A DNA stretch of 64,000 bases from Vulcanimicrobiota bacterium (lineage in GTDB: Bacteria; Vulcanimicrobiota; Vulcanimicrobiia; Vulcanimicrobiales; Vulcanimicrobiaceae): positions 128,001 through 192,000 of the forward strand of contig CAWGBN010000009.1 in the NCBI GenBank assembly GCA_963820825.1. Reading direction: 5' to 3'. The notes beneath the pieces are model-generated. The model did no database searches and was not told the origin of the DNA. It saw only the letters and a list, made by a program, of their open reading frames with translations. Shown here in pieces: positions 1-64,000 of the stretch. A program made the position numbers and the translations under genes. The number at the start of each line of letters is the position of its first letter. Within the stretch, counting starts at the first letter, position 1.

Positions 1-776
1 GGCGGCAGTTGGTTGGAGGCCGGGACGTCGTCGCGAAACTCAACCTTACGGAACTTCTTGAGCAGCCCGTTCGCTACAGCACGCGATACAAGAGCCTGCG
101 CGCGTTCGTAACCGTGCCCGGTGCGATAATAGAATGCCAACGCATCGTGTAGTTCGATCGCGGCGAGGACTTCTGTGCCGCTCATTCCAACGGCGACAAA
201 TTGTCCGGCGAGGTAGTAATCGTCGGACTGCGCGGGCGTTACTCCCGCGGGACTCACCAGGATCGTGAACGCCGAAGGGCAGGTCTTAACCGCGCGGGGG
301 ACGATCCAGCCGGCCTGACTGATGCCGAAATACCCCAAGGTTCTTGCAGCTACGCCCGGCAGGTGAGAGGCGAAAGCGCATGCCGCCGCGACGTCGGCCG
401 CCTGCACGTCGAAGTTGTCCGTCGCTTTGCCGCCGGAACCGGCAACGCCGCGCTTGTTGAAAGAGAACGACGCGATCCCCGCCTTGGCAAACGTGTGCGC
501 GATTAGGCGCCAATACACCGACGCGTTGGCGTCATCATAATCGGAGCCTTGAACGAGCAATACCAATGGATAGCTCGTTTCGCCGCGCGGCACGAAGAGG
601 CGGCCGACCAAGACAACGCTGCCGCTCTTGAACCGGTAATCTTGTGACTCGAACGCAGGCGTAGGCGCGGCAGACGGCGTGGGCGCTGGACTAGCCTGCG
701 CGCGGGCCGCCGCCGGTGCCGCCGCGGCCCCTACCATCATAAGAAAAGCGCCTAAAATATTGCGAAGACGTAGCAT
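1..776 (-). CDS. Secreted alpha/beta hydrolase (peptidase S9/CocE-like), 3' end outside window
   Basis: Manual translation from ATG 776 (GAGGAG upstream): signal peptide MLRLRNILGAFLMMVGAAAA, then GRLFVP...VLLVQGS, FSFNKRGV and nucleophile elbow GISQAG. Not in the ORF track, apparently because no stop occurs before the window edge. Confidence 0.8.
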   Translation of the reverse strand, partial: MLRLRNILGAFLMMVGAAAAPAAARAQASPAPTPSAAPTPAFESQDYRFKSGSVVLVGRLFVPRGETSYPLVLLVQGSDYDDANASVYWRLIAHTFAKAGIASFSFNKRGVAGSGGKATDNFDVQAADVAAACAFASHLPGVAARTLGYFGISQAGWIVPRAVKTCPSAFTILVSPAGVTPAQSDDYYLAGQFVAVGMSGTEVLAAIELHDALAFYYRTGHGYERAQALVSRAVANGLLKKFRKVEFRDDVPASNQLP

Positions 777-1001
777 GGTTGATTCTCCTCGTCTCTTTCC
801 CGCCTTACGGTATGCATGACCGATTGTTTCGCCCACGGGTCACGGCGAGGGACGCGCGCGATTCAGACATAGTCGTGGCGCCTCTGAGGATCCTCAGCGA
901 GGAGTGCCCGCAAGGGTCGAGCAAATCGCATAGTTAAGGCAAGTGAAGGGCACCCCGATCGCCTTAAGGCGCACTCGATCACCATACATAAAGGATGGGC
1001 T

Positions 1002-1277
1002 ATGTTCATTTCGGTCATTCATAGGGTCAGCGATCCCGAAGCGTTTCGGACTACTGCGGAAAGCGCCGCGAACGACATCCCCGCCAACCTCAAGCTCCAT
1101 CAAACCGTGACGAGCAACGACCGCTCGACGGCGATCTGCTTATGGGAGGCCGCCTCGATCGAAAGCGTTAGGGACCTTCTCGAGCCGCTCTTGGGGCGGT
1201 TCTCCAAAAACGAATACATTCCGATCGACCCATCAAGGTCAATGGGACTACCGACGACTTCAAACGCGACTGTTTGA
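1002..1277 (+). CDS. Small hypothetical protein (possible dimeric alpha/beta barrel)
   Basis: 91 aa, AAGGA upstream, AICLWEAASIESVRDLL segment. Confidence 0.65.
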   Translation: MFISVIHRVSDPEAFRTTAESAANDIPANLKLHQTVTSNDRSTAICLWEAASIESVRDLLEPLLGRFSKNEYIPIDPSRSMGLPTTSNATV

Positions 1278-1454
1278 GTCGATCCTACCGTCACGAAGGG
1301 ATCCGGCGTCGAAGCCGGGTCTCTTCAGCTCTTCCAACCTACATATTTTCTCACGAGCGTGCCGGCGCGCTCGACGATGTTGTACGAGGCATTTGCTCGG
1401 GGCGCCCGGACGTTTGCGTCGTCGCCTATAATACACTCTTGCCCACAATCGCAA

Positions 1455-1476
1455 AATAATTTAAGCTTAAATTATT
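1455..1476. promoter_or_regulatory. Perfect 22-bp palindrome, candidate operator
   Basis: AATAATTTAAG|CTTAAATTATT ends 1 nt before ATG 1478; TATAAT at 1427-1432. Confidence 0.6.
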
Positions 1477-1477
1477 G

Positions 1478-2143
1478 ATGAGTGAACTCACGCGGCACGC
1501 TTCCCCTGTGCAAGGCCCGCAAGGCCTCGCGTGGGATGGTGCGACGATGTGGTTGACGAGCGCCGCGAATGGCCGCTTGTATGCGATTGATCCGAAGACG
1601 TGGAGCATCCAACGCGAGTTCGTTCCGCCGTCCGAGTCATTGGGCATCACTTATACCGGTTCGGATTTTCGGCTGATCCTGGCGCCGGCGATCGACGAAA
1701 CGGATCTGGAGCGCGATCACCGCTACGTCTATACATTTTCGCCCGACGCGGGATTTGCGGAGTGTTTCGTATGTCCGAATAACTCCGGATCATTTCTAGC
1801 CTACGCAAACGGCACGCTGTATCTCTCACAAGCCTGGGATAAGAAAATCATCGAACTCGACAAACGCGGCGTCGCGGTACGCGAAGTGCAACTGGAGCGC
1901 CGGCCGGTGGGCATGACGATCGTCGATGGTGCGTTTTGCCTCGTGACCGTCGACGAAGAGTGGGGCGACGGACGCTTCGATCGTCTTGGCATCGACGATG
2001 ACACATCATCGATAAAAGCGCTTCGCTCGCTTCCATTCAAACCGCGCAGCGTTGCATTTGACGGCGAGCACTTCTGGACCGCCGATCGCAACAACCACGC
2101 GATCGTGTCGTTTCCGTTAGTAGACTTCGCGCCGAGGGCGTGA
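1478..2143 (+). CDS. Beta-propeller protein (glutaminyl cyclase/YncE-like)
   Basis: Repeated blades PQGLAWDGATMW, SLGITYTG, PVGMTIVDG, PRSVAFDGEHFW. Confidence 0.7.
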   Translation: MSELTRHASPVQGPQGLAWDGATMWLTSAANGRLYAIDPKTWSIQREFVPPSESLGITYTGSDFRLILAPAIDETDLERDHRYVYTFSPDAGFAECFVCPNNSGSFLAYANGTLYLSQAWDKKIIELDKRGVAVREVQLERRPVGMTIVDGAFCLVTVDEEWGDGRFDRLGIDDDTSSIKALRSLPFKPRSVAFDGEHFWTADRNNHAIVSFPLVDFAPRA

Positions 2144-2243
2144 AAAAAGACGTTAAGGCAAGGCTTCGCTTTCCACTCCCACGATCGGCAATCGGGCAGA
2201 GGGGGCAGAATAGCGCTCGATATCCCCTATCCCAGGCGAACAA

Positions 2244-2331
2244 AGGAGAGGGTGGGATTCGAACCCACGGAGCGCTCATCACGCTCAGCGGTTTTCAAGA
2301 CCGCCGCATTCAACCGCTCTGCCACCTCTCC
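2244..2331 (-). tRNA. tRNA-Ser(UGA), class II; CCA not encoded
   Basis: Acceptor stem GGAGAGG/CCTCTCC, anticodon arm GCGGT-CTTGAAA-ACCGC, long variable arm, T-loop GGTTCGAATCC. Confidence 0.97.
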
Positions 2332-2402
2332 GCGACCCACCAAATGCCCTACTTACGGGTACTGCTGGCCGACGACCATGCTCACGGAGCGGCGGTCGCA
2401 CG

Positions 2403-2424
2403 CCATTTGCCTCACCATTTGCCT
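2403..2424 (+). repeat. Tandem 10-bp direct repeat, 12-bp period (arm-site-like)
   Basis: CCATTTGCCT-CA-CCATTTGCCT. Confidence 0.6.
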
Positions 2425-2574
2425 ACGCGCTTTTAGTCCCTGTAGTTCGCGCCGTCAGATTATTATTAGCCGTATTTTTGACGGCTTAACGGGACGCTGG
2501 TATACGCGTCCCGCATTACCCGCCCTATCCCCGCTTCGAGGCTAAACCTCGCAGCAGCCTCGCAGTTTAGCGCG

Positions 2575-5364
2575 CTATTTCGATTCGTGTCGCTCGAGCG
2601 CGAGTGCTAGCGCACCCTCCGTTGCAAGCGCAGCACCCTCGGCAGTCAGTCGCGCGAGTTCGTCGGGCGCGAGCCCCTCTCGAAGGAGTGCGGTGAGGCG
2701 CTCATACGTCGTTATCTCGGTAAATTCACGCCTGAAGCCGAGTTGCCGGAACGCGGAAGCGGCGTAGCCCTCCAAGATTGAGGCTCGCGCGAGCTCGCCG
2801 CGCAACGCGTAGACCAGGGCGAGGTGCTCCACAACTTGCGCGACCTTCGCATCATCCGGTTCGCGTCTGGCATGCGGTCCTATTACTTCGTAGGCAGCTT
2901 CGATAACGCCAGGAAAATCATCCGCTGCGACGAGATAACCCGCGAGATTAACAAGCGCAGAGCGGACCAGCGCCGTCTCTCGACCCCGCCGAGCTTGAGG
3001 TAGGATTTCGCGGACAAGCGCAATCGCTTGCTCTGTCTGCCCTTTCTCGTGTTCGATCTCAGCAAGGTTCAGAACCGCGACGACTTCGTTGTGCGTATTT
3101 CCGAGCGAGCGGTGACGCTGTCGTAGCTGCTCCCAGATGCGCACGGCCGTATCGGTGTCGCCGTTCGCATCGCACAACTGGGCTTTCGTAAAAAAGAATA
3201 GAAGGCGGAGATACGCGGAGGCGTTCGGGATTGATTCAGCCTCAACAAGCGCTTTTTCAGCATCGCCCCGCGTACCAAAGGCTAAACTGATAAAAGCATA
3301 CTTTTGGAGCGCGTCTGCGAGTGTCGGTCCGTCACCGCTGGCCCGCGCGTATGCAACCGCCCGCGTTGCAAGCTCTAGCGCCCGCTCCGAGCGATTCGCA
3401 TGTGCGAGCATGTCGGCCAGCGGAGTCGAGAGCCGAGCGAGAAGAAGCGATTCACGCGTCGGAAGAGCCGCTATGAACGTCTCATCTCGCGTTATGCCCT
3501 CGTTGCGGAGTCCAAGCGGTTCCCAAGCCATCCCGATTTCTGCAAGAAGCCAGCCGCCTGCGGGGACGTCGGGTTTCGTCAGCGCCCAATCGAGCGCCCC
3601 TCGAACGTTATCCAACTCGGTTGCCAAAGCCTCGTTAAACTCGGTCCTTCGAGCGGTCCGTTCCCATTGAACCCGCAGTTCTGCGAAGCGGACCCGCTGA
3701 TAGTACAGGTGGCGGTCGGCGAGTAGCTCGCGTTCACCCGCGTCCGTGAGTTTCTCCGAAGCGTAAATGCGAGTTGACTCAAGAAACCGATAACGTACCG
3801 AGTCGACTGCTGGTTCGGCAAGAACGAGCGACTTATCAACGAGCGACGAGAGCACGTCGAACACGTCGATTTCATCTAAGCCTTCGCTGCTGCCGACCGC
3901 AACGGCTCCCTCCAGCGTGAATCCGTTTACGAAGGTTCCCAACCGCCGGAACAAGACGCGCTCGCGTTCGTCGAGCAAATCGTGACTCCAATCGATCAGC
4001 GCACGCAGCGTCTGTTGGCGCGGAAGGACGTCGCGACTGCCGCCGGTAAGCACACGGAAACGCTCATCGAGACGTTCCCGGAGTTGGCGCGGGCTGAGAA
4101 TCCTAACACGCGATGCTGCGAGTTCAATCGCAAGCGGGATGCCGTCAAGCCGCCGGCAGATGTCCGCCACGACCGGTGCGTTTTCGTCAACCAACGTAAA
4201 TCGCTTGTCGACGGCCGCTGCACGATCGACGAAAAGTGCGATCGCCGCGGACCGAGTCGCATCCGCTGCCAAAAGATGACCTGCTATATCCTCGGGCGGG
4301 AATTCAAGGGACGGCATGCGGTACGTCTCCTCACCATCAATCCCAAGTCCTTGACGACTCGATGCCAGGACCTTGACATTCGGACAACCATGTAGGATAG
4401 CCGAGATCGCTCGCGAGGCAGGTTCGATCAGATGCTCGCAGTTGTCGAACACGAGCAGCGCACGCTTCCCCTTGAGCGCGCGAACTAGGTTCTCCACCGG
4501 ATCGCCGTCGGGCGCGAGCGTGAGTCCGAGCGCCTGCGCGACGGTAGATGGGACGTAGTCGCCGCTGGCGAGCGGCGCGAGTTCGATCAGCCAGACACCG
4601 TCAGCGGAACCGTCGAGCAAATTCGCCGCGACTTGCAGCGCTGTGCGCGTCTTGCCGACACCTGCCGACCCTACCAGTGTGACGAGTCGATGCTGCTCGA
4701 TGAGTGCCATAATTTCGGCGATCTCCGCGTCGCGCCCAACAAATGACTTCAACTGCAGCGGCAAGTTGTTCGGGAATAGGTCCACCGAACGCAGCGGCGG
4801 GAAGTCTGCCGCGAGATCGGGCGAGACTAACTGGTAGACTTGTTCGGGGCGAGCTAGATCGCGCAGCCGATGTTCACCCAGATCGCGCAAGCTTGCCCGA
4901 GGTGGGAGTGCGCCTTGCACCAGATCGGTCGTGACACCCGACACGAGCACCTGACCGCCATGCCCGATCGTCAGCAGCCGCGCGGTGCGGTTGAGCGCAG
5001 GTCCGAAGTAGTCGCCCTCGCGCTCGTCGGCCGTGCCGGTATGAACGGCCGCACGCACGCGCAATCCATCGATCCCCGAGAAATCCTCTGCATCAAGAGC
5101 GCGGTGCGCGTCGAGTATCGCCACTACGGCGTCTTGCGGGCGCGCGAACGCAGTGCAGAATGCATCGCCGATGGTCTTAAAAACGTAGCCATCGTGCTGG
5201 GCGATCGCCTTTTTCATCAGCGCGTCGTGTCGACGAACGGCGTCTTGCATCGCTTCGCGGTCGCGGTCCCAGCGTTGCGTGCTGCCTTCGATATCGGAAA
5301 ACAGAAACGTGACCGTGCCGGTAGGCCGGGGGGCCCACGGCCCGGATTCCACCTGCGTTGCCAT
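2575..5364 (-). CDS. Class III nucleotide cyclase + NB-ARC (STAND) ATPase + TPR protein
   Basis: TFLFSDIEGST and FKTIGDAF (cyclase), Walker A GSAGVGKT, Walker B LLVFDNCEH, LDGIPLAIELAA, helical C-terminus; ATG 5364 chosen as likely start (ORF open to 5595). Confidence 0.9.
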   Translation of the reverse strand: MATQVESGPWAPRPTGTVTFLFSDIEGSTQRWDRDREAMQDAVRRHDALMKKAIAQHDGYVFKTIGDAFCTAFARPQDAVVAILDAHRALDAEDFSGIDGLRVRAAVHTGTADEREGDYFGPALNRTARLLTIGHGGQVLVSGVTTDLVQGALPPRASLRDLGEHRLRDLARPEQVYQLVSPDLAADFPPLRSVDLFPNNLPLQLKSFVGRDAEIAEIMALIEQHRLVTLVGSAGVGKTRTALQVAANLLDGSADGVWLIELAPLASGDYVPSTVAQALGLTLAPDGDPVENLVRALKGKRALLVFDNCEHLIEPASRAISAILHGCPNVKVLASSRQGLGIDGEETYRMPSLEFPPEDIAGHLLAADATRSAAIALFVDRAAAVDKRFTLVDENAPVVADICRRLDGIPLAIELAASRVRILSPRQLRERLDERFRVLTGGSRDVLPRQQTLRALIDWSHDLLDERERVLFRRLGTFVNGFTLEGAVAVGSSEGLDEIDVFDVLSSLVDKSLVLAEPAVDSVRYRFLESTRIYASEKLTDAGERELLADRHLYYQRVRFAELRVQWERTARRTEFNEALATELDNVRGALDWALTKPDVPAGGWLLAEIGMAWEPLGLRNEGITRDETFIAALPTRESLLLARLSTPLADMLAHANRSERALELATRAVAYARASGDGPTLADALQKYAFISLAFGTRGDAEKALVEAESIPNASAYLRLLFFFTKAQLCDANGDTDTAVRIWEQLRQRHRSLGNTHNEVVAVLNLAEIEHEKGQTEQAIALVREILPQARRGRETALVRSALVNLAGYLVAADDFPGVIEAAYEVIGPHARREPDDAKVAQVVEHLALVYALRGELARASILEGYAASAFRQLGFRREFTEITTYERLTALLREGLAPDELARLTAEGAALATEGALALALERHESK

Positions 5365-5765
5365 GGGCCGACGTTTCGTGCTAGGGGTGTTCGCCTCCGC
5401 CGAGCGCCCTTTACACCGGCCGGACGGTTCCAAAACCTTGCTGTTCGCTAAGATGTCGTACCGACGTTCGTCGTGCGCCGTATCCGACCAATCCATCAAG
5501 CCGCGGCAGCTCCCGTTACGGAAGCAATCCATCGTGGAAGCCTCGGCGAGCAGAGTCGGCAACGTAGCAAAATGGGTGGCCCGGAAAGTGAGCACGCTTC
5601 ATCAGATTGTCGAAGTTGGACCCGATAGCGAAGCGAAAGCGTCCCTAACCGAGCCGCCGTTGCGAGACGACAGAGCCCTTGAATAAGACTAGCCCTGGCC
5701 ATGCGGATTTTTTACTCTTAAGCAACATCTGCAGAGTCGTAAGAAGCGTGTGAGAAGGCCGTCCA

Positions 5766-5788
5766 TCTCACTGATTTTCTCACCGATT
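5766..5788 (+). repeat. Tandem 11-bp imperfect direct repeat, 12-bp period (arm-site-like)
   Basis: TCTCACTGATT-T-TCTCACCGATT; resembles CTCACCATTT within the 2403-2424 repeat. Confidence 0.5.
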
Positions 5789-5878
5789 AGGACACGATAA
5801 GGCTGGATTAGCTCGGATAAGCCTGCTAGTCGTGCTCAAATGGAACTTGCGAAGACTTATTGAGGTTAGCTGTAAGCA

Positions 5879-5917
5879 TTTCAAGACCGCCGCATTCAAC
5901 CGCTCTGCCACCTCTCC
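5879..5917 (-). repeat. 5' half of tRNA-Ser(UGA), att-like scar, copy 2
   Basis: 39/39 identical to 2293-2331; identity ends exactly after the anticodon loop CTTGAAA. Confidence 0.93.
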
Positions 5918-5935
5918 ACGTCTCCGCTAGCGCTT

Positions 5936-5941
5936 ATTCTA
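5936..5941 (-). promoter_or_regulatory. Candidate -10 box (TAGAAT) upstream of the tRNA 5'-half
   Basis: TAGAAT 18 nt upstream of the G1 equivalent at 5917; no clear -35. Confidence 0.45.
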
Positions 5942-6210
5942 TAAGGATTTTGCGCGACAGCGAGCCACCCTTCGGACATGCCAATCTGCTTGTGGTTGCA
6001 GTGTGATTGCAGTTGGTCGGCGCCACACCTGGCGAACGGGTCATTTCTCAGCAACAGCCCGGGGTGCCTGGGCCCCCCGCAGCGCATCGGTAGCCGCCGC
6101 GACGGCTCTCTCACGACCGCCCTCGACGGCGTGGAGCCCTGCCACGGCAGCCGAGCGCGCACGAAAAACTGCTAGAGCACGCGCTCCGTCGCTTGTAACA
6201 AGCGCGTGCG

Positions 6211-6687
6211 TTACTTCATGTTGTGCGCAAGGTTCGCGCGCAAACTCCCACCGACGCCACCGATGAAGTCGTCGATCAACCAGCCTTGCGCCGTCTTTGT
6301 GACGACCACGGTCACGCGACCGCTCCCCGTCGTTCTCGCGTAGTGGATCGTTACAGGAACCTTCGCGCGGTTGCCGCTGATGCCGGCGGCACCGACGTTC
6401 ACCGACGACGCTGGAATCTGCGCGTCCTCGAACGGCTGGGCGTCGAGCACTTCGGCCTTGTTTTTCTGCTCGAAGGGACCGATCTGGCTCACTAAGCTGT
6501 AGAGCGACGACGTGAGGTACGGCTTCGCCCCGCTGAGATGGTCCAGCCAGCTCTGCGGATACTTTACCGACAAATCCCAGTTGTAGAAGGCGCGAACGAC
6601 CGCTTCAGGAGTGGTCGCCGCGGCCACGGGTGACGCGCAGGGCACGAGAAATGCAAGACCCGCGAGAAGCACAATACGGCGTAGCAT
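6211..6687 (-). CDS. Secreted DUF3828/YbjP-like protein
   Basis: Signal peptide from MLRRIVLL; PEAVVRAFYNW, LDAQPFEDAQ, GWLIDD motifs. Confidence 0.75.
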   Translation of the reverse strand: MLRRIVLLAGLAFLVPCASPVAAATTPEAVVRAFYNWDLSVKYPQSWLDHLSGAKPYLTSSLYSLVSQIGPFEQKNKAEVLDAQPFEDAQIPASSVNVGAAGISGNRAKVPVTIHYARTTGSGRVTVVVTKTAQGWLIDDFIGGVGGSLRANLAHNMK

Positions 6688-6775
6688 ACGCTGAACGCTT
6701 CGACGCGGGCACTCGCTCGACCCGCGTGCGAATTGCGCCGCATGGAGCGACGCGCCGCGCGTCGTAAAGGCGGCG

Positions 6776-9700
6776 GTGCGCTTTTCGCTCGACATCGCGC
6801 GTGCTTCCTTCGATTCGACGACGTTCTCGCGCGGAATGGACTACGCGCGCAGCGGTCGAGTCGTGCGGCTCGACGTTGCCGCCGGAGACGATTGCATCGC
6901 GGCGTCAGTGCGCGGAACGTCGGCGATTCCCTACGAAGTTGCGATCGATTGGCGCGAGGGCGAGCGCCGACTACGCAGCGTCTGCGATTGCCCCATCGGG
7001 CGCAACTGCAAGCATGGCGCCGCGGCCGCAATCCTCGCCGCCGAAGGCGGCATGCGCGACGCCGCCGACGGGGCCGTCGATAGCTGGCTGCAAGCGATCA
7101 CGACGCGGCGCTTCGAAGGTACCGTGCCGCGTCGCGAGCACGTGCTCTACGTGCTCGACGTTCGCGAATCGTACTACGTTCCACGCGTCGCCGTGACTGC
7201 GCGTATCGTAACGCTGCTAAAACACGGCGAACGCTCGATGGGCCGCGCGATTGATTTATCCAACCTCGCGCAGGGCGCTGGACGTTATGCGACCCCGATC
7301 GATCGCACCATCGGAAGGCTCGCGAGCGTGTGCGTGTCAACCGGCCTCGGCACGCTCAACCCGAAATTGTTTGCGACGCTGCTCGATTTGCTGCTCGCAA
7401 CCGGCCGCGTGCACTGGCACTCGACGAAGCATCCGCCGCTGCGGCGCGCAGACGTGAGCGAAGCTAAGTTCATTTGGCACCTCGATCCGGCCGACGGACG
7501 GCAACGGCCGGGAATCGAAGGCCGCAAGGAGGCGCGCTTGCTGCCGAGCGATCCGCTCTGGTATGCAGATCCGGAGGATAACACCGCCGGAACCATCGAT
7601 CTGGGCATCGCCGGAGAGATGGCGAGCGCGCTCGCGCTCGCACCTTCACTCAACGCAGCGCAAGCGCGGCGCGCGCATACGATGTGGCATCGCATTCCGA
7701 TCGCCCATGGCATTCCGCCGCCCAAGTCGGACACGCGGCTACGCGTCGTCGAACGCGATCCCGTCGTGCGCTTGGTGCTGCGCGGTTTTTCAGCAACTGC
7801 GGAGCTCACGTTCGCGTACGGAGATACGATCGTGTACCCCGACGACGTTACGTTCGAGTTTCAGGAGACGAGCGAACAAGGGGTCGCGATTGCGTGGCCG
7901 CGGCGGTTCGCGTTCGAAGCGGTCGCGAGAGCGACCTTGGCCGAGTACAGTTTGCAACCAGTCGCGTGGCCGCGCGGTCAGTTCTCAGCTACGGAACGAT
8001 CGTGGGTACGATTTCTCGACACCGCCGTTCCTGTTTTGCGCGATCGCGGCTGGCAGATCGAAATCGATTCGACGTTTCCGTACGAAGTCGTGCACATCGA
8101 CGACGCGGCGTGGGACGCGGAGATCGTCGAGAGTGCGAACCGCTGGTTCGAGCTCGACATCGGCATCGATCTCGGCGAGCAGCGCATCTCGCTCTTACCG
8201 GTCGTCGTCGATGCGCTGCAAACGCTCGGCGTGCACTCGGCCGAAGAACTCGCGGCCGAGCTGAGCGGGGAGCGCGCGCGCACGCTCTACGGGCGATTAC
8301 CCAACGGCGCGTTCGCTGCGCTACCACCCGAGCGTATCGAGCGGATCGTTTCGACCTTGGTCGAGCTATTCGACACGCCCTTGACAAAGGAAGGCCGGCT
8401 CGAACTGACGCCGGCGCACGTCGGATCGATCGACGGGCTCGCGGCGGCAGTGCAGCTGCAATGGTCGCCGGCGACGCGACTGTTGCGCGCCGCATTAAAC
8501 GAACTGGTCAGCGCGGAGAACGAGCCGATTGTCCTGCCGAGCACGTTTAAGGGTGAGCTGCGAGCGTATCAAGCTCGCGGCGTGGCGTGGCTGCAACTGC
8601 TGCGGCGCAGCGGCTTCGGCGGCGTGCTCGCCGACGACATGGGTCTCGGCAAAACGGTACAGTTTCTGGCCCATCTGGCGATCGAAAAGGCGCACGGGCG
8701 CTTGTGCGCACCGGTGCTGATCGTCGCGCCGACCAGCGTGCTGCCGAACTGGCGCGCCGAGATCGCGCGTTTTGTGCCGCACTTGCGCGTCGTCTCGCTC
8801 TCCGGGAATGACCGTGCCGAGCGTTTCGACCGCATCGAAGACAACGACGTTGCCTTGACGAGCTATGCGCTGCTCCACCGCGATGCCGATCGGCTGACCG
8901 AGCGTGAGTGGCAGATGGTCGTGCTCGACGAGACGCAGTTCGTGAAGAATCCGCGGTCGAAGGGAGCGCAGGCCGCGGCGCACTTACGCGCGGCTCAACG
9001 CCTCGCGCTCACCGGCACGCCGATCGAGAACCATCTCGACGAGCTGTGGTCGATCTTCTCATTCGCGGTACCCGGTTTGCTGGGCGACCGAACGCAGTTT
9101 GCGCGGCTCTTTCGCACGCCGATCGAAAAACGCGGCGATACGCAGCGCCGCGCGCTCTTGGCGGCGCGACTGCGACCGTTCTTAATGCGGCGCACCAAGG
9201 AAGACGTCGCGCTCGACCTGCCCGAGAAGACCGAAATCGTCACGCGGGTCGAGCTTGACGGGGCGCAGCGCGATCTCTACGAAACGATTCGCCTCGCGAT
9301 GCACGAGCGCGTGCGCGCGGAGATGCAACGCCGTGGCCTGGCACGCAGCCGGATCGTCGTGCTCGACGCACTACTCAAGCTGCGGCAAGTCTGCTGCGAC
9401 CCGCGGCTCGTCAAGCTTCCGGCCGCGCGCAACGTTTTCGACTCGAGCAAGCTCGAGACGCTCCTCGAGATGCTGCCCGAGCTGATCGACGAAGGCCGGC
9501 GCGTGTTGCTGTTCTCGCAGTTCACGTCGATGCTGGATCTGATAAAACCGGAGCTCGCCGCGCGCGCCATCGACTACGTGGAAATTCGCGGCGAAACGAA
9601 GAATCGCGAAACGCCGGTGCGACGCTTTCAAAGCCGCGAGGTGCCGCTCTTCTTGATCAGCCTCAAAGCGGGCGGCACCGGATTGAACCTAACCGCCGCC

Positions 9701-9955
9701 GACACGGTCATCCATTACGATCCGTGGTGGAATCCGGCCGTCGAGCGTCAGGCAACCGATCGCGCCCATCGGATCGGCCAGCAGTGCCCGGTCTTCGTAT
9801 ATAAGCTCATCACCATCGGCACCGTCGAAGAACGAATTCTGGAGTTGCAGCAGCGTAAAGGCGCGCTCGCCGCGGGCATCTTCGACGATGCCGCCGCGAC
9901 TTCGCAGATGTTAGACGAGACGGAGATCGAGCGCCTATTGGCGCCGTCCCTCTAA
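6776..9955 (+). CDS. SWIM zinc finger + SNF2-family helicase
   Basis: CDCP...CKH SWIM motif; LADDMGLGKT, DETQ, LTGTPIEN, SLKAGGTGLNL, QATDRAHRIGQ. Confidence 0.95.
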   Translation: MRFSLDIARASFDSTTFSRGMDYARSGRVVRLDVAAGDDCIAASVRGTSAIPYEVAIDWREGERRLRSVCDCPIGRNCKHGAAAAILAAEGGMRDAADGAVDSWLQAITTRRFEGTVPRREHVLYVLDVRESYYVPRVAVTARIVTLLKHGERSMGRAIDLSNLAQGAGRYATPIDRTIGRLASVCVSTGLGTLNPKLFATLLDLLLATGRVHWHSTKHPPLRRADVSEAKFIWHLDPADGRQRPGIEGRKEARLLPSDPLWYADPEDNTAGTIDLGIAGEMASALALAPSLNAAQARRAHTMWHRIPIAHGIPPPKSDTRLRVVERDPVVRLVLRGFSATAELTFAYGDTIVYPDDVTFEFQETSEQGVAIAWPRRFAFEAVARATLAEYSLQPVAWPRGQFSATERSWVRFLDTAVPVLRDRGWQIEIDSTFPYEVVHIDDAAWDAEIVESANRWFELDIGIDLGEQRISLLPVVVDALQTLGVHSAEELAAELSGERARTLYGRLPNGAFAALPPERIERIVSTLVELFDTPLTKEGRLELTPAHVGSIDGLAAAVQLQWSPATRLLRAALNELVSAENEPIVLPSTFKGELRAYQARGVAWLQLLRRSGFGGVLADDMGLGKTVQFLAHLAIEKAHGRLCAPVLIVAPTSVLPNWRAEIARFVPHLRVVSLSGNDRAERFDRIEDNDVALTSYALLHRDADRLTEREWQMVVLDETQFVKNPRSKGAQAAAHLRAAQRLALTGTPIENHLDELWSIFSFAVPGLLGDRTQFARLFRTPIEKRGDTQRRALLAARLRPFLMRRTKEDVALDLPEKTEIVTRVELDGAQRDLYETIRLAMHERVRAEMQRRGLARSRIVVLDALLKLRQVCCDPRLVKLPAARNVFDSSKLETLLEMLPELIDEGRRVLLFSQFTSMLDLIKPELAARAIDYVEIRGETKNRETPVRRFQSREVPLFLISLKAGGTGLNLTAADTVIHYDPWWNPAVERQATDRAHRIGQQCPVFVYKLITIGTVEERILELQQRKGALAAGIFDDAAATSQMLDETEIERLLAPSL

Positions 9956-10077
9956 TCGTTCGCCGTCAGGCCTTACATACGGACTTCGATTCCCACCTTC
10001 GCAAGGCGACAGGGCGGCGATCCGAGTTTCGTGCGTAAATCGCATTAGCGGAGATGTATCGGTATGGCATTAGTGAA

Positions 10078-10117
10078 TTTTTAAGACCGACGCATTCAAC
10101 CGCTCTGCCACCTCTCC
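10078..10117 (-). repeat. 5' half of tRNA-Ser, degenerate copy 3
   Basis: 38/40 identical to 2292-2331 (mismatches at 10082 and 10090); shares flanking ACGT with copy 2. Confidence 0.9.
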
Positions 10118-10127
10118 ACGTATTTGG

Positions 10128-10610
10128 TCACGAGCTCCAGGCCGACGCCACGCCCGTGAAGACCCAACTGCTCTGCGTTTTCTCCAGCGTAACCGTCATG
10201 CTACCTTTGTAGGCAACCTTCTTGCCGTTCGGGGCGTCGGTGAACGTGACCGGATAGATTAAATATGCGTAGTTTCCCTGCACTAACGTAAAGAGGGGTC
10301 TCCCGACCGAAAGAGTCCCCAGGGTTGCGTGAATAGCCTCGTTATTCGACTGATACCCTTTCATCCAGTCGGCGCACGTTTGCCACGCATAGGGCGGGAA
10401 ACCATCGACGATGGACGCGCGCGGCGCACACGCAGCAGCAACCGCCTTAAAGTCGCCCTTGTTGATGTCGGTAACCAACTTTTTGACAATGGAAGTCAAG
10501 TCCGACGTCCCAGACGCCAACACAGGGCTGGCCGACAGGATGGCGACTCCACAACTGGCGGCAATAATTAGGTCGCGAATACGTTTTGCTACGCAGTTCA
10601 TGGCTTTCAT
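10128..10610 (-). CDS. Secreted SnoaL/NTF2-like protein
   Basis: Signal peptide; DINKGD, SIVDGFPPYAW, terminal beta strands ending ...WVFTG. Confidence 0.65.
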   Translation of the reverse strand: MKAMNCVAKRIRDLIIAASCGVAILSASPVLASGTSDLTSIVKKLVTDINKGDFKAVAAACAPRASIVDGFPPYAWQTCADWMKGYQSNNEAIHATLGTLSVGRPLFTLVQGNYAYLIYPVTFTDAPNGKKVAYKGSMTVTLEKTQSSWVFTGVASAWSS

Positions 10611-10662
10611 CTCTCCACACTAGTGCGGTTTTTCGGGCCATAGACCCTTTCGACGACGGCCT

Positions 10663-12633
10663 TCACTGAGCGAGTACGTCGCCAACGGCGCGATAGGCCT
10701 GATCGATTGCTTGGTCAGTGTACGCTGCCGCGGCCGCGTCGGAGTTTGCAATGGCGATGCGGCCAAACCGCCGGCGCGCGGTCTCGCACGGTGTAACCCC
10801 GCCGTTGAAGAACGAGTCGGGGTCCCAGAGCGGATTATATTCGTAGGCGTATCCGTGCGCCCATCGGTTGACCGTTATCGCGGCGATGTCGCGGTCGCTG
10901 CGGAATCCTCCGGCACCGAGTACGCGCTGGAGCTGGTCGCGAATGCTGCGCTCGAACGTTTCGAACGACTCGGTCAGGAGCTCCGCACGACCGGCCCGGT
11001 GCTGATCGCGTTCCGATAGTCCCGGATAGCATGGCGTGCGCTCGAGACGCAGCAGAATCGGTTCGTCGGGCGAGTTGGGCGACCGGTACGATCCGATCTC
11101 TACCGGATTGTCGAGACGGATCGAGTTGTGGAACATCGCGGGCGTTGAAACCGCCGAAACGCCTAGCTCCTTGAAGACGCGCCAGTTGCGAACCGCAACC
11201 ACGGTGTACATCAGCGGAACCTTCGCGCCGTAACGCAGTGCCGTCTTCTGCTCGTCCGGTAGCTCCGGGACGATGTAGGGGATCATCATGTTCCACGACG
11301 CCATTACGACGTGTCTCGAGGTGATCGTATACACCTTACCTGCCCTCGCATACCAGGTCTGCACGCGAGCTGCGGTCTCGAGATCGCCCACATGCCGCAC
11401 GCGCACGACCGTGCTGCTCAGGCGAATGCGCACGACAGATCCTGGATCGTCGAGCCGCCGGTAATCGGCGCGCGCGGTCACGATATCCTGAGGCGTCGAG
11501 CCGGAAAGCACGCCGGGAATCATTCTGCGAACGAGCATCCGCGCGATCGATGCATTGCCGTCGGGAAAGTGAAAGTCGTAGGGCGGCTGATTGGGAATTG
11601 CACTGCCTTTTGCGGTAAAGCCCATGCGCGGATAGGCTCCCGGAGAGAGATGCATTCCCGCAAATCCGGGAAAGCCGAGTCCCCAGCAATCGAGCGCGCT
11701 CACCGCGTCGATGCCGGTTCCGAACAAGCCCCACGTTCGCGTCTTATAAAAAGGAACGAGTTCGGGCGTCACCGCGATGACGTCGCGCAAGAACGTTTCG
11801 TAGCTCATCCGCGACAGCCGATCTTTCTTGGCATCGTCGGTGAGGCCGGGCATGTAGTCAACGGCGGCAGTTTCGACGCGAACGAGATCCTTCTGCGCGG
11901 TCGGCGACAGCGGCGTCCGGACAGCAAAGGTTTCCCAAGACTTGCCGTTGGGCGACTCATCGCCGTAGCGTCCGGGATATCCCGTAACGAGCGCATCGGT
12001 TCCAAACGTTTCCCGATCGAAGAACACCGCCTCGCCCAGTCCCTTATAGTATTGCCACCGGTCGTAGTTTTCGGCGAAAGCCGGCGGATCGATGCCGAGC
12101 TCGTCGAGGAGACCGCGCGCGACCCTGCTGTACGGAAACGGCGATTCGATCGCGTACGTGCCGCCGTTGGCGAGCAACGTGCGACCGTCGACGTGGAACT
12201 CATTGCGTTTTGCGTGTCCGCCGAAGTCGTCGTGGTTGTCGAGAATTAAGATTCGAGCCGACGGCTCGTGCTGCAGGTAGAAGTGCGCCGCTGCAAGACC
12301 GCTCAATCCGGCTCCGACGATCACGAGATCGTACGTTTCGCCGGTCTCGTGCGCCGGCGCCGAATGATTCCAGAAGTCTCCGTCGCGAAGCTCGTGCGCG
12401 GTTGCAAACGATCCCGGATAATCGCCGCGCATTCCGGCCAGCTCGGGCGGATAGTAACCGGGGGCATTCTGTGCCTCGGATGCGGCGGCGCTCGCCGGAC
12501 ATCCAAAGAGGCTTCCCGTAACGACCGCACCGATACCAATGGCGATACCGTCGAGAAAATCCCGCCGCGGTATGTCGGCGAACATGCCGAGTTCGGCGTC
12601 CCGCCGCCGGCCGGCAGGATTTGGATCGGACAT
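10663..12633 (-). CDS. Tat-exported FAD oxidoreductase, spermidine dehydrogenase (SpdH)-like
   Basis: RRDFLDG Tat motif; YYPP...GMRG, GAGLSG, DNHDDFGGHAKRNEF, VNRWAHGYAY, AIANSDA. Confidence 0.85.
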   Translation of the reverse strand: MSDPNPAGRRRDAELGMFADIPRRDFLDGIAIGIGAVVTGSLFGCPASAAASEAQNAPGYYPPELAGMRGDYPGSFATAHELRDGDFWNHSAPAHETGETYDLVIVGAGLSGLAAAHFYLQHEPSARILILDNHDDFGGHAKRNEFHVDGRTLLANGGTYAIESPFPYSRVARGLLDELGIDPPAFAENYDRWQYYKGLGEAVFFDRETFGTDALVTGYPGRYGDESPNGKSWETFAVRTPLSPTAQKDLVRVETAAVDYMPGLTDDAKKDRLSRMSYETFLRDVIAVTPELVPFYKTRTWGLFGTGIDAVSALDCWGLGFPGFAGMHLSPGAYPRMGFTAKGSAIPNQPPYDFHFPDGNASIARMLVRRMIPGVLSGSTPQDIVTARADYRRLDDPGSVVRIRLSSTVVRVRHVGDLETAARVQTWYARAGKVYTITSRHVVMASWNMMIPYIVPELPDEQKTALRYGAKVPLMYTVVAVRNWRVFKELGVSAVSTPAMFHNSIRLDNPVEIGSYRSPNSPDEPILLRLERTPCYPGLSERDQHRAGRAELLTESFETFERSIRDQLQRVLGAGGFRSDRDIAAITVNRWAHGYAYEYNPLWDPDSFFNGGVTPCETARRRFGRIAIANSDAAAAAYTDQAIDQAYRAVGDVLAQ

Positions 12634-15600
12634 CAGATTTTGAACTGGGCGGTAACGAAGACGTTCGTCGGTACTTTCGTCCCGGTAAAACCGTTGACCA
12701 ACGGATTGTACTGATAGTTATACGGATAGCGGAGTTGCACCGGTGCCGACACTAGCGCAGCGAAGTTCCCGACCGGCGCGATCGAATAGGCGAGCGTATC
12801 GAAGATGCACACATTCGAATCGTCCCACGGGTAGCCGTGCTGGAAGCACCGATCGACCAATCCCGTCGCAGTAACGGAGACCGTTACCGCCGGCGAAATG
12901 TCGTAGCCGGCCGAAAGATTGACGGTCAGGCGCCCCGGCTCTCTGAAACTCGTGACCGAATCGAAGGCGCCGGTGTACAGGTCGGGGGTGAACAGATAGG
13001 CGACGGTGTTCGGCGGCGGCGTACAGGCCTGCGGATTGACCGGGCCGCGGGTCCCGCTCCCGTGAACCGGCAGGCAGTCTTGCGGAACGTATCCGGGCCA
13101 GCTCAGTGGCGACCCGTACGTCTTCCCGTAGCCGTACGCGACCGTCGGCGTAACGTGAAGTCTGTCGTGTTTGTAGCCAAGGACCAGATTGAACACATTC
13201 GGGGTCACCTGACCGGTCGCGCCGGTAAATGGGGCGGCGAGCTCCGCGTACGTCGGATACCACGCATTCGCGTCGAGCAGGGGCTGCGCGCTCGCCGAAT
13301 AGTACGGATTGAGGACCCTCGTCTTTGGCGCCTCATTGCTGGGAAGCGTGGGATGCGCATTGGCCGATCCGTACGCGCCGCAAAGCGCACGATTTCCCGC
13401 AATGCAGCTGTGTGTATACGAGTTATACTGCTGGATGAAGGAGTTGAGCGTGTCGATAAAGTTGACGCCGGGCGTGATGTCGTCGTACCGGCTCCGGCTG
13501 TTCGTGTAGGTGTACGAAAGTTCGAACGAGAGGCCGTTGTTGGAGAAATCTCCTTTGCTAAGCGCGAGTTCGACACCGTACGCCTTGATCAATCCTCCGT
13601 TGACGCCGGTCGTGTCGCCGTTGTAGCCGATCGGTACGAACTCGATCTCGTCGAAATCTTCCCGATAGAAGGGCGTGATACGGAACGCAACGTCGGTGCC
13701 GTGTACGTGCTTCTCCAACGACAGGTCGTAGCTGTTCGCGACTTGGGGACTTACCGCGTGGTACGGTGTATTGAAACCGAAGGGCAAGAACTGCGAGAGA
13801 AAGTCGGGGAGATCTTCCTGTCGCGCGTAGACCTCCAAGTTGGTCCCGGGACTGCTGGCGTATCGGCCGTAGGAGAGTCGCATCACCGTGTCCGGATTGA
13901 ACGTGTACGTCAGCCCGAGGCGCGGTTCGAGTTCGCTGTAGCTGACGTATCCGGGCACGACGTTCTGCAGGTTCGGCGACGAAAACCCGGTCGGGCAGGC
14001 CGGCCAGGCTCCCGTCACCGGGTTTATCTGCGAAGGGTTCTTGTATGTGAAGGCGCCTCCGGGAGCCGTGCAATACTCGCGGTTAAATGCCGCAAACCAG
14101 AAGTTGCGCGCCGCCGTCGTCGTCGTCGAGGGCAGTGAAAAGTCGAACTGGTCCAAGCGCAGTCCGATATTTGCGACCAAACGATCGTTGGGGCGATATT
14201 GATCGGCGATCGAGTAGCCGTAGTCCGTTTCGGTGACGTTGTTGGTGTTGCCGGTGAGTCCGGTCTCGGTCATCGCCCAGTGCGCGCCGTGGAGGGCCGC
14301 AGGGCTCCTCGGCGGCAACGGCACGTTCGAGCACCGACCCGAAGCGTTGAGCGTACAGCCCGCAGGCCCCAGCTGCGGCCTGCTGCCGAATTGCGTCACG
14401 ACGTTGTACGAGCATCCAAGGTTGCTGGAGAAAGCGGAGCCGTAGTAACCAGAGTTGCACGGGGAGCCGGAATCGTAGCAGCTATCGTATGCGCCCGTAA
14501 CGTAATTATAGCAGTTCCCTCTCGCGTCGATAAAATTGTCGGAGATGAAGCCCGCCATGGCCTCGTTGTCGAGCAAGCTATTCTCCGTGCGCGACACGCT
14601 CGCCGTCGCCGTCACCAGATGTTGGGACGAGAGCTGATCCTCGTAGCGTCCGGTAAGGCCGTACGTGTGCGTGAAGGTGATGTACTCGGCGGGAGTCGGC
14701 CCGTACGGGAGATTTCCGCTATCGGCGCCGGTGTAACCGAGATACGAGTAGTTGGCATATCCGTAGATCCGAACGAACGACCGGTCGTCGATGGTGTGCT
14801 GATACTGCACCTTGTCGAGTGATACTTCGTTGTCGCTATTGTCGCGATAGGCTGGTGGCAGCGGTGCTTGCCAGGCGCGATTGGTCGGCGTATTGGGCAT
14901 GAAGTACTTCGAGAGGAGGGTGGACGGCGTGGCCGGCGCCATCAACGGCTGGTTATAGACGTAATCGTCGGGAAAGACCGGATAGTAGCCGAGCTCTTTC
15001 GTCAAGAGCGCCGCGCCCCCAAGATCGTTGACCGAAGTCGGATTGTATGCCGGCAGATACCCCGACATCGCGAGTAACTGGACGTCGTCTCGATACGGGC
15101 CGTTGCGGTGTGGAATTGCAAAGTGAAGATTCACGATGCCTTCGCGATCGAAGACCGTCACTTGCTGGGGCGTGATACCGCTGGTGAAATATGCCTTTCC
15201 GCTCCCGTCGAAGACCGTTTCGTTGTTTCCGGTGGGCAGTACGATCGGCGTCCAGAAACGCGCGACATCCGAAGCGCCGTCGTATTGATCGACGAAGCGG
15301 TTGTCTTGGCCGAAGCCCATGACGCCCAGGTAATAGGAGAAGGTTCGATCGGGCGTCGCGCCGCCCGCTTCGAACGCAGCCTTGTGATAAAACGCCGGTG
15401 CGCCCACGCTGAACTCAGCCGTCGCGTACCCCGGAATCGTTCCGGTCTTGATCACTTGATTGATGTATCCCGACGTGCCGGCTGCGTCGGCCGAGGCCGG
15501 CGACCCGCCGGCATAGAGTTGTAATTGCCGTTGACCCAGCACCGAGAAGAACGACCCGGTGATCGGGACACCATCCATCTCTTCGGAAACGTCGCCGGAG

Positions 15601-16175
15601 CCGCGCACCAGGTACATTTGGGCCCACCCCTGTTGACCTTGCTGATAGTCGACGCCCGGTAGCGCGGCGAGCGCGCCGTACGCCTGATTCAACGACGATG
15701 CGCCGCCGATCGTCGATGCCGCCGCGCTCTGAGCCGCATTAACGGAATAGACGTCTTGCGTGTCACCCGGGCGGACGAGGCTTCCTGCACTTCGGCTCAG
15801 GGTGCGAACGATCGTCTTGAGCGTTGCGTTCATTTCGACGTTTACGACGGCCACGTTGTCGGCCGAGACGATCACGCCGTTAACCGACGCAGGATCGTAG
15901 CCGCTGCGCTTCGCCGTCAGGACGTACGTGTCCGGACTCAGCGAAATAAAGAGGAAGTCGCCGCGCACGTCGGTTGTTGCCGTCGCCGCTCCCGACGGCG
16001 CCGTAACGCTGACCGTAACGCCGGAAAGCGGCGCTTTTGTCGCGCGGTCGTCCACGTGGCCGCGAATGGTCCCGGTCGTGCCCGCCGTGGCGGAAGAAAA
16101 GGAGGCGGTCCAAAAGAGAACGAGGACGAGTATGCCGGGGATAATCCGCTGCTCATAACGCCCGTGCACGCGCAC
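12633..16175 (-). CDS. TonB-dependent receptor-like outer-membrane protein
   Basis: Signal peptide, N-terminal carboxypeptidase-regulatory-like domain, plug-like ALPGV...VRG...MDGVPI, PRLGLTY, LSYTYT, C-terminal FVTAQFKI; stop overlaps the next start. Confidence 0.85.
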   Translation of the reverse strand: MRVHGRYEQRIIPGILVLVLFWTASFSSATAGTTGTIRGHVDDRATKAPLSGVTVSVTAPSGAATATTDVRGDFLFISLSPDTYVLTAKRSGYDPASVNGVIVSADNVAVVNVEMNATLKTIVRTLSRSAGSLVRPGDTQDVYSVNAAQSAAASTIGGASSLNQAYGALAALPGVDYQQGQQGWAQMYLVRGSGDVSEEMDGVPITGSFFSVLGQRQLQLYAGGSPASADAAGTSGYINQVIKTGTIPGYATAEFSVGAPAFYHKAAFEAGGATPDRTFSYYLGVMGFGQDNRFVDQYDGASDVARFWTPIVLPTGNNETVFDGSGKAYFTSGITPQQVTVFDREGIVNLHFAIPHRNGPYRDDVQLLAMSGYLPAYNPTSVNDLGGAALLTKELGYYPVFPDDYVYNQPLMAPATPSTLLSKYFMPNTPTNRAWQAPLPPAYRDNSDNEVSLDKVQYQHTIDDRSFVRIYGYANYSYLGYTGADSGNLPYGPTPAEYITFTHTYGLTGRYEDQLSSQHLVTATASVSRTENSLLDNEAMAGFISDNFIDARGNCYNYVTGAYDSCYDSGSPCNSGYYGSAFSSNLGCSYNVVTQFGSRPQLGPAGCTLNASGRCSNVPLPPRSPAALHGAHWAMTETGLTGNTNNVTETDYGYSIADQYRPNDRLVANIGLRLDQFDFSLPSTTTTAARNFWFAAFNREYCTAPGGAFTYKNPSQINPVTGAWPACPTGFSSPNLQNVVPGYVSYSELEPRLGLTYTFNPDTVMRLSYGRYASSPGTNLEVYARQEDLPDFLSQFLPFGFNTPYHAVSPQVANSYDLSLEKHVHGTDVAFRITPFYREDFDEIEFVPIGYNGDTTGVNGGLIKAYGVELALSKGDFSNNGLSFELSYTYTNSRSRYDDITPGVNFIDTLNSFIQQYNSYTHSCIAGNRALCGAYGSANAHPTLPSNEAPKTRVLNPYYSASAQPLLDANAWYPTYAELAAPFTGATGQVTPNVFNLVLGYKHDRLHVTPTVAYGYGKTYGSPLSWPGYVPQDCLPVHGSGTRGPVNPQACTPPPNTVAYLFTPDLYTGAFDSVTSFREPGRLTVNLSAGYDISPAVTVSVTATGLVDRCFQHGYPWDDSNVCIFDTLAYSIAPVGNFAALVSAPVQLRYPYNYQYNPLVNGFTGTKVPTNVFVTAQFKI

Positions 16176-16309
16176 CCTACCTTCGCAGTTACTCGTGGGT
16201 TAGCCGGGTAATACTTGCGGCTTGCTTGGCGTTCCTCGCCACCATGATCGCGACAAAGCATGGCGAAGGGGGGCGCGGCGCTCGGCGGTCCGCGCCGCCA
16301 GACGGCAGT

Positions 16310-16338
16310 TTGACCAACGCGCAGAAATCCGCTAGACT
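16310..16338 (+). promoter_or_regulatory. sigma70-type promoter
   Basis: TTGACC-17 nt-TAGACT, followed by an AT-rich TTAATTAA palindrome. Confidence 0.55.
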
Positions 16339-16371
16339 CTCAACAACTAATTAATTAAGAGAGGGTCGGTT

Positions 16372-17994
16372 GTGGTGGCTGCCCGGGTCGTTGCACTGCT
16401 CGCCGTTATCGCGCTGCTCCCAGGGGCGGCCCCACCGCCCCGAGACCGATTGAACAACGGCATTTGGGCCGGGTTTCTGCACCTTGGCGGCTCGGCGACT
16501 TACGTCACGGTCGCGTTTCCCGATGCGGCCGCCGCCGACGACCCACAAGGCGACCTCTACTTTCCGAAGCGATCCGAGGTCGGCTCGCCCCTCTCGGCGG
16601 TTTCCCGCAAGGGTCGTACCATCGCATTTCAAGCTCGGTACGGCGCCCTGACCTACCGCTTCGCGGGTGCGATCGAGGGGGATGCGATCCGCGGTTCGCT
16701 TCGCGCAGAACCACACGCAGTGGGAACTTTCGACCTTCATCATTTGATCCGGCTCGATGCATCGCTGTTGGAGCCGTTCGTCGGCACCTATCGCGCGCCG
16801 GATCGCGATGTAATGGTGGCGCGCCCGTACACGTATGACATGTTCCTCGATACGAAGACTGGGCGAATGGGATTCCTCTGGCCGTCGGGTCCCGACACGT
16901 TCGTAACCGGTCCCTCCAAAGGAATCCACTTCCCGTTCGTTGCGACATTCCGGTTCACGCGCAACGCCAGTGGCGCAGTCCGCGCCGTCGACGTGGCGTT
17001 TGCAAGGGGTGCCGCCATCCACGCTACCCGCGTACCGTCGTTTCGGTCGCGTCCGCTCGATTTCGCAAACGGGGCAGCGACTCTGCGCGGCACGCTTTTC
17101 GTGCCCGATGCCAACCCGCCGTTTCCGGCCGTAATGCTGTTGGCCGGATCCAACTATCAAACGCGCTCCGGACAGAATGCTTTTCTCTCCTGGGTGGGCG
17201 ACGTGTTCTTGAAGCACGGCTTTGCCGTGTACGCCTACGATAAGCGCGGTGCAGATTTTTCGACCGGCGAGCGCAGCGACGGCTTCGTCGTCACCGACGC
17301 GGTGAAAGGGTTCGAAGCGATGGCACGACAGCCGGAAGTGCGCGCGTCGTGCATGGGCATCTGGGGCATTAGCCAGGGCGGTATGGCGGCGCCTCAAGTC
17401 GCGGCAACGACGCCGGATGTCGCATTTATCGCCAATACGTCGGGTGCGATCGTCAACGGCAACCTGCAAGAAATTCAGCGAACGGCATTGGAGATGCGCG
17501 CCGACGGCTTCTCCGAAAGCGAAATTGCCGACGCCGTGCGCCTGCAAACCCTCAAGTTCGACTACGCGATGACCGGCAAAGGTTGGGATGCGTACATCGC
17601 AGCCTACCACGCCTACGAGCATCGCGCATGGTTCCCCGATCCCTATGTCGGGCCGCCGAGCGACCCCAAGAGTCCCGCCTTCGCCTTCTGGGCTCAGGAA
17701 GGCGATAAGTCTCCGGCCGACTACTGGAGAGAGTTTCGCGGTCAGGCGCTCTACGTCGACGGCGAGTTCGAAACGAACGAAGATCGAGCGGCGAACTTCG
17801 AGGCATTCGTGGACGCGATGAAAACTGCTGGAAACACGACCTACGAAACCGACGTCGTGCCGGGCGCGGATCACAGCATGCTGGTCGATCCGCGCGGCGG
17901 CAACGCCATCGACCGCCTCCTCACGAGTTTCGCGATGGGTTATTTCTCAACGCTTGGACGCTGGATCGACACGATTGCGTGCGCCCGGCGCTAG
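16372..17994 (+). CDS. Secreted alpha/beta hydrolase with N-terminal beta domains
   Basis: GTLFVP, YDKRGA, GISQGG nucleophile, GADHSM His; motif-level paralog of the 1-776 gene. Confidence 0.85.
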   Translation: MVAARVVALLAVIALLPGAAPPPRDRLNNGIWAGFLHLGGSATYVTVAFPDAAAADDPQGDLYFPKRSEVGSPLSAVSRKGRTIAFQARYGALTYRFAGAIEGDAIRGSLRAEPHAVGTFDLHHLIRLDASLLEPFVGTYRAPDRDVMVARPYTYDMFLDTKTGRMGFLWPSGPDTFVTGPSKGIHFPFVATFRFTRNASGAVRAVDVAFARGAAIHATRVPSFRSRPLDFANGAATLRGTLFVPDANPPFPAVMLLAGSNYQTRSGQNAFLSWVGDVFLKHGFAVYAYDKRGADFSTGERSDGFVVTDAVKGFEAMARQPEVRASCMGIWGISQGGMAAPQVAATTPDVAFIANTSGAIVNGNLQEIQRTALEMRADGFSESEIADAVRLQTLKFDYAMTGKGWDAYIAAYHAYEHRAWFPDPYVGPPSDPKSPAFAFWAQEGDKSPADYWREFRGQALYVDGEFETNEDRAANFEAFVDAMKTAGNTTYETDVVPGADHSMLVDPRGGNAIDRLLTSFAMGYFSTLGRWIDTIACARR

Positions 17995-18086
17995 TCGACG
18001 AGGTTATCGTTGCAGTCTCGATCGCGACCGAGCGAGCAGACCCTCCGCAGTTGACCCTGTCCGGCTAGCGGCAATACGGCAAGCGA

Positions 18087-18446
18087 TCACTTTCCGAAGA
18101 ATCCGGCGCGGATGGCGGCGGGGAGCGCCACCACGAGGCCGGCCGCCATCAGCAGCCAGAATGCAGCGACGATCCAATTGGAATAATTCATCGCAGCTTT
18201 GATCGGTCCGATGCCGCCGTTGCCGAGCGCGACCTGCACGCCCAGCACCACTCTCACCATCAGTGGAATCACCGAGAAGCCGAAGAGCACGAAGAGCGTA
18301 AAGAATACGATCTTTACCGGCGTCTCGAGCGCGGCCGGGTTCTTCACGACGTTGGCCGACTGCAGAGCGTTGCCGACGAAGGCCAACAAGAAAATGATCG
18401 CCAGGAGGCTACCGGATACGATCGCCGGTACGCGCAGCCCACTCGT
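18087..18446 (-). CDS. Small 3-TM membrane protein; start codon uncertain (ACG after RBS)
   Basis: Three hydrophobic stretches; AAGGAG 8 nt before in-frame ACG at 18446. Confidence 0.55.
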   Translation of the reverse strand, partial: TSGLRVPAIVSGSLLAIIFLLAFVGNALQSANVVKNPAALETPVKIVFFTLFVLFGFSVIPLMVRVVLGVQVALGNGGIGPIKAAMNYSNWIVAAFWLLMAAGLVVALPAAIRAGFFGK

Positions 18447-18478
18447 AGTAGCAACTCCTTTCGCCGTTGGTGTGACGG

Positions 18479-18787
18479 CTAGGCGACTACCCTTGTCTCC
18501 GCGACGACTTCAAGAGGAATTACGGAGACCTGACCCGCCGAAACCTGACTCGTACGACCGGTATAGTACTCGAAGTATGCCCGCTCGGCAAGCAGATCCG
18601 CGGCATCCTGATCGACCGCCGTCGCCATGTGATAGTAGTCGTTATCGGGCGTCCTCATCGCTCGATAGGTGATCTTCTCTCGCAGCTCGGGGTCGCTTTC
18701 GAGGCACGCAATAAACATCTCGATGTCGCGATGCCAATCGGCCATGGAGCCTTGGTCGAGGTGATACCGAATTAGGACGTGTTTCAC
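18479..18787 (-). CDS. ABM/dimeric alpha-beta barrel-like small protein
   Basis: GTG start with GAGGA upstream; HVLIRY...ITYRAM...YYHMA. Confidence 0.65.
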   Translation of the reverse strand: MKHVLIRYHLDQGSMADWHRDIEMFIACLESDPELREKITYRAMRTPDNDYYHMATAVDQDAADLLAERAYFEYYTGRTSQVSAGQVSVIPLEVVAETRVVA

Positions 18788-19031
18788 GTGCAAATCCTCA
18801 AGCAAGTACATTACGACGTAGCATGAGCCAGCGTATGCAACTACGTCAACCTGCGGGTCACCCCATCTTTGTCACTGCCTGCGTTAACCGCTGCTTAAGA
18901 CGAGACCGCTAATCGTGGATCGCGCACGGCTTTCCCAGGCCGCCGTAGGAGGCAAACGCGGCAAGAAGCGAGGTCTCGCTGGGCAGGCAGCGAACGCTGC
19001 TGCACTCGACTGCCCACTGAAAGGACATCCC

Positions 19032-19289
19032 ATGCGCAGACCGACGATCACGCACGTGGCAGCAGCGATCGCATTCGCTGCAGTTGCTTGCGCCACCGTA
19101 ACGCTCGCTACGGCGCAACCGGTGACCGTGGCACAGACGATGCCGCCGACTCCGCCGAGCCCCGAGGCGCCTACCGCGATGCCGAGCGCGCCGAGCGCAC
19201 CCGCGATGCCTGCTATGCCGACCGCTCCTGCGATGCCGGGCGCGCCGGCCGCCTCGCCGATGCCTTCCATGTCATCCGCTCCGATGTAG
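19032..19289 (+). CDS. Secreted Pro/Ala/Met-rich low-complexity peptide
   Basis: AAGGA RBS, signal peptide, repeated AMP/APxAP units. Confidence 0.7.
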   Translation: MRRPTITHVAAAIAFAAVACATVTLATAQPVTVAQTMPPTPPSPEAPTAMPSAPSAPAMPAMPTAPAMPGAPAASPMPSMSSAPM

Positions 19290-19388
19290 CGGCAAGCCAA
19301 GCGGCAGGCCGGGCTGCGTCCCGCCGACGAACTCGGGCATGGGTCCCCTTAACCATCTCGCCACTACTATCAAAAAGTAAGGAGGAAC

Positions 19389-21837
19389 ATGCGAAGATCA
19401 ACACGCGTGATGGCGTCAACGCTCGGACTGACGCTAACGCTCACCGCATGCGGAGGACAGAGTACTTCGATCCCTTGGGCCGGCACGAATAGTAACGGCC
19501 CAACCACCGAGTCGGCGGCCCGCACGGCAAAACCAGACCGGCCTCTCATCTCGGTTCCACAACTCACCGGTGACCTCGCCTATACCGACGCCGGCCGCCG
19601 CGGTAACAACGCGCCGGTTCGCGTCCAGCTGGTGCTGCGATACCGCGATCAGGCGGAACTCGATCACCTGGTTGCAAGCATTAGCGACCCGCGCTCCGGC
19701 GTAACGCGCCGCGCGCTTACACCGAAGCAGTTCAAGGAACGTTATGCGCCGACGGCGCTGCAAGAGGAACGCGTGGTGCGTGCCCTCGAGCGAGCCGGCT
19801 TCAGAATCGTCAAACGCTTTCCGAATCGCACGATCGTCGACGCGATTGCGCGTACCTCGGTCGTCGAGCGTTTTTTTTCGACGGAGATTCACACCGTACG
19901 TCAAGGTAAGTACGGCGAACGCTACACGAACGTCAAGCCGGCAACGGTCCCGCACGAAATCGCCGCGCTCGTTCGCGACGTTTCGCTCGACAACGTCGTC
20001 GTCGTCCGAACCGTCGCCGAGCAAGACGGCGTCGAGAGTCAGCGAACCGCGCCGCAGTTTCCGGTAGACGGCATGGGCCGGCCTCGCATTCCCCTCGCAC
20101 CGAGTGGAATCCGACCCGGCGATTCCAACGGCAACTTAGTCAACGGTACCTTTGAGAGCGGCTCGTTGACCCCGGGTTGGATCAACGAGAGCACGCGCAG
20201 CAGCTACGCGCAAGTTACCACGAGACAAGCCCATTCGGGCAGCTATTCGGCCTTCACGGGCTCGCTGCAGCCGCCGGAGATCAACGGCTGGGGCGCGATT
20301 GCACAGCTGGTAAAAGTGCCGGCAAACGGCGTGCTCTCGTTCTGGGTCTATCAGGGCTCCAACGAATCCCAGAAAGGCTACGGCACGAAATACGCGTGGC
20401 AGGCCGGTTACCTGCTCAACCAAAGCGGAACGATTCTCACGACGTTCTTTAAGACCGTCAATACCACCAACGGTTGGGTGAACTATCAGGTAAACCTCAG
20501 CGCGTACGCCGGTCAGACCGACTACATCTATTTCGGCTGTTACGGCGACGGCTATAGCCAAACGTACGTCTATCAATACGTCGACGACGTCGCTTGGGCT
20601 GGGGCGACACCCTCTCCATCGCCGACGCCGACGGCTACTCCCACGCCGCGGCCGACGCCGACGCCAACACCGACGCCGACGGCAAGCCCAACGCCGACGC
20701 CGCATCCTACTCCGACTCCGACGGCGACGCCGACCGCAACGCCGACGGCAAGCCCGACACCGACGGCAAGTCCGACGTCGACGCCGAGCAGCGGCTGCAA
20801 CGGTGCGGCTCCGGATAACGGACCGCTAACCAACTCCTCGGGAACGCTGGCAACCGGTGTGGCCAAGCCATTTGACTTCCCCGTTCAGCACGGATGCAAC
20901 GGAGCCGGTTACACCGCCGCGATCGCCATCGACGATCCGGTCAACAAGAGCTACCTCACCACGTATCTCTCGGCAGCCGGCGTAACCCAAACCGGTACCG
21001 TAACGAACGAAACCGTCGACGGCGGGGGAAGCGGTGACGAACCCGAGACCGACCTCGACGTGCAGACCATCGCCGGATTGGCACCGGGAGCGAATATCAT
21101 CGTCTACGACATGGGCTCGCTCACCGACCAAGCCATCGAGGACACCTATAACCAGGCGCTCAGCGACGCCAAGGCGACTGCGGTGAACTCATCGTTCGGC
21201 GGTTGTGAATCGAGCGACGTCTCCTTCGCCGATGCGACGAACTCCATCGCGCAACAGGGCGCCGCGGAGGGCGTTGAGTTCTCGGCTTCGAGCGGCGACT
21301 CGGGCAGCAACGAGTGCGGCGGAAAAGGAGTCCAGTGCACCCGCGGGCGGTCCGTACTTCTCGTCGATCGGCGGCATCGACTTCACCGACAACAGCAACG
21401 GTCAGCTCCTGACGGTTACCATGGGCAACGTCAGCGGCGACTCGGGCGGCGGCGGCGTCTCGACCGTCTTCGCCCTGCCTAGTTACCAGAGCGGGATCAC
21501 CGGAATGATTACGACGGGTCGCAATCAACCCGACTTCTCGCTGCCGTTCTATCCGGTCGCCGTCTACACGGGCGGCAGCTGGGGTGAATACTTGGGAACT
21601 TCTTGGTCGTCGCCCGCTTCGGTGGCGCTGATCCTGGAAGCCAACGAACTCCACTCCACCAAGCTGGGATGGATCGACCCAACGATCTACAGCCTATTTG
21701 CCTCTACCGGATACAGCACGTACTACACGCCCTGTACTTCCGGCAACAACGGAGCGTACTCGTGTAACGCTTCGCAATATAATCAGGCTGCAGGAATCGG
21801 AGCTCCGAAGGGCTGGGCACTCGCCAACGCTCTCTGA
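19389..21837 (+). CDS. S53 (sedolisin/kumamolisin) lipoprotein with +1 frameshift at ~21332
   Basis: AAGGAGG RBS, LTAC lipobox, prodomain, CBM-like insert, PT linker, ETDLD, SSGDSG; GTSWSSP in second frame; removing one C at 21332-21333 restores GVSAPAGGP. Confidence 0.85.
20611..20790 (+). repeat. Pro-Thr linker-coding tandem repeats
   Basis: (CCGACG)n-like, encodes PSPSPTPTATPTP... Confidence 0.85.
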
Positions 21838-21845
21838 GCTTAACG

Positions 21846-21873
21846 GCGGGGATGCGCTACGGCGCATCCCCGC
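21846..21873. terminator. Hairpin between convergent genes, probable bidirectional terminator
   Basis: GCGGGGATGCGC-TACG-GCGCATCCCCGC, perfect 12-bp stem; no clear U tract. Confidence 0.7.
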
Positions 21874-22416
21874 TCAATGGCTGCGGTCGCCCGTGACCTC
21901 CACCCACTGCGGCTGCGAAATTCCGTAAACGTAGATCGGCTTCCCGAGGCGATTGGTATCGAGGCGTTTGAGCCGCGTCATTCCGTTTCGCTGCGCGACG
22001 GCAATTGAAGGCACGTTGTTGACGTCGATGAACGAGACGACGCGATCGGGTTCGAGATTGGCGAAGGCCCAATCGCGACACGCCCGCGCGGCCTCGGTCG
22101 CATACCCCATCTTCCAGAATTCCGGCAACAGCATGTACGCGACCTCCACGTCCTCTCGTGCGTCGACGTCGTCCCAATGCAGCAGGCCGATCTGGCCGGC
22201 ATACGCGCCGTCCTCTCTTCGTTCGACTGCGAACAACGAGTACCCGTGTCTGGCATACGAGGCGAGAATCGAATCGAGCACCTTTTGACAGCGCTCCACG
22301 TCGTAAGTTTCGGGATAGTAGCGCATGACGAGCGGATCGCTCATGACGCGGTGAACGAGATCGACTTCGCCCTCACGATAACGCCGCAGCCGTAGGCGCG
22401 GCGTCTCAATCAGCAC
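21874..22416 (-). CDS. GNAT acetyltransferase, RimJ/RimL family
   Basis: IETPRLRLR, EVAYML...WKMGYATEAA, NVPSIAVAQRNGM. Confidence 0.9.
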   Translation of the reverse strand: MLIETPRLRLRRYREGEVDLVHRVMSDPLVMRYYPETYDVERCQKVLDSILASYARHGYSLFAVERREDGAYAGQIGLLHWDDVDAREDVEVAYMLLPEFWKMGYATEAARACRDWAFANLEPDRVVSFIDVNNVPSIAVAQRNGMTRLKRLDTNRLGKPIYVYGISQPQWVEVTGDRSH

Positions 22417-23078
22417 TTCCGGGTGAGGCTGTAGCCGCCGCCGGTCAGATGTTTACCGTCGGCCGAAAGCGTCAGCGTGTGATTGCCGTAGTAGGTCAGC
22501 GTTACCGTGTTGCCCTTGATGCCCCAGTTGCCCGAGACGCCGTCGCTATCGGTGAGGTCGCCGTTGAGCTCCATCGTAAACGTCTTTTTCGAATCGCTAT
22601 CCGAGACCCAGGTGCCGACGAGATTCGTCGTCGCGCAGCCGGTCGGCACCGGCGTCGGCGTCGGCATCGCCGCGAGTTCCTTGATCGCGCCGCCGTAGAA
22701 CTTGTGCGCGACGTTCAAGCACAGATCGGTCGCTCCATACGGATTATCCGGCAGCTGCACCGCGCAGGTGAAGGTCACGACGTAGCCTTTCGGAAGCGCG
22801 TAGCAGCGCACCACGGCCGTTGCCGTCGGCGCTCCGGCAAGACCGACGGCCGAATGCGCGATCCAATCGCCGCTTCCGGGATTCGACTCGGCTGCATCTT
22901 GCAAGAAGGCGTCGAGCGACGACTTCGCCTTGGCGCCGCAATCGGTGAGCGAACCATCGGGGCTCACGTGCCGGATTCCCACCGAGAGGTCGACCGAGGC
23001 CGGTGCGCTCGAGCCGCACCAAATCGTCGCGACCGTCAGCCCGGCGAGCGCGAGTGCGGCTCGTCGAAGCGACTCCAT
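22410..23078 (-). CDS. Secreted Cys-rich hypothetical protein with C-terminal LVGTW beta domain
   Basis: Signal peptide, 4-Cys domain, PTPTP linker, NLVGTW domain. Confidence 0.75.
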   Translation of the reverse strand: MESLRRAALALAGLTVATIWCGSSAPASVDLSVGIRHVSPDGSLTDCGAKAKSSLDAFLQDAAESNPGSGDWIAHSAVGLAGAPTATAVVRCYALPKGYVVTFTCAVQLPDNPYGATDLCLNVAHKFYGGAIKELAAMPTPTPVPTGCATTNLVGTWVSDSDSKKTFTMELNGDLTDSDGVSGNWGIKGNTVTLTYYGNHTLTLSADGKHLTGGGYSLTRKC

Positions 23079-23497
23079 TACGGTTGACCTCCAAACGCCG
23101 CCGAGAGCTTAGAGCAGATCACGCTCGCCGCCTCGGTCGCGGGCGGCGTCTGCGACGCGCAGGTAAACGTGACGAGATAGCCGTTGACGTCGTCGAGCGG
23201 ATAGCAGTGAATCGCAGCGGCCGCAAACGAGTTACCCGATGCGTCGGTGGCGCCGTAGCCTTCCCACTCCCCGGTATCGCCGATTTCGGCGACCTTTCCA
23301 AGCACCGAACCTAGCGCGGCACTCGCTTTGGAGTTGCAGTTGCTCAGCGGCTGATTTTTCACGACGTTGCGATCGCCAACGACCACGTCGAGTGAGGCCG
23401 GTGCGTTCGCTCGTGCGGCACCGAATGCCAGCGCCAGGCCGAGTGCAGATGCGATGATGCGAAAGCGTGACGGTTTAGTCAAGGGCGCCCTCCTCAA
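23078..23497 (-). CDS. Secreted Cys-rich hypothetical protein, paralog of the neighbour's N-domain
   Basis: Shared C..KA, G(E/D)W, CY.L, GY.VTFTCA and terminal C; TAATG coupling. Confidence 0.75.
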   Translation of the reverse strand: MRRAPLTKPSRFRIIASALGLALAFGAARANAPASLDVVVGDRNVVKNQPLSNCNSKASAALGSVLGKVAEIGDTGEWEGYGATDASGNSFAAAAIHCYPLDDVNGYLVTFTCASQTPPATEAASVICSKLSAAFGGQP

Positions 23498-23572
23498 GAG
23501 CGGAATGCGTTAGACGACAGCGCAGTCCTCCCCTATGGGAGGCCTGGCGCTTTCCTACCGGAAGCTTAGCGC

Positions 23573-25660
23573 ATGAAACGTGCCGTAGCCTCCGTTGCAT
23601 GCATCGCGTTCCTCGCCGTCACAGCCCCGCCGAGCGATCCGTTCTTGTGGCTGGAAAACGTACACGGCACCCGCGCGATGGCCTGGGTGCAAGCCCAGAA
23701 TGCCCGAACGCTCGGCGTGCTCAAGAGCGATCCGAACTTCGCGGGTCTCTATGCCGACGCGCTCAAGATCGTGGAGGCAAAGGATCGGATTCCCACGCCG
23801 GAGTTCGTCGCGCGCGACGTCTACAATTTCTGGCAAGACGCGGCGCACGTGCGCGGCATCTGGCGGCGCACCACGCCCGCCGATTTCGCCGCCGCCGAGC
23901 CAAACTGGACGACGGTCCTCGACCTAGACGCGCTTTCGGCGAGCGAACACGCCAACTGGGTCTGGAAGGGCGCCGATTGCGCGTGGCCGAGCGAGTCCCG
24001 CTGTCTGCTCTATCTCTCCGACGGCGGCGAAGACGCGATCGCCGCGCGCGAGTACGACGTGAACGCCAAGCAGTTCGTCGCCGATGGATTCAGCCTGCCG
24101 CGAGCCAAGCAGCGAACGGCCTGGGAGAGCCCGGACTCGCTCTTGGTCTCGCGCGATTGGTCGCCCGGCGAGTTGACGACGTCGGGCTACCCGTACGTCG
24201 TCAAACGCCTGCACCGCGGCCAAACCCTCGCCGACGCCGTCGAAGTCTTCCGCGGAGCGAAATCGGACGGCGGCTACGGCGTTACCCCGGCCGTCTTTCA
24301 CGACGGTGCGGGGAATGCGGCAACGATGATCGAGCGGCCGCTCTCGACCTTCAAGTCGGAGTACTATCTCGTAACGTCGAGCGGCCCGCAGAAGCTCGCC
24401 GTGCCGCTCCAATCGCAGCCGATGGCACTCGTCGCCGGGCGGCTGCTCTTCACCCTGCAAGAGAATTGGAGCGTGAACGGCTCGAGCTTCCCGCAAGGAT
24501 CGCTCGTCGCGCTCGACCTCGCCGCGGCGAGCGCCGATCCGGCAAATCTCAAACCGACGCTCGTCTATGCGCCCGGACCGCGTGAAATGCTCGACACGGT
24601 CGCGCAGACGAGCTCGCAACTGGTCGTCACGACGTACGAAAACGTGCGCGGCCGAGGATGGATCTATACGCCGGCCGCCGGCGGCTGGTCGAAGACGCGT
24701 CTCGACCTTCCCGACAACTCGACGGTTGCCGTCAACGATGCCGATCAGCAGGGCGAGACCGCCTACATCACCGCGACGAGTTTCCTGACGCCTCCCTCGC
24801 TCTGGCAGCTCGATACGGCGACCGGCGCGCTGCGCGTCGTGAAGACCTCACCGGCGCGATTCGACGCCTCGAACGACGCCGTCGAGCAGCGCGAGGCGAC
24901 CTCGAAGGACGGAACGCAGATTCCGTACTTCATCGTCCATCCCAAGAACATGCAGCTCAACGGAGAGAATCCGACGCTGCTCTACGCCTACGGAGGCTTT
25001 AAGGTTTCGGAGACGCCGAACTACAGCGGGATTCTCGGCAAGCTGTGGCTCGAGCGCGGCGGCGTCTACGTGCTCGCGAACATTCGCGGCGGCGGCGAGT
25101 TCGGCCCCGCGTGGCACGAAGCCGGTCTCACCACGCATCGTCAGCGCATCTACGACGACTTTGCCGCGGTCGCCGAAGACCTCATCGCGACCAGAGTGAC
25201 CAACCCGGGCCGGCTCGGCATCGAGGGCGGATCGAACGGCGGACTCTTGATGGGAGTTGAGTTTACGCAACACCCCGAACTCTGGCGCGCCGTGGACATT
25301 CAAGTCCCGCTCCTCGACATGCTGCGCTACGAACAGATCGAGGCGGGCGAATCGTGGACCGGCGAGTACGGCAGCGTCTCGAATCCGGAGCAGCGCGCCT
25401 TTCTGGCGAAGATCTCGCCGTATAACAATCTCCAGGCCGGCGTCCACTATCCCGAGCCGCTCATTTGGACGACGACGAAGGACGATCGCGTCGGCCCGCA
25501 GCACGCGCGCAAGTTCGCCGCAAAGCTGGCATCGCTGCACGATCCGTATCTCTTCTATGAGGTTATCGAGGGCGGGCACGCCTCCGGTGCCAACCTGCGC
25601 GAACGCGCCTTTACGAGCGCCCTCGAGATGACCTACTTCATCCGAAAGCTGATGAACTAG
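23573..25660 (+). CDS. Prolyl oligopeptidase (S9A)
   Basis: DPFLWLE, YAYGGF, NIRGGGEFG, GGSNGG, DDRV, GGH. Confidence 0.95.
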   Translation: MKRAVASVACIAFLAVTAPPSDPFLWLENVHGTRAMAWVQAQNARTLGVLKSDPNFAGLYADALKIVEAKDRIPTPEFVARDVYNFWQDAAHVRGIWRRTTPADFAAAEPNWTTVLDLDALSASEHANWVWKGADCAWPSESRCLLYLSDGGEDAIAAREYDVNAKQFVADGFSLPRAKQRTAWESPDSLLVSRDWSPGELTTSGYPYVVKRLHRGQTLADAVEVFRGAKSDGGYGVTPAVFHDGAGNAATMIERPLSTFKSEYYLVTSSGPQKLAVPLQSQPMALVAGRLLFTLQENWSVNGSSFPQGSLVALDLAAASADPANLKPTLVYAPGPREMLDTVAQTSSQLVVTTYENVRGRGWIYTPAAGGWSKTRLDLPDNSTVAVNDADQQGETAYITATSFLTPPSLWQLDTATGALRVVKTSPARFDASNDAVEQREATSKDGTQIPYFIVHPKNMQLNGENPTLLYAYGGFKVSETPNYSGILGKLWLERGGVYVLANIRGGGEFGPAWHEAGLTTHRQRIYDDFAAVAEDLIATRVTNPGRLGIEGGSNGGLLMGVEFTQHPELWRAVDIQVPLLDMLRYEQIEAGESWTGEYGSVSNPEQRAFLAKISPYNNLQAGVHYPEPLIWTTTKDDRVGPQHARKFAAKLASLHDPYLFYEVIEGGHASGANLRERAFTSALEMTYFIRKLMN

Positions 25661-25672
25661 GGGAGGAAGCCT

Positions 25673-26459
25673 CTAAAGGCGCAGCGCGCGTTCGGCGTTG
25701 CGGTGGCAGATCTTCTCGCGCTGCTCCTCGGTAATCGGCGCGCGGTCGATCCAGTCGGCGGCCTCCTTCGTCTCCTCGTACGGATAGTCGACCGAGAAGA
25801 GGACGCGGTCTTCGCCCATCTCGGCGATTGCGCATAACAGCGCGGAGTCCTGACAGGCGCCGGTGGTGGTGATCAGGAGGTTGGAGTGAAAGTACTCCGA
25901 GGGCTTCTTCTTGATTTTATTTGCGCTCGCGGTATCGTGAAGACGCTTGTCGATACGCCATGCAAAATACGGTAAGGTCTCGCCCATGTGTCCGAGGATG
26001 AACGTCAGCGCGGGATAGCGATCGAAGAGTCCGCGCTGAGGATCAGGCGCAGAAAGTGCGTCGAGTTGTCGAGGCTCCAGCCCCAGACCGCGCCCTGCAA
26101 ATCCGGATATCCCTCGATGACGTACGGCTGCACGTACGGATCGGCGGGATGGATGTAGACGGGCACGTCGAGCTCGAGCACCATCTCCCAAAACGGATAG
26201 TATCGCGGATCGTCCAGATAGACCCCGTTGGTGTTGCCGTTGATGAGCGCGCCGACGAAACCGAGCTCGTTCACGCAGCGCTGGAGCTCTTTGGAGGCCT
26301 CGGAGACGTCTTGCAGCGCGAGATGCGCGAAGGCGCGATACCGATCGGGATGGTGAGCGCGGCCCTCTTCTCGGCGTCCGGGACGAGCGCGAGCGTTTTT
26401 TCGAGATACTTCTCTAGACCGGGAGCGGTGAGCGCCTCTTCGAGCGCGATCTTCTTCAC
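25673..26459 (-). pseudogene. Amidohydrolase-family aromatic acid decarboxylase (2,3-DHBD/LigW-like), disrupted
   Basis: Three frames: KKIALEEA; HPDRYRAFAHL...YIHP; GHMGETLP...FSVDYPYE. Internal deletion at ~26352 and 2-bp insertion at ~26033. Confidence 0.8.
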
Positions 26460-26491
26460 GTTTGCTCTGCCTTTCTCGGTTGCGGCGTTCG

Positions 26492-27820
26492 CTAGTCGTT
26501 GTCGGGAGGAACGAAGGACGGCCGCTCCCTGGCGAAGGTCGATTCGGGATAGCGTGCTCGAATAGGAGAGAACGCGCGCGGGCCTTTCGTAAAATCGAAC
26601 GCGTCGAACATGCCGTTCGCACGGGTGTCGGTGAATCCGCTCGACGGCGGACCGACGGGCGGCAGACCGAAGAGCGCTTCAACGGTCTTCAGAATGCTGC
26701 CGTACTCGTATTGCGTATGCGCGACGTACCCGCGCTTTGCATACGGCGAGATGACGATGCAGGGAACGCGGATGCCCAGACCACGGAAGTCGAGCTGCGG
26801 CGGAGGGGCATCGTCGTACCAGCCGCCCCAGTCGTCCCAAAGCACGAAGATTGCCGTCGAGTCCCAATTCGGGCTCTCGCCGATCGCGTTGACGATCGAG
26901 GCCACCCACGACGGGCCGCGATCGGAGCCGCTGCCGGTGTGGTCGGAGTCGACCCAGTCCGGCGTCACCCACGAGACACCGGCGAGCTCTCCGCTTCGCG
27001 CATCGGCGAGAATCTTCGTCTGCGGGGAGATGACGTTCTTCCAATCGGGACCGTAGCGCACCGCACGTACCGCTGAGAACTCCGACCAAACCTTGCCGCC
27101 GATGTGACTGAGCGGAGAGGCGTAGTACTTCCAGGAGACTCCGGCGGCATCGAGCCGATCGGCGAGCGTGGGGAAGTGGTCGAAACACGGAAACGGCCCG
27201 TTGAATCGTTCGATGCGATGCGCGTTGAGCGTGAAGCTGCGCGCTCCCGGCGGGGCTTCGCATCCCCATTTAATCGTATCGGGTGCGTCTACTTCGGCGA
27301 TCGGCCCGCGTTCGATCGTCGTATTTCCCGCGATCAGGCTCAAGTGGGCGGTGAAGCTCGGGCCGAACTCGGTGGGAAACATGCGATCGGCGAGCACGTA
27401 CTGCTTGGCCATCGCCCAATACGGCGCCGATTCGTCGCGCGGCACGTAGGCGTACGCGAAGTCGAGCGGACCGCCGTAAAAGTGCTCGTGCTCGAAGCCG
27501 TTCATCTTGCCGCCGTTCCAGCCGCTGATCGAATCGCGCCAGTTGTTTTCGATATTGCCGGGATTCTCGAGTGCGGTCGGATGCAAAGCGATGCGCTTCT
27601 TACCGGCAAAGCCGAAGCGCGGAGCGTCGGCGCCGGGAAAGCCGCTGAAGAGATTGTCGAAGCTGCGGTTCTCCTGGATGACGATGACGACGTGTTTGAT
27701 GTAGCGGCTCGGCGGCGCGGCGCCCGGCGTCACGGAAGGCGCGGTGCTGCCGCCGCAGCCGGCGCCCCACGCAGCCAATAGTAAGAGTGAGACTCGCGGG
27801 ACGAGCCGGCACGCTAGCAC
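26492..27820 (-). CDS. Phosphoesterase / non-specific phospholipase C family lipoprotein
   Basis: HVVIVIQENRSFDN, LADRMF, WDDWGGWYD, GIRVP; lipobox-like GAGC. Confidence 0.92.
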   Translation of the reverse strand: MLACRLVPRVSLLLLAAWGAGCGGSTAPSVTPGAAPPSRYIKHVVIVIQENRSFDNLFSGFPGADAPRFGFAGKKRIALHPTALENPGNIENNWRDSISGWNGGKMNGFEHEHFYGGPLDFAYAYVPRDESAPYWAMAKQYVLADRMFPTEFGPSFTAHLSLIAGNTTIERGPIAEVDAPDTIKWGCEAPPGARSFTLNAHRIERFNGPFPCFDHFPTLADRLDAAGVSWKYYASPLSHIGGKVWSEFSAVRAVRYGPDWKNVISPQTKILADARSGELAGVSWVTPDWVDSDHTGSGSDRGPSWVASIVNAIGESPNWDSTAIFVLWDDWGGWYDDAPPPQLDFRGLGIRVPCIVISPYAKRGYVAHTQYEYGSILKTVEALFGLPPVGPPSSGFTDTRANGMFDAFDFTKGPRAFSPIRARYPESTFARERPSFVPPDND

Positions 27821-27881
27821 GTCAACGGTCTTCCGCGAGCGTCAGAGGCCGCCCTTGCACGGCGCTTGCTTGAGTGAGATA

Positions 27882-29258
27882 ATGCGCGAAACCGTGGGCA
27901 ACACAGCAACCGCAACACTGGCAAGTCTCTTTTGCCTAGCCGCCTGCACGCCCGCGGCGTTCGCCCCCGGCGCTCGCGCATCGTACGACTGGAGCACGAC
28001 CGCGAGAGCCGCCGCAGAGGGCAAGCACGTCGATCACATCGTCGTCGTCATCCAAGAGAATCGAAGTTTCGATAACTTCTTTGCGACCTTCCCGGGAGCC
28101 GACGGCGCGACCGAGGGCGTCATGAAGACGCCCAGCGGCCAGGAGGTCGTCCAACTGCAAGAGAGCCGGCTGGAGATGGATAGTCTCGGACACGAGCATT
28201 ACTCGTTCGTGCTCGAGTACGATCACGGAAAGATGGACGGGTTTAACCTCGTCAAACGCGCGTTGCCCCACGGCGTCAAAGTGAAGTCGGGGACGTACGC
28301 CTACCGTTACGTCAATCCGAACGACATCGTGCCGTACTGGACGATGGCCGAGCAGTACGTGCTCGCCGACCACATGTTCTCGACGCAGAGCAGCAGCAGC
28401 TTCACCGCCCATCAGGACTTGATCGCCGGCGGCACGCCGGTCGGCGACGGCAACAACGTGATCGACTTTCCGTCGCCCTCGAGTTGGGGATGCAACGCGC
28501 CTCCGGGAACCGTCACCTCGCTGATCACGTCGAGCGGCCGGTATCTGCGCGACAAGGGCCCGTACCCGTGCTTCACCTACCCCACGCTGCGCGATCTGCT
28601 CGACGCGAAGAAGCTCTCCTGGCTCTACTTCACCAACACCTCGAAATCGTACGTCTGGAACGCCTTCGATGCAATCTCGGCGGTGCGCAACGGACCCGAG
28701 TGGGAGACGAATATCGTCATCCCGCAGACGAGGATCTACCAGACGATCGAAGCCGCCCAGCTTCCCGCCGTTTCGTGGGTGCTGCCCGACTCGCTCGATT
28801 CCGATCACCCCGGGCTCCACTCCGACACCGGGCCATCCTGGGTCGCAAGCGTGGTCAACGCGATCGGCGAGAGCGCCTACTGGTCGAGCACGGCGATCGT
28901 CGTCGTGTGGGACGATTGGGGCGGATACTACGACAACGTTGCGCCGCCGCAGGTCGACGGACAGGGCTACGGCTTTCGCGTTCCGATGCTGGTCATATCG
29001 CCCTACGCGCGCGAGAGCACGCCGAACGTCCCCGGCTACATCTCGCACACGCAGTATAACTTCGGAAGCATCGTCAGATTCATCGAAGATAACTTCCGGC
29101 TCGGACGTCTCGGCACGTCCGACGTCGATTCGAAGAGCATCGTCGACTGCTTCGATTTCAATCGGCCGCCGCGCGCGTTCATCCCAATTGCCGAAAAATA
29201 TTCGAAGAAATACTTCGAACGCCGGCCACCGTCTGGTCTTCCGCTCGACGACGAATAG
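27882..29258 (+). CDS. Phosphoesterase / phospholipase C family lipoprotein (divergent paralog)
   Basis: HIVVVIQENRSFDN, WDDWGGYYD, GFRVP; LAAC lipobox; start approximate. Confidence 0.92.
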   Translation: MRETVGNTATATLASLFCLAACTPAAFAPGARASYDWSTTARAAAEGKHVDHIVVVIQENRSFDNFFATFPGADGATEGVMKTPSGQEVVQLQESRLEMDSLGHEHYSFVLEYDHGKMDGFNLVKRALPHGVKVKSGTYAYRYVNPNDIVPYWTMAEQYVLADHMFSTQSSSSFTAHQDLIAGGTPVGDGNNVIDFPSPSSWGCNAPPGTVTSLITSSGRYLRDKGPYPCFTYPTLRDLLDAKKLSWLYFTNTSKSYVWNAFDAISAVRNGPEWETNIVIPQTRIYQTIEAAQLPAVSWVLPDSLDSDHPGLHSDTGPSWVASVVNAIGESAYWSSTAIVVVWDDWGGYYDNVAPPQVDGQGYGFRVPMLVISPYARESTPNVPGYISHTQYNFGSIVRFIEDNFRLGRLGTSDVDSKSIVDCFDFNRPPRAFIPIAEKYSKKYFERRPPSGLPLDDE

Positions 29259-29314
29259 GTAGCGAGCGCCTCCCCTGAAGCGTGGGAACGCTTCGCTGTG
29301 GGAAAAGTAGGCCA

Positions 29315-32300
29315 ATGACGCGGACGCGACGGCGCCGGATTTGGAGCGCTGCGGCAATTGCTCTGCTCTGCATCGTTGCGGCCGGCTGGTGGCAGCGCCA
29401 GGCGCTGGCGCGACTCGGCGTCATTGCCGCCGTTGAAGGCTTTTTCCACGTGCGCCTCTCGTTCGATCGTTCGAGGTTCGCGTTGAATCACGCCGTCATC
29501 GACGGCATTGCCGTGACTTCGTTTCGCGGCGAACCGATCGCCGAGATTTCACGCCTCGAGCTCGCCTACGATCTGCGCGATTTGCTCCCCGGCGCAAAGC
29601 GCCGTTTCGGATTGGAGAGCATCGCCGTTTATGCGCCCGCGCTTACGGTGATCCGGCGCGCCGACGGCAGCTACAACCTCCCGCTGCCGAACCTCTCGCA
29701 GCCGACCCCAAGCGGCGGAGCTCCGCTGAACGTTCGCGCGCGCGTCCGCAACGGATCGATCGAGATCGTCGACGAGAGTCCGGCGGCGCTTGCGAATCGC
29801 CGGCATCTCTACGTGCGCGATCTCAACGTCGACGCCACCCTAGCGACCGCCGCACGCTCGAGCTACGTCGCCGCCCTGCGCTACGGCGAACGCGCCGATC
29901 GCCTCTATCCGGTGCGCGGAACGGGCACGATCGATTCCGCGAGGGGATACGTAGAGCAGCACTGGAGCGCGCCCGAACTGCCGATCGCCGCAGCGGTCAA
30001 CTTCCTCGCCGGCTCCTCCGCGATGCGGCTGCAAGACGGGATGCTCGAGAACGTCGACGCGCGCAGCTTTGGGCTCCGTGGTCCTGCCGGTTCGCTGCAG
30101 ACGCATCTCGGCGCTACGGCGTGGCTCGCCGATGGACGCATAGCGATCGCCGGTCTGGCAAAACCGATCGAGAACATGCAGGGGCGAATCGACGCGTACG
30201 ACGACGGGCTGCTGACGAGCGGGCTGACGGCACGCCTTGCGGCGATCCCGCTGCAGATTTCGGGCGGCCTCTACGGACTGCGCGCGCCTCGGCTGCGCGT
30301 GGCGGTACGCGGAAGGGGCAGCCTCACGCAACTGCGCACGGCCCTCGCCCAGGCGCAGCGTCTACCGATTCGCGGATCGCTCGATTTTTCGATGCTCGTT
30401 GCGGGAGCTGCGCCCAATCCGGTTACGTGGATCGCGCTGCGCTCGCCCAAGACCGAGTATGCCGCTACGACGTTGGAGGATCTGCACGGCGTCGTTGCGC
30501 TGACCGGCCACGAAGCCGACGTCGTCGGCGTCAACGCGGCGTACGGCCGGGTGAGACTCGGCGCGCGCGGGCGCATCGCGTTCGACAAGGAGCGCAACGC
30601 GGTGGAGCTGCTCGCCGGCGCGAGCGCGCCGTCCGGCGGAACCCCGTACGTGAGCCGAATCCTGCCCGATCTGCCGCTGCGCGCGGACGTTCTCGCGACC
30701 GCCGACGACCCGAAAGCGATCGCGATGCGCGGTCTGCTTTCGGGGCGCAGCGCGTCGCGGCGCCTCGAGGCGCTCTTCGACGTCGACAGCCGCGGCGTCG
30801 GAACGGTCGGACCGCTCGAGATCGACGGGAAGTCCGGGTCGCTCTACGCGCGGGTCGCGCTCGACCACCCGCACGGCAGCGCGTTCGGAATTGTCGAAAC
30901 GCGCAACTTTGCCTTCGAACCGCTGCGCGCGCGGCTCGACGCGACGATCTTCGGCGACGAGACGAATAACGCAATCGAGACGATCGCCGACGCGAAGCTG
31001 CGCACGCTGTGGGGCAGCGGCAGCCTCCGCGGCAACCTCGCATTCGCGCACGGAGCTTTGAAGGGCGCGTTCTTTGGCAACGCCGCGAATGCCGCGAGCT
31101 ACGGCGCGACGGTCGGCGGTTCGCCGAACGCGCCGCGAATCGCCGGAACGATCGTCGTCGCCGGGGGGCGTTTTCGGAACTTCAACGTCAACGGGAGTGC
31201 CGGACTCCTCTTCGATCGCAACGCGCTCGACATTCAAAACGCCGAGGTCGCGCTCGGTCCGCTCTTTCTCGGCGTTACCGGCGGAATCGACGGCATCGTC
31301 GCCAATCGCGCGCTCGCGCCCCGATACGATCTCGCCGCGCAAGTGCACTCGTCGGACGTAAGCGCGCTCGTCGCAACCGTACGGCCGCACGCGGCGCAGT
31401 TGGTTCAAGGAAGCGTCGATGCCGCGGTTCATCTCGGCGGATCGGGTGCGGGGCCCGTCGTGAGCGGAACGTTCGACGCTCCCGAGGGTTCGATCAACGG
31501 CTTGAGCTTCCGCGATTTTCGCTCCGCCGTAGACGGCGATGTGACGGCGCTCGCGGTACGCGGCGGCCGCGTGGTTGTCGGCGGGTCGGCAATCGCATTG
31601 AACGCCACCGCGACGCGGGCGGGCGATGCGTCGTTCTCCGTGAGCGCGCCGCATCTCGATCTCGCCGATCTCAACGACTTCTTCGATCGAGGCGACATGC
31701 TCGGCGGGACGGGATCGCTCGCGCTGCGGGCGGATGTCTCCGGCCGGCAGATCGCCGCAACGGCAGGCAGCGCGCACTTTACCGGCGCGCGCGTGCGCCG
31801 CATCGAGCTCGGAAGCGTCTCGGCGCATTGGAGCAGCGCCGGTCAGACGATCTCGAGCGCGCTGCAGATCGGCGGTCCCTCCGGCGAACTCGCGTTGACC
31901 GGAAGCGTTACGCCCAATGCCAAGCGCGTCGACCTTCATGCCGGCGTGCGCGCACTCGATCTCGCAACGTGGCTGCCGATGCTCGGGCTGCGCGTTCCGG
32001 TTACCGGCAAGCTCGACGCGCAGACGGACGTCGCGGGAACCTACCCCGACCTCGACATGCGGCTGCACGCCGCGGTCTTCGGCGGGACGGCGGGTCGCAT
32101 CGCGGTCGAGCGCTTTGAAGTGAGCGCGGTCGCTTCCCACGGTCGCGGGACAATTACGTCGGCCACGCTCGATCTTCCGTATTTGACGAGCTCCGGATCG
32201 GGCACGTTTGGTCTGCGCCCCGGCGATCCGCTCGCGCTCGCGCTGCACAGCACGAGCCCCGACATCGGCGAGTTTCTCGCTCGCGCGGGCGAGAAGAGGG

Positions 32301-33946
32301 TTACCGTCCACGGAAGTCTCGACTCTACGTTGCGGATCGAAGGCACGCGCGAACGGCCGCGGTTGAACGACGCGATCGGCCTCCAGTCGCTGCGCTACCG
32401 CGGTTTGGAGCTGCCGCACGTCGCCGCGGATATCGAAGCGGATCGGCGCGCCGTCGACGTGCGCGACGGCGAGATCGACTTCACCAAAGGCCGCGCGCTA
32501 TTCGCCGCGCACGTTCCAATCCGCATGAACGGATCGAAACTCGCGGTGGCCGGCGCACCCTTCTCCGCCTCTCTGACGGCCGGCGATGTCGAGCTGTCGA
32601 ACTTCGTCGATCTGCTGCCGAAGGGCACGCGGCTGAGCGGACGCGTGGACGGCCGGGTCGAGGCCTACGGTACCCTCGATGCGCCGCGACTCCACGGCTC
32701 GCTGGCATTGCAAAACGGCACGTTCGCCGCGCCGGCGGAGAGATCGCCGATAACCGGTATCTCGGGCGAGCTCTCGCTCGATGGCAACCACGGACGTCTG
32801 CAATCGCAGGCATCCGTCGGCGGCGGCACCGTCACCGCGAACGCGATCGCGTCGCTGGCCGATTTGCGCCGCCCGGCCGATGCCACGTTCGCGGCGTACG
32901 CTCGCGCACGCAACGCGCGCCTCGATCTGCCCGCATATTTCCAAGGAAGGCTCGACGGCGAGGTCGCGCTGACGCGCAACGGAGCGGAGCCTACGGAGCT
33001 GCGCGGCGATCTCTCCGTCGCCGACGCGCGGATTCCGCTCAACTCCCTGCTGAATCAGCGCGGCACTCCCAACGCGCGACCGGCCCTACCGAACGTCGCC
33101 TTCCGCAACGTACGTCTTACCGCCGGTTCGAACGTGCGCGTGCAGAGCGCGAACGTCGACATCGGAACGACCGGGGCCGTCCTGCTCGGCGGCACGCTCG
33201 ACGCGCCGACGCTCGCAGGAGCCTTTCGCTCGACGGGCGGATCGCTGAGCTTCTACCGGAACTTCTACGTCGAACGCGGCCAGGTACGATTCGAACCGTC
33301 GAGCGGAGTCGTTCCCGACGTCGACGCCGTCGCGACGACCTTCGTGCCGAATCCCGCGACCGCCGTGCGGCTGCACGTCACCGGACCGGTGACCGACATG
33401 AATCTCGCGCTCGCCTCGGAGCCGTCGTACGACCGCGCACAGATCCTCGGTCTGCTCGTCGGCGCGCAGCAGTTCGGCGCGGTTCGCGGCGTCCAGGCGA
33501 GTGGCGGCGGAACCTTCTCCGCCGGTTCGGCCGCCAGCGGCGTCGCACTCGGGCAGCTCAACACGGTATTCACGCGAACGCTCTTGGAACCGCTCTCGAC
33601 GTCGCTCGGGAGTACGCTCGGATTTACCGAAGTGCAGATCACCAGCGACATTCAGACCGGCCTGGGCGTCAATGCCGTCAAGGCGTTCGGAAAGTACGTC
33701 AACGCGATCTACGCGCAAAGTTTCGGATATCCGCGAACCCAGAGCGTCGGTCTCGAAGCGCATCCTAACGTCGGTTCGGCGTTGCGGCTGACCGCCTATA
33801 CGTCGACCGGGCCGACGCTCTTCGCGCTGCAGCAGCAGCCGCAGCCGATTGCCTTCGGGGTGCTGAACCTCAACCCGCTCACCGCCTACACGCCGATCAC
33901 CGGCACGAACGGCGTCTCATTCTCATACCAGAGGATGTTTCCGTGA
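29315..33946 (+). CDS. tamB: TamB/AsmA-like translocation and assembly module protein
   Basis: N-terminal TM anchor, ~1500 aa of beta-rich repeats, C-terminal DUF490-like GTLDAPTLAG...LASEPSYDRAQILGLL. Confidence 0.85.
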   Translation: MTRTRRRRIWSAAAIALLCIVAAGWWQRQALARLGVIAAVEGFFHVRLSFDRSRFALNHAVIDGIAVTSFRGEPIAEISRLELAYDLRDLLPGAKRRFGLESIAVYAPALTVIRRADGSYNLPLPNLSQPTPSGGAPLNVRARVRNGSIEIVDESPAALANRRHLYVRDLNVDATLATAARSSYVAALRYGERADRLYPVRGTGTIDSARGYVEQHWSAPELPIAAAVNFLAGSSAMRLQDGMLENVDARSFGLRGPAGSLQTHLGATAWLADGRIAIAGLAKPIENMQGRIDAYDDGLLTSGLTARLAAIPLQISGGLYGLRAPRLRVAVRGRGSLTQLRTALAQAQRLPIRGSLDFSMLVAGAAPNPVTWIALRSPKTEYAATTLEDLHGVVALTGHEADVVGVNAAYGRVRLGARGRIAFDKERNAVELLAGASAPSGGTPYVSRILPDLPLRADVLATADDPKAIAMRGLLSGRSASRRLEALFDVDSRGVGTVGPLEIDGKSGSLYARVALDHPHGSAFGIVETRNFAFEPLRARLDATIFGDETNNAIETIADAKLRTLWGSGSLRGNLAFAHGALKGAFFGNAANAASYGATVGGSPNAPRIAGTIVVAGGRFRNFNVNGSAGLLFDRNALDIQNAEVALGPLFLGVTGGIDGIVANRALAPRYDLAAQVHSSDVSALVATVRPHAAQLVQGSVDAAVHLGGSGAGPVVSGTFDAPEGSINGLSFRDFRSAVDGDVTALAVRGGRVVVGGSAIALNATATRAGDASFSVSAPHLDLADLNDFFDRGDMLGGTGSLALRADVSGRQIAATAGSAHFTGARVRRIELGSVSAHWSSAGQTISSALQIGGPSGELALTGSVTPNAKRVDLHAGVRALDLATWLPMLGLRVPVTGKLDAQTDVAGTYPDLDMRLHAAVFGGTAGRIAVERFEVSAVASHGRGTITSATLDLPYLTSSGSGTFGLRPGDPLALALHSTSPDIGEFLARAGEKRVTVHGSLDSTLRIEGTRERPRLNDAIGLQSLRYRGLELPHVAADIEADRRAVDVRDGEIDFTKGRALFAAHVPIRMNGSKLAVAGAPFSASLTAGDVELSNFVDLLPKGTRLSGRVDGRVEAYGTLDAPRLHGSLALQNGTFAAPAERSPITGISGELSLDGNHGRLQSQASVGGGTVTANAIASLADLRRPADATFAAYARARNARLDLPAYFQGRLDGEVALTRNGAEPTELRGDLSVADARIPLNSLLNQRGTPNARPALPNVAFRNVRLTAGSNVRVQSANVDIGTTGAVLLGGTLDAPTLAGAFRSTGGSLSFYRNFYVERGQVRFEPSSGVVPDVDAVATTFVPNPATAVRLHVTGPVTDMNLALASEPSYDRAQILGLLVGAQQFGAVRGVQASGGGTFSAGSAASGVALGQLNTVFTRTLLEPLSTSLGSTLGFTEVQITSDIQTGLGVNAVKAFGKYVNAIYAQSFGYPRTQSVGLEAHPNVGSALRLTAYTSTGPTLFALQQQPQPIAFGVLNLNPLTAYTPITGTNGVSFSYQRMFP

Positions 33947-35091
33947 GTAGGCTGCACCCGCTCGTCCCGATCCTCGCGCTTCTTCTCACGGCCGCAACGC
34001 CGCGATCGGCGGTCGGCTTCGTCAATCTCACGCAGCTGATGGCGAACGATCCGATGCACTCGGTGCTTCTCGGCTTCGACCGCGAGATCGCCGCGCTGCG
34101 CAGCACGCGAAACCTCTCCGGCCTCACCGCCCTCTCGGCGCAGGCCGCGGGAGCCGCTCGCGCGGTCCGCGACGGCGCCGCGAGCGCTCAGATTCGGGCG
34201 CGAGCGATCGGTTCGCGCGGCGCAGCCGCCGGCCACGCGCGCGAGTCCGCAGCACTCGCGGCGCTCCTCGCTTCGCAGCGTTCCGGTGACCGCGAGATCG
34301 GGCGTTTCACCGGCGAGCTGAACCGCGAGACCGCGACGAACGCAACGAACTATGCCTCCGCGCTCGCAACGCGCAACGACCGCGCCTACGCGGCGCGCGC
34401 GCAGGAGCTGCGCGAGAAGGAGCTGACGCTCGCCTTCGATCTTGCGCGACAAAATGCGGGACGGCGATTGAGCCTGCGCATCAAGCTTACCGACCTGCAT
34501 TTGAGCCGCATGGTTAGGGCGAAGCTGCAAGCGCAGCTTGCGGCGCTCGACGCAGCGGAGCGCCGGCCGGTCGCAGTGCTTCGCGCGCGCGATGCAGCGA
34601 CGCTCGCCGCCTACCGTCGCAAGCTGGAGAGCGAAACCGCGCGCGAGAGCGCGCAGATGGATGCGCGCCTCCGCCAAACCGCGAGCGCGAACTACGCCCT
34701 TCGCGCGCGCGTTCTAAAGTCCGAAGCCCAACCACGCGCGGCTTCGCGCAATCTCGCCTCGGGCGCCGCCGCGTTCGCTGCGACCCTGCGGCCCGGCGCA
34801 GCGTCTACCGACATCGCGGCGGGATTCCAAAGCGCCGGTGACGACGTTGCACGCCGCCTCGACGGGCTCGGCGCTATGGCGCAGGCGTCGCAGCGTGAGA
34901 CGAACGCGACGCTGGAATCGTTGGTGGCGATGCGGCGCGCGCTCTATCGAACCATCGTCGCGCGCGTCGAATTGGAGGCGCAACTCGTGGCGCGCCGGCG
35001 CGGTATCGATCGAGTCGTATACGGCAGCGCGCCCCCAAGCGGTAGCGTCAATTTAACCGGAGCGGTAAGAGCTGCCCTCACCCGTTCCTAG
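33943..35091 (+). CDS. Elongated OmpH/Skp-like periplasmic coiled-coil protein
   Basis: AVGFVNLTQLM N-terminus and ARRRGIDRVV...NLTGAVRAAL C-terminus resemble Skp ends; coupled to tamB (GTGA). Confidence 0.55.
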   Translation: MSRLHPLVPILALLLTAATPRSAVGFVNLTQLMANDPMHSVLLGFDREIAALRSTRNLSGLTALSAQAAGAARAVRDGAASAQIRARAIGSRGAAAGHARESAALAALLASQRSGDREIGRFTGELNRETATNATNYASALATRNDRAYAARAQELREKELTLAFDLARQNAGRRLSLRIKLTDLHLSRMVRAKLQAQLAALDAAERRPVAVLRARDAATLAAYRRKLESETARESAQMDARLRQTASANYALRARVLKSEAQPRAASRNLASGAAAFAATLRPGAASTDIAAGFQSAGDDVARRLDGLGAMAQASQRETNATLESLVAMRRALYRTIVARVELEAQLVARRRGIDRVVYGSAPPSGSVNLTGAVRAALTRS

Positions 35092-35543
35092 GGGCCGGGC
35101 GAGCCGTGGAGCGGCGGCGACTCGGAGATGCCGGAGGCCTTGCGAATCGCCTCGACGTCGCTGATGAGCGCGTCGCCTAACGAGTCCTTCGGCGGACAGG
35201 TCAAGTCGGGCGACTTCCATCCCTGCCACGTCACGTGGATGCTGCTGCCGAACGACGCGCTCTTCATGCACGGAACCGTCGCGACGTTGCCTTTCTTTGC
35301 CGCGGCAAGATCGGTGAAGAACTTGCTCGCCGTGGCGGCGGCCACGGTGAACGGCTTGGGCGTACTCGACGCCGTTCCCCCACGCTGCAGCGTCACCGAC
35401 GCCTTGCCGTCGGACGAGACCTCGATCCGGTACCCGTACGAGTTCGTCGAACCCGAATTTACGATCACCGCGTTATCGCTCGGCGTGGCGGCCACGAGGC
35501 TTGCAATCGCAAGCGCGGCCAAGAGAGTTGCACGAAATTTCAT
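35088..35543 (-). CDS. Secreted hypothetical protein
   Basis: MKFRATLLAAL signal peptide; NSGSTN, CMKSASFG, SPDLTCP. Confidence 0.75.
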   Translation of the reverse strand: MKFRATLLAALAIASLVAATPSDNAVIVNSGSTNSYGYRIEVSSDGKASVTLQRGGTASSTPKPFTVAAATASKFFTDLAAAKKGNVATVPCMKSASFGSSIHVTWQGWKSPDLTCPPKDSLGDALISDVEAIRKASGISESPPLHGSPGP

Positions 35544-35544
35544 T

Positions 35545-36845
35545 TTAGAAACCTCCGGTACCGTTGGGCGTTCCCCAACCGCTTGCCCCATCATAACCGA
35601 TTTTCGCATTACCGACGCGATGGTACGCGCCGGAAGCTCCGCGGTGCCAAATCCATTGTGGCGCGTTCGTCCGGGCCGCAGCCGGACCGAGCGCGAAGAG
35701 TGCGGCGACGATCGAAGAACCGACGCCGGTTCCGCCCATCTGCAGCCAGCCGCCGTCCGCCGATTCGTAGACCGCGACGCCGGTCGCCGGATCCGCGACG
35801 GCTGCGATATCGGGAACCGCGCGCGTCTTACATCCCGTACGGTGCTGCCACGACGGCTTCGCGACCAGGGCGCTGCACCCGCTTGCGGTACCGTGCCAGG
35901 CTCGTTCGTTCCATCCGCGCGCCGACGACGCCGGCGCTAAGGAGGTTCCGCCGACGCAGACGACCGCGGTATAGGCACACGGCATCCGAACACCGCCGCT
36001 CTCGCCGGCGCTCGCGACGATCGCGCGGCCGGAGTGCCGATAGGCGCCATCCGATTCGCGCTCTTCCTTACCGCCGTATCCATTGACGATCGCGACCGCG
36101 CCGAGTGCGCCCGCGGCGTTCACGCCCGAAGCGAGATCGGAGCTCTTGTCGCTATTGCCTTGCACGAGCAGAATCTTACAGTTGGGACATATGGCCGAAA
36201 CCATGTCGAGATCGAGTGCCGCTTCGGCACGCCAATCGTCGCCGGAGTCGCCGTTCGGTTTCGGCAACGGATTCGCGCGCCCGCGCTGGTTGACGATTTT
36301 GAGACAGCCGCTCGACGGCGTGCAGGCCGGTAATCCCATGCTGCGCCGATAGACCGCGAGATCGCCGGCGGCTTCGGGATAGCCGTACGCATCGACGATC
36401 GCGACGCTCGTCCCCCTGCCGCCGCTGCGCGCGCCTTGCGCGACTCCGTACGCCGCCTGCAGATCCGACGCACAGTACGGAACGCTGCGATTGCAGTTGC
36501 CCGCGCGCGCCGCCGCACCCGAGCCCTGTACGATCGCGTCGCACGCGCGATACCCATCGGCCGCGGGCTGCCGGCAAGCGTAACGTACGCTCGCGGGCGC
36601 GTTCGACGAACGCCGCGAGGGCGTAGCGCTGGGAGCGTGCGTCCCCGAGACCGGCGCGCTCTCGTCGTCGGACGACGACGTGTCGGCCGGAGCATCCGGC
36701 GCGTCGGGCGACGTATCGGGCGCGTCGTTCTGCGACGCTTGCGCGCCGGGCGCCGCCGTTTGGGGCTCGGCCGGTAATGGAGTCTGCGCGAGCGAGCCGC
36801 CCGTGCAGCCCGTCATCGCGAGGATCGCGGCGATTGCGACGAGTC
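35545..36845 (-). CDS. S53-like lipoprotein lacking catalytic Ser (pseudo-protease or decaying copy)
   Basis: EAALDLD retained; GGTG instead of GGTS, SAGE instead of AGD; no canonical start in front of the signal h-region. Confidence 0.7.
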
Positions 36846-38231
36846 TTAGAATGCGGCGACTCCTTTGGGCGTTCCCAGTCCGGTGGGACCATCGAATCCG
36901 ACGCGTGCGTAACAGATGTAGTGCACCGTGGAGGCGCACGTCGAGCCGATGCCCGGATCGACGTTGCTTCCGGTCGCCACGTCGTACAAATGGCCCTTGT
37001 GATGCTTCCACAAATACGTGCCGCCTTGCTGGCTGGCCGCGTTGCCGGCGAGTGCGTAGACGCCGATGATGATCTGCGTCGAAGCGCTGGTTCCTCCATA
37101 CAGGAAGAAGCACGCCGACGGACACCCGCCGCCCTCTTCCGAATTGTAAACGATCACCGGCGTTCGCAGCGAGGCCGTCGCCGAGGTATCGGCGGCCGAC
37201 CGCATGCGGCAACCGATATCGGTCTGCCACGGCGGCTTGGCGATCTTCGTGCTGCACGCACTCCCGGTCGCGCCGCACGGGCCGTAGCAGTAGTCGAAGC
37301 TCAAATCGTTCCAGACGCTTTCGCTCCAACCGCGCGTGTTTTTGGCGTGCACGAGGTGCGTTCCACCGACGCAGACGACGTACTCATAGGTGCACGGCTG
37401 AATCGGGCCGCCGCCGTACCGGCCGCCGCCGCCGTTATCGCCGGCTGCCGCCGCGATCACGACGCCGGGTTGATGGAAGGTCGAGTTGGGCGAACCTTCG
37501 GGACTCGTTCCCCACGACGCGCCGATGTACTTCGCGCCGAGCGACCCGGCGGTCTTGACGCCGGTGTAGAGATTGCTCGTGTAATTGTTGTTCGTTTGAA
37601 CGAGGATGATCTTGCAGTTCGGACAGACGCCGGAGACCATGTCGAGATCGAGCGACTGCTCGCCCTTCCAATCGTCGCTCGGCGGCGGCTCCGGAGGCAG
37701 CGGAGAACTGTGACCCGCTTGATTCACGATGCGCAGACAGCCCGTCCCGGTCGTGCAAGCCTTCAACCCCATCGTCTTTCGGAAGAAGGCGAGATCGGAA
37801 GCGGCGTGATGGTAACCGTAGGCATCCACGATCGCGACCGTCTTGCCCCCGCCCGCTTTGAGCGAGGGCAGGAGGTACGCGTTTTGCAGATCGATCGGAC
37901 AGTAGCCCTGGGTGAAGCGGCACTTTTGGCTGTCGCCGCGGAGATCCGGATTCATCTGCTCGACCGGGAAAACGTCGGTGCGAACGAACGCCAGACACTC
38001 CATCAGATTCGGATCGTTCGGGGGCGCGCAGAGGCGGCGCGTCGGATTGACCGTCAGGAAGGGCACTTCTCCGCTTCCGGATCCGGTCAGCGCATCGGGC
38101 GGCAGCGCCGCGTCCTGCGCGGACTGCATCGCGTTTTGCGGAAGCGGCGATGGATTCGTCGCGCCGTTCGAGCATGCAGCAAGGACGACGGCGGCTAATA
38201 TCGGTAGAGCTTGAGCGAGTGCGCGATTCAC
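36846..38231 (-). CDS. S53 family peptidase lipoprotein
   Basis: GGAGG RBS + GTG, LAAC lipobox, EQSLDLD, AAAGD, GGTSAS, FDGPTGLGTP. Confidence 0.9.
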   Translation of the reverse strand: MNRALAQALPILAAVVLAACSNGATNPSPLPQNAMQSAQDAALPPDALTGSGSGEVPFLTVNPTRRLCAPPNDPNLMECLAFVRTDVFPVEQMNPDLRGDSQKCRFTQGYCPIDLQNAYLLPSLKAGGGKTVAIVDAYGYHHAASDLAFFRKTMGLKACTTGTGCLRIVNQAGHSSPLPPEPPPSDDWKGEQSLDLDMVSGVCPNCKIILVQTNNNYTSNLYTGVKTAGSLGAKYIGASWGTSPEGSPNSTFHQPGVVIAAAAGDNGGGGRYGGGPIQPCTYEYVVCVGGTHLVHAKNTRGWSESVWNDLSFDYCYGPCGATGSACSTKIAKPPWQTDIGCRMRSAADTSATASLRTPVIVYNSEEGGGCPSACFFLYGGTSASTQIIIGVYALAGNAASQQGGTYLWKHHKGHLYDVATGSNVDPGIGSTCASTVHYICYARVGFDGPTGLGTPKGVAAF

Positions 38232-38299
38232 GAAGACCTCCCAACCATTAACGCGACGGCCGCTACCGTCGTTCCCGCATAGGGCTGGGGAGACTTCGC

Positions 38300-38842
38300 A
38301 TGGGGGCCCTCCCGGCACCTATCCGCTGCCGCGTTCCGACGCCGCTACGACGCGATTTGTTGATTATGGGCAACGGCGAGGCGATAATTTCGAGCGATTT
38401 CGTGGCCGCCGGCCGCATTCGCGCGAGCAAACCGAGCGACGCATTGCTCGCCGAGGCGTGGGCGCAAGTCGAGGCCTACTTCGCGCGCCGCCTGCTGCGC
38501 TTCGACCTGCCGCTTGCTTTCGAGGGAACGGCGTTTCAAATCGCCGCCTGGCGAGCGGTCTCGTCGCTCACCTTTGGTGAGTTCGTCTCGTATGCCGACG
38601 TAGCGCGTGCGATCGGAAAGCCGCTCGCGCACCGCGGCGTCGCGGCGGCGATGGCCGAGACGAAGATCGATCTCTTCGTTCCAGCCCATCGCGTCATCGG
38701 CGCGGACGGTCGCATCAAAGGGGCCGCGCCGCGGTCGGTGCGACTTCGTCTTGCCGAATTCGAACTCGCTGACCCTCGGGCGCGCCTGCATAAGCGGCGT
38801 TCTCGAGCGTCTCTTCCAAGAATCGTCTTTGATAGGCGATGA
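38300..38842 (+). CDS. O6-alkylguanine-DNA alkyltransferase-like (ATL) protein
   Basis: Ogt fold (FDLPL...GTAFQ..W..V...FG...SY..VA..IG); active-site motif PAHRV instead of PCHRV. Confidence 0.85.
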   Translation: MGALPAPIRCRVPTPLRRDLLIMGNGEAIISSDFVAAGRIRASKPSDALLAEAWAQVEAYFARRLLRFDLPLAFEGTAFQIAAWRAVSSLTFGEFVSYADVARAIGKPLAHRGVAAAMAETKIDLFVPAHRVIGADGRIKGAAPRSVRLRLAEFELADPRARLHKRRSRASLPRIVFDRR

Positions 38843-41141
38843 TATCGTCGACGAACGGAAACTGCGGATGGCGGCACCGCACGCTCACGCGATAGCGCTC
38901 GCCGTCGCGTTCGAGAATTTTCCATTTTACCATCAGCGGCAGTGCCGCGCGCACGAGCCGGCGCGGGTCCCTGCGCAACTCGGGATCGACGAAGAGCGTC
39001 ACGGGCAGCGCGACCAACGCCGATTCGACTGCCGCGACCGCCTCGTCGAGCGTAAAGCGCTCCGTTCGTCCGTCGAGCCACGTGCCGAGCAACTGCGCCG
39101 CCGTCACCGGACGAATCGCGGCGAGCACGCGTTTCATGCGTTCGAGGCGCGGCTCGGGACCATCGTCGAGGCGTTTGACGCGATAGAGCATCGACAACCG
39201 CTTTGAAACGAACGGGTCGTAACTGACGCCGACGCAATAGATCGCGGCGAGCGGCGCGAGACGTTCGATCACGCCGCGCATCGGCATGATCCGTCCATCG
39301 GTCGTGTAATGTCCCTCCGGCGTAAGGTAGAAGGTAGCACCGCGACGGAGGATCCCCTCCAGTCGCGCAAGATCGCCGTCGAGATAGGCCCGGGTCTCGT
39401 CGAGGATCTCGCGCCGGTAGGGCTCGCGCACCGTCGTCACCTTGACGACGCGGTGCGCCTCTTCGAAGAGATCGCGCCGCAAGAGATCCGAAGTCTTGGT
39501 ACCGGGTGGAAATCGCGCGGCAACGCGCTCGTCGAAGACCTCCAAGAGCTCGAGTGGGCCGTGTCGCTCCTGCACCACCCAAGCGAAGGCGGTGAGTGCG
39601 CGCGAGCTTAGTTCGTTTTCGAGCGGGAGCATTCCGAGCGAGATGAAGAGCTGTCCCGCATTGACGCGACGCAATAAAAACTGCATCCACGGCAGCCGTT
39701 CGGCGAGAAAGCCCGGTTCGTACATGCGCCGCGAGCTCGCGGTGAAGACCGGGTGACGCCACGGCCCGCTCTCGACCGTCGTCGTAGCGACGATCGCCGG
39801 CGACTCAAAGTCGTGCTGGTGATTTGCGACGATTAACGTCGGCCCGCGCCGTCGCGGGACCGAGCCCCAGTGGCGTACGCGATAGGCGCAGTGGTCCCAA
39901 GTATAGTTCGAGATGATCGCAGCGGCTCGCAACGGCACCGCCCAGAGCGACGAAATCGGACGCCGGCCGACGCGCAGCACCGCAAGCGAAGCCAATGCGA
40001 AGCTGAATCCTGCGAGCCCGAAGACCGCTTGATATCCGGCACGCGTTCCGTGAAAGAGCCCGATCAGCCAGCCGCCGATCAGGGGGGCGACGACGTTGGG
40101 CAACAACGTTGCGATGCCCCAAAGGCCGAGGTCGCGCGCGACGTCGCGCAGTTTGGGAATCGCATCCATCGCCAGCGCCCAGCCGCTGGAGATCACGCCG
40201 CCAAAACCGATGCCGAAGAGCACCGCGAATGGAAGCATCCCCTCGAGTTTCGGAGCGAGCGCGAATCCGATGGTGGCGACCGCCATGCATCCTCCGGCGA
40301 GCGCCGTCACGATCTTGCGGGACATCCGGTCGGAGAGGAGCCCGAGATAGATGCTCGAGGCGACCGCGCCGATGACCGTTGCGAACGCATAGATCGCGGT
40401 TCCGGCCGAAGGATTCCCAACTCGCTGCACGTCGCGAAAGAAAAACAGCACGAACGTCTGCAGCATCACGAGTCCGAAGAAGACCAGCGTGCGGGCGGCA
40501 AAGACGACGAAAAAATCGTGCCAATCGCGCACGTGCGCGTGTTCTTCGCCGTCGTAGACGCCGTCGCCGATCCAAAAGAGCGAGAGCGCGCCGATCGCCA
40601 TGATTGCGGCCGCGACGAGAAAGGTGACGCTCGGATTCGGCATCGCGCCGGCGATGCCGAATCCCAAGACCGTGCCGGCGAGCGTCGTCGCGCCGCGAAC
40701 GCCCGAGACCGCGCCCCAGTTGCGCCGCGGCACCGATTCCGGTAAGAGCGCCTGATAGGCGCAGAGCGCGAGATTCGCTCCCGCCGCCGAAACGATCAGC
40801 CAGAACGCAAAGAGCAGAATCGAGTGCGCGTAGGCAAGTCCGACGAGCGCGCCGACGTCGATCGCGACGCCGACGGCGACGAAGGTCCGGCGCGAGCCGC
40901 CGCGACGGCGCAGCGCGTCGGAGAGCCATCCCCCAAGCGGCGGCACGACCATCGCTGCGAGCGCCGAGATGCTGGCCAGAAGCGAGAGCACCCAGACGTG
41001 ATTGCCGGGCGCGAGCGAGACGGTTGCCGCCGGTATGGCAATCGTCAACAGCGCCGTGTCTTGAAATGTCAGCGGAAGCCAGAGGAAGTTCAGTACCGCC
41101 CAGCTGCCGACTTGACGGGCGGGGGAGGATCCGTTACCCAC
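38715..41141 (-). CDS. MFS transporter fused to PlsC-like acyltransferase domain
   Basis: ~12 TM with GWLSD and GLLSDR motifs, then GPTLIVANHQHDFE and LTPEGH. Confidence 0.85.
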   Translation of the reverse strand: MGNGSSPARQVGSWAVLNFLWLPLTFQDTALLTIAIPAATVSLAPGNHVWVLSLLASISALAAMVVPPLGGWLSDALRRRGGSRRTFVAVGVAIDVGALVGLAYAHSILLFAFWLIVSAAGANLALCAYQALLPESVPRRNWGAVSGVRGATTLAGTVLGFGIAGAMPNPSVTFLVAAAIMAIGALSLFWIGDGVYDGEEHAHVRDWHDFFVVFAARTLVFFGLVMLQTFVLFFFRDVQRVGNPSAGTAIYAFATVIGAVASSIYLGLLSDRMSRKIVTALAGGCMAVATIGFALAPKLEGMLPFAVLFGIGFGGVISSGWALAMDAIPKLRDVARDLGLWGIATLLPNVVAPLIGGWLIGLFHGTRAGYQAVFGLAGFSFALASLAVLRVGRRPISSLWAVPLRAAAIISNYTWDHCAYRVRHWGSVPRRRGPTLIVANHQHDFESPAIVATTTVESGPWRHPVFTASSRRMYEPGFLAERLPWMQFLLRRVNAGQLFISLGMLPLENELSSRALTAFAWVVQERHGPLELLEVFDERVAARFPPGTKTSDLLRRDLFEEAHRVVKVTTVREPYRREILDETRAYLDGDLARLEGILRRGATFYLTPEGHYTTDGRIMPMRGVIERLAPLAAIYCVGVSYDPFVSKRLSMLYRVKRLDDGPEPRLERMKRVLAAIRPVTAAQLLGTWLDGRTERFTLDEAVAAVESALVALPVTLFVDPELRRDPRRLVRAALPLMVKWKILERDGERYRVSVRCRHPQFPFVDDIIAYQRRFLEETLENAAYAGAPEGQRVRIRQDEVAPTAARPL

Positions 41142-41154
41142 CTACCGCATGCCG

Positions 41155-41841
41155 TTACTCTTTGACGGCGTCGATCAATACGATCCCTCGGCCGCCGAAA
41201 TCGCGGAGCTGGTCGAGTGCCGCGACCGCCGCGCCGATCGGCGTATCCGGATTCGTCGCCTCGCTAATCGAGAATCCGGTTTGCTTTTTCGCTTGCGCGT
41301 CGATCGGATCGCGCAGCATGCTCGGCACGTTCTTAAATCTTCCGATGAGCCCGAGCATCGGGCCGGCCTTTTCGTCGAGCGTCTGCGGATCGACAACCAT
41401 GACGACGACGCCGTGACGCTTACCCGAATCGTTTCCTTCAAACGCGACAAAATCGAAGCCGAGCGCGCGGGTGTGCGTGCGCACCGCCTCGACGCCGTTT
41501 CCGCTGATCGCAAGCGTGTAACCGGACGGCGGATGGGCGCTCAAGTCGCCCAGCCAGGATTCGAGCGCGGCCATGTAGGCCTGGGTGCCCGCAACGACGT
41601 CGTGACCGTCGTACGTTCCGGCACCCTGCGAAAGAACGGCGCTATCGGCCATTCCGGGACGAGCGCGCACCGTCGTTCGCCACCCGCGCGACGAGAGAAT
41701 CTCGGAGCCGTCGAAGAGCGGAAACGTTACGGGGTTCGTAGCCGCCGGAGAGGCGCCGGCCGCGGCGGTACCGTGATTGGCGCTCGCGCAGGCGGTCAGG
41801 AGAGCGACGGAGGCAAGCAGCGCTAAGGATGAACGCGTCAC
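41155..41841 (-). CDS. Hypothetical lipoprotein
   Basis: LLTAC lipobox, 228 aa. Confidence 0.75.
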   Translation of the reverse strand: MTRSSLALLASVALLTACASANHGTAAAGASPAATNPVTFPLFDGSEILSSRGWRTTVRARPGMADSAVLSQGAGTYDGHDVVAGTQAYMAALESWLGDLSAHPPSGYTLAISGNGVEAVRTHTRALGFDFVAFEGNDSGKRHGVVVMVVDPQTLDEKAGPMLGLIGRFKNVPSMLRDPIDAQAKKQTGFSISEATNPDTPIGAAVAALDQLRDFGGRGIVLIDAVKE

Positions 41842-41890
41842 CGGCAGCGCTTTCGAGGAGAACCCCGGGACCCCCCGTAAGCTCCGGCGG

Positions 41891-42661
41891 GTGGCGCTCT
41901 CATACGGATCCTATCTCAAGGTAAACGAGCTCCTCGCCCTGCAGCAGCCGCTCTCCCGGCCGCACCATCACGACGAGATGCTCTTCATTATCATTCACCA
42001 AGTCTACGAGCTTTGGTTCAAGCAGCTCTTGCACGAGGTCGACGCGACGATGGCCGCGCTCGACCGCGATGACCTGTTGCGCGTCGCAAAGCACTTTCGC
42101 CGCATTCATGCAATCCAGCGGCTGCTCGAGCAGCAGGTCGACATTCTGGAGACGATGACGCCCCAAGAGTTCAACCAGTTCCGCGACAACCTCAATCCGG
42201 CGAGCGGCTTCCAATCGGTGCAGTTTCGCGAGCTCGAGTATGCCTGCGGCCTGCGCCAGGCAGAGCTGCTGAAGTGGATCGAGCTCGGCGACGAACAGCG
42301 CGCGCGCCTCGAACGCCGCGCGAACGAACCGTCGCTCTACGACCGGGTCAAGTCGCTGTTGCAGCGCCGCGGGTTCTCCACCGATTCCAGCGCCGAGCTG
42401 ATCGAGAGCTTCCGCCGGATCTATACCGACGAATCGACGTACTACGACCTCTACCTGCTGCTCGAGGACTTGATCGAGTTCGACGAGCGCTTTCTTCTGT
42501 GGCGCGGCCGCCACGTTCGCATGGTGGAGCGAATGATCGGTCAGAAGCAGGGCACCGGCGGCTCTTCGGGCGCGCGGTATCTCGAGGGTACGCTCGCGCA
42601 CCGATTCTTCCCCGAGCTCTGGGAAGTGCGCACCTATCTCGGCGAGGGAACCTACGCATGA
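41891..42661 (+). CDS. kynA: Tryptophan 2,3-dioxygenase
   Basis: YGSYL...LL.LQ, HDEMLFIIIHQVYELWFK, ASGFQSVQFR, VERMIG..GTGGSSG, FFPELW. Confidence 0.96.
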   Translation: MALSYGSYLKVNELLALQQPLSRPHHHDEMLFIIIHQVYELWFKQLLHEVDATMAALDRDDLLRVAKHFRRIHAIQRLLEQQVDILETMTPQEFNQFRDNLNPASGFQSVQFRELEYACGLRQAELLKWIELGDEQRARLERRANEPSLYDRVKSLLQRRGFSTDSSAELIESFRRIYTDESTYYDLYLLLEDLIEFDERFLLWRGRHVRMVERMIGQKQGTGGSSGARYLEGTLAHRFFPELWEVRTYLGEGTYA

Positions 42662-43797
42662 CCCGGCGCGATCAGTTTCCGATTCTCGCCAACTCAACCT
42701 ACCTCGTCAGCCATTCGATGGGCGCGGCGCCGCGTCGCGCGCGCGAGGCACTGGAGACGTATTGGGACGAGTGGGCCGCCGACGGACCCGAAGCCTGGGA
42801 ACGCTGGCTCCCGCGCATCGCCGAGATCGCCGACGGCATCGGCGCCATCATCGGTGCTCCGCCCGGCAGCTGCTTCTTAGGGCCGAACGTTTCCGTGCTT
42901 CAAGCGGCGATTGCAACCTGCATCGACTTCGGCGGCACGCGCAACGAAGTCGTCTACGAAGCGCTGCAATTCCCGTCGTTGACGTACGTCTGGCGCGAGT
43001 GGGAGCGCTTCGGTGCCGTCGCCAAAATCGTCGGCTCCGACGACGGCCGCACGATTCCGACCGAGCGCATCATCGCGGCGATTACCGAGAAGACGGCGAT
43101 CGCCGTGCTCTCGCATGCCTACTACGTATCGGGCGCGATCGCCGACGTGCGCGCGATTCAAGCGCACTGTCGTAGCGTCGGCGCGTTGCTCTGCGTCGAT
43201 GCCTATCAAACGACCGGCGTCTTTCCGTACGACGCGGTCGAATGGGATCTCGACCTGGTCACGGGCGGATCGCACAAGTGGCTCTGCGGCGGAGCGGGCT
43301 GCGGTTGGATCTATCTGAAACCCTCGCTGCTCGAACGATTCCGTCCGGCCGTCACCGGTTGGATGGCGCACGCGCGGCCCTTTGCCTTCGAGCCGGCACC
43401 GATCGCCCACGCCCCGTCGATGTACCGCTTCGGCAACGGCACGCCGACGATTCCCGGATATATGGTCGCCCAGCCCGGTCATCAAATCATCGCCGAGATC
43501 GGGGTGCCGCGCATTCGCGAACGCAACGTGCGCTTAACCGAAAGAATCGTGGCGATGGCGCTCGAGCGCGGATTGCGCGTCAACTCGCCGCTCGAACCCG
43601 CGCGGCGTACCGGCTGGATCGGCATCGACTTCGAAGATTCCGAGCAGGCGCACCGGCGCTTGATCGAGCGCCGGGTCTTCGTCGATTACCGGCCGGGATG
43701 CGGCATTCGCGTCGGCCCGCATTTCTATACGACCGAAGACGAGATCGACGAATTCTTCCGCGTTCTGCGAACCGTGGCATCGCTCGTGCCATCGTAA
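42658..43797 (+). CDS. kynU: Kynureninase-like PLP enzyme (aminotransferase class V)
   Basis: YLVSHSMG, DAYQ, GGSHKWLCGG, GW.AH..PF; coupled to kynA (ATGA). Confidence 0.85.
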   Translation: MTRRDQFPILANSTYLVSHSMGAAPRRAREALETYWDEWAADGPEAWERWLPRIAEIADGIGAIIGAPPGSCFLGPNVSVLQAAIATCIDFGGTRNEVVYEALQFPSLTYVWREWERFGAVAKIVGSDDGRTIPTERIIAAITEKTAIAVLSHAYYVSGAIADVRAIQAHCRSVGALLCVDAYQTTGVFPYDAVEWDLDLVTGGSHKWLCGGAGCGWIYLKPSLLERFRPAVTGWMAHARPFAFEPAPIAHAPSMYRFGNGTPTIPGYMVAQPGHQIIAEIGVPRIRERNVRLTERIVAMALERGLRVNSPLEPARRTGWIGIDFEDSEQAHRRLIERRVFVDYRPGCGIRVGPHFYTTEDEIDEFFRVLRTVASLVPS

Positions 43798-43811
43798 CCG
43801 TCGTGGACTCG

Positions 43812-45167
43812 ATGATCGTCGACCATACCAGAATTGGCGCCGCATTCCGGCGCCTTTCGATTCCGGTCGCCATCCAGATGCTCGGCGATCAGCTTCTCGG
43901 AACGGTCGATACGATCGCGATCGGCAGCTTGGGCGCAGTCGCGCTCGCCGGAGCGACCGCGGCGAACACGATCTTCATCGCGATTGCGTTCGCCGCATAT
44001 GGTTTCATCAGCGGCACCGCGATCGTCGCGGCGCAGCGGGTCGGTGCGGGCGACGTGGAGGCATTCGGGCGCACGGTGCGCGCCGGCGCGGCCGTGCCGC
44101 TGCTCGTCGGCATCGTCGCCTTCGCCGTCAGCCTAGCGGGCGCGAACGCGGCGATCCACGCGCTCGTCGGCGCGCTTCCGAGCGCGAACGCGAGCGCCGC
44201 CTATCTCGTCTTGCGCTGTTTGGCGCTTATCCCGATGGTCGTGTCGGGAACGCTCATCGTGGGTCTGGGCGCGGCCGGAAATCGACAGATCGGCGTCTTG
44301 GTGCTCGTCGTCGTCAACGCCATTCACATTCCGTTGCTCATGATGCTCTGCCTGGGCTGGTGGACGCACCACCCGTTCGGAATCGTCGGCGCGGGCGTCT
44401 CGTCGCTCATCGCCGAGAGCATCGCCGCAGTCTACGCGATCGTCTACGTCGCGCGCCGGCCGGCGTACCGCATTTTCACATCCTTCGGCTCGGTCGGGGG
44501 CGGGCTGCTCTCCTGGCCGCTCGCGCGCCAATGCGCGCTGCTCGGATTACCCGAAGCGATCTTCTTGCTCGGCGTCACCGCCCCCGATATCTTCATCGTC
44601 GCGATGCTCGCGCCGCTCGGAGCGATTGCGGTTGCCGCATTCCGCGCACTCAACGTCGTCTCGGATCTTACCTTCGTCGTTCCCAGTCCGTTGCAGAGCG
44701 CGACCCAAGTCGTCATCGGGCAACGGTTGGGAGCGCGCGATCCGGCCGGCGCGCGGGCGTTCTTCGAGCGCGCGCTGCGGATCTCGCTCGTCGTAACGAC
44801 GCTCACCGGCGCGGTCGTTGCGATCCTCGCGTGGCCGCTCGCCTACATCTTTACCCTCGATGCGGCCATCGCGAGCATCGCCGCGCTGCCGCTCGCGCTG
44901 CATATGGTGACGATGCCGCTCAAGGGATGGTCGATGCTCGCGCTCGCACCGATTCGTGCCTCGGGCGACACGCGCTTCTCGATGACCGTCGGGCTCTTCT
45001 GCAGCGCCCTGGTCATCCCGCTGGTTTGGATCGGCATCGAGCGGCTCCACCTCGGGCTCTACAGCGTCGCCCTCGGATGGATCGCCGCGTGGACCGTGCG
45101 CGCCCTGCTCACGCAATGGAAGCTGCGCGACGGGGCGTGGATGCGGCGGGCTCCGCTTGCGGCCTAA
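43812..45167 (+). CDS. MATE family efflux transporter
   Basis: LSIPV, VDTIAIGSLGAVALAG, AQRVGAGD, RASGDT; ~12 TM. Confidence 0.9.
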   Translation: MIVDHTRIGAAFRRLSIPVAIQMLGDQLLGTVDTIAIGSLGAVALAGATAANTIFIAIAFAAYGFISGTAIVAAQRVGAGDVEAFGRTVRAGAAVPLLVGIVAFAVSLAGANAAIHALVGALPSANASAAYLVLRCLALIPMVVSGTLIVGLGAAGNRQIGVLVLVVVNAIHIPLLMMLCLGWWTHHPFGIVGAGVSSLIAESIAAVYAIVYVARRPAYRIFTSFGSVGGGLLSWPLARQCALLGLPEAIFLLGVTAPDIFIVAMLAPLGAIAVAAFRALNVVSDLTFVVPSPLQSATQVVIGQRLGARDPAGARAFFERALRISLVVTTLTGAVVAILAWPLAYIFTLDAAIASIAALPLALHMVTMPLKGWSMLALAPIRASGDTRFSMTVGLFCSALVIPLVWIGIERLHLGLYSVALGWIAAWTVRALLTQWKLRDGAWMRRAPLAA

Positions 45168-45187
45168 AAGAATACTAGGCTCGTAAG

Positions 45188-46474
45188 ATGGCGTTTACCG
45201 AAGGCTTCATCTCGGATCTGGTCGGCCGCCGTGCGACGATCGACGACCTTCCGATCGGAAAGGTCACCGATTTGCTCGTCGGCAAGCCCGACGCGGTCTT
45301 TCCGCAAGTCGACGGCCTCGTCATCAAGACGGCGCAAGGTCTGCGGTTCGCGCCGATCGAGACGGTCTCGGACGTCGATCGCGACGGCAGCGTCGCGCTG
45401 ACGATCGCCCCGAAAGAGGCGGTTCCCCCCGAGCGGGAGGAGCTCTATCTCGTCGCCGATCTGCTCGACAAACAGATCGTCGACGTGGACGGCCGCAAGG
45501 TCGTGCGAATCAACGATATCGAGATTGCAAACACGGGCGGCGTGCTGCGCGTGGTCGCGGCCGACGTCGGGCTGGCGGGATTGCTGCGACGGCTCGGGCT
45601 GCGCTCGATCGGGCGCCACTGGCTCTCGCGCCTCCACAACGTTCCGCGCTCGATGATCGCCTGGGATTCGGTCGCACCGATCCGCGACGTCAACCCCTCG
45701 CAGGTGCGGCTCTCGGTCAAACAGAGCCGTCTCGCGCGCCTCCACCCATCGGAGCTCGCCGAGATCATCGGCGATCTCTCGTCGCGCGAAGCGCTCGCCG
45801 TCGTCGGACAGCTCGACGACGAGACGGCGGCCGATGCCTTCGAACATCTCGACACGGAGACGCGCAAGAATCTCATCGAGGAGATCGGCACGGAGCGCGC
45901 CGCCGACATCATCGAGGAGATGGACGCCGACGACGCGGCCGACCTTTTAGCGGAACTTCCCGAGGAGCAGCAGACGGAGCTGCTCGCGGAGATGAACGCC
46001 TACACCGCGGGCGAGCTTCGCGAACTCGTCAAGTACGACGAAGATACGGCCGGCGGCATGATGACGACCGACTACGTCTGGATCTATCCGCACCGCACGA
46101 CGGAGGCGACGATTCGCAAGATTCGCGAGATCGCGCCGGCCTCGGAGTTCATCTACTATCTCTACGTTCTCGACAAAGAGGACCGGCTGCTCGGGGCGCT
46201 CTCGCTTCGAGCGCTTCTGCTCGCGCTGCCGACGGCGTTCATCGACCGCATCATGGAGACCGATCTGGTGACGGTCGCTCCCGACGTAGCGGCAGTCGAC
46301 GTCGCATCGACGATCGCGAAGTACGACCTTCTCGCGGTGCCGGTCGTCGATGATGGCGGAAAGATGCTCGGCATCGTGACCGTCGACGATGCCATCGACG
46401 CAATCATGCCCGACGACGTGGCCAAGAAGCTGCCGCGCGTGCGCCGGCATCACCCGCGGCACGCGGTGACGTGA
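45188..46474 (+). CDS. MgtE intracellular-domain protein (PRC-like + MgtE_N + CBS pair), no TM region
   Basis: DLLDKQIVDVDGRKVVR, LHPSELA, YDEDTAGGMMTTDY, GIVTVDDAID. Confidence 0.88.
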   Translation: MAFTEGFISDLVGRRATIDDLPIGKVTDLLVGKPDAVFPQVDGLVIKTAQGLRFAPIETVSDVDRDGSVALTIAPKEAVPPEREELYLVADLLDKQIVDVDGRKVVRINDIEIANTGGVLRVVAADVGLAGLLRRLGLRSIGRHWLSRLHNVPRSMIAWDSVAPIRDVNPSQVRLSVKQSRLARLHPSELAEIIGDLSSREALAVVGQLDDETAADAFEHLDTETRKNLIEEIGTERAADIIEEMDADDAADLLAELPEEQQTELLAEMNAYTAGELRELVKYDEDTAGGMMTTDYVWIYPHRTTEATIRKIREIAPASEFIYYLYVLDKEDRLLGALSLRALLLALPTAFIDRIMETDLVTVAPDVAAVDVASTIAKYDLLAVPVVDDGGKMLGIVTVDDAIDAIMPDDVAKKLPRVRRHHPRHAVT

Positions 46475-47574
46475 GGCCCGAAGAGATCGTCGAGTTCAGT
46501 GAGGCCCTCGCGCGCATCGCCGCAACGGGAGGCGGGCCGAAAGCCCTTGCCGCGCAATTAGCGACCAGCGCCGAGGGCGGGGTCTTGCTCGAAGACGCGC
46601 AGTGGCATCCGCTCGCAACGGCCGGCGCGGGCCAGATTCCCGCAAGCGCGCGCGCCGTCGTCGAATCGGGCGCTTCCGGACGAGCCGCGCGGGTTGCAGC
46701 CGGCGACGCGAATCTCGGCTGGCTCTCGCTCTTCGGCGGACGTGCCGATGCCGAACTGCTCCTACGCTTGACGGCCGCCGCAATCGGGGTCGAGCTTTCG
46801 CGCAACGGCGCCGTTGCGCGCGAGCGTGCGGACGGCTTCTGGGAGTCGCTGCTCGCCGGCACATTCCACGACGCGAACGCACTTCGCGACGAGGCCGCCG
46901 CACGCGGCATCGCTCTGGCACCACTCTATCTCGCCGTCGCACTCGAGAGCGACGATCTCACCGCGCTGCGCTCGCTCGCGATGCAGACCTTCCGCAGCGC
47001 CGAGCTCGGCGTCGTCGAACGCGGCCCGACTCTGCTGCTCTTCGTACCGGCGGCGCGCACGCTCGACGCAAGCAATGCCAGAACGGCGGCGAGCTTGCTG
47101 CCCAAAAGCGCCGCCCGGCGCGCGCCGCATCTGCGGATCTCCGGCGGCGTAGGTACGGTCGAGACGCCGCCGGCTCTGCGAACGAGCGTGGAGCGTGCCG
47201 AAGCGGCACTCGCGGTCGGACGTCGCATCTACGGAAGCGGCAACGTCGCCATCTACGACGAGCTCGGCGCCTACCGCCTCCTCTACGAAGGCGCGAACGT
47301 CGAGCGGCTGCGCGCCTTTGCCGCCGAGACGCTCGCGCCGCTGCGCGCCTACGATGAGACGCACCAAACGGAACTCGAGCGAACCCTCAAGCTCTACTTC
47401 AAGTTGGGACAGAACGTGAAGACGGCCGCGGCCGAGCTCAACGTGCATCGCCACACCGTCTTCTACCGGCTGCGCCAAATCGGCGAGATCGCGACGCGCT
47501 CGCTCGATAGCCCACACGATCAACTCACCCTTCGTCTGGCGGTTGCAATTGATGAACTCCACACCTCGAACTGA
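46471..47574 (+). CDS. PucR/CdaR family transcriptional regulator
   Basis: YDELGAYRLL, LAPLRAYD, AAELNVHRHTVFYRLRQI. Confidence 0.92.
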   Translation: MRPEEIVEFSEALARIAATGGGPKALAAQLATSAEGGVLLEDAQWHPLATAGAGQIPASARAVVESGASGRAARVAAGDANLGWLSLFGGRADAELLLRLTAAAIGVELSRNGAVARERADGFWESLLAGTFHDANALRDEAAARGIALAPLYLAVALESDDLTALRSLAMQTFRSAELGVVERGPTLLLFVPAARTLDASNARTAASLLPKSAARRAPHLRISGGVGTVETPPALRTSVERAEAALAVGRRIYGSGNVAIYDELGAYRLLYEGANVERLRAFAAETLAPLRAYDETHQTELERTLKLYFKLGQNVKTAAAELNVHRHTVFYRLRQIGEIATRSLDSPHDQLTLRLAVAIDELHTSN

Positions 47575-48871
47575 GTGGCGCCGCCCGTCGGGCAAGCGCG
47601 ACGTCGTCCGGCTGGCGCGCGAGCGCGACGTGCGTTTCGTGCGCTTGGTCTTCGCCGATATCTTCGGCGTGAGCAAGAACGTTTCGATTCCGATCGACGA
47701 GCTCGACGCGGCGCTCGACGGGCGCGTCACCTTCGACGGCGGCTCGATCGACGGCTTCGTGCGCGGCGAGGAGCTCGACATGCTCCTGCGCCCCGATCCA
47801 TCGACCTTTGCGGTCTATCCGTGGCGTGCCGCCGGCGATGCCTGCGAAGCGCGCCTGATCTGCGATATCGCGATGCCCGATGGTTCGCCGTTCGAAGGCT
47901 GCCCGCGCACCACGCTGCGTCGAGCGATCGAAAGCGCCTGCGCATTGAGCGGAGTCAAGATCGGGCTCGAGGTCGAATTCTATCTCTTCGAGCGCCACGA
48001 CGGCGCGACCGCGTCGACCGCGACCTCGGACGTCGGCTCCTACTTCGATTTTTCGGCAAACGACCGGGGCGAGGAGGCACGCAACGCAATCGTCGCGGCG
48101 CTACGCGCGATGGGGGTTCCGATTAGCTCGGCGCATCACGAGCATGGGGCCGGACAACACGAAATCGACGTCGCGCACGACGATCCACTCGCCGCAGCGG
48201 ATCACGCGCTCACGCTGCGCACGATCGCCAAGCACGTCGCCGCCGATTACGGCTTGGAGGCGACGTTCATGCCCAAGCCGCTCGCCGAACGCGCGGGAAG
48301 CGGACTTCATGCCGATTTTCAGCTCTCCGCCTCGAGCGACGAAGAGACCGCCCTCTACGTCGTCGGCGGATTGCTCGCGCACGCGGCGGCAACGACGGCG
48401 ATCTGCAATCCGACGGTCAACTCCTACAAACGATTGGTCGCAGCCTGGGATGCCCCGATCTATGCGGTATGGTCGGAGCGCAGTGCGAACGCGCTGGTAC
48501 GCGTTCCGCCCGGACAGCAACCGGCGCGCGTCGAGATGCGCAGCCCGGATCCGGCCTGCAATCCCTACCTCGCGTTCGCGGTGCTCGTCGGTGCCGCGAC
48601 GGACGGCGTCACGAACGCAATGCTGCCCGGGCCGGCGCTCGTCGGATCGACCTACGACCTTACCGAGAGAGAGCGCCGCGAACGCGGAATCCGCACGCTG
48701 CCCAAATCGCTGCGCCAAGCGATCGCCGAGCTCGACGACGATCCGGTCGTGCGCGCCTCGCTCGGCGATCATCTCTACCACGCGTTTCGCGATGCCAAGC
48801 TCGAAGAGTACGAACGCTACCGCCGCGCCGTCCACCCGTGGGAGCGCGAGCAGTACCTGCGGCTCTATTAG
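47552..48871 (+). CDS. Glutamine synthetase-family protein (divergent active site)
   Basis: FDGGSIDGF, HHEHGAGQHEI, ATFMPKP, GSGLH, NSYKRLV, EMRSPDPACNPYL. Confidence 0.85.
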   Translation: MNSTPRTEWRRPSGKRDVVRLARERDVRFVRLVFADIFGVSKNVSIPIDELDAALDGRVTFDGGSIDGFVRGEELDMLLRPDPSTFAVYPWRAAGDACEARLICDIAMPDGSPFEGCPRTTLRRAIESACALSGVKIGLEVEFYLFERHDGATASTATSDVGSYFDFSANDRGEEARNAIVAALRAMGVPISSAHHEHGAGQHEIDVAHDDPLAAADHALTLRTIAKHVAADYGLEATFMPKPLAERAGSGLHADFQLSASSDEETALYVVGGLLAHAAATTAICNPTVNSYKRLVAAWDAPIYAVWSERSANALVRVPPGQQPARVEMRSPDPACNPYLAFAVLVGAATDGVTNAMLPGPALVGSTYDLTERERRERGIRTLPKSLRQAIAELDDDPVVRASLGDHLYHAFRDAKLEEYERYRRAVHPWEREQYLRLY

Positions 48872-48886
48872 TTCTAGGAGCTGCCG

Positions 48887-49556
48887 GTGATCACGAGTCG
48901 CGCCCTCAAGCCAATCGCCGTCTTTGTCGCCACGGTGGGCGTAGTGGCACTGGGCATGCACTTCTTCGCGCCGAGTTGGGCTGCCACGAGAGGTTCGCAT
49001 CGTCTCCTGTTACGACGCCGGCGTCGTTGCGATGATGATCTGGTATTGGCACACGATCGTGCGGACGAAAGCGGAGAGAGCCAAAACGTACGCGGCGTCG
49101 GAGGATCCCGGCCGCGACGCCGTCTTCGTACTCACGCTGATGGCCGTGGCCTTCGGGTTCATTGCCGCCTTCGCGATTCTCGGGCGCGGACCACCGGATA
49201 AAATCGGCGAGCACGTCGCCGTGATCGAAGCGGTCGGATTCGGTGCGGTGGCGCTCGGCTGGCTTTTGATTCACACGGTTTTTTCGTTCCATTACGCCCA
49301 CATGTACTACCGCGATAGCGATCGCGACAAAGAGAGCGACCGCGGGTTGGCCTTCCCCGGCGGTGCCGAACCCGACTTCATGGATCTCGCGTACTTTTCT
49401 TTCGTGATCGGGATGACGTTCCAGGTCTCCGACGTTCAGATCACGTCGAAAGGCATCCGCCGGCTCGTGCTCTGGCACGGACTGATCTCGTTTGCGTACA
49501 ACACGGCGATCCTCGCGCTCGTCGTCAACGTGGTTTCAGGCTTGTTGCATTCGTAA
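48887..49556 (+). CDS. DUF1345 membrane protein with +1 frameshift at ~48979
   Basis: HYAHMYY, FPGG.EP...D..YFSFVIGMTFQVSDV; removing one G in TGGG (48977-48980) joins the two frames. Confidence 0.8.
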
Positions 49557-52014
49557 TTGCGAGCGCGTCCTGCAGGGCGGTCGTTTTCGGCATGACCCTC
49601 CCAATCTCGAGCGATCGTTCCCACTCGTCGTAACCAATTACGCGCACGAGCGCGGCACGCGCGCGCTCGTACTCCGCCTGTTCGGCGCGTTCTCGGGGAA
49701 GGGCGCGTTCGCGTAACCTCGCGTCGACGTAGCCGAGCAGCCGGGCCGATCGCGACCGATTTTCAACGCCGTCTGCGGCCGGGCGGCTTAAAACAGCGAT
49801 CGCGGCCAGATGCTGCAGCGTCCAGTAGAGCACGACGTCGAGCTGCCGCTCGACGGAGAGCTCCAGCGCTTCGCGCGCGTAGCGCCGCGCTTCGGAGTAG
49901 CGATCCAAAGCCACGGCGTACGCGCAAGCGTTATGAAGCGCGCGCGTGACGTAGTGCAGATCGTTGAGCGCGCGCGCCCGGGCCAACGCATCTTCGGCGA
50001 GCGTCAAGGCGGTACCGGAATCACTCGCCGCCAACGCTAAGCTCGCGAGGTTGAGGGTGGCGCCGACGGCTGCGCCGTCGGCGCCGAGCGCCGCATAGAT
50101 TACCCGCGCCTCGTCGAGGTCGTCGCGCGCACCGGAGAAATTGCCGCCGATCGATCGCACGTATGCAAGCCCCTCTAGGATGAAGCCGACGAGCCTGCCG
50201 CTATCGAGGGCTCGCGCTTGGCTCAAGGCCGACTCCAAGTACGCTTGGCCCCGCCCGGCGTCCCCGAGGTATGCGTAGCCTCGCCCGACCATATTCTTCG
50301 CCCGCGCGATCCCGAGTGCATCGCCGAGTTGCTCGTACGCCGCGAGCGCCCGGCGGCTCGCATCCAGCACGACGGAGAACTCGCCGTAGACTTGGGCGAT
50401 GCAAGCTTCGGCATAATCGAGACCGGCACGAGCGTCGATCGGCGTCTCTTCGTCGATCGCCTGCTTCGCTGCGTAAATCCAGCGCCGCCCTTCCAGATTG
50501 GCGAAGTTGGTCCAAATCATGCGCAGCGCTGCAACGAGTCGAATGCCAAGAAGCACGTCGGCGCGAGCAACGATCGCCCAATCCAACGCGACGCGCCAAT
50601 TCTCAAGCTCGCGCCCGGCCCGGGCGAACCACTGCGCATCCGACGAGTATCCCCAGGAGCGATCGAGCTCTTCGCCGAGCGCGAGATATGCGAGGGCATG
50701 ACGGCGGGCGAAGGCTCCGCGTTCGCCCCGCGCATCGAGCTTCTCGCCGGCATATTCGCGAAAGGATTCCAAGAAACGGTAGCGCGTGCCGGTAGAGTCT
50801 CGATCGGCGACGACCAACGATTTGTCGACGAGCGAGGCGAAGAGATCGAGCGCCGAAACCGCAGCCGATTCGTCGTCGAAGCAAACCGTACTTGCCATCT
50901 CCATCGGGCAGCCGCCGGCGAAGACGGAGAGGCGATCGAAGAGACGGCGCTCTTCTTCGCTGAGCAGGTCGTAGCTCCAATCGATCGCTGCGCGCATCGT
51001 TTGTTGGCGCGGCAGCGCCGTGCGTCTTCCGCCGGCAAGAATCTTGAAGCGATCGTTCATACTCTCCGCGATCGCCGTAACGGAGAGTACGTTCGCTCGG
51101 GCGGCAGCGAGTTCGATCGCCAGCGGAATTCCGTCCAAGCGGCGGCAGATCTCCGCAACGAGCGGTGCGGTATCGTCGCGGAGCTCGAAGCGATGCTCGA
51201 CTGCGCGCGCGCGATCCGCAAAGAGCGTTACCGCGGCCGGCACGCCGAGTGACGGAAGCCGGTACGTTTGCTCGCCCGCGATTCGAAGCGGCTCGCGGCT
51301 CGTCGCGAGAACTCGCAAATGCGGGCAGGCTGCCAAGAGCGCGCCGGCGATCGCGGCGGCTTGCGCGACGACGTGCTCGCAGTTGTCGAATATCAATAAC
51401 GACCGCTTCTCCGAAAGGTAGGCTATCAGCGACGCGAGGAGCCGCTCATCGGAGAGCTCCTCGACGCCGATCGTCCGCCCGATCGTCTCCAGCAGCGAGG
51501 CGCTGCCCTCGACGGCAGCAAAGGCGATGAAACAGACGGCGCAACGATCGGTCTCGACGAGGACCTTACCGGCGTGGAGGGCCGTCTGCGTCTTACCGAT
51601 GCCTCCGGCACCCGTTAGCGTCACCAGGCGATGTTCGCCGATCAGCCGCACGACGTGAGCGAGGTCGAGGTCGCGCCCGATGAAGCTGGTCAAGACCGGC
51701 GGCAAATTCGAAAGCGGCACTTCGGTGCGCGGTGAGATCGCGCGCTGCCTACCGAGCCTCGGCGTGGGGCGTGAATCCGCGGCCGCCTGCCGGAACGCGC
51801 GCCGCTCGTCATCGCTCAGCGAAAGCGCTCGGGCCAGGAGTTCCAGCGTCTCTTGTTGCGGTGCTCGCCGGTAGCCGCGCTCCAGCGCGCTGACGCCGTT
51901 GGCGCTCATGCCCGCGCGTTTGGCAAGCGCCTCTTGCGAAAGCCCAGCCGCGACTCTAGACTTCCGCAGCAGCCTCCCAAAGACCGAACCCAACGGCTGT
52001 TCCTCGCCGTTCAT
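49525..52014 (-). CDS. XRE HTH + NB-ARC (STAND) + TPR regulator
   Basis: GLSQEALAKRAGMS...LERG, GAGGIGKT, IFDNCEH, LDGIPLAIELAA. Confidence 0.92.
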   Translation of the reverse strand: MNGEEQPLGSVFGRLLRKSRVAAGLSQEALAKRAGMSANGVSALERGYRRAPQQETLELLARALSLSDDERRAFRQAAADSRPTPRLGRQRAISPRTEVPLSNLPPVLTSFIGRDLDLAHVVRLIGEHRLVTLTGAGGIGKTQTALHAGKVLVETDRCAVCFIAFAAVEGSASLLETIGRTIGVEELSDERLLASLIAYLSEKRSLLIFDNCEHVVAQAAAIAGALLAACPHLRVLATSREPLRIAGEQTYRLPSLGVPAAVTLFADRARAVEHRFELRDDTAPLVAEICRRLDGIPLAIELAAARANVLSVTAIAESMNDRFKILAGGRRTALPRQQTMRAAIDWSYDLLSEEERRLFDRLSVFAGGCPMEMASTVCFDDESAAVSALDLFASLVDKSLVVADRDSTGTRYRFLESFREYAGEKLDARGERGAFARRHALAYLALGEELDRSWGYSSDAQWFARAGRELENWRVALDWAIVARADVLLGIRLVAALRMIWTNFANLEGRRWIYAAKQAIDEETPIDARAGLDYAEACIAQVYGEFSVVLDASRRALAAYEQLGDALGIARAKNMVGRGYAYLGDAGRGQAYLESALSQARALDSGRLVGFILEGLAYVRSIGGNFSGARDDLDEARVIYAALGADGAAVGATLNLASLALAASDSGTALTLAEDALARARALNDLHYVTRALHNACAYAVALDRYSEARRYAREALELSVERQLDVVLYWTLQHLAAIAVLSRPAADGVENRSRSARLLGYVDARLRERALPRERAEQAEYERARAALVRVIGYDEWERSLEIGRVMPKTTALQDALAITNATSLKPR

Positions 52015-52076
52015 TCCGCCTCTGCGTTCTCGTCGAGTTGCGCGGCACCCGCATCCGCGCCGGCTGCGCCACCCCG

Positions 52077-52997
52077 CTACTTCGCGACGCTAACCGTGGC
52101 ACCGAACGGCGTGTAGAATCCTTTGAGCGTCTTGAACGGCGCACCACCCGCCGGGTAGTGCCAGAATCCGACCGTGCCCGGGCTCTCTTCGTTCGGTCCG
52201 ACGAGCGTCGAGCCCGCGATCCAGAACTGCTCGACGTCCGGACCATTCTTCAGCTTCACCGTATGCGCGACGCGGCCGCTCTCGCCCGATCGATAGATCA
52301 CGCCGGCACCACGGTTTGCAATCGCGACGTAGCTTCCATCCCACATCGTGCCGCCGGGATTCTGGAACTTTTCGCCGAGCTTGAACGTCTCCAAGTTCTT
52401 GCCGCCCTTTGGAAGCTCGACGAGAATAACGTTGCCCAAGCGATCCCACGCGTCGGCGAGGAGATTGCCCTTGCCGTCGTAGCCGCAGAACCACGTCGCA
52501 TCGACGTTCGTATCGCGAACGATCGTCGGCTTCCCCTTCGCTTTGGGATAGATCGCGAGCGCGCCATCGGAGTAGGCCGAGAGCTGCGTGAGTGCGAGAT
52601 TTCCGGTTACCGCGTCGACCGAACAACCGTATGGAGCGCCGGACGTGGCGATCTTGCGGATCGGCGTCGATCCGCCGTGTGTGTAGACGTCGACCGGCCC
52701 GGCCTCGTCGACCACGAAGACGTCGCCGGCCGTATCGGCGCATAGCCCGGCCACCGAACCGAATCCCGTCAACTCTCCAACGGGGGCTCCCTGCGGATAG
52801 GTGAAGACGTCGACGGAGTTTGCGCCGAGGTCCGATATATAGAGCAGATCTCGTGCCTTCGCGCGCGGTCCGCTTTGGAGGCCTTCTCCGGTCGCGCCGA
52901 GCGGCGAGGCTGGGAAGGCCGAGAGCGCTGCGCCGCAGCCGGCAAGCAGCATTGCCCAAATGCAAAGCACGACGCGGCCAATAGTCCAGGTCGTCAT
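52077..52997 (-). CDS. Beta-propeller lipoprotein
   Basis: LLAGC lipobox; LLYISD...VFTYPQG, GLCAD..GDVFV, GCSVD..TGNLA, CGYD..GNL repeats. Confidence 0.8.
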   Translation of the reverse strand: MTTWTIGRVVLCIWAMLLAGCGAALSAFPASPLGATGEGLQSGPRAKARDLLYISDLGANSVDVFTYPQGAPVGELTGFGSVAGLCADTAGDVFVVDEAGPVDVYTHGGSTPIRKIATSGAPYGCSVDAVTGNLALTQLSAYSDGALAIYPKAKGKPTIVRDTNVDATWFCGYDGKGNLLADAWDRLGNVILVELPKGGKNLETFKLGEKFQNPGGTMWDGSYVAIANRGAGVIYRSGESGRVAHTVKLKNGPDVEQFWIAGSTLVGPNEESPGTVGFWHYPAGGAPFKTLKGFYTPFGATVSVAK

Positions 52998-53050
52998 ACT
53001 CCGTATATTACCACGTCTGCCCGAGGCTGGGCAAAGTCCCCGTAAGAGTA

Positions 53051-53728
53051 ATGGGACTCACGGCGCAGAACCCGCACTCCATGACGACCGAGCGTATCGC
53101 TCCGCGTTTAGGAATGCTCTCGATCGTGATCGCGATCATCGCGCTCATTGCGGTGCTGCCGGAACGGTACCATCTCGTGCCCGATTGGGTCGGATATTCG
53201 ATCGCGACGCTCATGATCGTACCGAGCATCTTCGTATCGCTGACGCACGGGAGCGCCCTTTGGCGACGCATCGAGCGGCTCGTCGACGTCGGCGTCGTCG
53301 GGATGGCGTTTCTGCTAAACTCGCTCAACCTGCTCATCGCCGCCTACAACCTCGTCGAAAACCCGGACAGACTCGCGCCGGTGCCGCTATTCTACACGTC
53401 CATCGGCGTCTGGTCGGGAAACGTTCTCATCTTCACGCTGATCTATTGGCTCGTCGACGGCGGCGGCGCCGATGCCCGGCAGAGCCGTTCCGCGGCCTAT
53501 CCCGATTTCGACTTTCCGGCAATGGACGATAGCGCGCACGTCCCTCCCGACTGGCGGCCGGGCATGATCGACTATCTCTTCTTAGCCTTCACCACCTCGA
53601 CCGCGTTCAGCCCCACCGAAGCGATGCCGTTGACGCCGCGCGCGAAGCTACTCGTCATCCTCCAGAGTAGCGTCTCGCTGGTGACGATCGCGATCGTCGC
53701 CGCGCGGACGATCAACATCCTGAAATAA
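53051..53728 (+). CDS. DUF1345-like membrane protein
   Basis: Multiple TM; PDFDFP, WRPGMIDYLFLAFTTSTAFSPTEAMPLT. Confidence 0.85.
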   Translation: MGLTAQNPHSMTTERIAPRLGMLSIVIAIIALIAVLPERYHLVPDWVGYSIATLMIVPSIFVSLTHGSALWRRIERLVDVGVVGMAFLLNSLNLLIAAYNLVENPDRLAPVPLFYTSIGVWSGNVLIFTLIYWLVDGGGADARQSRSAAYPDFDFPAMDDSAHVPPDWRPGMIDYLFLAFTTSTAFSPTEAMPLTPRAKLLVILQSSVSLVTIAIVAARTINILK

Positions 53729-53869
53729 GTTCGCCAATCGCCGAACGCGCCGCCGCTATCTGCTCGGCGGCTGCGACGTCGCGGCGGGTTGCGGTGGCTT
53801 ACCGATCGGAATCGAGTCGAGCGTAACCGTGTCGAGCCGATATTGACCTTCGCCGACGTATTGGTTCGG

Positions 53870-54232
53870 CCGAGTTGATCGATCTGCCCATGAACGCTGA
53901 CGAACGTGCCGTTCCGAGTTGAAAGCGCGAGCATTACGCTCCTCGCGGGAAGTTTTGCAGACGAACCCGACAACGGCTGCGCGGCATCCGTGTAGTTCAG
54001 ATAGATCGTGCCGGTCTTGAGGTCGAGCGCGTTGCTCCGCCCGCTTTGCACGAGCACTGCGGCCGTGGGATAGCAGACGATGATTTGGGCCTGATACGAG
54101 CACGCGGCGCGTGTTACTACGATCGTCCCGTCTCCGTCCTCAGACGTCAGGAAAAGCGACCCAGAGAAGACGCGAATATCCACGTCGCTATAGGTATTGA
54201 CTCCGCGGTGCGATGGTGGATATTCAACGTTC
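53870..54232 (-). pseudogene. Remnant of a hypothetical protein without clean start or stop
   Basis: Protein-like core NTYSDVDIRV...DGDGTIVVTRAACSY...GTIYLNYTD...VSVHGQIDQ, flanked by non-protein-like read-through. Confidence 0.45.
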
Positions 54233-54368
54233 CCCTGGCGCTCGCGACGAAGGGGACTAGGGCGCAAGCCAACAAGAGAGCCACCACGGCGATCTTTTGA
54301 GCGTGTATCATGGTTCGGTGTCCTCCCGATAAAGGGCACTCGTAAGGATGCTATAATGATTCGCTCGC

Positions 54369-55232
54369 GTGAGTATCCAGGGAAGAACTCGTTACGCTCC
54401 CTTCACAAGTACGATTTCGGGCGGTCTCCTCGTCGTGCTCACCGCTCTAACGACGAGTCACGCCGTCGCCGGCTGCCTCCCCCATACGGGCGCGACGCCG
54501 TCGTCCTCAGCGCCCGCGGAGGAGCCGCCGCTCTACTCGATGACCGATGACGTATTCACTCTCGACCGCGACGCCACGCTCTATTATTTCTTTCGTGGAA
54601 ATCTGGACGGCAGCGCAAAGGCGAAATATGAGATCCGCTACGATCGGAATCTCTGGAATACGTGCGCGCAGCTTCAAATCCGGCTTCCATACGTAACGAG
54701 GTATCCGGTCGCGCCCGATCCGCACTCGCCGGGCGCCAATCCCTATTCCGGCTTCGGCAACGCGGAGCTCCGATATTCGTATAGCGTCGTCTCGACGAGG
54801 TTCGACCACTCGCTGGAGGCGGCAGCAGCCTTCCCTACCGAGTCGAACGGCGTCGAGAGTGACGATACGAGGTTGAAGTTCTTCTACGCAACCAAATGGC
54901 GCTGGAACGGCGGCTCCGTCTCCTACATCAACGAGTACGATCAGACGATCGTCAGGCCGCCGGGCGCGAGATACACAAGCTTTTATGAAGGGAAGCTCGC
55001 GCTTCCCGATTATGCGTTCGCCGATTCGCCGGCCTGGCGCGGGATCAAGATATCGGCACTTTATGACTATCGTCTGCTGTTCAGCAACGGCGGCGCCTAC
55101 CGGTCGGCGATCGGGGCGTTCATCTACGGCAGGATCGGCGATGTCGCGCTCAACATCGTGGACTCTTTTGGCATCGGCCCGAACGGTCTTTGGAAGTATA
55201 AGGTCGAGGCTAGTGCGGTCGCTCGATTCTAA
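54369..55232 (+). CDS. Putative outer-membrane beta-barrel protein
   Basis: Signal peptide, aromatic-rich alternating strands, GFGNAELRY, C-terminal Phe. Confidence 0.6.
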   Translation: MSIQGRTRYAPFTSTISGGLLVVLTALTTSHAVAGCLPHTGATPSSSAPAEEPPLYSMTDDVFTLDRDATLYYFFRGNLDGSAKAKYEIRYDRNLWNTCAQLQIRLPYVTRYPVAPDPHSPGANPYSGFGNAELRYSYSVVSTRFDHSLEAAAAFPTESNGVESDDTRLKFFYATKWRWNGGSVSYINEYDQTIVRPPGARYTSFYEGKLALPDYAFADSPAWRGIKISALYDYRLLFSNGGAYRSAIGAFIYGRIGDVALNIVDSFGIGPNGLWKYKVEASAVARF

Positions 55233-55330
55233 AGATCGCCGCCTTCTCAACTTCTTCCCGAGTTCTGAACAAACGACGCTCATTGGGGTGGTACGTTGAT
55301 TTTCCAACAGAAAGGGAGAGCAGTATATCT

Positions 55331-56008
55331 ATGAATCGTTTTGCTTTATCGCTACTCGGATGCTTAGCGCTCGCGGCAACCACGTTTACCACGGCCATCG
55401 CGAGTCCACCGAACCTTACCGGCACCTGGACCGTCGAGCAGAATGGCCTCAACGGAGGCACCACGACCAAGGTCACGCTCAAACAGTCCGGAAACGGCCT
55501 GGTCGGCAGCGGCTCGACCGGCAACGGCTTCACCGGCGAGTTCGTGACCGACGCGCAGATCAACGGTAAGTGGCATGGACCGGGAGGCGCCGGCTGGTTG
55601 ACGATTTACGTCAGCCCGAACGGCCACAGCTTCAACGGCACCTGGGGCTACAACGGCCGGGCCGCAAACGGATCGTTTGTCGGCAATAAGATCCTACCGC
55701 CCTCGCCGATTACCGCGAAGGGTACGTGGAACGTGACCGGTGCCGGCGGACCGACGATGTTTGTCGGCGAGATGAAATGCACCGAATCCGGCCCATCCGT
55801 TGTCTGCATGAGCGGCCCCGTCAAGATCCAAGGCAAATTCCGGACGACCGACAAGGTCCGCGCCACGTGGAGCGGCGGCGGAAAATCAGGCTGGTTCTCG
55901 TTCTGGTTTAACGGCGACAACAATAGCTTCAACGGCATTTGGGGCAAAGGCGCCGACACCACGCCGCCGGTGGGGCGCGTCGTCGGTCAGCGCTCTCTCG
56001 GGGGCTAA
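55331..56008 (+). CDS. Secreted protein with duplicated Trp/Gly-rich beta domain
   Basis: Signal peptide; two repeats GTW.V...W...G..GW.......SFNG.WG. Confidence 0.75.
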   Translation: MNRFALSLLGCLALAATTFTTAIASPPNLTGTWTVEQNGLNGGTTTKVTLKQSGNGLVGSGSTGNGFTGEFVTDAQINGKWHGPGGAGWLTIYVSPNGHSFNGTWGYNGRAANGSFVGNKILPPSPITAKGTWNVTGAGGPTMFVGEMKCTESGPSVVCMSGPVKIQGKFRTTDKVRATWSGGGKSGWFSFWFNGDNNSFNGIWGKGADTTPPVGRVVGQRSLGG

Positions 56009-56009
56009 C

Positions 56010-57412
56010 TTGACCTCGCATACCAACCCCGGATCATCGATCGGCTCGGGCGGGCAAAGCTCGCCCGAGTCGCACCCTTCCCCGCGCGACCTCGGCGCCG
56101 CCGGCAAGGATCTTCGCAAGCGCGTGCCGCGCGCTTCACATGCGGAGCTCAAGCTTCCAACGAAACGCGATCCTCTCGGCATCCTGCGAAAGGCCGATGG
56201 CGATCGGCTCCCCGAACTCGTCCCGATCCGTACGGCCGAATGATCGCCTCTCCATTCACCTTTTACCGGGGAGCGGCCGCGGTGATGGCCGCCGATCTCG
56301 CTCACACGCCGGCAACCGGCGTGGAAGTTCAGGCGTGCGGCGATTGCCATCTTAAAAACTTCGGCGGCTTCGCAACGCCGGAGCGCAACATCGTCTTCGA
56401 CATCAACGACTTCGACGAAACGCTGCCCGCGCCGTGGGAGTGGGACGTCAAACGCCTCGCGGCATCCTTCGTGCTTGCCGTTCGCGAGAACGGCCTGTCA
56501 AAGCGCGTCGCGCGCGAGGTCACCCTCACCTGCGCGAGCACGTATCGGCGGACGATTCCCGAGTTCGCCGATTTCGATCCGTTGGCCGTCTGGTACGCAA
56601 AACTCACATCCGAGGATCTTCTCGACTTGGTACCCGTCGGCGATCGAGCGCGAATCGAGCGACGCGTCACAAAGGCGGGGGCTCAGCGAGGGGCCGACGT
56701 CGACTACCCCAAGCTCGCCGAAGTCGTTCACGGCGAGATTCGTATCCACGATAGCCCTCCGTTGATCTTTCATCCGGAGATCGCGCGAACGCCGGAGTTC
56801 GCGCTGCAGGTCGAGGCGATCTTGCAGGAGTACCGCGAGAGCCTTCCGCACGATCGCCGCGTTCTAGTCGACCGTTATACCTTCGTCGATGCCGCGATCA
56901 AAGTCGTCGGCATCGGCAGCGTGGGAACGCGCTGCTGGATCGCCCTGCTCATGTCGCCGGCGAACGAGCCGCTCTTCTTGCAGTTCAAACAGGCCCACGC
57001 ATCGGTTCTGGAGCCCTATACGGCAAAGAGCGCCTACCCGCACCACGGCCAGCGCGTCGTCGTCGGACAGCGGCTGATGAAAGCGGCGTCGGATATTTTT
57101 CTCGGATGGACGACCGGACCGAACGGGGAATTCTACGTCCGTCAGCTGCGTGACGCAAAAATCGCCCCAAACGTCGAGACCTTCGACGAGGGTTTGTTTG
57201 AAGCGTACGCGCGCGCCTGCGGCTGGAATCTCGCGCGCGCCCATGCCAAGTCCGGAAATGCGCGAATCCTGAGCGGCTATCTCGGAAAGAGCGACGAATT
57301 CGACGAAGCGATCGCCGACTTTGCGAGCGCCTATGCCGATCTCGCCGAGCGCGACCACGCCGCTCTCAAATCCGCGGTGAAAGCCGGCAAGATCGAGGTC
57401 TACACTGAATAA
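56010..57412 (+). CDS. DUF2252 family protein with -1 frameshift at ~56230
   Basis: GKDLRKRVPRASH...LVPIR then (YGR)MIASPFTFYRGAA; CGDCHLKNFG, FDINDFDE, KVVGIGSVG. Confidence 0.85.
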
Positions 57413-57415
57413 GAG

Positions 57416-58615
57416 TTGCACGTGATAGAACGACGGAGTTTCTTACTGTCGCTTGGGGCGACTGCTTTGGCACCGGCGTTGCTCGGCTCATCTGGCGGCG
57501 ACACGGCGTACGAGGCGCTGGACCGCGCGCTGGTGCTCAGCGGCGGCGGTGCGCGCGGCGCGTACGAAGCGGGAGTCGTCGGAGCGCTCGCGGCGATCGG
57601 CGGCGTAAGCGACGGTTCGCCGCTTGCGCCCTACGAAATCGTCTGCGGAACCTCGATCGGGGCACTCAATGGTTGGGCCGTCGCGACGGGCCAATACACA
57701 AAGCTGCGCAAACTCTGGTACGGCGTCAGCGGCCAGGATATCATCCGTCCGAAGCCCCAGTACGCCGCTTTGCGCGATCCTGAGAGTGGGCTGTTCAACC
57801 GCATCGCCTCGGTCGTAACCTTGACCGGTCTTGCAAGAAATCAGCGTGCACTTTTGCAGAGCGAACCGGTCATGGATTGGATCTCTCGCAACATCGACGT
57901 TACGATCCCGCTGCTGATGCCCTTGGTGTGGGCCGTCACGAATCTCACGTTGCAGCGTCCGGAATACTTCTTCATACGACCGAATCGAGACCAAAACGTA
58001 CCTGAAGAAGTAACCCAAGCACTCCGCGTCGCTTTGGGCCCACACACCGTCGTCCGAGAGGCGACGCCCGATCTCTTGCACCGCGCGATCTTTGCCTCGG
58101 CCGCTCTTCCGCTCGTCTTCGATCCCGTTCCGATTCCGAATCCCGACGGTACGGTCAACGAGTATTGCGACGGTGGGGTCGCGAGCAACTCGCCGGTCGG
58201 AATCGCTCATGCGTTTTCCAAGAGAGCCGACGTCGTTTTGTTGGACCCGCCGTTCGAACCGGACACTAACTACGCGGACGCCGTAGAGGTCGCCTTCGGC
58301 GTATTCGGCACGATGCAGCGAAAGATCATGGAGAGCGAGATGCGCAACGCCTACTTTCAATCGGTCGGCAAGCGCGCGTTCACGCGCCTCACGCCTGGAG
58401 ACTCTGCAAAAGCGACGCAAGCCAATCCCGGCCTCGCGAAGGTTATGCTGGCAATCTCCGCAACCGACCTCAGATATATCAGACCCGCAAAGGAGCTCCC
58501 GGTGAGCGTTGCGGGATTTAACGATGAAGTCGGCATTGGAAAGGCCTACCGGCTTGGCTGGGAGGATATGGGCGCGGGCTTCACGCCATACGATTGGGAG
58601 ACGTTCGAGCTGTAG
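57416..58615 (+). CDS. Tat-exported patatin-like phospholipase
   Basis: RRSFLL; GGGARG, GTSIG, DGG. Confidence 0.92.
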   Translation: MHVIERRSFLLSLGATALAPALLGSSGGDTAYEALDRALVLSGGGARGAYEAGVVGALAAIGGVSDGSPLAPYEIVCGTSIGALNGWAVATGQYTKLRKLWYGVSGQDIIRPKPQYAALRDPESGLFNRIASVVTLTGLARNQRALLQSEPVMDWISRNIDVTIPLLMPLVWAVTNLTLQRPEYFFIRPNRDQNVPEEVTQALRVALGPHTVVREATPDLLHRAIFASAALPLVFDPVPIPNPDGTVNEYCDGGVASNSPVGIAHAFSKRADVVLLDPPFEPDTNYADAVEVAFGVFGTMQRKIMESEMRNAYFQSVGKRAFTRLTPGDSAKATQANPGLAKVMLAISATDLRYIRPAKELPVSVAGFNDEVGIGKAYRLGWEDMGAGFTPYDWETFEL

Positions 58616-60038
58616 GAAGGCGCGTCGCGGCCGCCTCGCGTTTGAGCGCGTGCCAAGCGTGTTCGACGTCGCTGCGCTGCGTGCGCAGGTTGCCGATCGC
58701 GAGTCGGATCGCATACCGGCCCTCGATCTTCGTATGTGAGATGAAGACGTCGCCCGATGCGTTGACCGCATCGACGATCGCGGCGTTGAGCGCGTCGAGC
58801 GCGGCTTCGTCGAGAGCGGGCGGGACGTAGCGAAAGCAGACGACCGATAGCGGATGCGGAGCGAGAATCTCCCAGTGCGTTTCCGCGTGCAGCCATTGCG
58901 CAAACTCTTGGGCGAGCGCGATATGCGCGCGCAGACGCTCCCGAATGCCTTGGGCGCCGAGATGGCGCAGAACGAACCAGAGCTTGAGCGCGCGAAAGCG
59001 CCGCCCGAGCTGTAAGCCGTACTCCATGTAGTTGACGGCATCGGTCTCGGACGTCGAGAGCACGAACTCCGGCACGATGCTGAAGGCGCGCCGGACGACC
59101 GATTCGTCCTTTAAGAAGAGCACGGAGAGATCCATCGGCACGAACATCCACTTGTGCGGATTGACGACGAGCGAATCCGCGAGATTAACCCCGTCGAAGA
59201 GATGCTCGAACTCGGGGATCATCGCGGCGATACCCGCGTAGGCTGCGTCGACGTGGAGCCAAACGCCATGCTCGCGCGCGATCGCGGCGATCTCGCGGAT
59301 GGGGTCGATCGACGTCGTCGACGTCGTACCGACCGTCGCGACGATCGCCATCGGCATCATCCCGGCTCTCCGATCGGCCTCGATTGCCTCGCGCAACGCG
59401 TCGGGGCGCATGCGAAAGGTGTCGTCGCATGGGACGCGCACCACGTTGCATCGGCCGATGCCCAGGGCAATCGCCGCCTTTTCGACGTGCGAATGCGTCT
59501 CTTGCGTGATGTAGACGCGCAGCGGCGGCAGCGAGCGTCCGGTCATGCCCTCTTCCCGGATCGACAGCGGCAGCGTTTCGCGCGCCGCCGCCAGAGCGGT
59601 GAAGCCGGCGATCGAGGCGGTGTCGTAGATAATGCCGGTCCATTCGTGCGGCAGCCCGAGCAGGCGCCCGAGCCAGCGCATCGTCACTTCCTCGAGCTCG
59701 GTGGCCGCCGGCGACGTGCGCCAGAGCATCGCCTTGACGTCGAGCGTCGCGGCCAAGGCTTCGGCCGCAATCGCCGCGGGCGCCGCGCTCGTCGCAAAGT
59801 AGGCGAAGAACCGCGGATGGTTCCAGTGCGTCGTCGCGGGAACGACGATTCGTTCGAAGTCGTCGAAAATAGCCGCGAACGGTTCGCCCGCCTCGGGCGG
59901 CTCGGCCGGCAGCGCCGCGACGACCTCGCCCGGATGCACCCGCGGCATCACGCGATAGGCCTCCGGATGATCGAAGTACCGCTCGATCCACGCGCCGGTG
60001 CGCTCGAAAACCTCGCGCAGCGAGTCCGTCTTCTCCAT
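58581..60038 (-). CDS. PLP-dependent aromatic-L-amino-acid decarboxylase family
   Basis: THWNHPRFFAYF, SPAATELE, HVDAAYAG, NPHKW, LGRRFRALKLW. Confidence 0.93.
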   Translation of the reverse strand: MEKTDSLREVFERTGAWIERYFDHPEAYRVMPRVHPGEVVAALPAEPPEAGEPFAAIFDDFERIVVPATTHWNHPRFFAYFATSAAPAAIAAEALAATLDVKAMLWRTSPAATELEEVTMRWLGRLLGLPHEWTGIIYDTASIAGFTALAAARETLPLSIREEGMTGRSLPPLRVYITQETHSHVEKAAIALGIGRCNVVRVPCDDTFRMRPDALREAIEADRRAGMMPMAIVATVGTTSTTSIDPIREIAAIAREHGVWLHVDAAYAGIAAMIPEFEHLFDGVNLADSLVVNPHKWMFVPMDLSVLFLKDESVVRRAFSIVPEFVLSTSETDAVNYMEYGLQLGRRFRALKLWFVLRHLGAQGIRERLRAHIALAQEFAQWLHAETHWEILAPHPLSVVCFRYVPPALDEAALDALNAAIVDAVNASGDVFISHTKIEGRYAIRLAIGNLRTQRSDVEHAWHALKREAAATRLPTARTSPNRMA

Positions 60039-60078
60039 ACGCTTGGGAGTTAGCGACCCGGATGGAGAAGGCCCGCGC

Positions 60079-61116
60079 ATGAAGTACCGTACGTACCCCG
60101 GCAGCGACGTCGCCGTGAGCGAAGTCGGCTTCGGTCTCTGGACGACGTCGACCGGTTGGTGGGGCGAGAAGAGCGACGAGGAAGCGGTCGCGATGCTCCA
60201 TGCCGCACACGATCTCGGCATCACGCTCTACGACGCCGCCGATACCTACGGCAACGGACGCAGTGAGGAGCAGCTCGCCAAGGCCTTCGCCGATCGCCGC
60301 GATCGCGTCGTGTACGCAACGAAGTTCGGGTACGACTTTTCAAGCGACGCCGCGCCGGCGCGGCGCGGACAATCGGAACTGCCGCAGGATTTTTCGCCGG
60401 CCTTCGTTCGCTCCGCGCTCGAGGCGTCGCTGCGCCGTCTGCAGACCGATTATATCGACATCTACCAGATGCACAACGCGCGAATGGCGCAAATAGAAGA
60501 CGACGCGCTCTGGGGGCTGCTCGAATCGCTCAAGCGCGAAGGAAAGATTCGGATGTACGGCGTCGCGCTGGGACCGGCGATCGGCTGGCTCTACGAGGGC
60601 GTCGACGCCGTGGGCAAGCGCAACGTCGCGACCTTGCAGATCATCTGGAACATGCTCGAAGAGTATCCGGGAGACGAGCAGATTCGCGCCGCGTATGAGA
60701 GCGGCGCCGATACCGGTTACATGATTCGCGTTCCGCATTCCAGCGGAATGCTCGAAGGACACTATACCGCCGAAACGACCTTCCCGAAGAACGATCACCG
60801 CCGCCATCGCCCGCGCGAGTGGCTGATCAACGGAATCGAGAAGGTGCGCCAGCTGCGCTTCCTCGAGCGCCCCAACCGGACGCTCGGTCAAGCCGCGATC
60901 GGTTGGCTTCTCAACGAGCCGCGGGTGATGACCGTGCTGCCGAACATCTACGACCGCGAGCAGCTCGTCGAGTTCGCCGCAGCCTCCGAGGCGCCGGCGC
61001 TGACCGCCGATGAGCTGGCCCGCGTCGAGGAGCTCTACCTTGACAACTTCGGCATCGACGAGCCGCCGATGGCCTTCAAAGGCACCATGGTGCGCGACGC
61101 GGAGCTCGCCCGGTGA
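60079..61116 (+). CDS. Aldo/keto reductase
   Basis: VSEVGFGLW, YDAADTYGNGRSE, ATKFG, SLRRLQTDYIDIYQMH. Confidence 0.93.
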   Translation: MKYRTYPGSDVAVSEVGFGLWTTSTGWWGEKSDEEAVAMLHAAHDLGITLYDAADTYGNGRSEEQLAKAFADRRDRVVYATKFGYDFSSDAAPARRGQSELPQDFSPAFVRSALEASLRRLQTDYIDIYQMHNARMAQIEDDALWGLLESLKREGKIRMYGVALGPAIGWLYEGVDAVGKRNVATLQIIWNMLEEYPGDEQIRAAYESGADTGYMIRVPHSSGMLEGHYTAETTFPKNDHRRHRPREWLINGIEKVRQLRFLERPNRTLGQAAIGWLLNEPRVMTVLPNIYDREQLVEFAAASEAPALTADELARVEELYLDNFGIDEPPMAFKGTMVRDAELAR

Positions 61117-61493
61117 AGCCCGAACCGATTGCGACGCCGCACGCGCCACAGCCGATCGGGCCGTACAGTCAAGCAATCCAATGCGGCAACGAACTCTACT
61201 GCAGCGGGCAGATCCCGCTCGATCCGCGCAGCGGCGAGATGATCGACGGCGACGTGGCCGCGCAGACCGAGCGCGTCATCGAAAATCTCGGTGCGGTGCT
61301 CTGCGCCGCCGGCTGCCACTACGCCGACGTCGTCAAGACGACGATCTTCCTCATCGACATGAGCGACTTTCCGGCGGTCAACAGCGTCTACGAACGGTAC
61401 TTCGGGATGACCAAGCCGGCGCGCTCGACCGTCGCCGTGGCATCGCTGCCGCGGGGCGCGCGCATTGAAATCGACTGCATCGCCAGGATGTAA
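61113..61493 (+). CDS. ridA: RidA/YjgF enamine-imine deaminase
   Basis: IGPYSQA, SGQIPLDP, PARSTVAV..LP.GA.IEID. Confidence 0.92.
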   Translation: MKPEPIATPHAPQPIGPYSQAIQCGNELYCSGQIPLDPRSGEMIDGDVAAQTERVIENLGAVLCAAGCHYADVVKTTIFLIDMSDFPAVNSVYERYFGMTKPARSTVAVASLPRGARIEIDCIARM

Positions 61494-62686
61494 CTATTGC
61501 GGAGAAATTGCCGGCGATTGTAAGAGTCGTGCCGACTCTTCTTTTGCGATCTCGGCGACGTCGGGATCGAACGATGCCTCTGCCGCTTTGAGCTGCGCGA
61601 GCGCGAGCGCGCGCTGACCCTGCGCGGCGTAGGCCCGCGCGAGCAGGTAGCGGACCCGCCCGTCGTATGGCGCCGCCGCGACGCCCTTGAGTAGCGCGGA
61701 GAGCGCGAGCGAATAGAGACCGTTATGCTCGTAATCGATGCCGAGGTTCACGTACGACTCGGGAACGTAGGGGTTGACCGAGATGGCCTGCACGTAGTAT
61801 GCGACGGCTCGCTTCCAGTCGCCGTGCATGTCGGCGAGGTAGCCAAAGTTCACGATCGCCTCGGGGCGTTCGGGCTCGAGATCGTAGGCTTTCTTGAACG
61901 ATTCGCGGGCCTCGTCGTTCCGCCCGGCCTGAATTTGCGCGACGCCGAGATTATCGAGACACGCGTAGTTTATCGGGTCGATGTTGAGGCAGTCGTTGAG
62001 CAGCTGCTCCGCCGTGGTGTACTCGCGGAGATCCAGATAGGCCATCCCGAGCCGATTGAGCGCCGCAATCGAGCGCGGCTCGCTGTCGAGCGCGCGGCGG
62101 AGATAGAGTATCGCCGAGTTCGGCTGATGGAGCGTCTCGTAGACCTCGCCGAGCTCTTCTTGTATGTCGGCATCGTTGGGATTGTCGCGCGCGGCGCGCG
62201 ACATCTCGGCTTCGTATTGCGGGAGATCGCCCTTGCGCAGATGGAGAAAAACGAGGTCGCGGATCGAATCGGTACCGGGCAGCGCGTCCTGAAACTCGAC
62301 GATCGCCGCGTCGACGTTATTCTGCGTCGCATAGACGACGCCGAGACGATTATGCGACTCCTTGTCGTGCGGATTGCGCGCCAAAAGGCTCCGGTAGACG
62401 GCTTCGGCTTGTTCGAACTTTCCCTGGCGGTAGTAGAGGTCGCCAAGGAAGCGTGCCGCTAGGTCCGCATCGGGATGCGTCGCGACGAATTGCGCGATGT
62501 CCTGGACCGCGCGGTCGAGGTCCCCGCGGCGATCAGCTCGCGCGCGTAGGTAATCGCCGCCCGCTGGTCGGCAAGCTTGTGGGCTTCCGGGGTGATGATC
62601 GATTCCTGGGCCGATGCGGTAGCGGTCAGCGCGGCCGCCGGCAGCAGAGCGACCAAGGCAAGCGCGCAAAGGGTCCGTCGAATCAT
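61494..62686 (-). CDS. Secreted TPR protein with -1 frameshift at ~62523
   Basis: Signal peptide MIRRTLCALAL in one frame, TPR repeats in another; adding one G in the G4 run restores ELIAAGDLDRA. Confidence 0.8.
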
Positions 62687-62750
62687 GTCTGGGTACCTCA
62701 ATCCCTACTATAGCGCACCGCCCAAGCGCCCCGTGACGGGCGCCGCCCCG

Positions 62751-64000
62751 TTACCGTACGAGCGGCAGAACGTTGCTCGGCGTGATCGGATAGAAGGCGA
62801 TCGCGATCACCAGGACGGCACAGATTGCGGCGCTCGCCCAAGCCAGCGGTACGAACGGGCGAAACTCTCGAACCCCACCCTGGTCGCGCTCGTACATCGC
62901 GCGGATGAACTTGGCGTAGGCGTAGAGCGAGATCGCCGTTCCGACGATCAGCAGCCCCGCCAGCCAGACGTAGCCGCTCGCAACGCTGCTCGAGAGAATC
63001 AAGATCTTTCCGAGAAAGCCGGCGGTCGGCGGCAGTCCCGCCAGCGCGAGCAGAAAGACCGTCATCGCCGCGGCGAGCCACGGGCGGCGATATCCCAGCC
63101 CGCGATAACTCGCGATCTCCGCGCCCTCTTCCTCGTCGCCTGAGATCGCCGCCGCAACCGCGAATGCGCCGAGATTCATCAGTGCGTAGGCCGCGAGGTA
63201 GTAGATCGCATAGCGCAGACCCAGCGGCGTTCCGCCTGCGAGCGCGACGAGAATGTAGCCGATCTGCGCGACGCCCGAATATCCCAGCAATCGTTTGAGA
63301 TCGTGTTGCGCGAGCATGCCGACGTTGCCGGCGATCATCGAGATTCCGGCGACGATCCAAACGGGAAGCAAGAGCCGGTCCGATACGCCGGCGGGAAGCG
63401 CCGCATAAATGAACCGCGCGAATACGGCGAGCGTTCCCGCTTTCGTCGCTACGCTCATGAAGGCGGTGACGGGCAGCGGCGCGCCCTGGAAGACGTCGGG
63501 CGTCCAGGTGTGGAACGGCACGAGGCTCAGCTTGAAGACGATGCCGATCAGAAACATGCCGGCACCCATCCAGAAGAGCGGATTCGAGGCGAGCGCGGGA
63601 TTCACGAAGTCGGCGAGCCGAACGCTTCCGGTGGCGCCGAAGAGCAGCGCGAATCCGAAGAGCAAGAATCCGGTCGCGGTCGAGCTGAGGATCAAATACT
63701 TCAGCGCGGATTCGCGCGCCGTCTTTCGATCGACCGCGCCGCAGAGCGCGTAGAGCCCGAGCGAGAGCAGCTCGAGGCCGAGAAAGATCATCAGCAGATT
63801 GGCGGCGCCGGCCATGAGCATCGCGCCGCAGGCGCTCCAGAGCATGATCGCCGTCATCCCGGCGACGCGTTGGGCCGGACCGATCGCGCCGTAGAGAATC
63901 ACCGAACCCGCAGCCGCGATCAGTATGACCTCCTGAAAGACGGTCGCAAAACCTCCGGCCATGAAGCCGCCGAAAAAGGCGTCGTAATTATGGCCGTATT
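62751..64000 (-). CDS. nuoN: NADH-quinone oxidoreductase subunit N, 5' end outside window
   Basis: LGLELLSL..Y, ESALKY, FKLSLVPFHTWTPDV.QGAP, KRLLGYS, LAGLPPTAGFLGK. Confidence 0.95.
   Translation of the reverse strand, partial: YGHNYDAFFGGFMAGGFATVFQEVILIAAAGSVILYGAIGPAQRVAGMTAIMLWSACGAMLMAGAANLLMIFLGLELLSLGLYALCGAVDRKTARESALKYLILSSTATGFLLFGFALLFGATGSVRLADFVNPALASNPLFWMGAGMFLIGIVFKLSLVPFHTWTPDVFQGAPLPVTAFMSVATKAGTLAVFARFIYAALPAGVSDRLLLPVWIVAGISMIAGNVGMLAQHDLKRLLGYSGVAQIGYILVALAGGTPLGLRYAIYYLAAYALMNLGAFAVAAAISGDEEEGAEIASYRGLGYRRPWLAAAMTVFLLALAGLPPTAGFLGKILILSSSVASGYVWLAGLLIVGTAISLYAYAKFIRAMYERDQGGVREFRPFVPLAWASAAICAVLVIAIAFYPITPSNVLPLVR

Follow-up and report, generated by a model that had tools for sequence, protein, structure and literature searches.

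The only tRNA gene that ARAGORN called in the window (the whole 64-kb stretch of DNA analyzed here) is an intact tRNA-Ser(UGA) gene at positions 2244 to 2331 of the minus strand, and this tRNA-Ser(TGA) occurs once among the 47 tRNA calls of the assembly. Two displaced copies of its 5' half lie upstream, in the same orientation as the gene and ending at the anticodon loop. The nearer copy (5879 to 5917, minus strand) is identical to nucleotides (nt) 1 to 39 of the tRNA at 39 of 39 positions, and the older one (10079 to 10117, minus strand) matches at 37 of 39, with changes at nt 28 (G to T) and at nt 36 (G to A); the latter falls inside the anticodon loop, where it turns the 7-nt crossover loop CTTGAAA into CTTAAAA. 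Extending this match to nt 40 gives 38/40 over 10078 to 10117; both repeats described in an initial annotation of this DNA were thus reproduced, and the statement that they stop at or near the end of the 7-nt loop is true here and in the halves found in congeners. The genome-wide BLAST search proposed there returned the two halves (E values of 8e-16 and 1e-11) and no further copy in the whole assembly. The 5' half is therefore not a dispersed repeat, since the genome holds three copies in total. A reversed control pattern gave 0 matches in 91 genomes. We also noted a probable fourth junction that had been overlooked, eroded to about 35 nt of a right end plus the first 6 to 9 nt of the tRNA (10609 to 10660, minus strand; nhmmer E = 2e-4 in a search of the genome), which was aligned to an intact junction in the congener G080. 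Decay of the repeats in the window grows with distance from the tRNA, from 0 mismatches to 2 mismatches to the eroded copy. No public contig covering the whole stretch was found; three DNA sequencing runs with shares of 0.05 to 0.11 do not span the locus and were not used as evidence.

Unit 1, between the tRNA gene and the first displaced half (2332 to 5878), begins with a right end (attR arm; 2332 to 2486, minus strand) that is homologous to the right end of intact integrative and mobilizable elements (IMEs) of the IntC type, with 80% identity over 131 nt to G002:C3. It contains three putative arm-type sites (2417 to 2426, 2405 to 2415, and 2376 to 2385; span 2376 to 2426, minus strand), recognized by motif comparison, at which an integrase would have bound; all three are mutated relative to the GTGAGCAAAT motif of intact elements. 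The same end holds ~20 C-terminal codons of an integrase from the IntC lineage (2423 to 2485, minus strand), ending in ...LTARTTGTKSA* where the intact lineage has ...LMARTKGTQSA*. The protein score of this stump (35) is under the cutoff of 38 set for integrase tails, at which the false rate was 11% (34/300 controls), and its support is the DNA alignment. The cargo is an adenylate/guanylate cyclase-STAND NTPase-TPR protein (2575 to 5364, minus strand; frame open to 5595), for which Pfam agrees with the earlier label. The left end (5728 to 5878, minus strand) is of the A type, with arm sites at 5764 to 5784 and an inverted site at 5748 to 5757, and many congener units have left ends that match it at 70 to 85% identity over ~113 nt. 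Unit 1 is thus chimeric, its left end being of the A type and its right end of the C type.

Unit 2 has a right end (5918 to 6134, minus strand; aligned to the ends in G067, G095, and G022) with an inverted-repeat half at 5918 to 5933 and tandem TGCAAyCA arm sites at 5992 to 6013. Within it lie the last 30 codons of an integrase of a second lineage, which is ~30% identical to the IntC lineage (6041 to 6133, minus strand; score of 99 against the G097 integrase tail, with the alignment running to the C terminus of that integrase). The cargo comprises a small protein with a signal-peptide-like start (6211 to 6687, minus strand; open reading frame) and an SNF2 helicase (6776 to 9955, plus strand) whose N-terminal CxC..CxH motif we take to be SWIM-like. 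Pfam confirmed the SNF2 assignment, but the label DUF3828 given earlier to the small protein did not hold, as no Pfam family matched it at E ≤ 0.001 or, in a second search, at E ≤ 0.01. The left end of unit 2 is truncated to 53 nt (10026 to 10078, minus strand); it retains an inverted-repeat half (10041 to 10057) and is devoid of arm sites, and the two crossover loops of the unit differ (CTTGAAA versus CTTAAAA). Farther upstream, a DUF4440 gene (10128 to 10610, minus strand; Pfam) probably represents cargo from an eroded third unit, and a block encoding a FAD oxidoreductase and a TonB-dependent receptor (10663 to 16189, minus strand; Pfam) is 89% identical over 5.5 kb to G080 and G086. In G080, this block stops 157 nt before an intact 5' half.

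Neither window unit encodes an integrase, Xis, or relaxase, the integrase stumps excepted. The reported absence of an integrase from the 64 kb was borne out, with no PF00589 (tyrosine integrase) match in the window and five elsewhere in the genome; what had been overlooked is that the units terminate in such stumps and in arm sites. A serine recombinase was rejected as the agent, as PF07508 had no match in the source genome (G000). The best G000 integrase is only 27 to 37% identical to the lineages that use the serine site, and neither the relaxase and Xis of the Ser-site elements nor the conserved, oriT-like block upstream of their relaxase was found in G000. Because this assembly is 85% complete, the cognate integrase may be missing from it.

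At least two copies of the 5' half occur in 48 of 91 congeners (the genus is probably "Ca. Cybelea"), which makes the site a genus-wide hotspot. We compared 78 inter-repeat units of 1 to 65 kb from the relatives and G000, 29 of them tRNA proximal and 49 distal. As the initial annotation had suggested looking for integrases beside the 5'-half copies, full tyrosine integrases were found there, in 19/29 proximal versus 3/49 distal units (Fisher P = 3e-8, which is overstated because related genomes are not independent; the compared regions had also been selected for holding repeats). Proximal elements encode, by Pfam, a relaxase (PF03432), HTH_17, and PF00589, and the MOBP relaxase (PF03432) is present in 14 of the 19 integrase-bearing proximal units. 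Intact congener elements begin with a left arm and cargo, followed by the MOBP relaxase, the Xis-like HTH_17 gene, and the tyrosine integrase, and close with three arm sites and nt 1 to 39 of the tRNA. The integrases have an arm-binding-type architecture with Phage_int_SAM_3 and belong to three lineages that use the tRNA-Ser(UGA) site (quick and FastTree trees only, without a clade test). Arm motifs sit at fixed offsets (−95, −84, and −55; +95, +106, and inverted at +122), and their sequence differs by integrase clade.

Fourteen proximal units have their own integrase and relaxase and no VirB4 (Pfam searches of selected open reading frames), as expected of IMEs, although their relaxase, at 60% identity to that of an integrative and conjugative element (ICE) in G029, exceeds the <40% rule given in the available text of PMC7563491. 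Integrase, Xis, relaxase, and surface-protein cargo are shared among these 14 elements, in which the gene caller missed some open reading frames. The G029 ICE (85 kb; VirB4, VirB6, VirB8, VirB10, VirD4, SLT, relaxase, and NikA) occupies the same site with the same polarity, and by sequence comparison the parent IMEs look like streamlined relatives of its family. VirB4 occurs in 13/91 genomes, making these candidate carriers of helper ICEs, and its matches fall outside the 7- to 12-kb elements. The type IV system used by the IMEs would be that of such related ICEs.

The boundary of exchange is sharp. Among 98 halves from 42 genomes, 94 to 98 match the tRNA at each of nt 33 to 39, a count that falls to 24 at nt 40 and to 9 at nt 41, and the integrase genes of the relatives end ~90 to 140 nt upstream of the restored tRNA. 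This boundary and these positions support the earlier proposal that a new 5' half arrives with each element, that crossover takes place in the 7-nt loop, and that insertions stack upstream. Halves lay upstream in 47 cases and downstream in 0, a count that is biased because the downstream DNA covers only 1.5 to 3.4 kb; linkage of the alleles of the half to the upstream rather than the downstream flank was weak (AMI of 0.067 versus 0.035 at nt 16, with other sites uninformative).

We consider it very probable, from sequence comparison, that the units are remnants of integrative elements that inserted successively at the anticodon loop and whose integrases were later deleted, because the repeats are co-oriented 5' halves and both units terminate in integrase stumps with damaged arm sites. 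By analogy with lambda-type recombination, the attP of the circular element would carry nt 1 to 39 of the tRNA; strand exchange across the 7-nt loop (2299 to 2293 in the intact gene) would restore the tRNA with the half of the incoming element, and each insertion would move the previous half farther upstream together with every older element. Nucleotides 1 to 39 of the present gene (2331 to 2293) would then have come from the last-arrived element. Comparison with relatives shows that older units shed the integrase, relaxase, and oriT-like block through deletions whose breakpoints are scattered; ends that belonged to different elements are often joined in this way, as in unit 1, and cargo is reshuffled. 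Homology of right ends to intact elements stops at scattered points from −30 to −500, and both arms are kept in 18/22 integrase-bearing versus 9/56 integrase-less units (one motif family only). Two contigs of G015 have one unit in common (98.3%) and diverge from there toward the tRNA. The window units would now be immobile alone, and any movement would require a newly arrived element in cis.

Since each insertion places the element between the tRNA and the DNA that used to precede it, the right end of that element would have to supply the tRNA promoter. This step of the mechanism is weak: a sigma-70 scan of 2100 to 10300 found 0 sites, and a −10-like hexamer is present in 23/39 proximal ends versus 19% of controls, with the proximal end in the window failing the test. 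No native, element-free upstream region was found among 39 intact tRNA genes of congeners. A supposed native promoter was recognized as right-end sequence of the second integrase lineage, and supposed empty sites in G022, G018, G006, G024, G028, G085, and G104 were rejected, each having a single match in the region fetched and upstream DNA that was still of the element type. The inverted repeat that flanks the core seems more likely to be a DNA site than an RNA hairpin, because it reaches −21, beyond the likely start site.

Compatible with these successive insertions is the possibility, which we hold only tentatively, that much of the cargo was foreign to the original elements, having been brought by imprecise excision or composite transfer of an IME with a cis-mobilizable element (CIME) and then left behind, as proposed for tycheposon islands. 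The SNF2 block is 92.6 to 93.7% identical in four congeners with different flanks in each, and the oxidoreductase/TonB block is 89% identical, whereas the syntenic core genes of the species concerned share 65 to 79% identity; the ends of unit 1 are chimeric, and composite transfer is known for CIME-ICE tandems, according to the available part of PMC5704250. However, the SNF2 block of G094 has no Ser half in the surrounding 40 kb, so other routes move this block, and no excision, circle (composite or otherwise), or empty site was observed.

The initial annotation left open whether the units were decayed or mobilized in trans. A broader reading, which we consider unlikely, makes tRNA-Ser(UGA) a permanent landing pad whose promoter always comes from the newest element; visiting IME/ICE integrases would feed the longest arrays with a non-autonomous family of inverted-left-arm units, giving an integron-like stack in which displaced halves may be transcribed as small RNA. 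Plausibly, within that reading, fold-back at the 15- to 25-bp inverted repeat flanking the core would create a symmetric attP. That the integrase-less units as a whole are maintained cassettes, excised and reinserted in trans by such integrases, is quite improbable. It would fit the 40/49 distal units that had no integrase match, the 17 halves that G015 carries on three contigs (arrays reach 8 junctions on one contig), the left arm site kept in 39/56 integrase-less units, and the intact G000 integrase at tRNA-Arg(CCT), whose TGCAACCA arm motif is shared with unit 2. Moreover, 18/135 right ends are inverted left arms, all in integrase-less units of relatives (two clades, 8 genomes), yielding units with ~100-bp terminal inverted arms. 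Simple deletion does not account for these ends, and inversion of whole elements was rejected, as 0/97 left ends are inverted right ends. Against maintained cassettes, both window units have integrase stumps and damaged arms, unit 2 has no left arm sites and unequal loops, the oriT-like block is present in 0/56 integrase-less units, and no unit among the 78 is common whole to different species. Strong pairing of a unit's own ends is limited to integrase-bearing units (0/2,000 permutations, versus 137/2,000 for integrase-less ones), the ends of the latter being slightly more cognate than chance (137/2,000, 24/1,000, and 43/1,000 permutations). Integron cassettes are also free of a recombinase or its remnants and mostly consist of a single open reading frame, unlike the stump-bearing, 1- to 65-kb units here. 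Accretion followed by decay is the option supported, cassette-like mobilization in trans is not, and the window units are likely CIME-like. Although this is a metagenome-type assembly, chance, duplication of a tRNA pseudogene, or misassembly is next to impossible, as the copies are not identical to one another, 98 halves from 42 genomes share a single end point, and the halves are bordered by conserved arm and integrase-tail sequence.

The claim of an undescribed system did not survive comparison with the literature; back-to-front (5'-side) island building is rare but known. In the accessible text of Hudson et al. (2015, PMC4383910), 5'-fragment islands are a minority class (159/3,919 Islander islands) with the fragment upstream, co-oriented, and anticodon centered, as in the window; tandem arrays are recognized, with only 4 tandems of three or more listed. 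Islander demands an integrase gene in each island, so the window units, unlike those of congeners, would drop out. The T7-like cyanophages P-SSP7 and S-TIP37 carry a 39-bp first-half tRNA-Leu attP downstream of the integrase but differ in being phages that integrate transiently at another tRNA, with no stacked remnants in the available part of PMC8776855. Klebsiella islands upstream of the arg2 tRNA (bioRxiv 10.1101/2020.11.02.365908) likewise integrate upstream with a 5' repeat, but with the crossover at the D-loop rather than the anticodon loop, and the available text describes no arrays.

That elements accrete in tandem, with decay most advanced in the units most distant from the target, is a textbook feature of CIMEs, as far as the accessible parts of PMC5704250, PMC7563491, and PMC3146451 describe it. 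In CIME/ICE/IME tandems (Guedon et al. 2017, PMC5704250; PMC7563491), an IME or ICE adjoins the target with integrase-less, decayed units behind, and a MobP relaxase is paired with a tyrosine integrase without a type IV secretion system, as here. The window units have lost integration and transfer genes, their stumps and arm sites are homologous to intact elements and point to origin by deletion from an ICE/IME, and the most decayed lie farthest from the tRNA; their att cores are present, with the unit 1 right arm sites mutated and unit 2 lacking left arm sites and altered in the loop. No intact element adjoins them in G000. The tRNA-targeting IMEs in the sections of those papers at hand use the 3' end, whereas the elements described here replace the 5' half; the present arrays are also longer (up to 8 junctions per contig versus 2 to 3 elements in Streptococcus salivarius, PMC7563491), three integrase lineages share one site, and the window att arms are damaged. 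Our literature search, which mostly excluded subscription papers, found no report of 5'-side integration in IME/CIME stacks; the tycheposon supplements may state a 5' polarity. As far as their available text goes, Prochlorococcus tycheposon islands (bioRxiv 10.1101/2020.12.28.424599), for which Ser-tga is one target, and Dehalococcoides ssrA islands (PMC3146451) resemble the hotspot in that newcomers displace older elements from the tRNA, partial tRNAs and integrase fragments are scattered, and many units have no integration module. However, the ssrA islands have 3' repeats and depend on a serine recombinase, and tycheposons rely on primase/helicase or phage packaging, whereas mobility here is by relaxase and conjugation genes; no replication or packaging module (primase, helicase, terS, or MCP) was found in the 14 proximal elements.

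In the window itself there is nothing exceptional, only what are likely dead remnants. Across this uncultured and widespread lineage, 20 to ~180 kb of variable DNA can be attributed to the hotspot; the site is now mapped precisely, and the IME/ICE family responsible for it has been named. Integration on the 5' side would make the host tRNA rely on an element-borne promoter, which predicts deletable and non-deletable parts during decay. The clade-specific arm motifs and a site common to three integrase lineages offer a ready set of cases for testing integrase specificity and, possibly, for developing integration tools.

The sole tRNA gene of the window, tRNA-Ser(TGA) at 2244-2331 on the minus strand, has no second copy among the 47 tRNA calls across the assembly (G000; 2.98 Mb, 85% complete). 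The initial annotation had described 5' halves of this gene repeated upstream in the same orientation, and these were recovered: copies of tRNA nt 1-39 lie co-oriented on the minus strand at 5879-5917 (identical) and 10079-10117 (nt 28 and 36 changed), and a genome-wide search found the 39-mer nowhere else in G000. The claimed absence of an integrase gene from the 64 kb also held; Pfam searches supported the adenylate cyclase-STAND-TPR and SNF2 helicase cargo and did not confirm the DUF3828 label.

The 39-mer (up to 3 mismatches) had matches in 83 of the 91 congeneric genomes, with two or more in 48 and 16 in one; the reversed 39-mer matched none of the 91. Two unpublished genomes, G048 and G059, underpin none of the claims made here. 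Eighty stretches picked for holding matches gave 60 regions in 49 genomes including G000, with 98 halves and 39 intact tRNA-Ser(TGA) genes. The halves agree with the tRNA in 94 to 98 of 98 cases at nt 33-39, in 24 at nt 40, and in 9 at nt 41; this collapse of identity after nt 39 places the repeat boundary at the 3' edge of the anticodon loop. Between the tRNA and the next block of conserved genes lie 19.5 kb in G000 and 31, 45, 111, and ~177 kb in four congeners. In eight genomes from two other families, stretches of 14 to 18 kb upstream of tRNA-Ser(TGA) contained neither halves nor an integrase. Neither excision nor a circle nor an empty site was observed, and reads do not span the window's locus. 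Two halves on G063:C2 (1683557 and 1736997) are separated by >800 kb from the intact gene at 856173 and adjoin relaxase and VirB4 genes; they may reflect rearrangement or a secondary site.

Integrases were sought beside 5'-half copies in relatives, as had been suggested, and were found there. Among 78 units between consecutive cores, a full tyrosine integrase occurred in 19 of 29 adjoining the intact tRNA and in 3 of 49 distal ones (p = 3e-8, with kin not independent). The proximal integrase genes are co-oriented and end ~90-140 nt upstream of the tRNA. Because 14 of the 19 units also encode an 800-aa MobA/VirD2-type relaxase and an HTH_17 Xis-like protein, we consider them IMEs; congener IMEs are mostly 7-12 kb and carry surface-protein cargo. 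An 85-kb element in G029, sharing their site and polarity, is an ICE (VirB4, B6, B8, B10, VirD4, lytic transglycosylase, and a relaxase 60% identical to that of the IMEs) and a plausible helper for them. Of the 91 genomes, 52 contain the relaxase and 13 contain VirB4, and both are absent from G000 in this search. The element ends suggest lambda-type anatomy, with putative arm sites as direct repeats before the tRNA (-95, -84, -55) and after the half (+95, +106, inverted +122), in a motif that differs by integrase clade. A 15-25 bp inverted repeat flanks the core, and in integrase-bearing units it pairs cognate ends (10.7/15 versus 8.5 permuted; 0/2000 permutations). A conserved ~310-nt noncoding block with a hairpin upstream of the relaxase (e.g., L015:13339-13614) is a candidate oriT and promoter, and part of it recurs upstream of Xis-integrase genes. 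A 31-kb second-lineage element (L043-L044, G071:C7:526513-557536) carries defense-type cargo (ThsB-like TIR, MazG-C, hmdU kinase, type III restriction-like helicase), and a G002 unit encodes a pentameric ligand-gated ion channel homolog (L029:12257-13174).

The tRNA-side end of unit 1 of the window (2332-5878), 155 nt long, is homologous to IntC-type IMEs and includes the last ~20 integrase codons and three arm sites, every one of these sites mutated; the stump scores 35 as protein, under the cutoff, and shows DNA homology to IntC-type IMEs. The unit is a chimera, since its left end is of A type and its right end of IntC type. Unit 2 (5918-10078) terminates in the final 30 codons of a second-lineage integrase (score 99) and in arm repeats of that lineage. 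Its left end has been shortened to 53 nt and lacks arm sites, and the anticodon-loop sequence of its distal core is altered. Given tyrosine-recombinase chemistry, a changed crossover loop is expected to hinder strand exchange. The SNF2 block of unit 2 is 92.6-93.7% identical in four congeners, with flanks differing in each. A junction eroded to ~45 nt (10609-10660) is probably the fourth of the array; G080 has an intact half there, behind the same 5.5-kb block. The GGAGAG of this junction (10609-10620) directly precedes DUF4440 start codons and could be a ribosome-binding site, or may be coincidence. In the 85%-complete genome, no integrase >37% identical to the Ser lineages was found, nor any relaxase, Xis, or oriT-like block. 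Farther along, a Pro-kumamolisin (S53-type) protease gene (19389-21837) is seemingly split over two frames near 21400, in a region 75% identical in four congeners.

The initial annotation had left open whether the units were decayed or mobilized in trans, and it is the former that we favor with considerable confidence: the feature is real and most likely an accretionary stack of decayed 5'-side IME/ICE remnants. Both arms are present in only 9 of 56 integrase-less units versus 18 of 22 integrase-bearing ones (by one motif, which misses the second lineage). Deletion breakpoints are scattered, integrase tails precede 25 of 94 halves (11% false rate), the oriT-like block occurs in 0 of 56 integrase-less units, whose ends pair weakly, and no entire unit is common to two species. 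That symmetric cassettes are inserted in trans at a tRNA site whose promoter is swapped is an unlikely reading, raised because symmetric inverted-arm units exist in relatives. Against decay, left arms frequently persist in integrase-less units, the G000 tRNA-Arg(CCT) integrase has unit-2-type arms, and 18 of 135 right ends each consist of a left arm in inverted orientation that has arm sites and is joined at the inverted repeat immediately ahead of tRNA nt 1. These right ends (L008:4144-4273, L010:2554-2683, L015:5440-5569, L015:9288-9417, L039:16435-16564, L032:5944-6073, and others) form two groups in eight genomes (G002, G006, G014, G015, G026, G035, G094, G109), among them holders of the longest arrays, and two precede intact tRNAs. 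Such symmetric units are absent from the window, and 0 of 97 left ends are inverted right ends. G015:C1:1-4312 and G015:C9:113132-117436 begin with one unit (98.3%) and then diverge toward two tRNA copies, and are likely strain variants of one array.

Under decay and accretion, the end of an arriving element would supply the promoter of the restored tRNA-Ser. A -10-like hexamer occurs in 23 of 39 proximal ends versus 19% of controls; it is not in the window's own proximal end, and a sigma-70 scan of the locus gave no site.

In a quick tree, the main Ser integrases group as a single well-supported clade of 23 rows; two further lineages with 30-37% identity to it share its site and polarity. Relatives in other phyla mostly lie convergent with a tRNA and, where a fragment is visible, displace nt 32/33 to the tRNA end, but several are of the 5' type. 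The 5' type also accounts for 4 of 8 tRNA-adjacent homologs in a sister family and for the G000 tRNA-Arg(CCT) integrase, and the polarity is therefore a recurrent flip of the anticodon-loop site. A main-clade integrase at tRNA-Ser(GCT) with a 5' fragment (L107:3551-11321) is a target switch inside the clade.

Among published accounts, Islander lists 159 of 3,919 islands with a 5' tRNA fragment, as in the window (PMC4383910), and T7-like cyanophages, whose integration was observed experimentally, carry a 39-bp first-half attP behind the integrase, as the congener elements do, with tRNA-Leu as target (PMC8776855). Integration, decay to CIMEs, and accretion with decayed units distal, as in these arrays, are likewise described (PMC5704250, PMC7563491, PMC3146451), as is push-in stacking of tycheposons at tRNA-Ser(tga) (bioRxiv 10.1101/2020.12.28.424599). 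No paper matching the congener IME family or 5'-type IME/CIME stacks was found in a search that covered few subscription papers.

G000 has a second 5'-type site, where an intact 415-aa integrase gene lies upstream of tRNA-Arg(CCT) (G000:C5:230474-231900, L002) with TGCAACCA arm repeats. A degenerate tRNA-Arg(CCT) 5' half lies on a separate contig (G000:C2:349872-349911) and a second full tRNA-Arg(CCT) gene on C7. The genome also forms ordinary arrays at other tRNAs, with 3'-type fragments downstream of the genes on C2 (tRNA-Asn, tRNA-Glu), C6 and C4 (tRNA-SeC, tRNA-Ala), and C5 (tRNA-Val).
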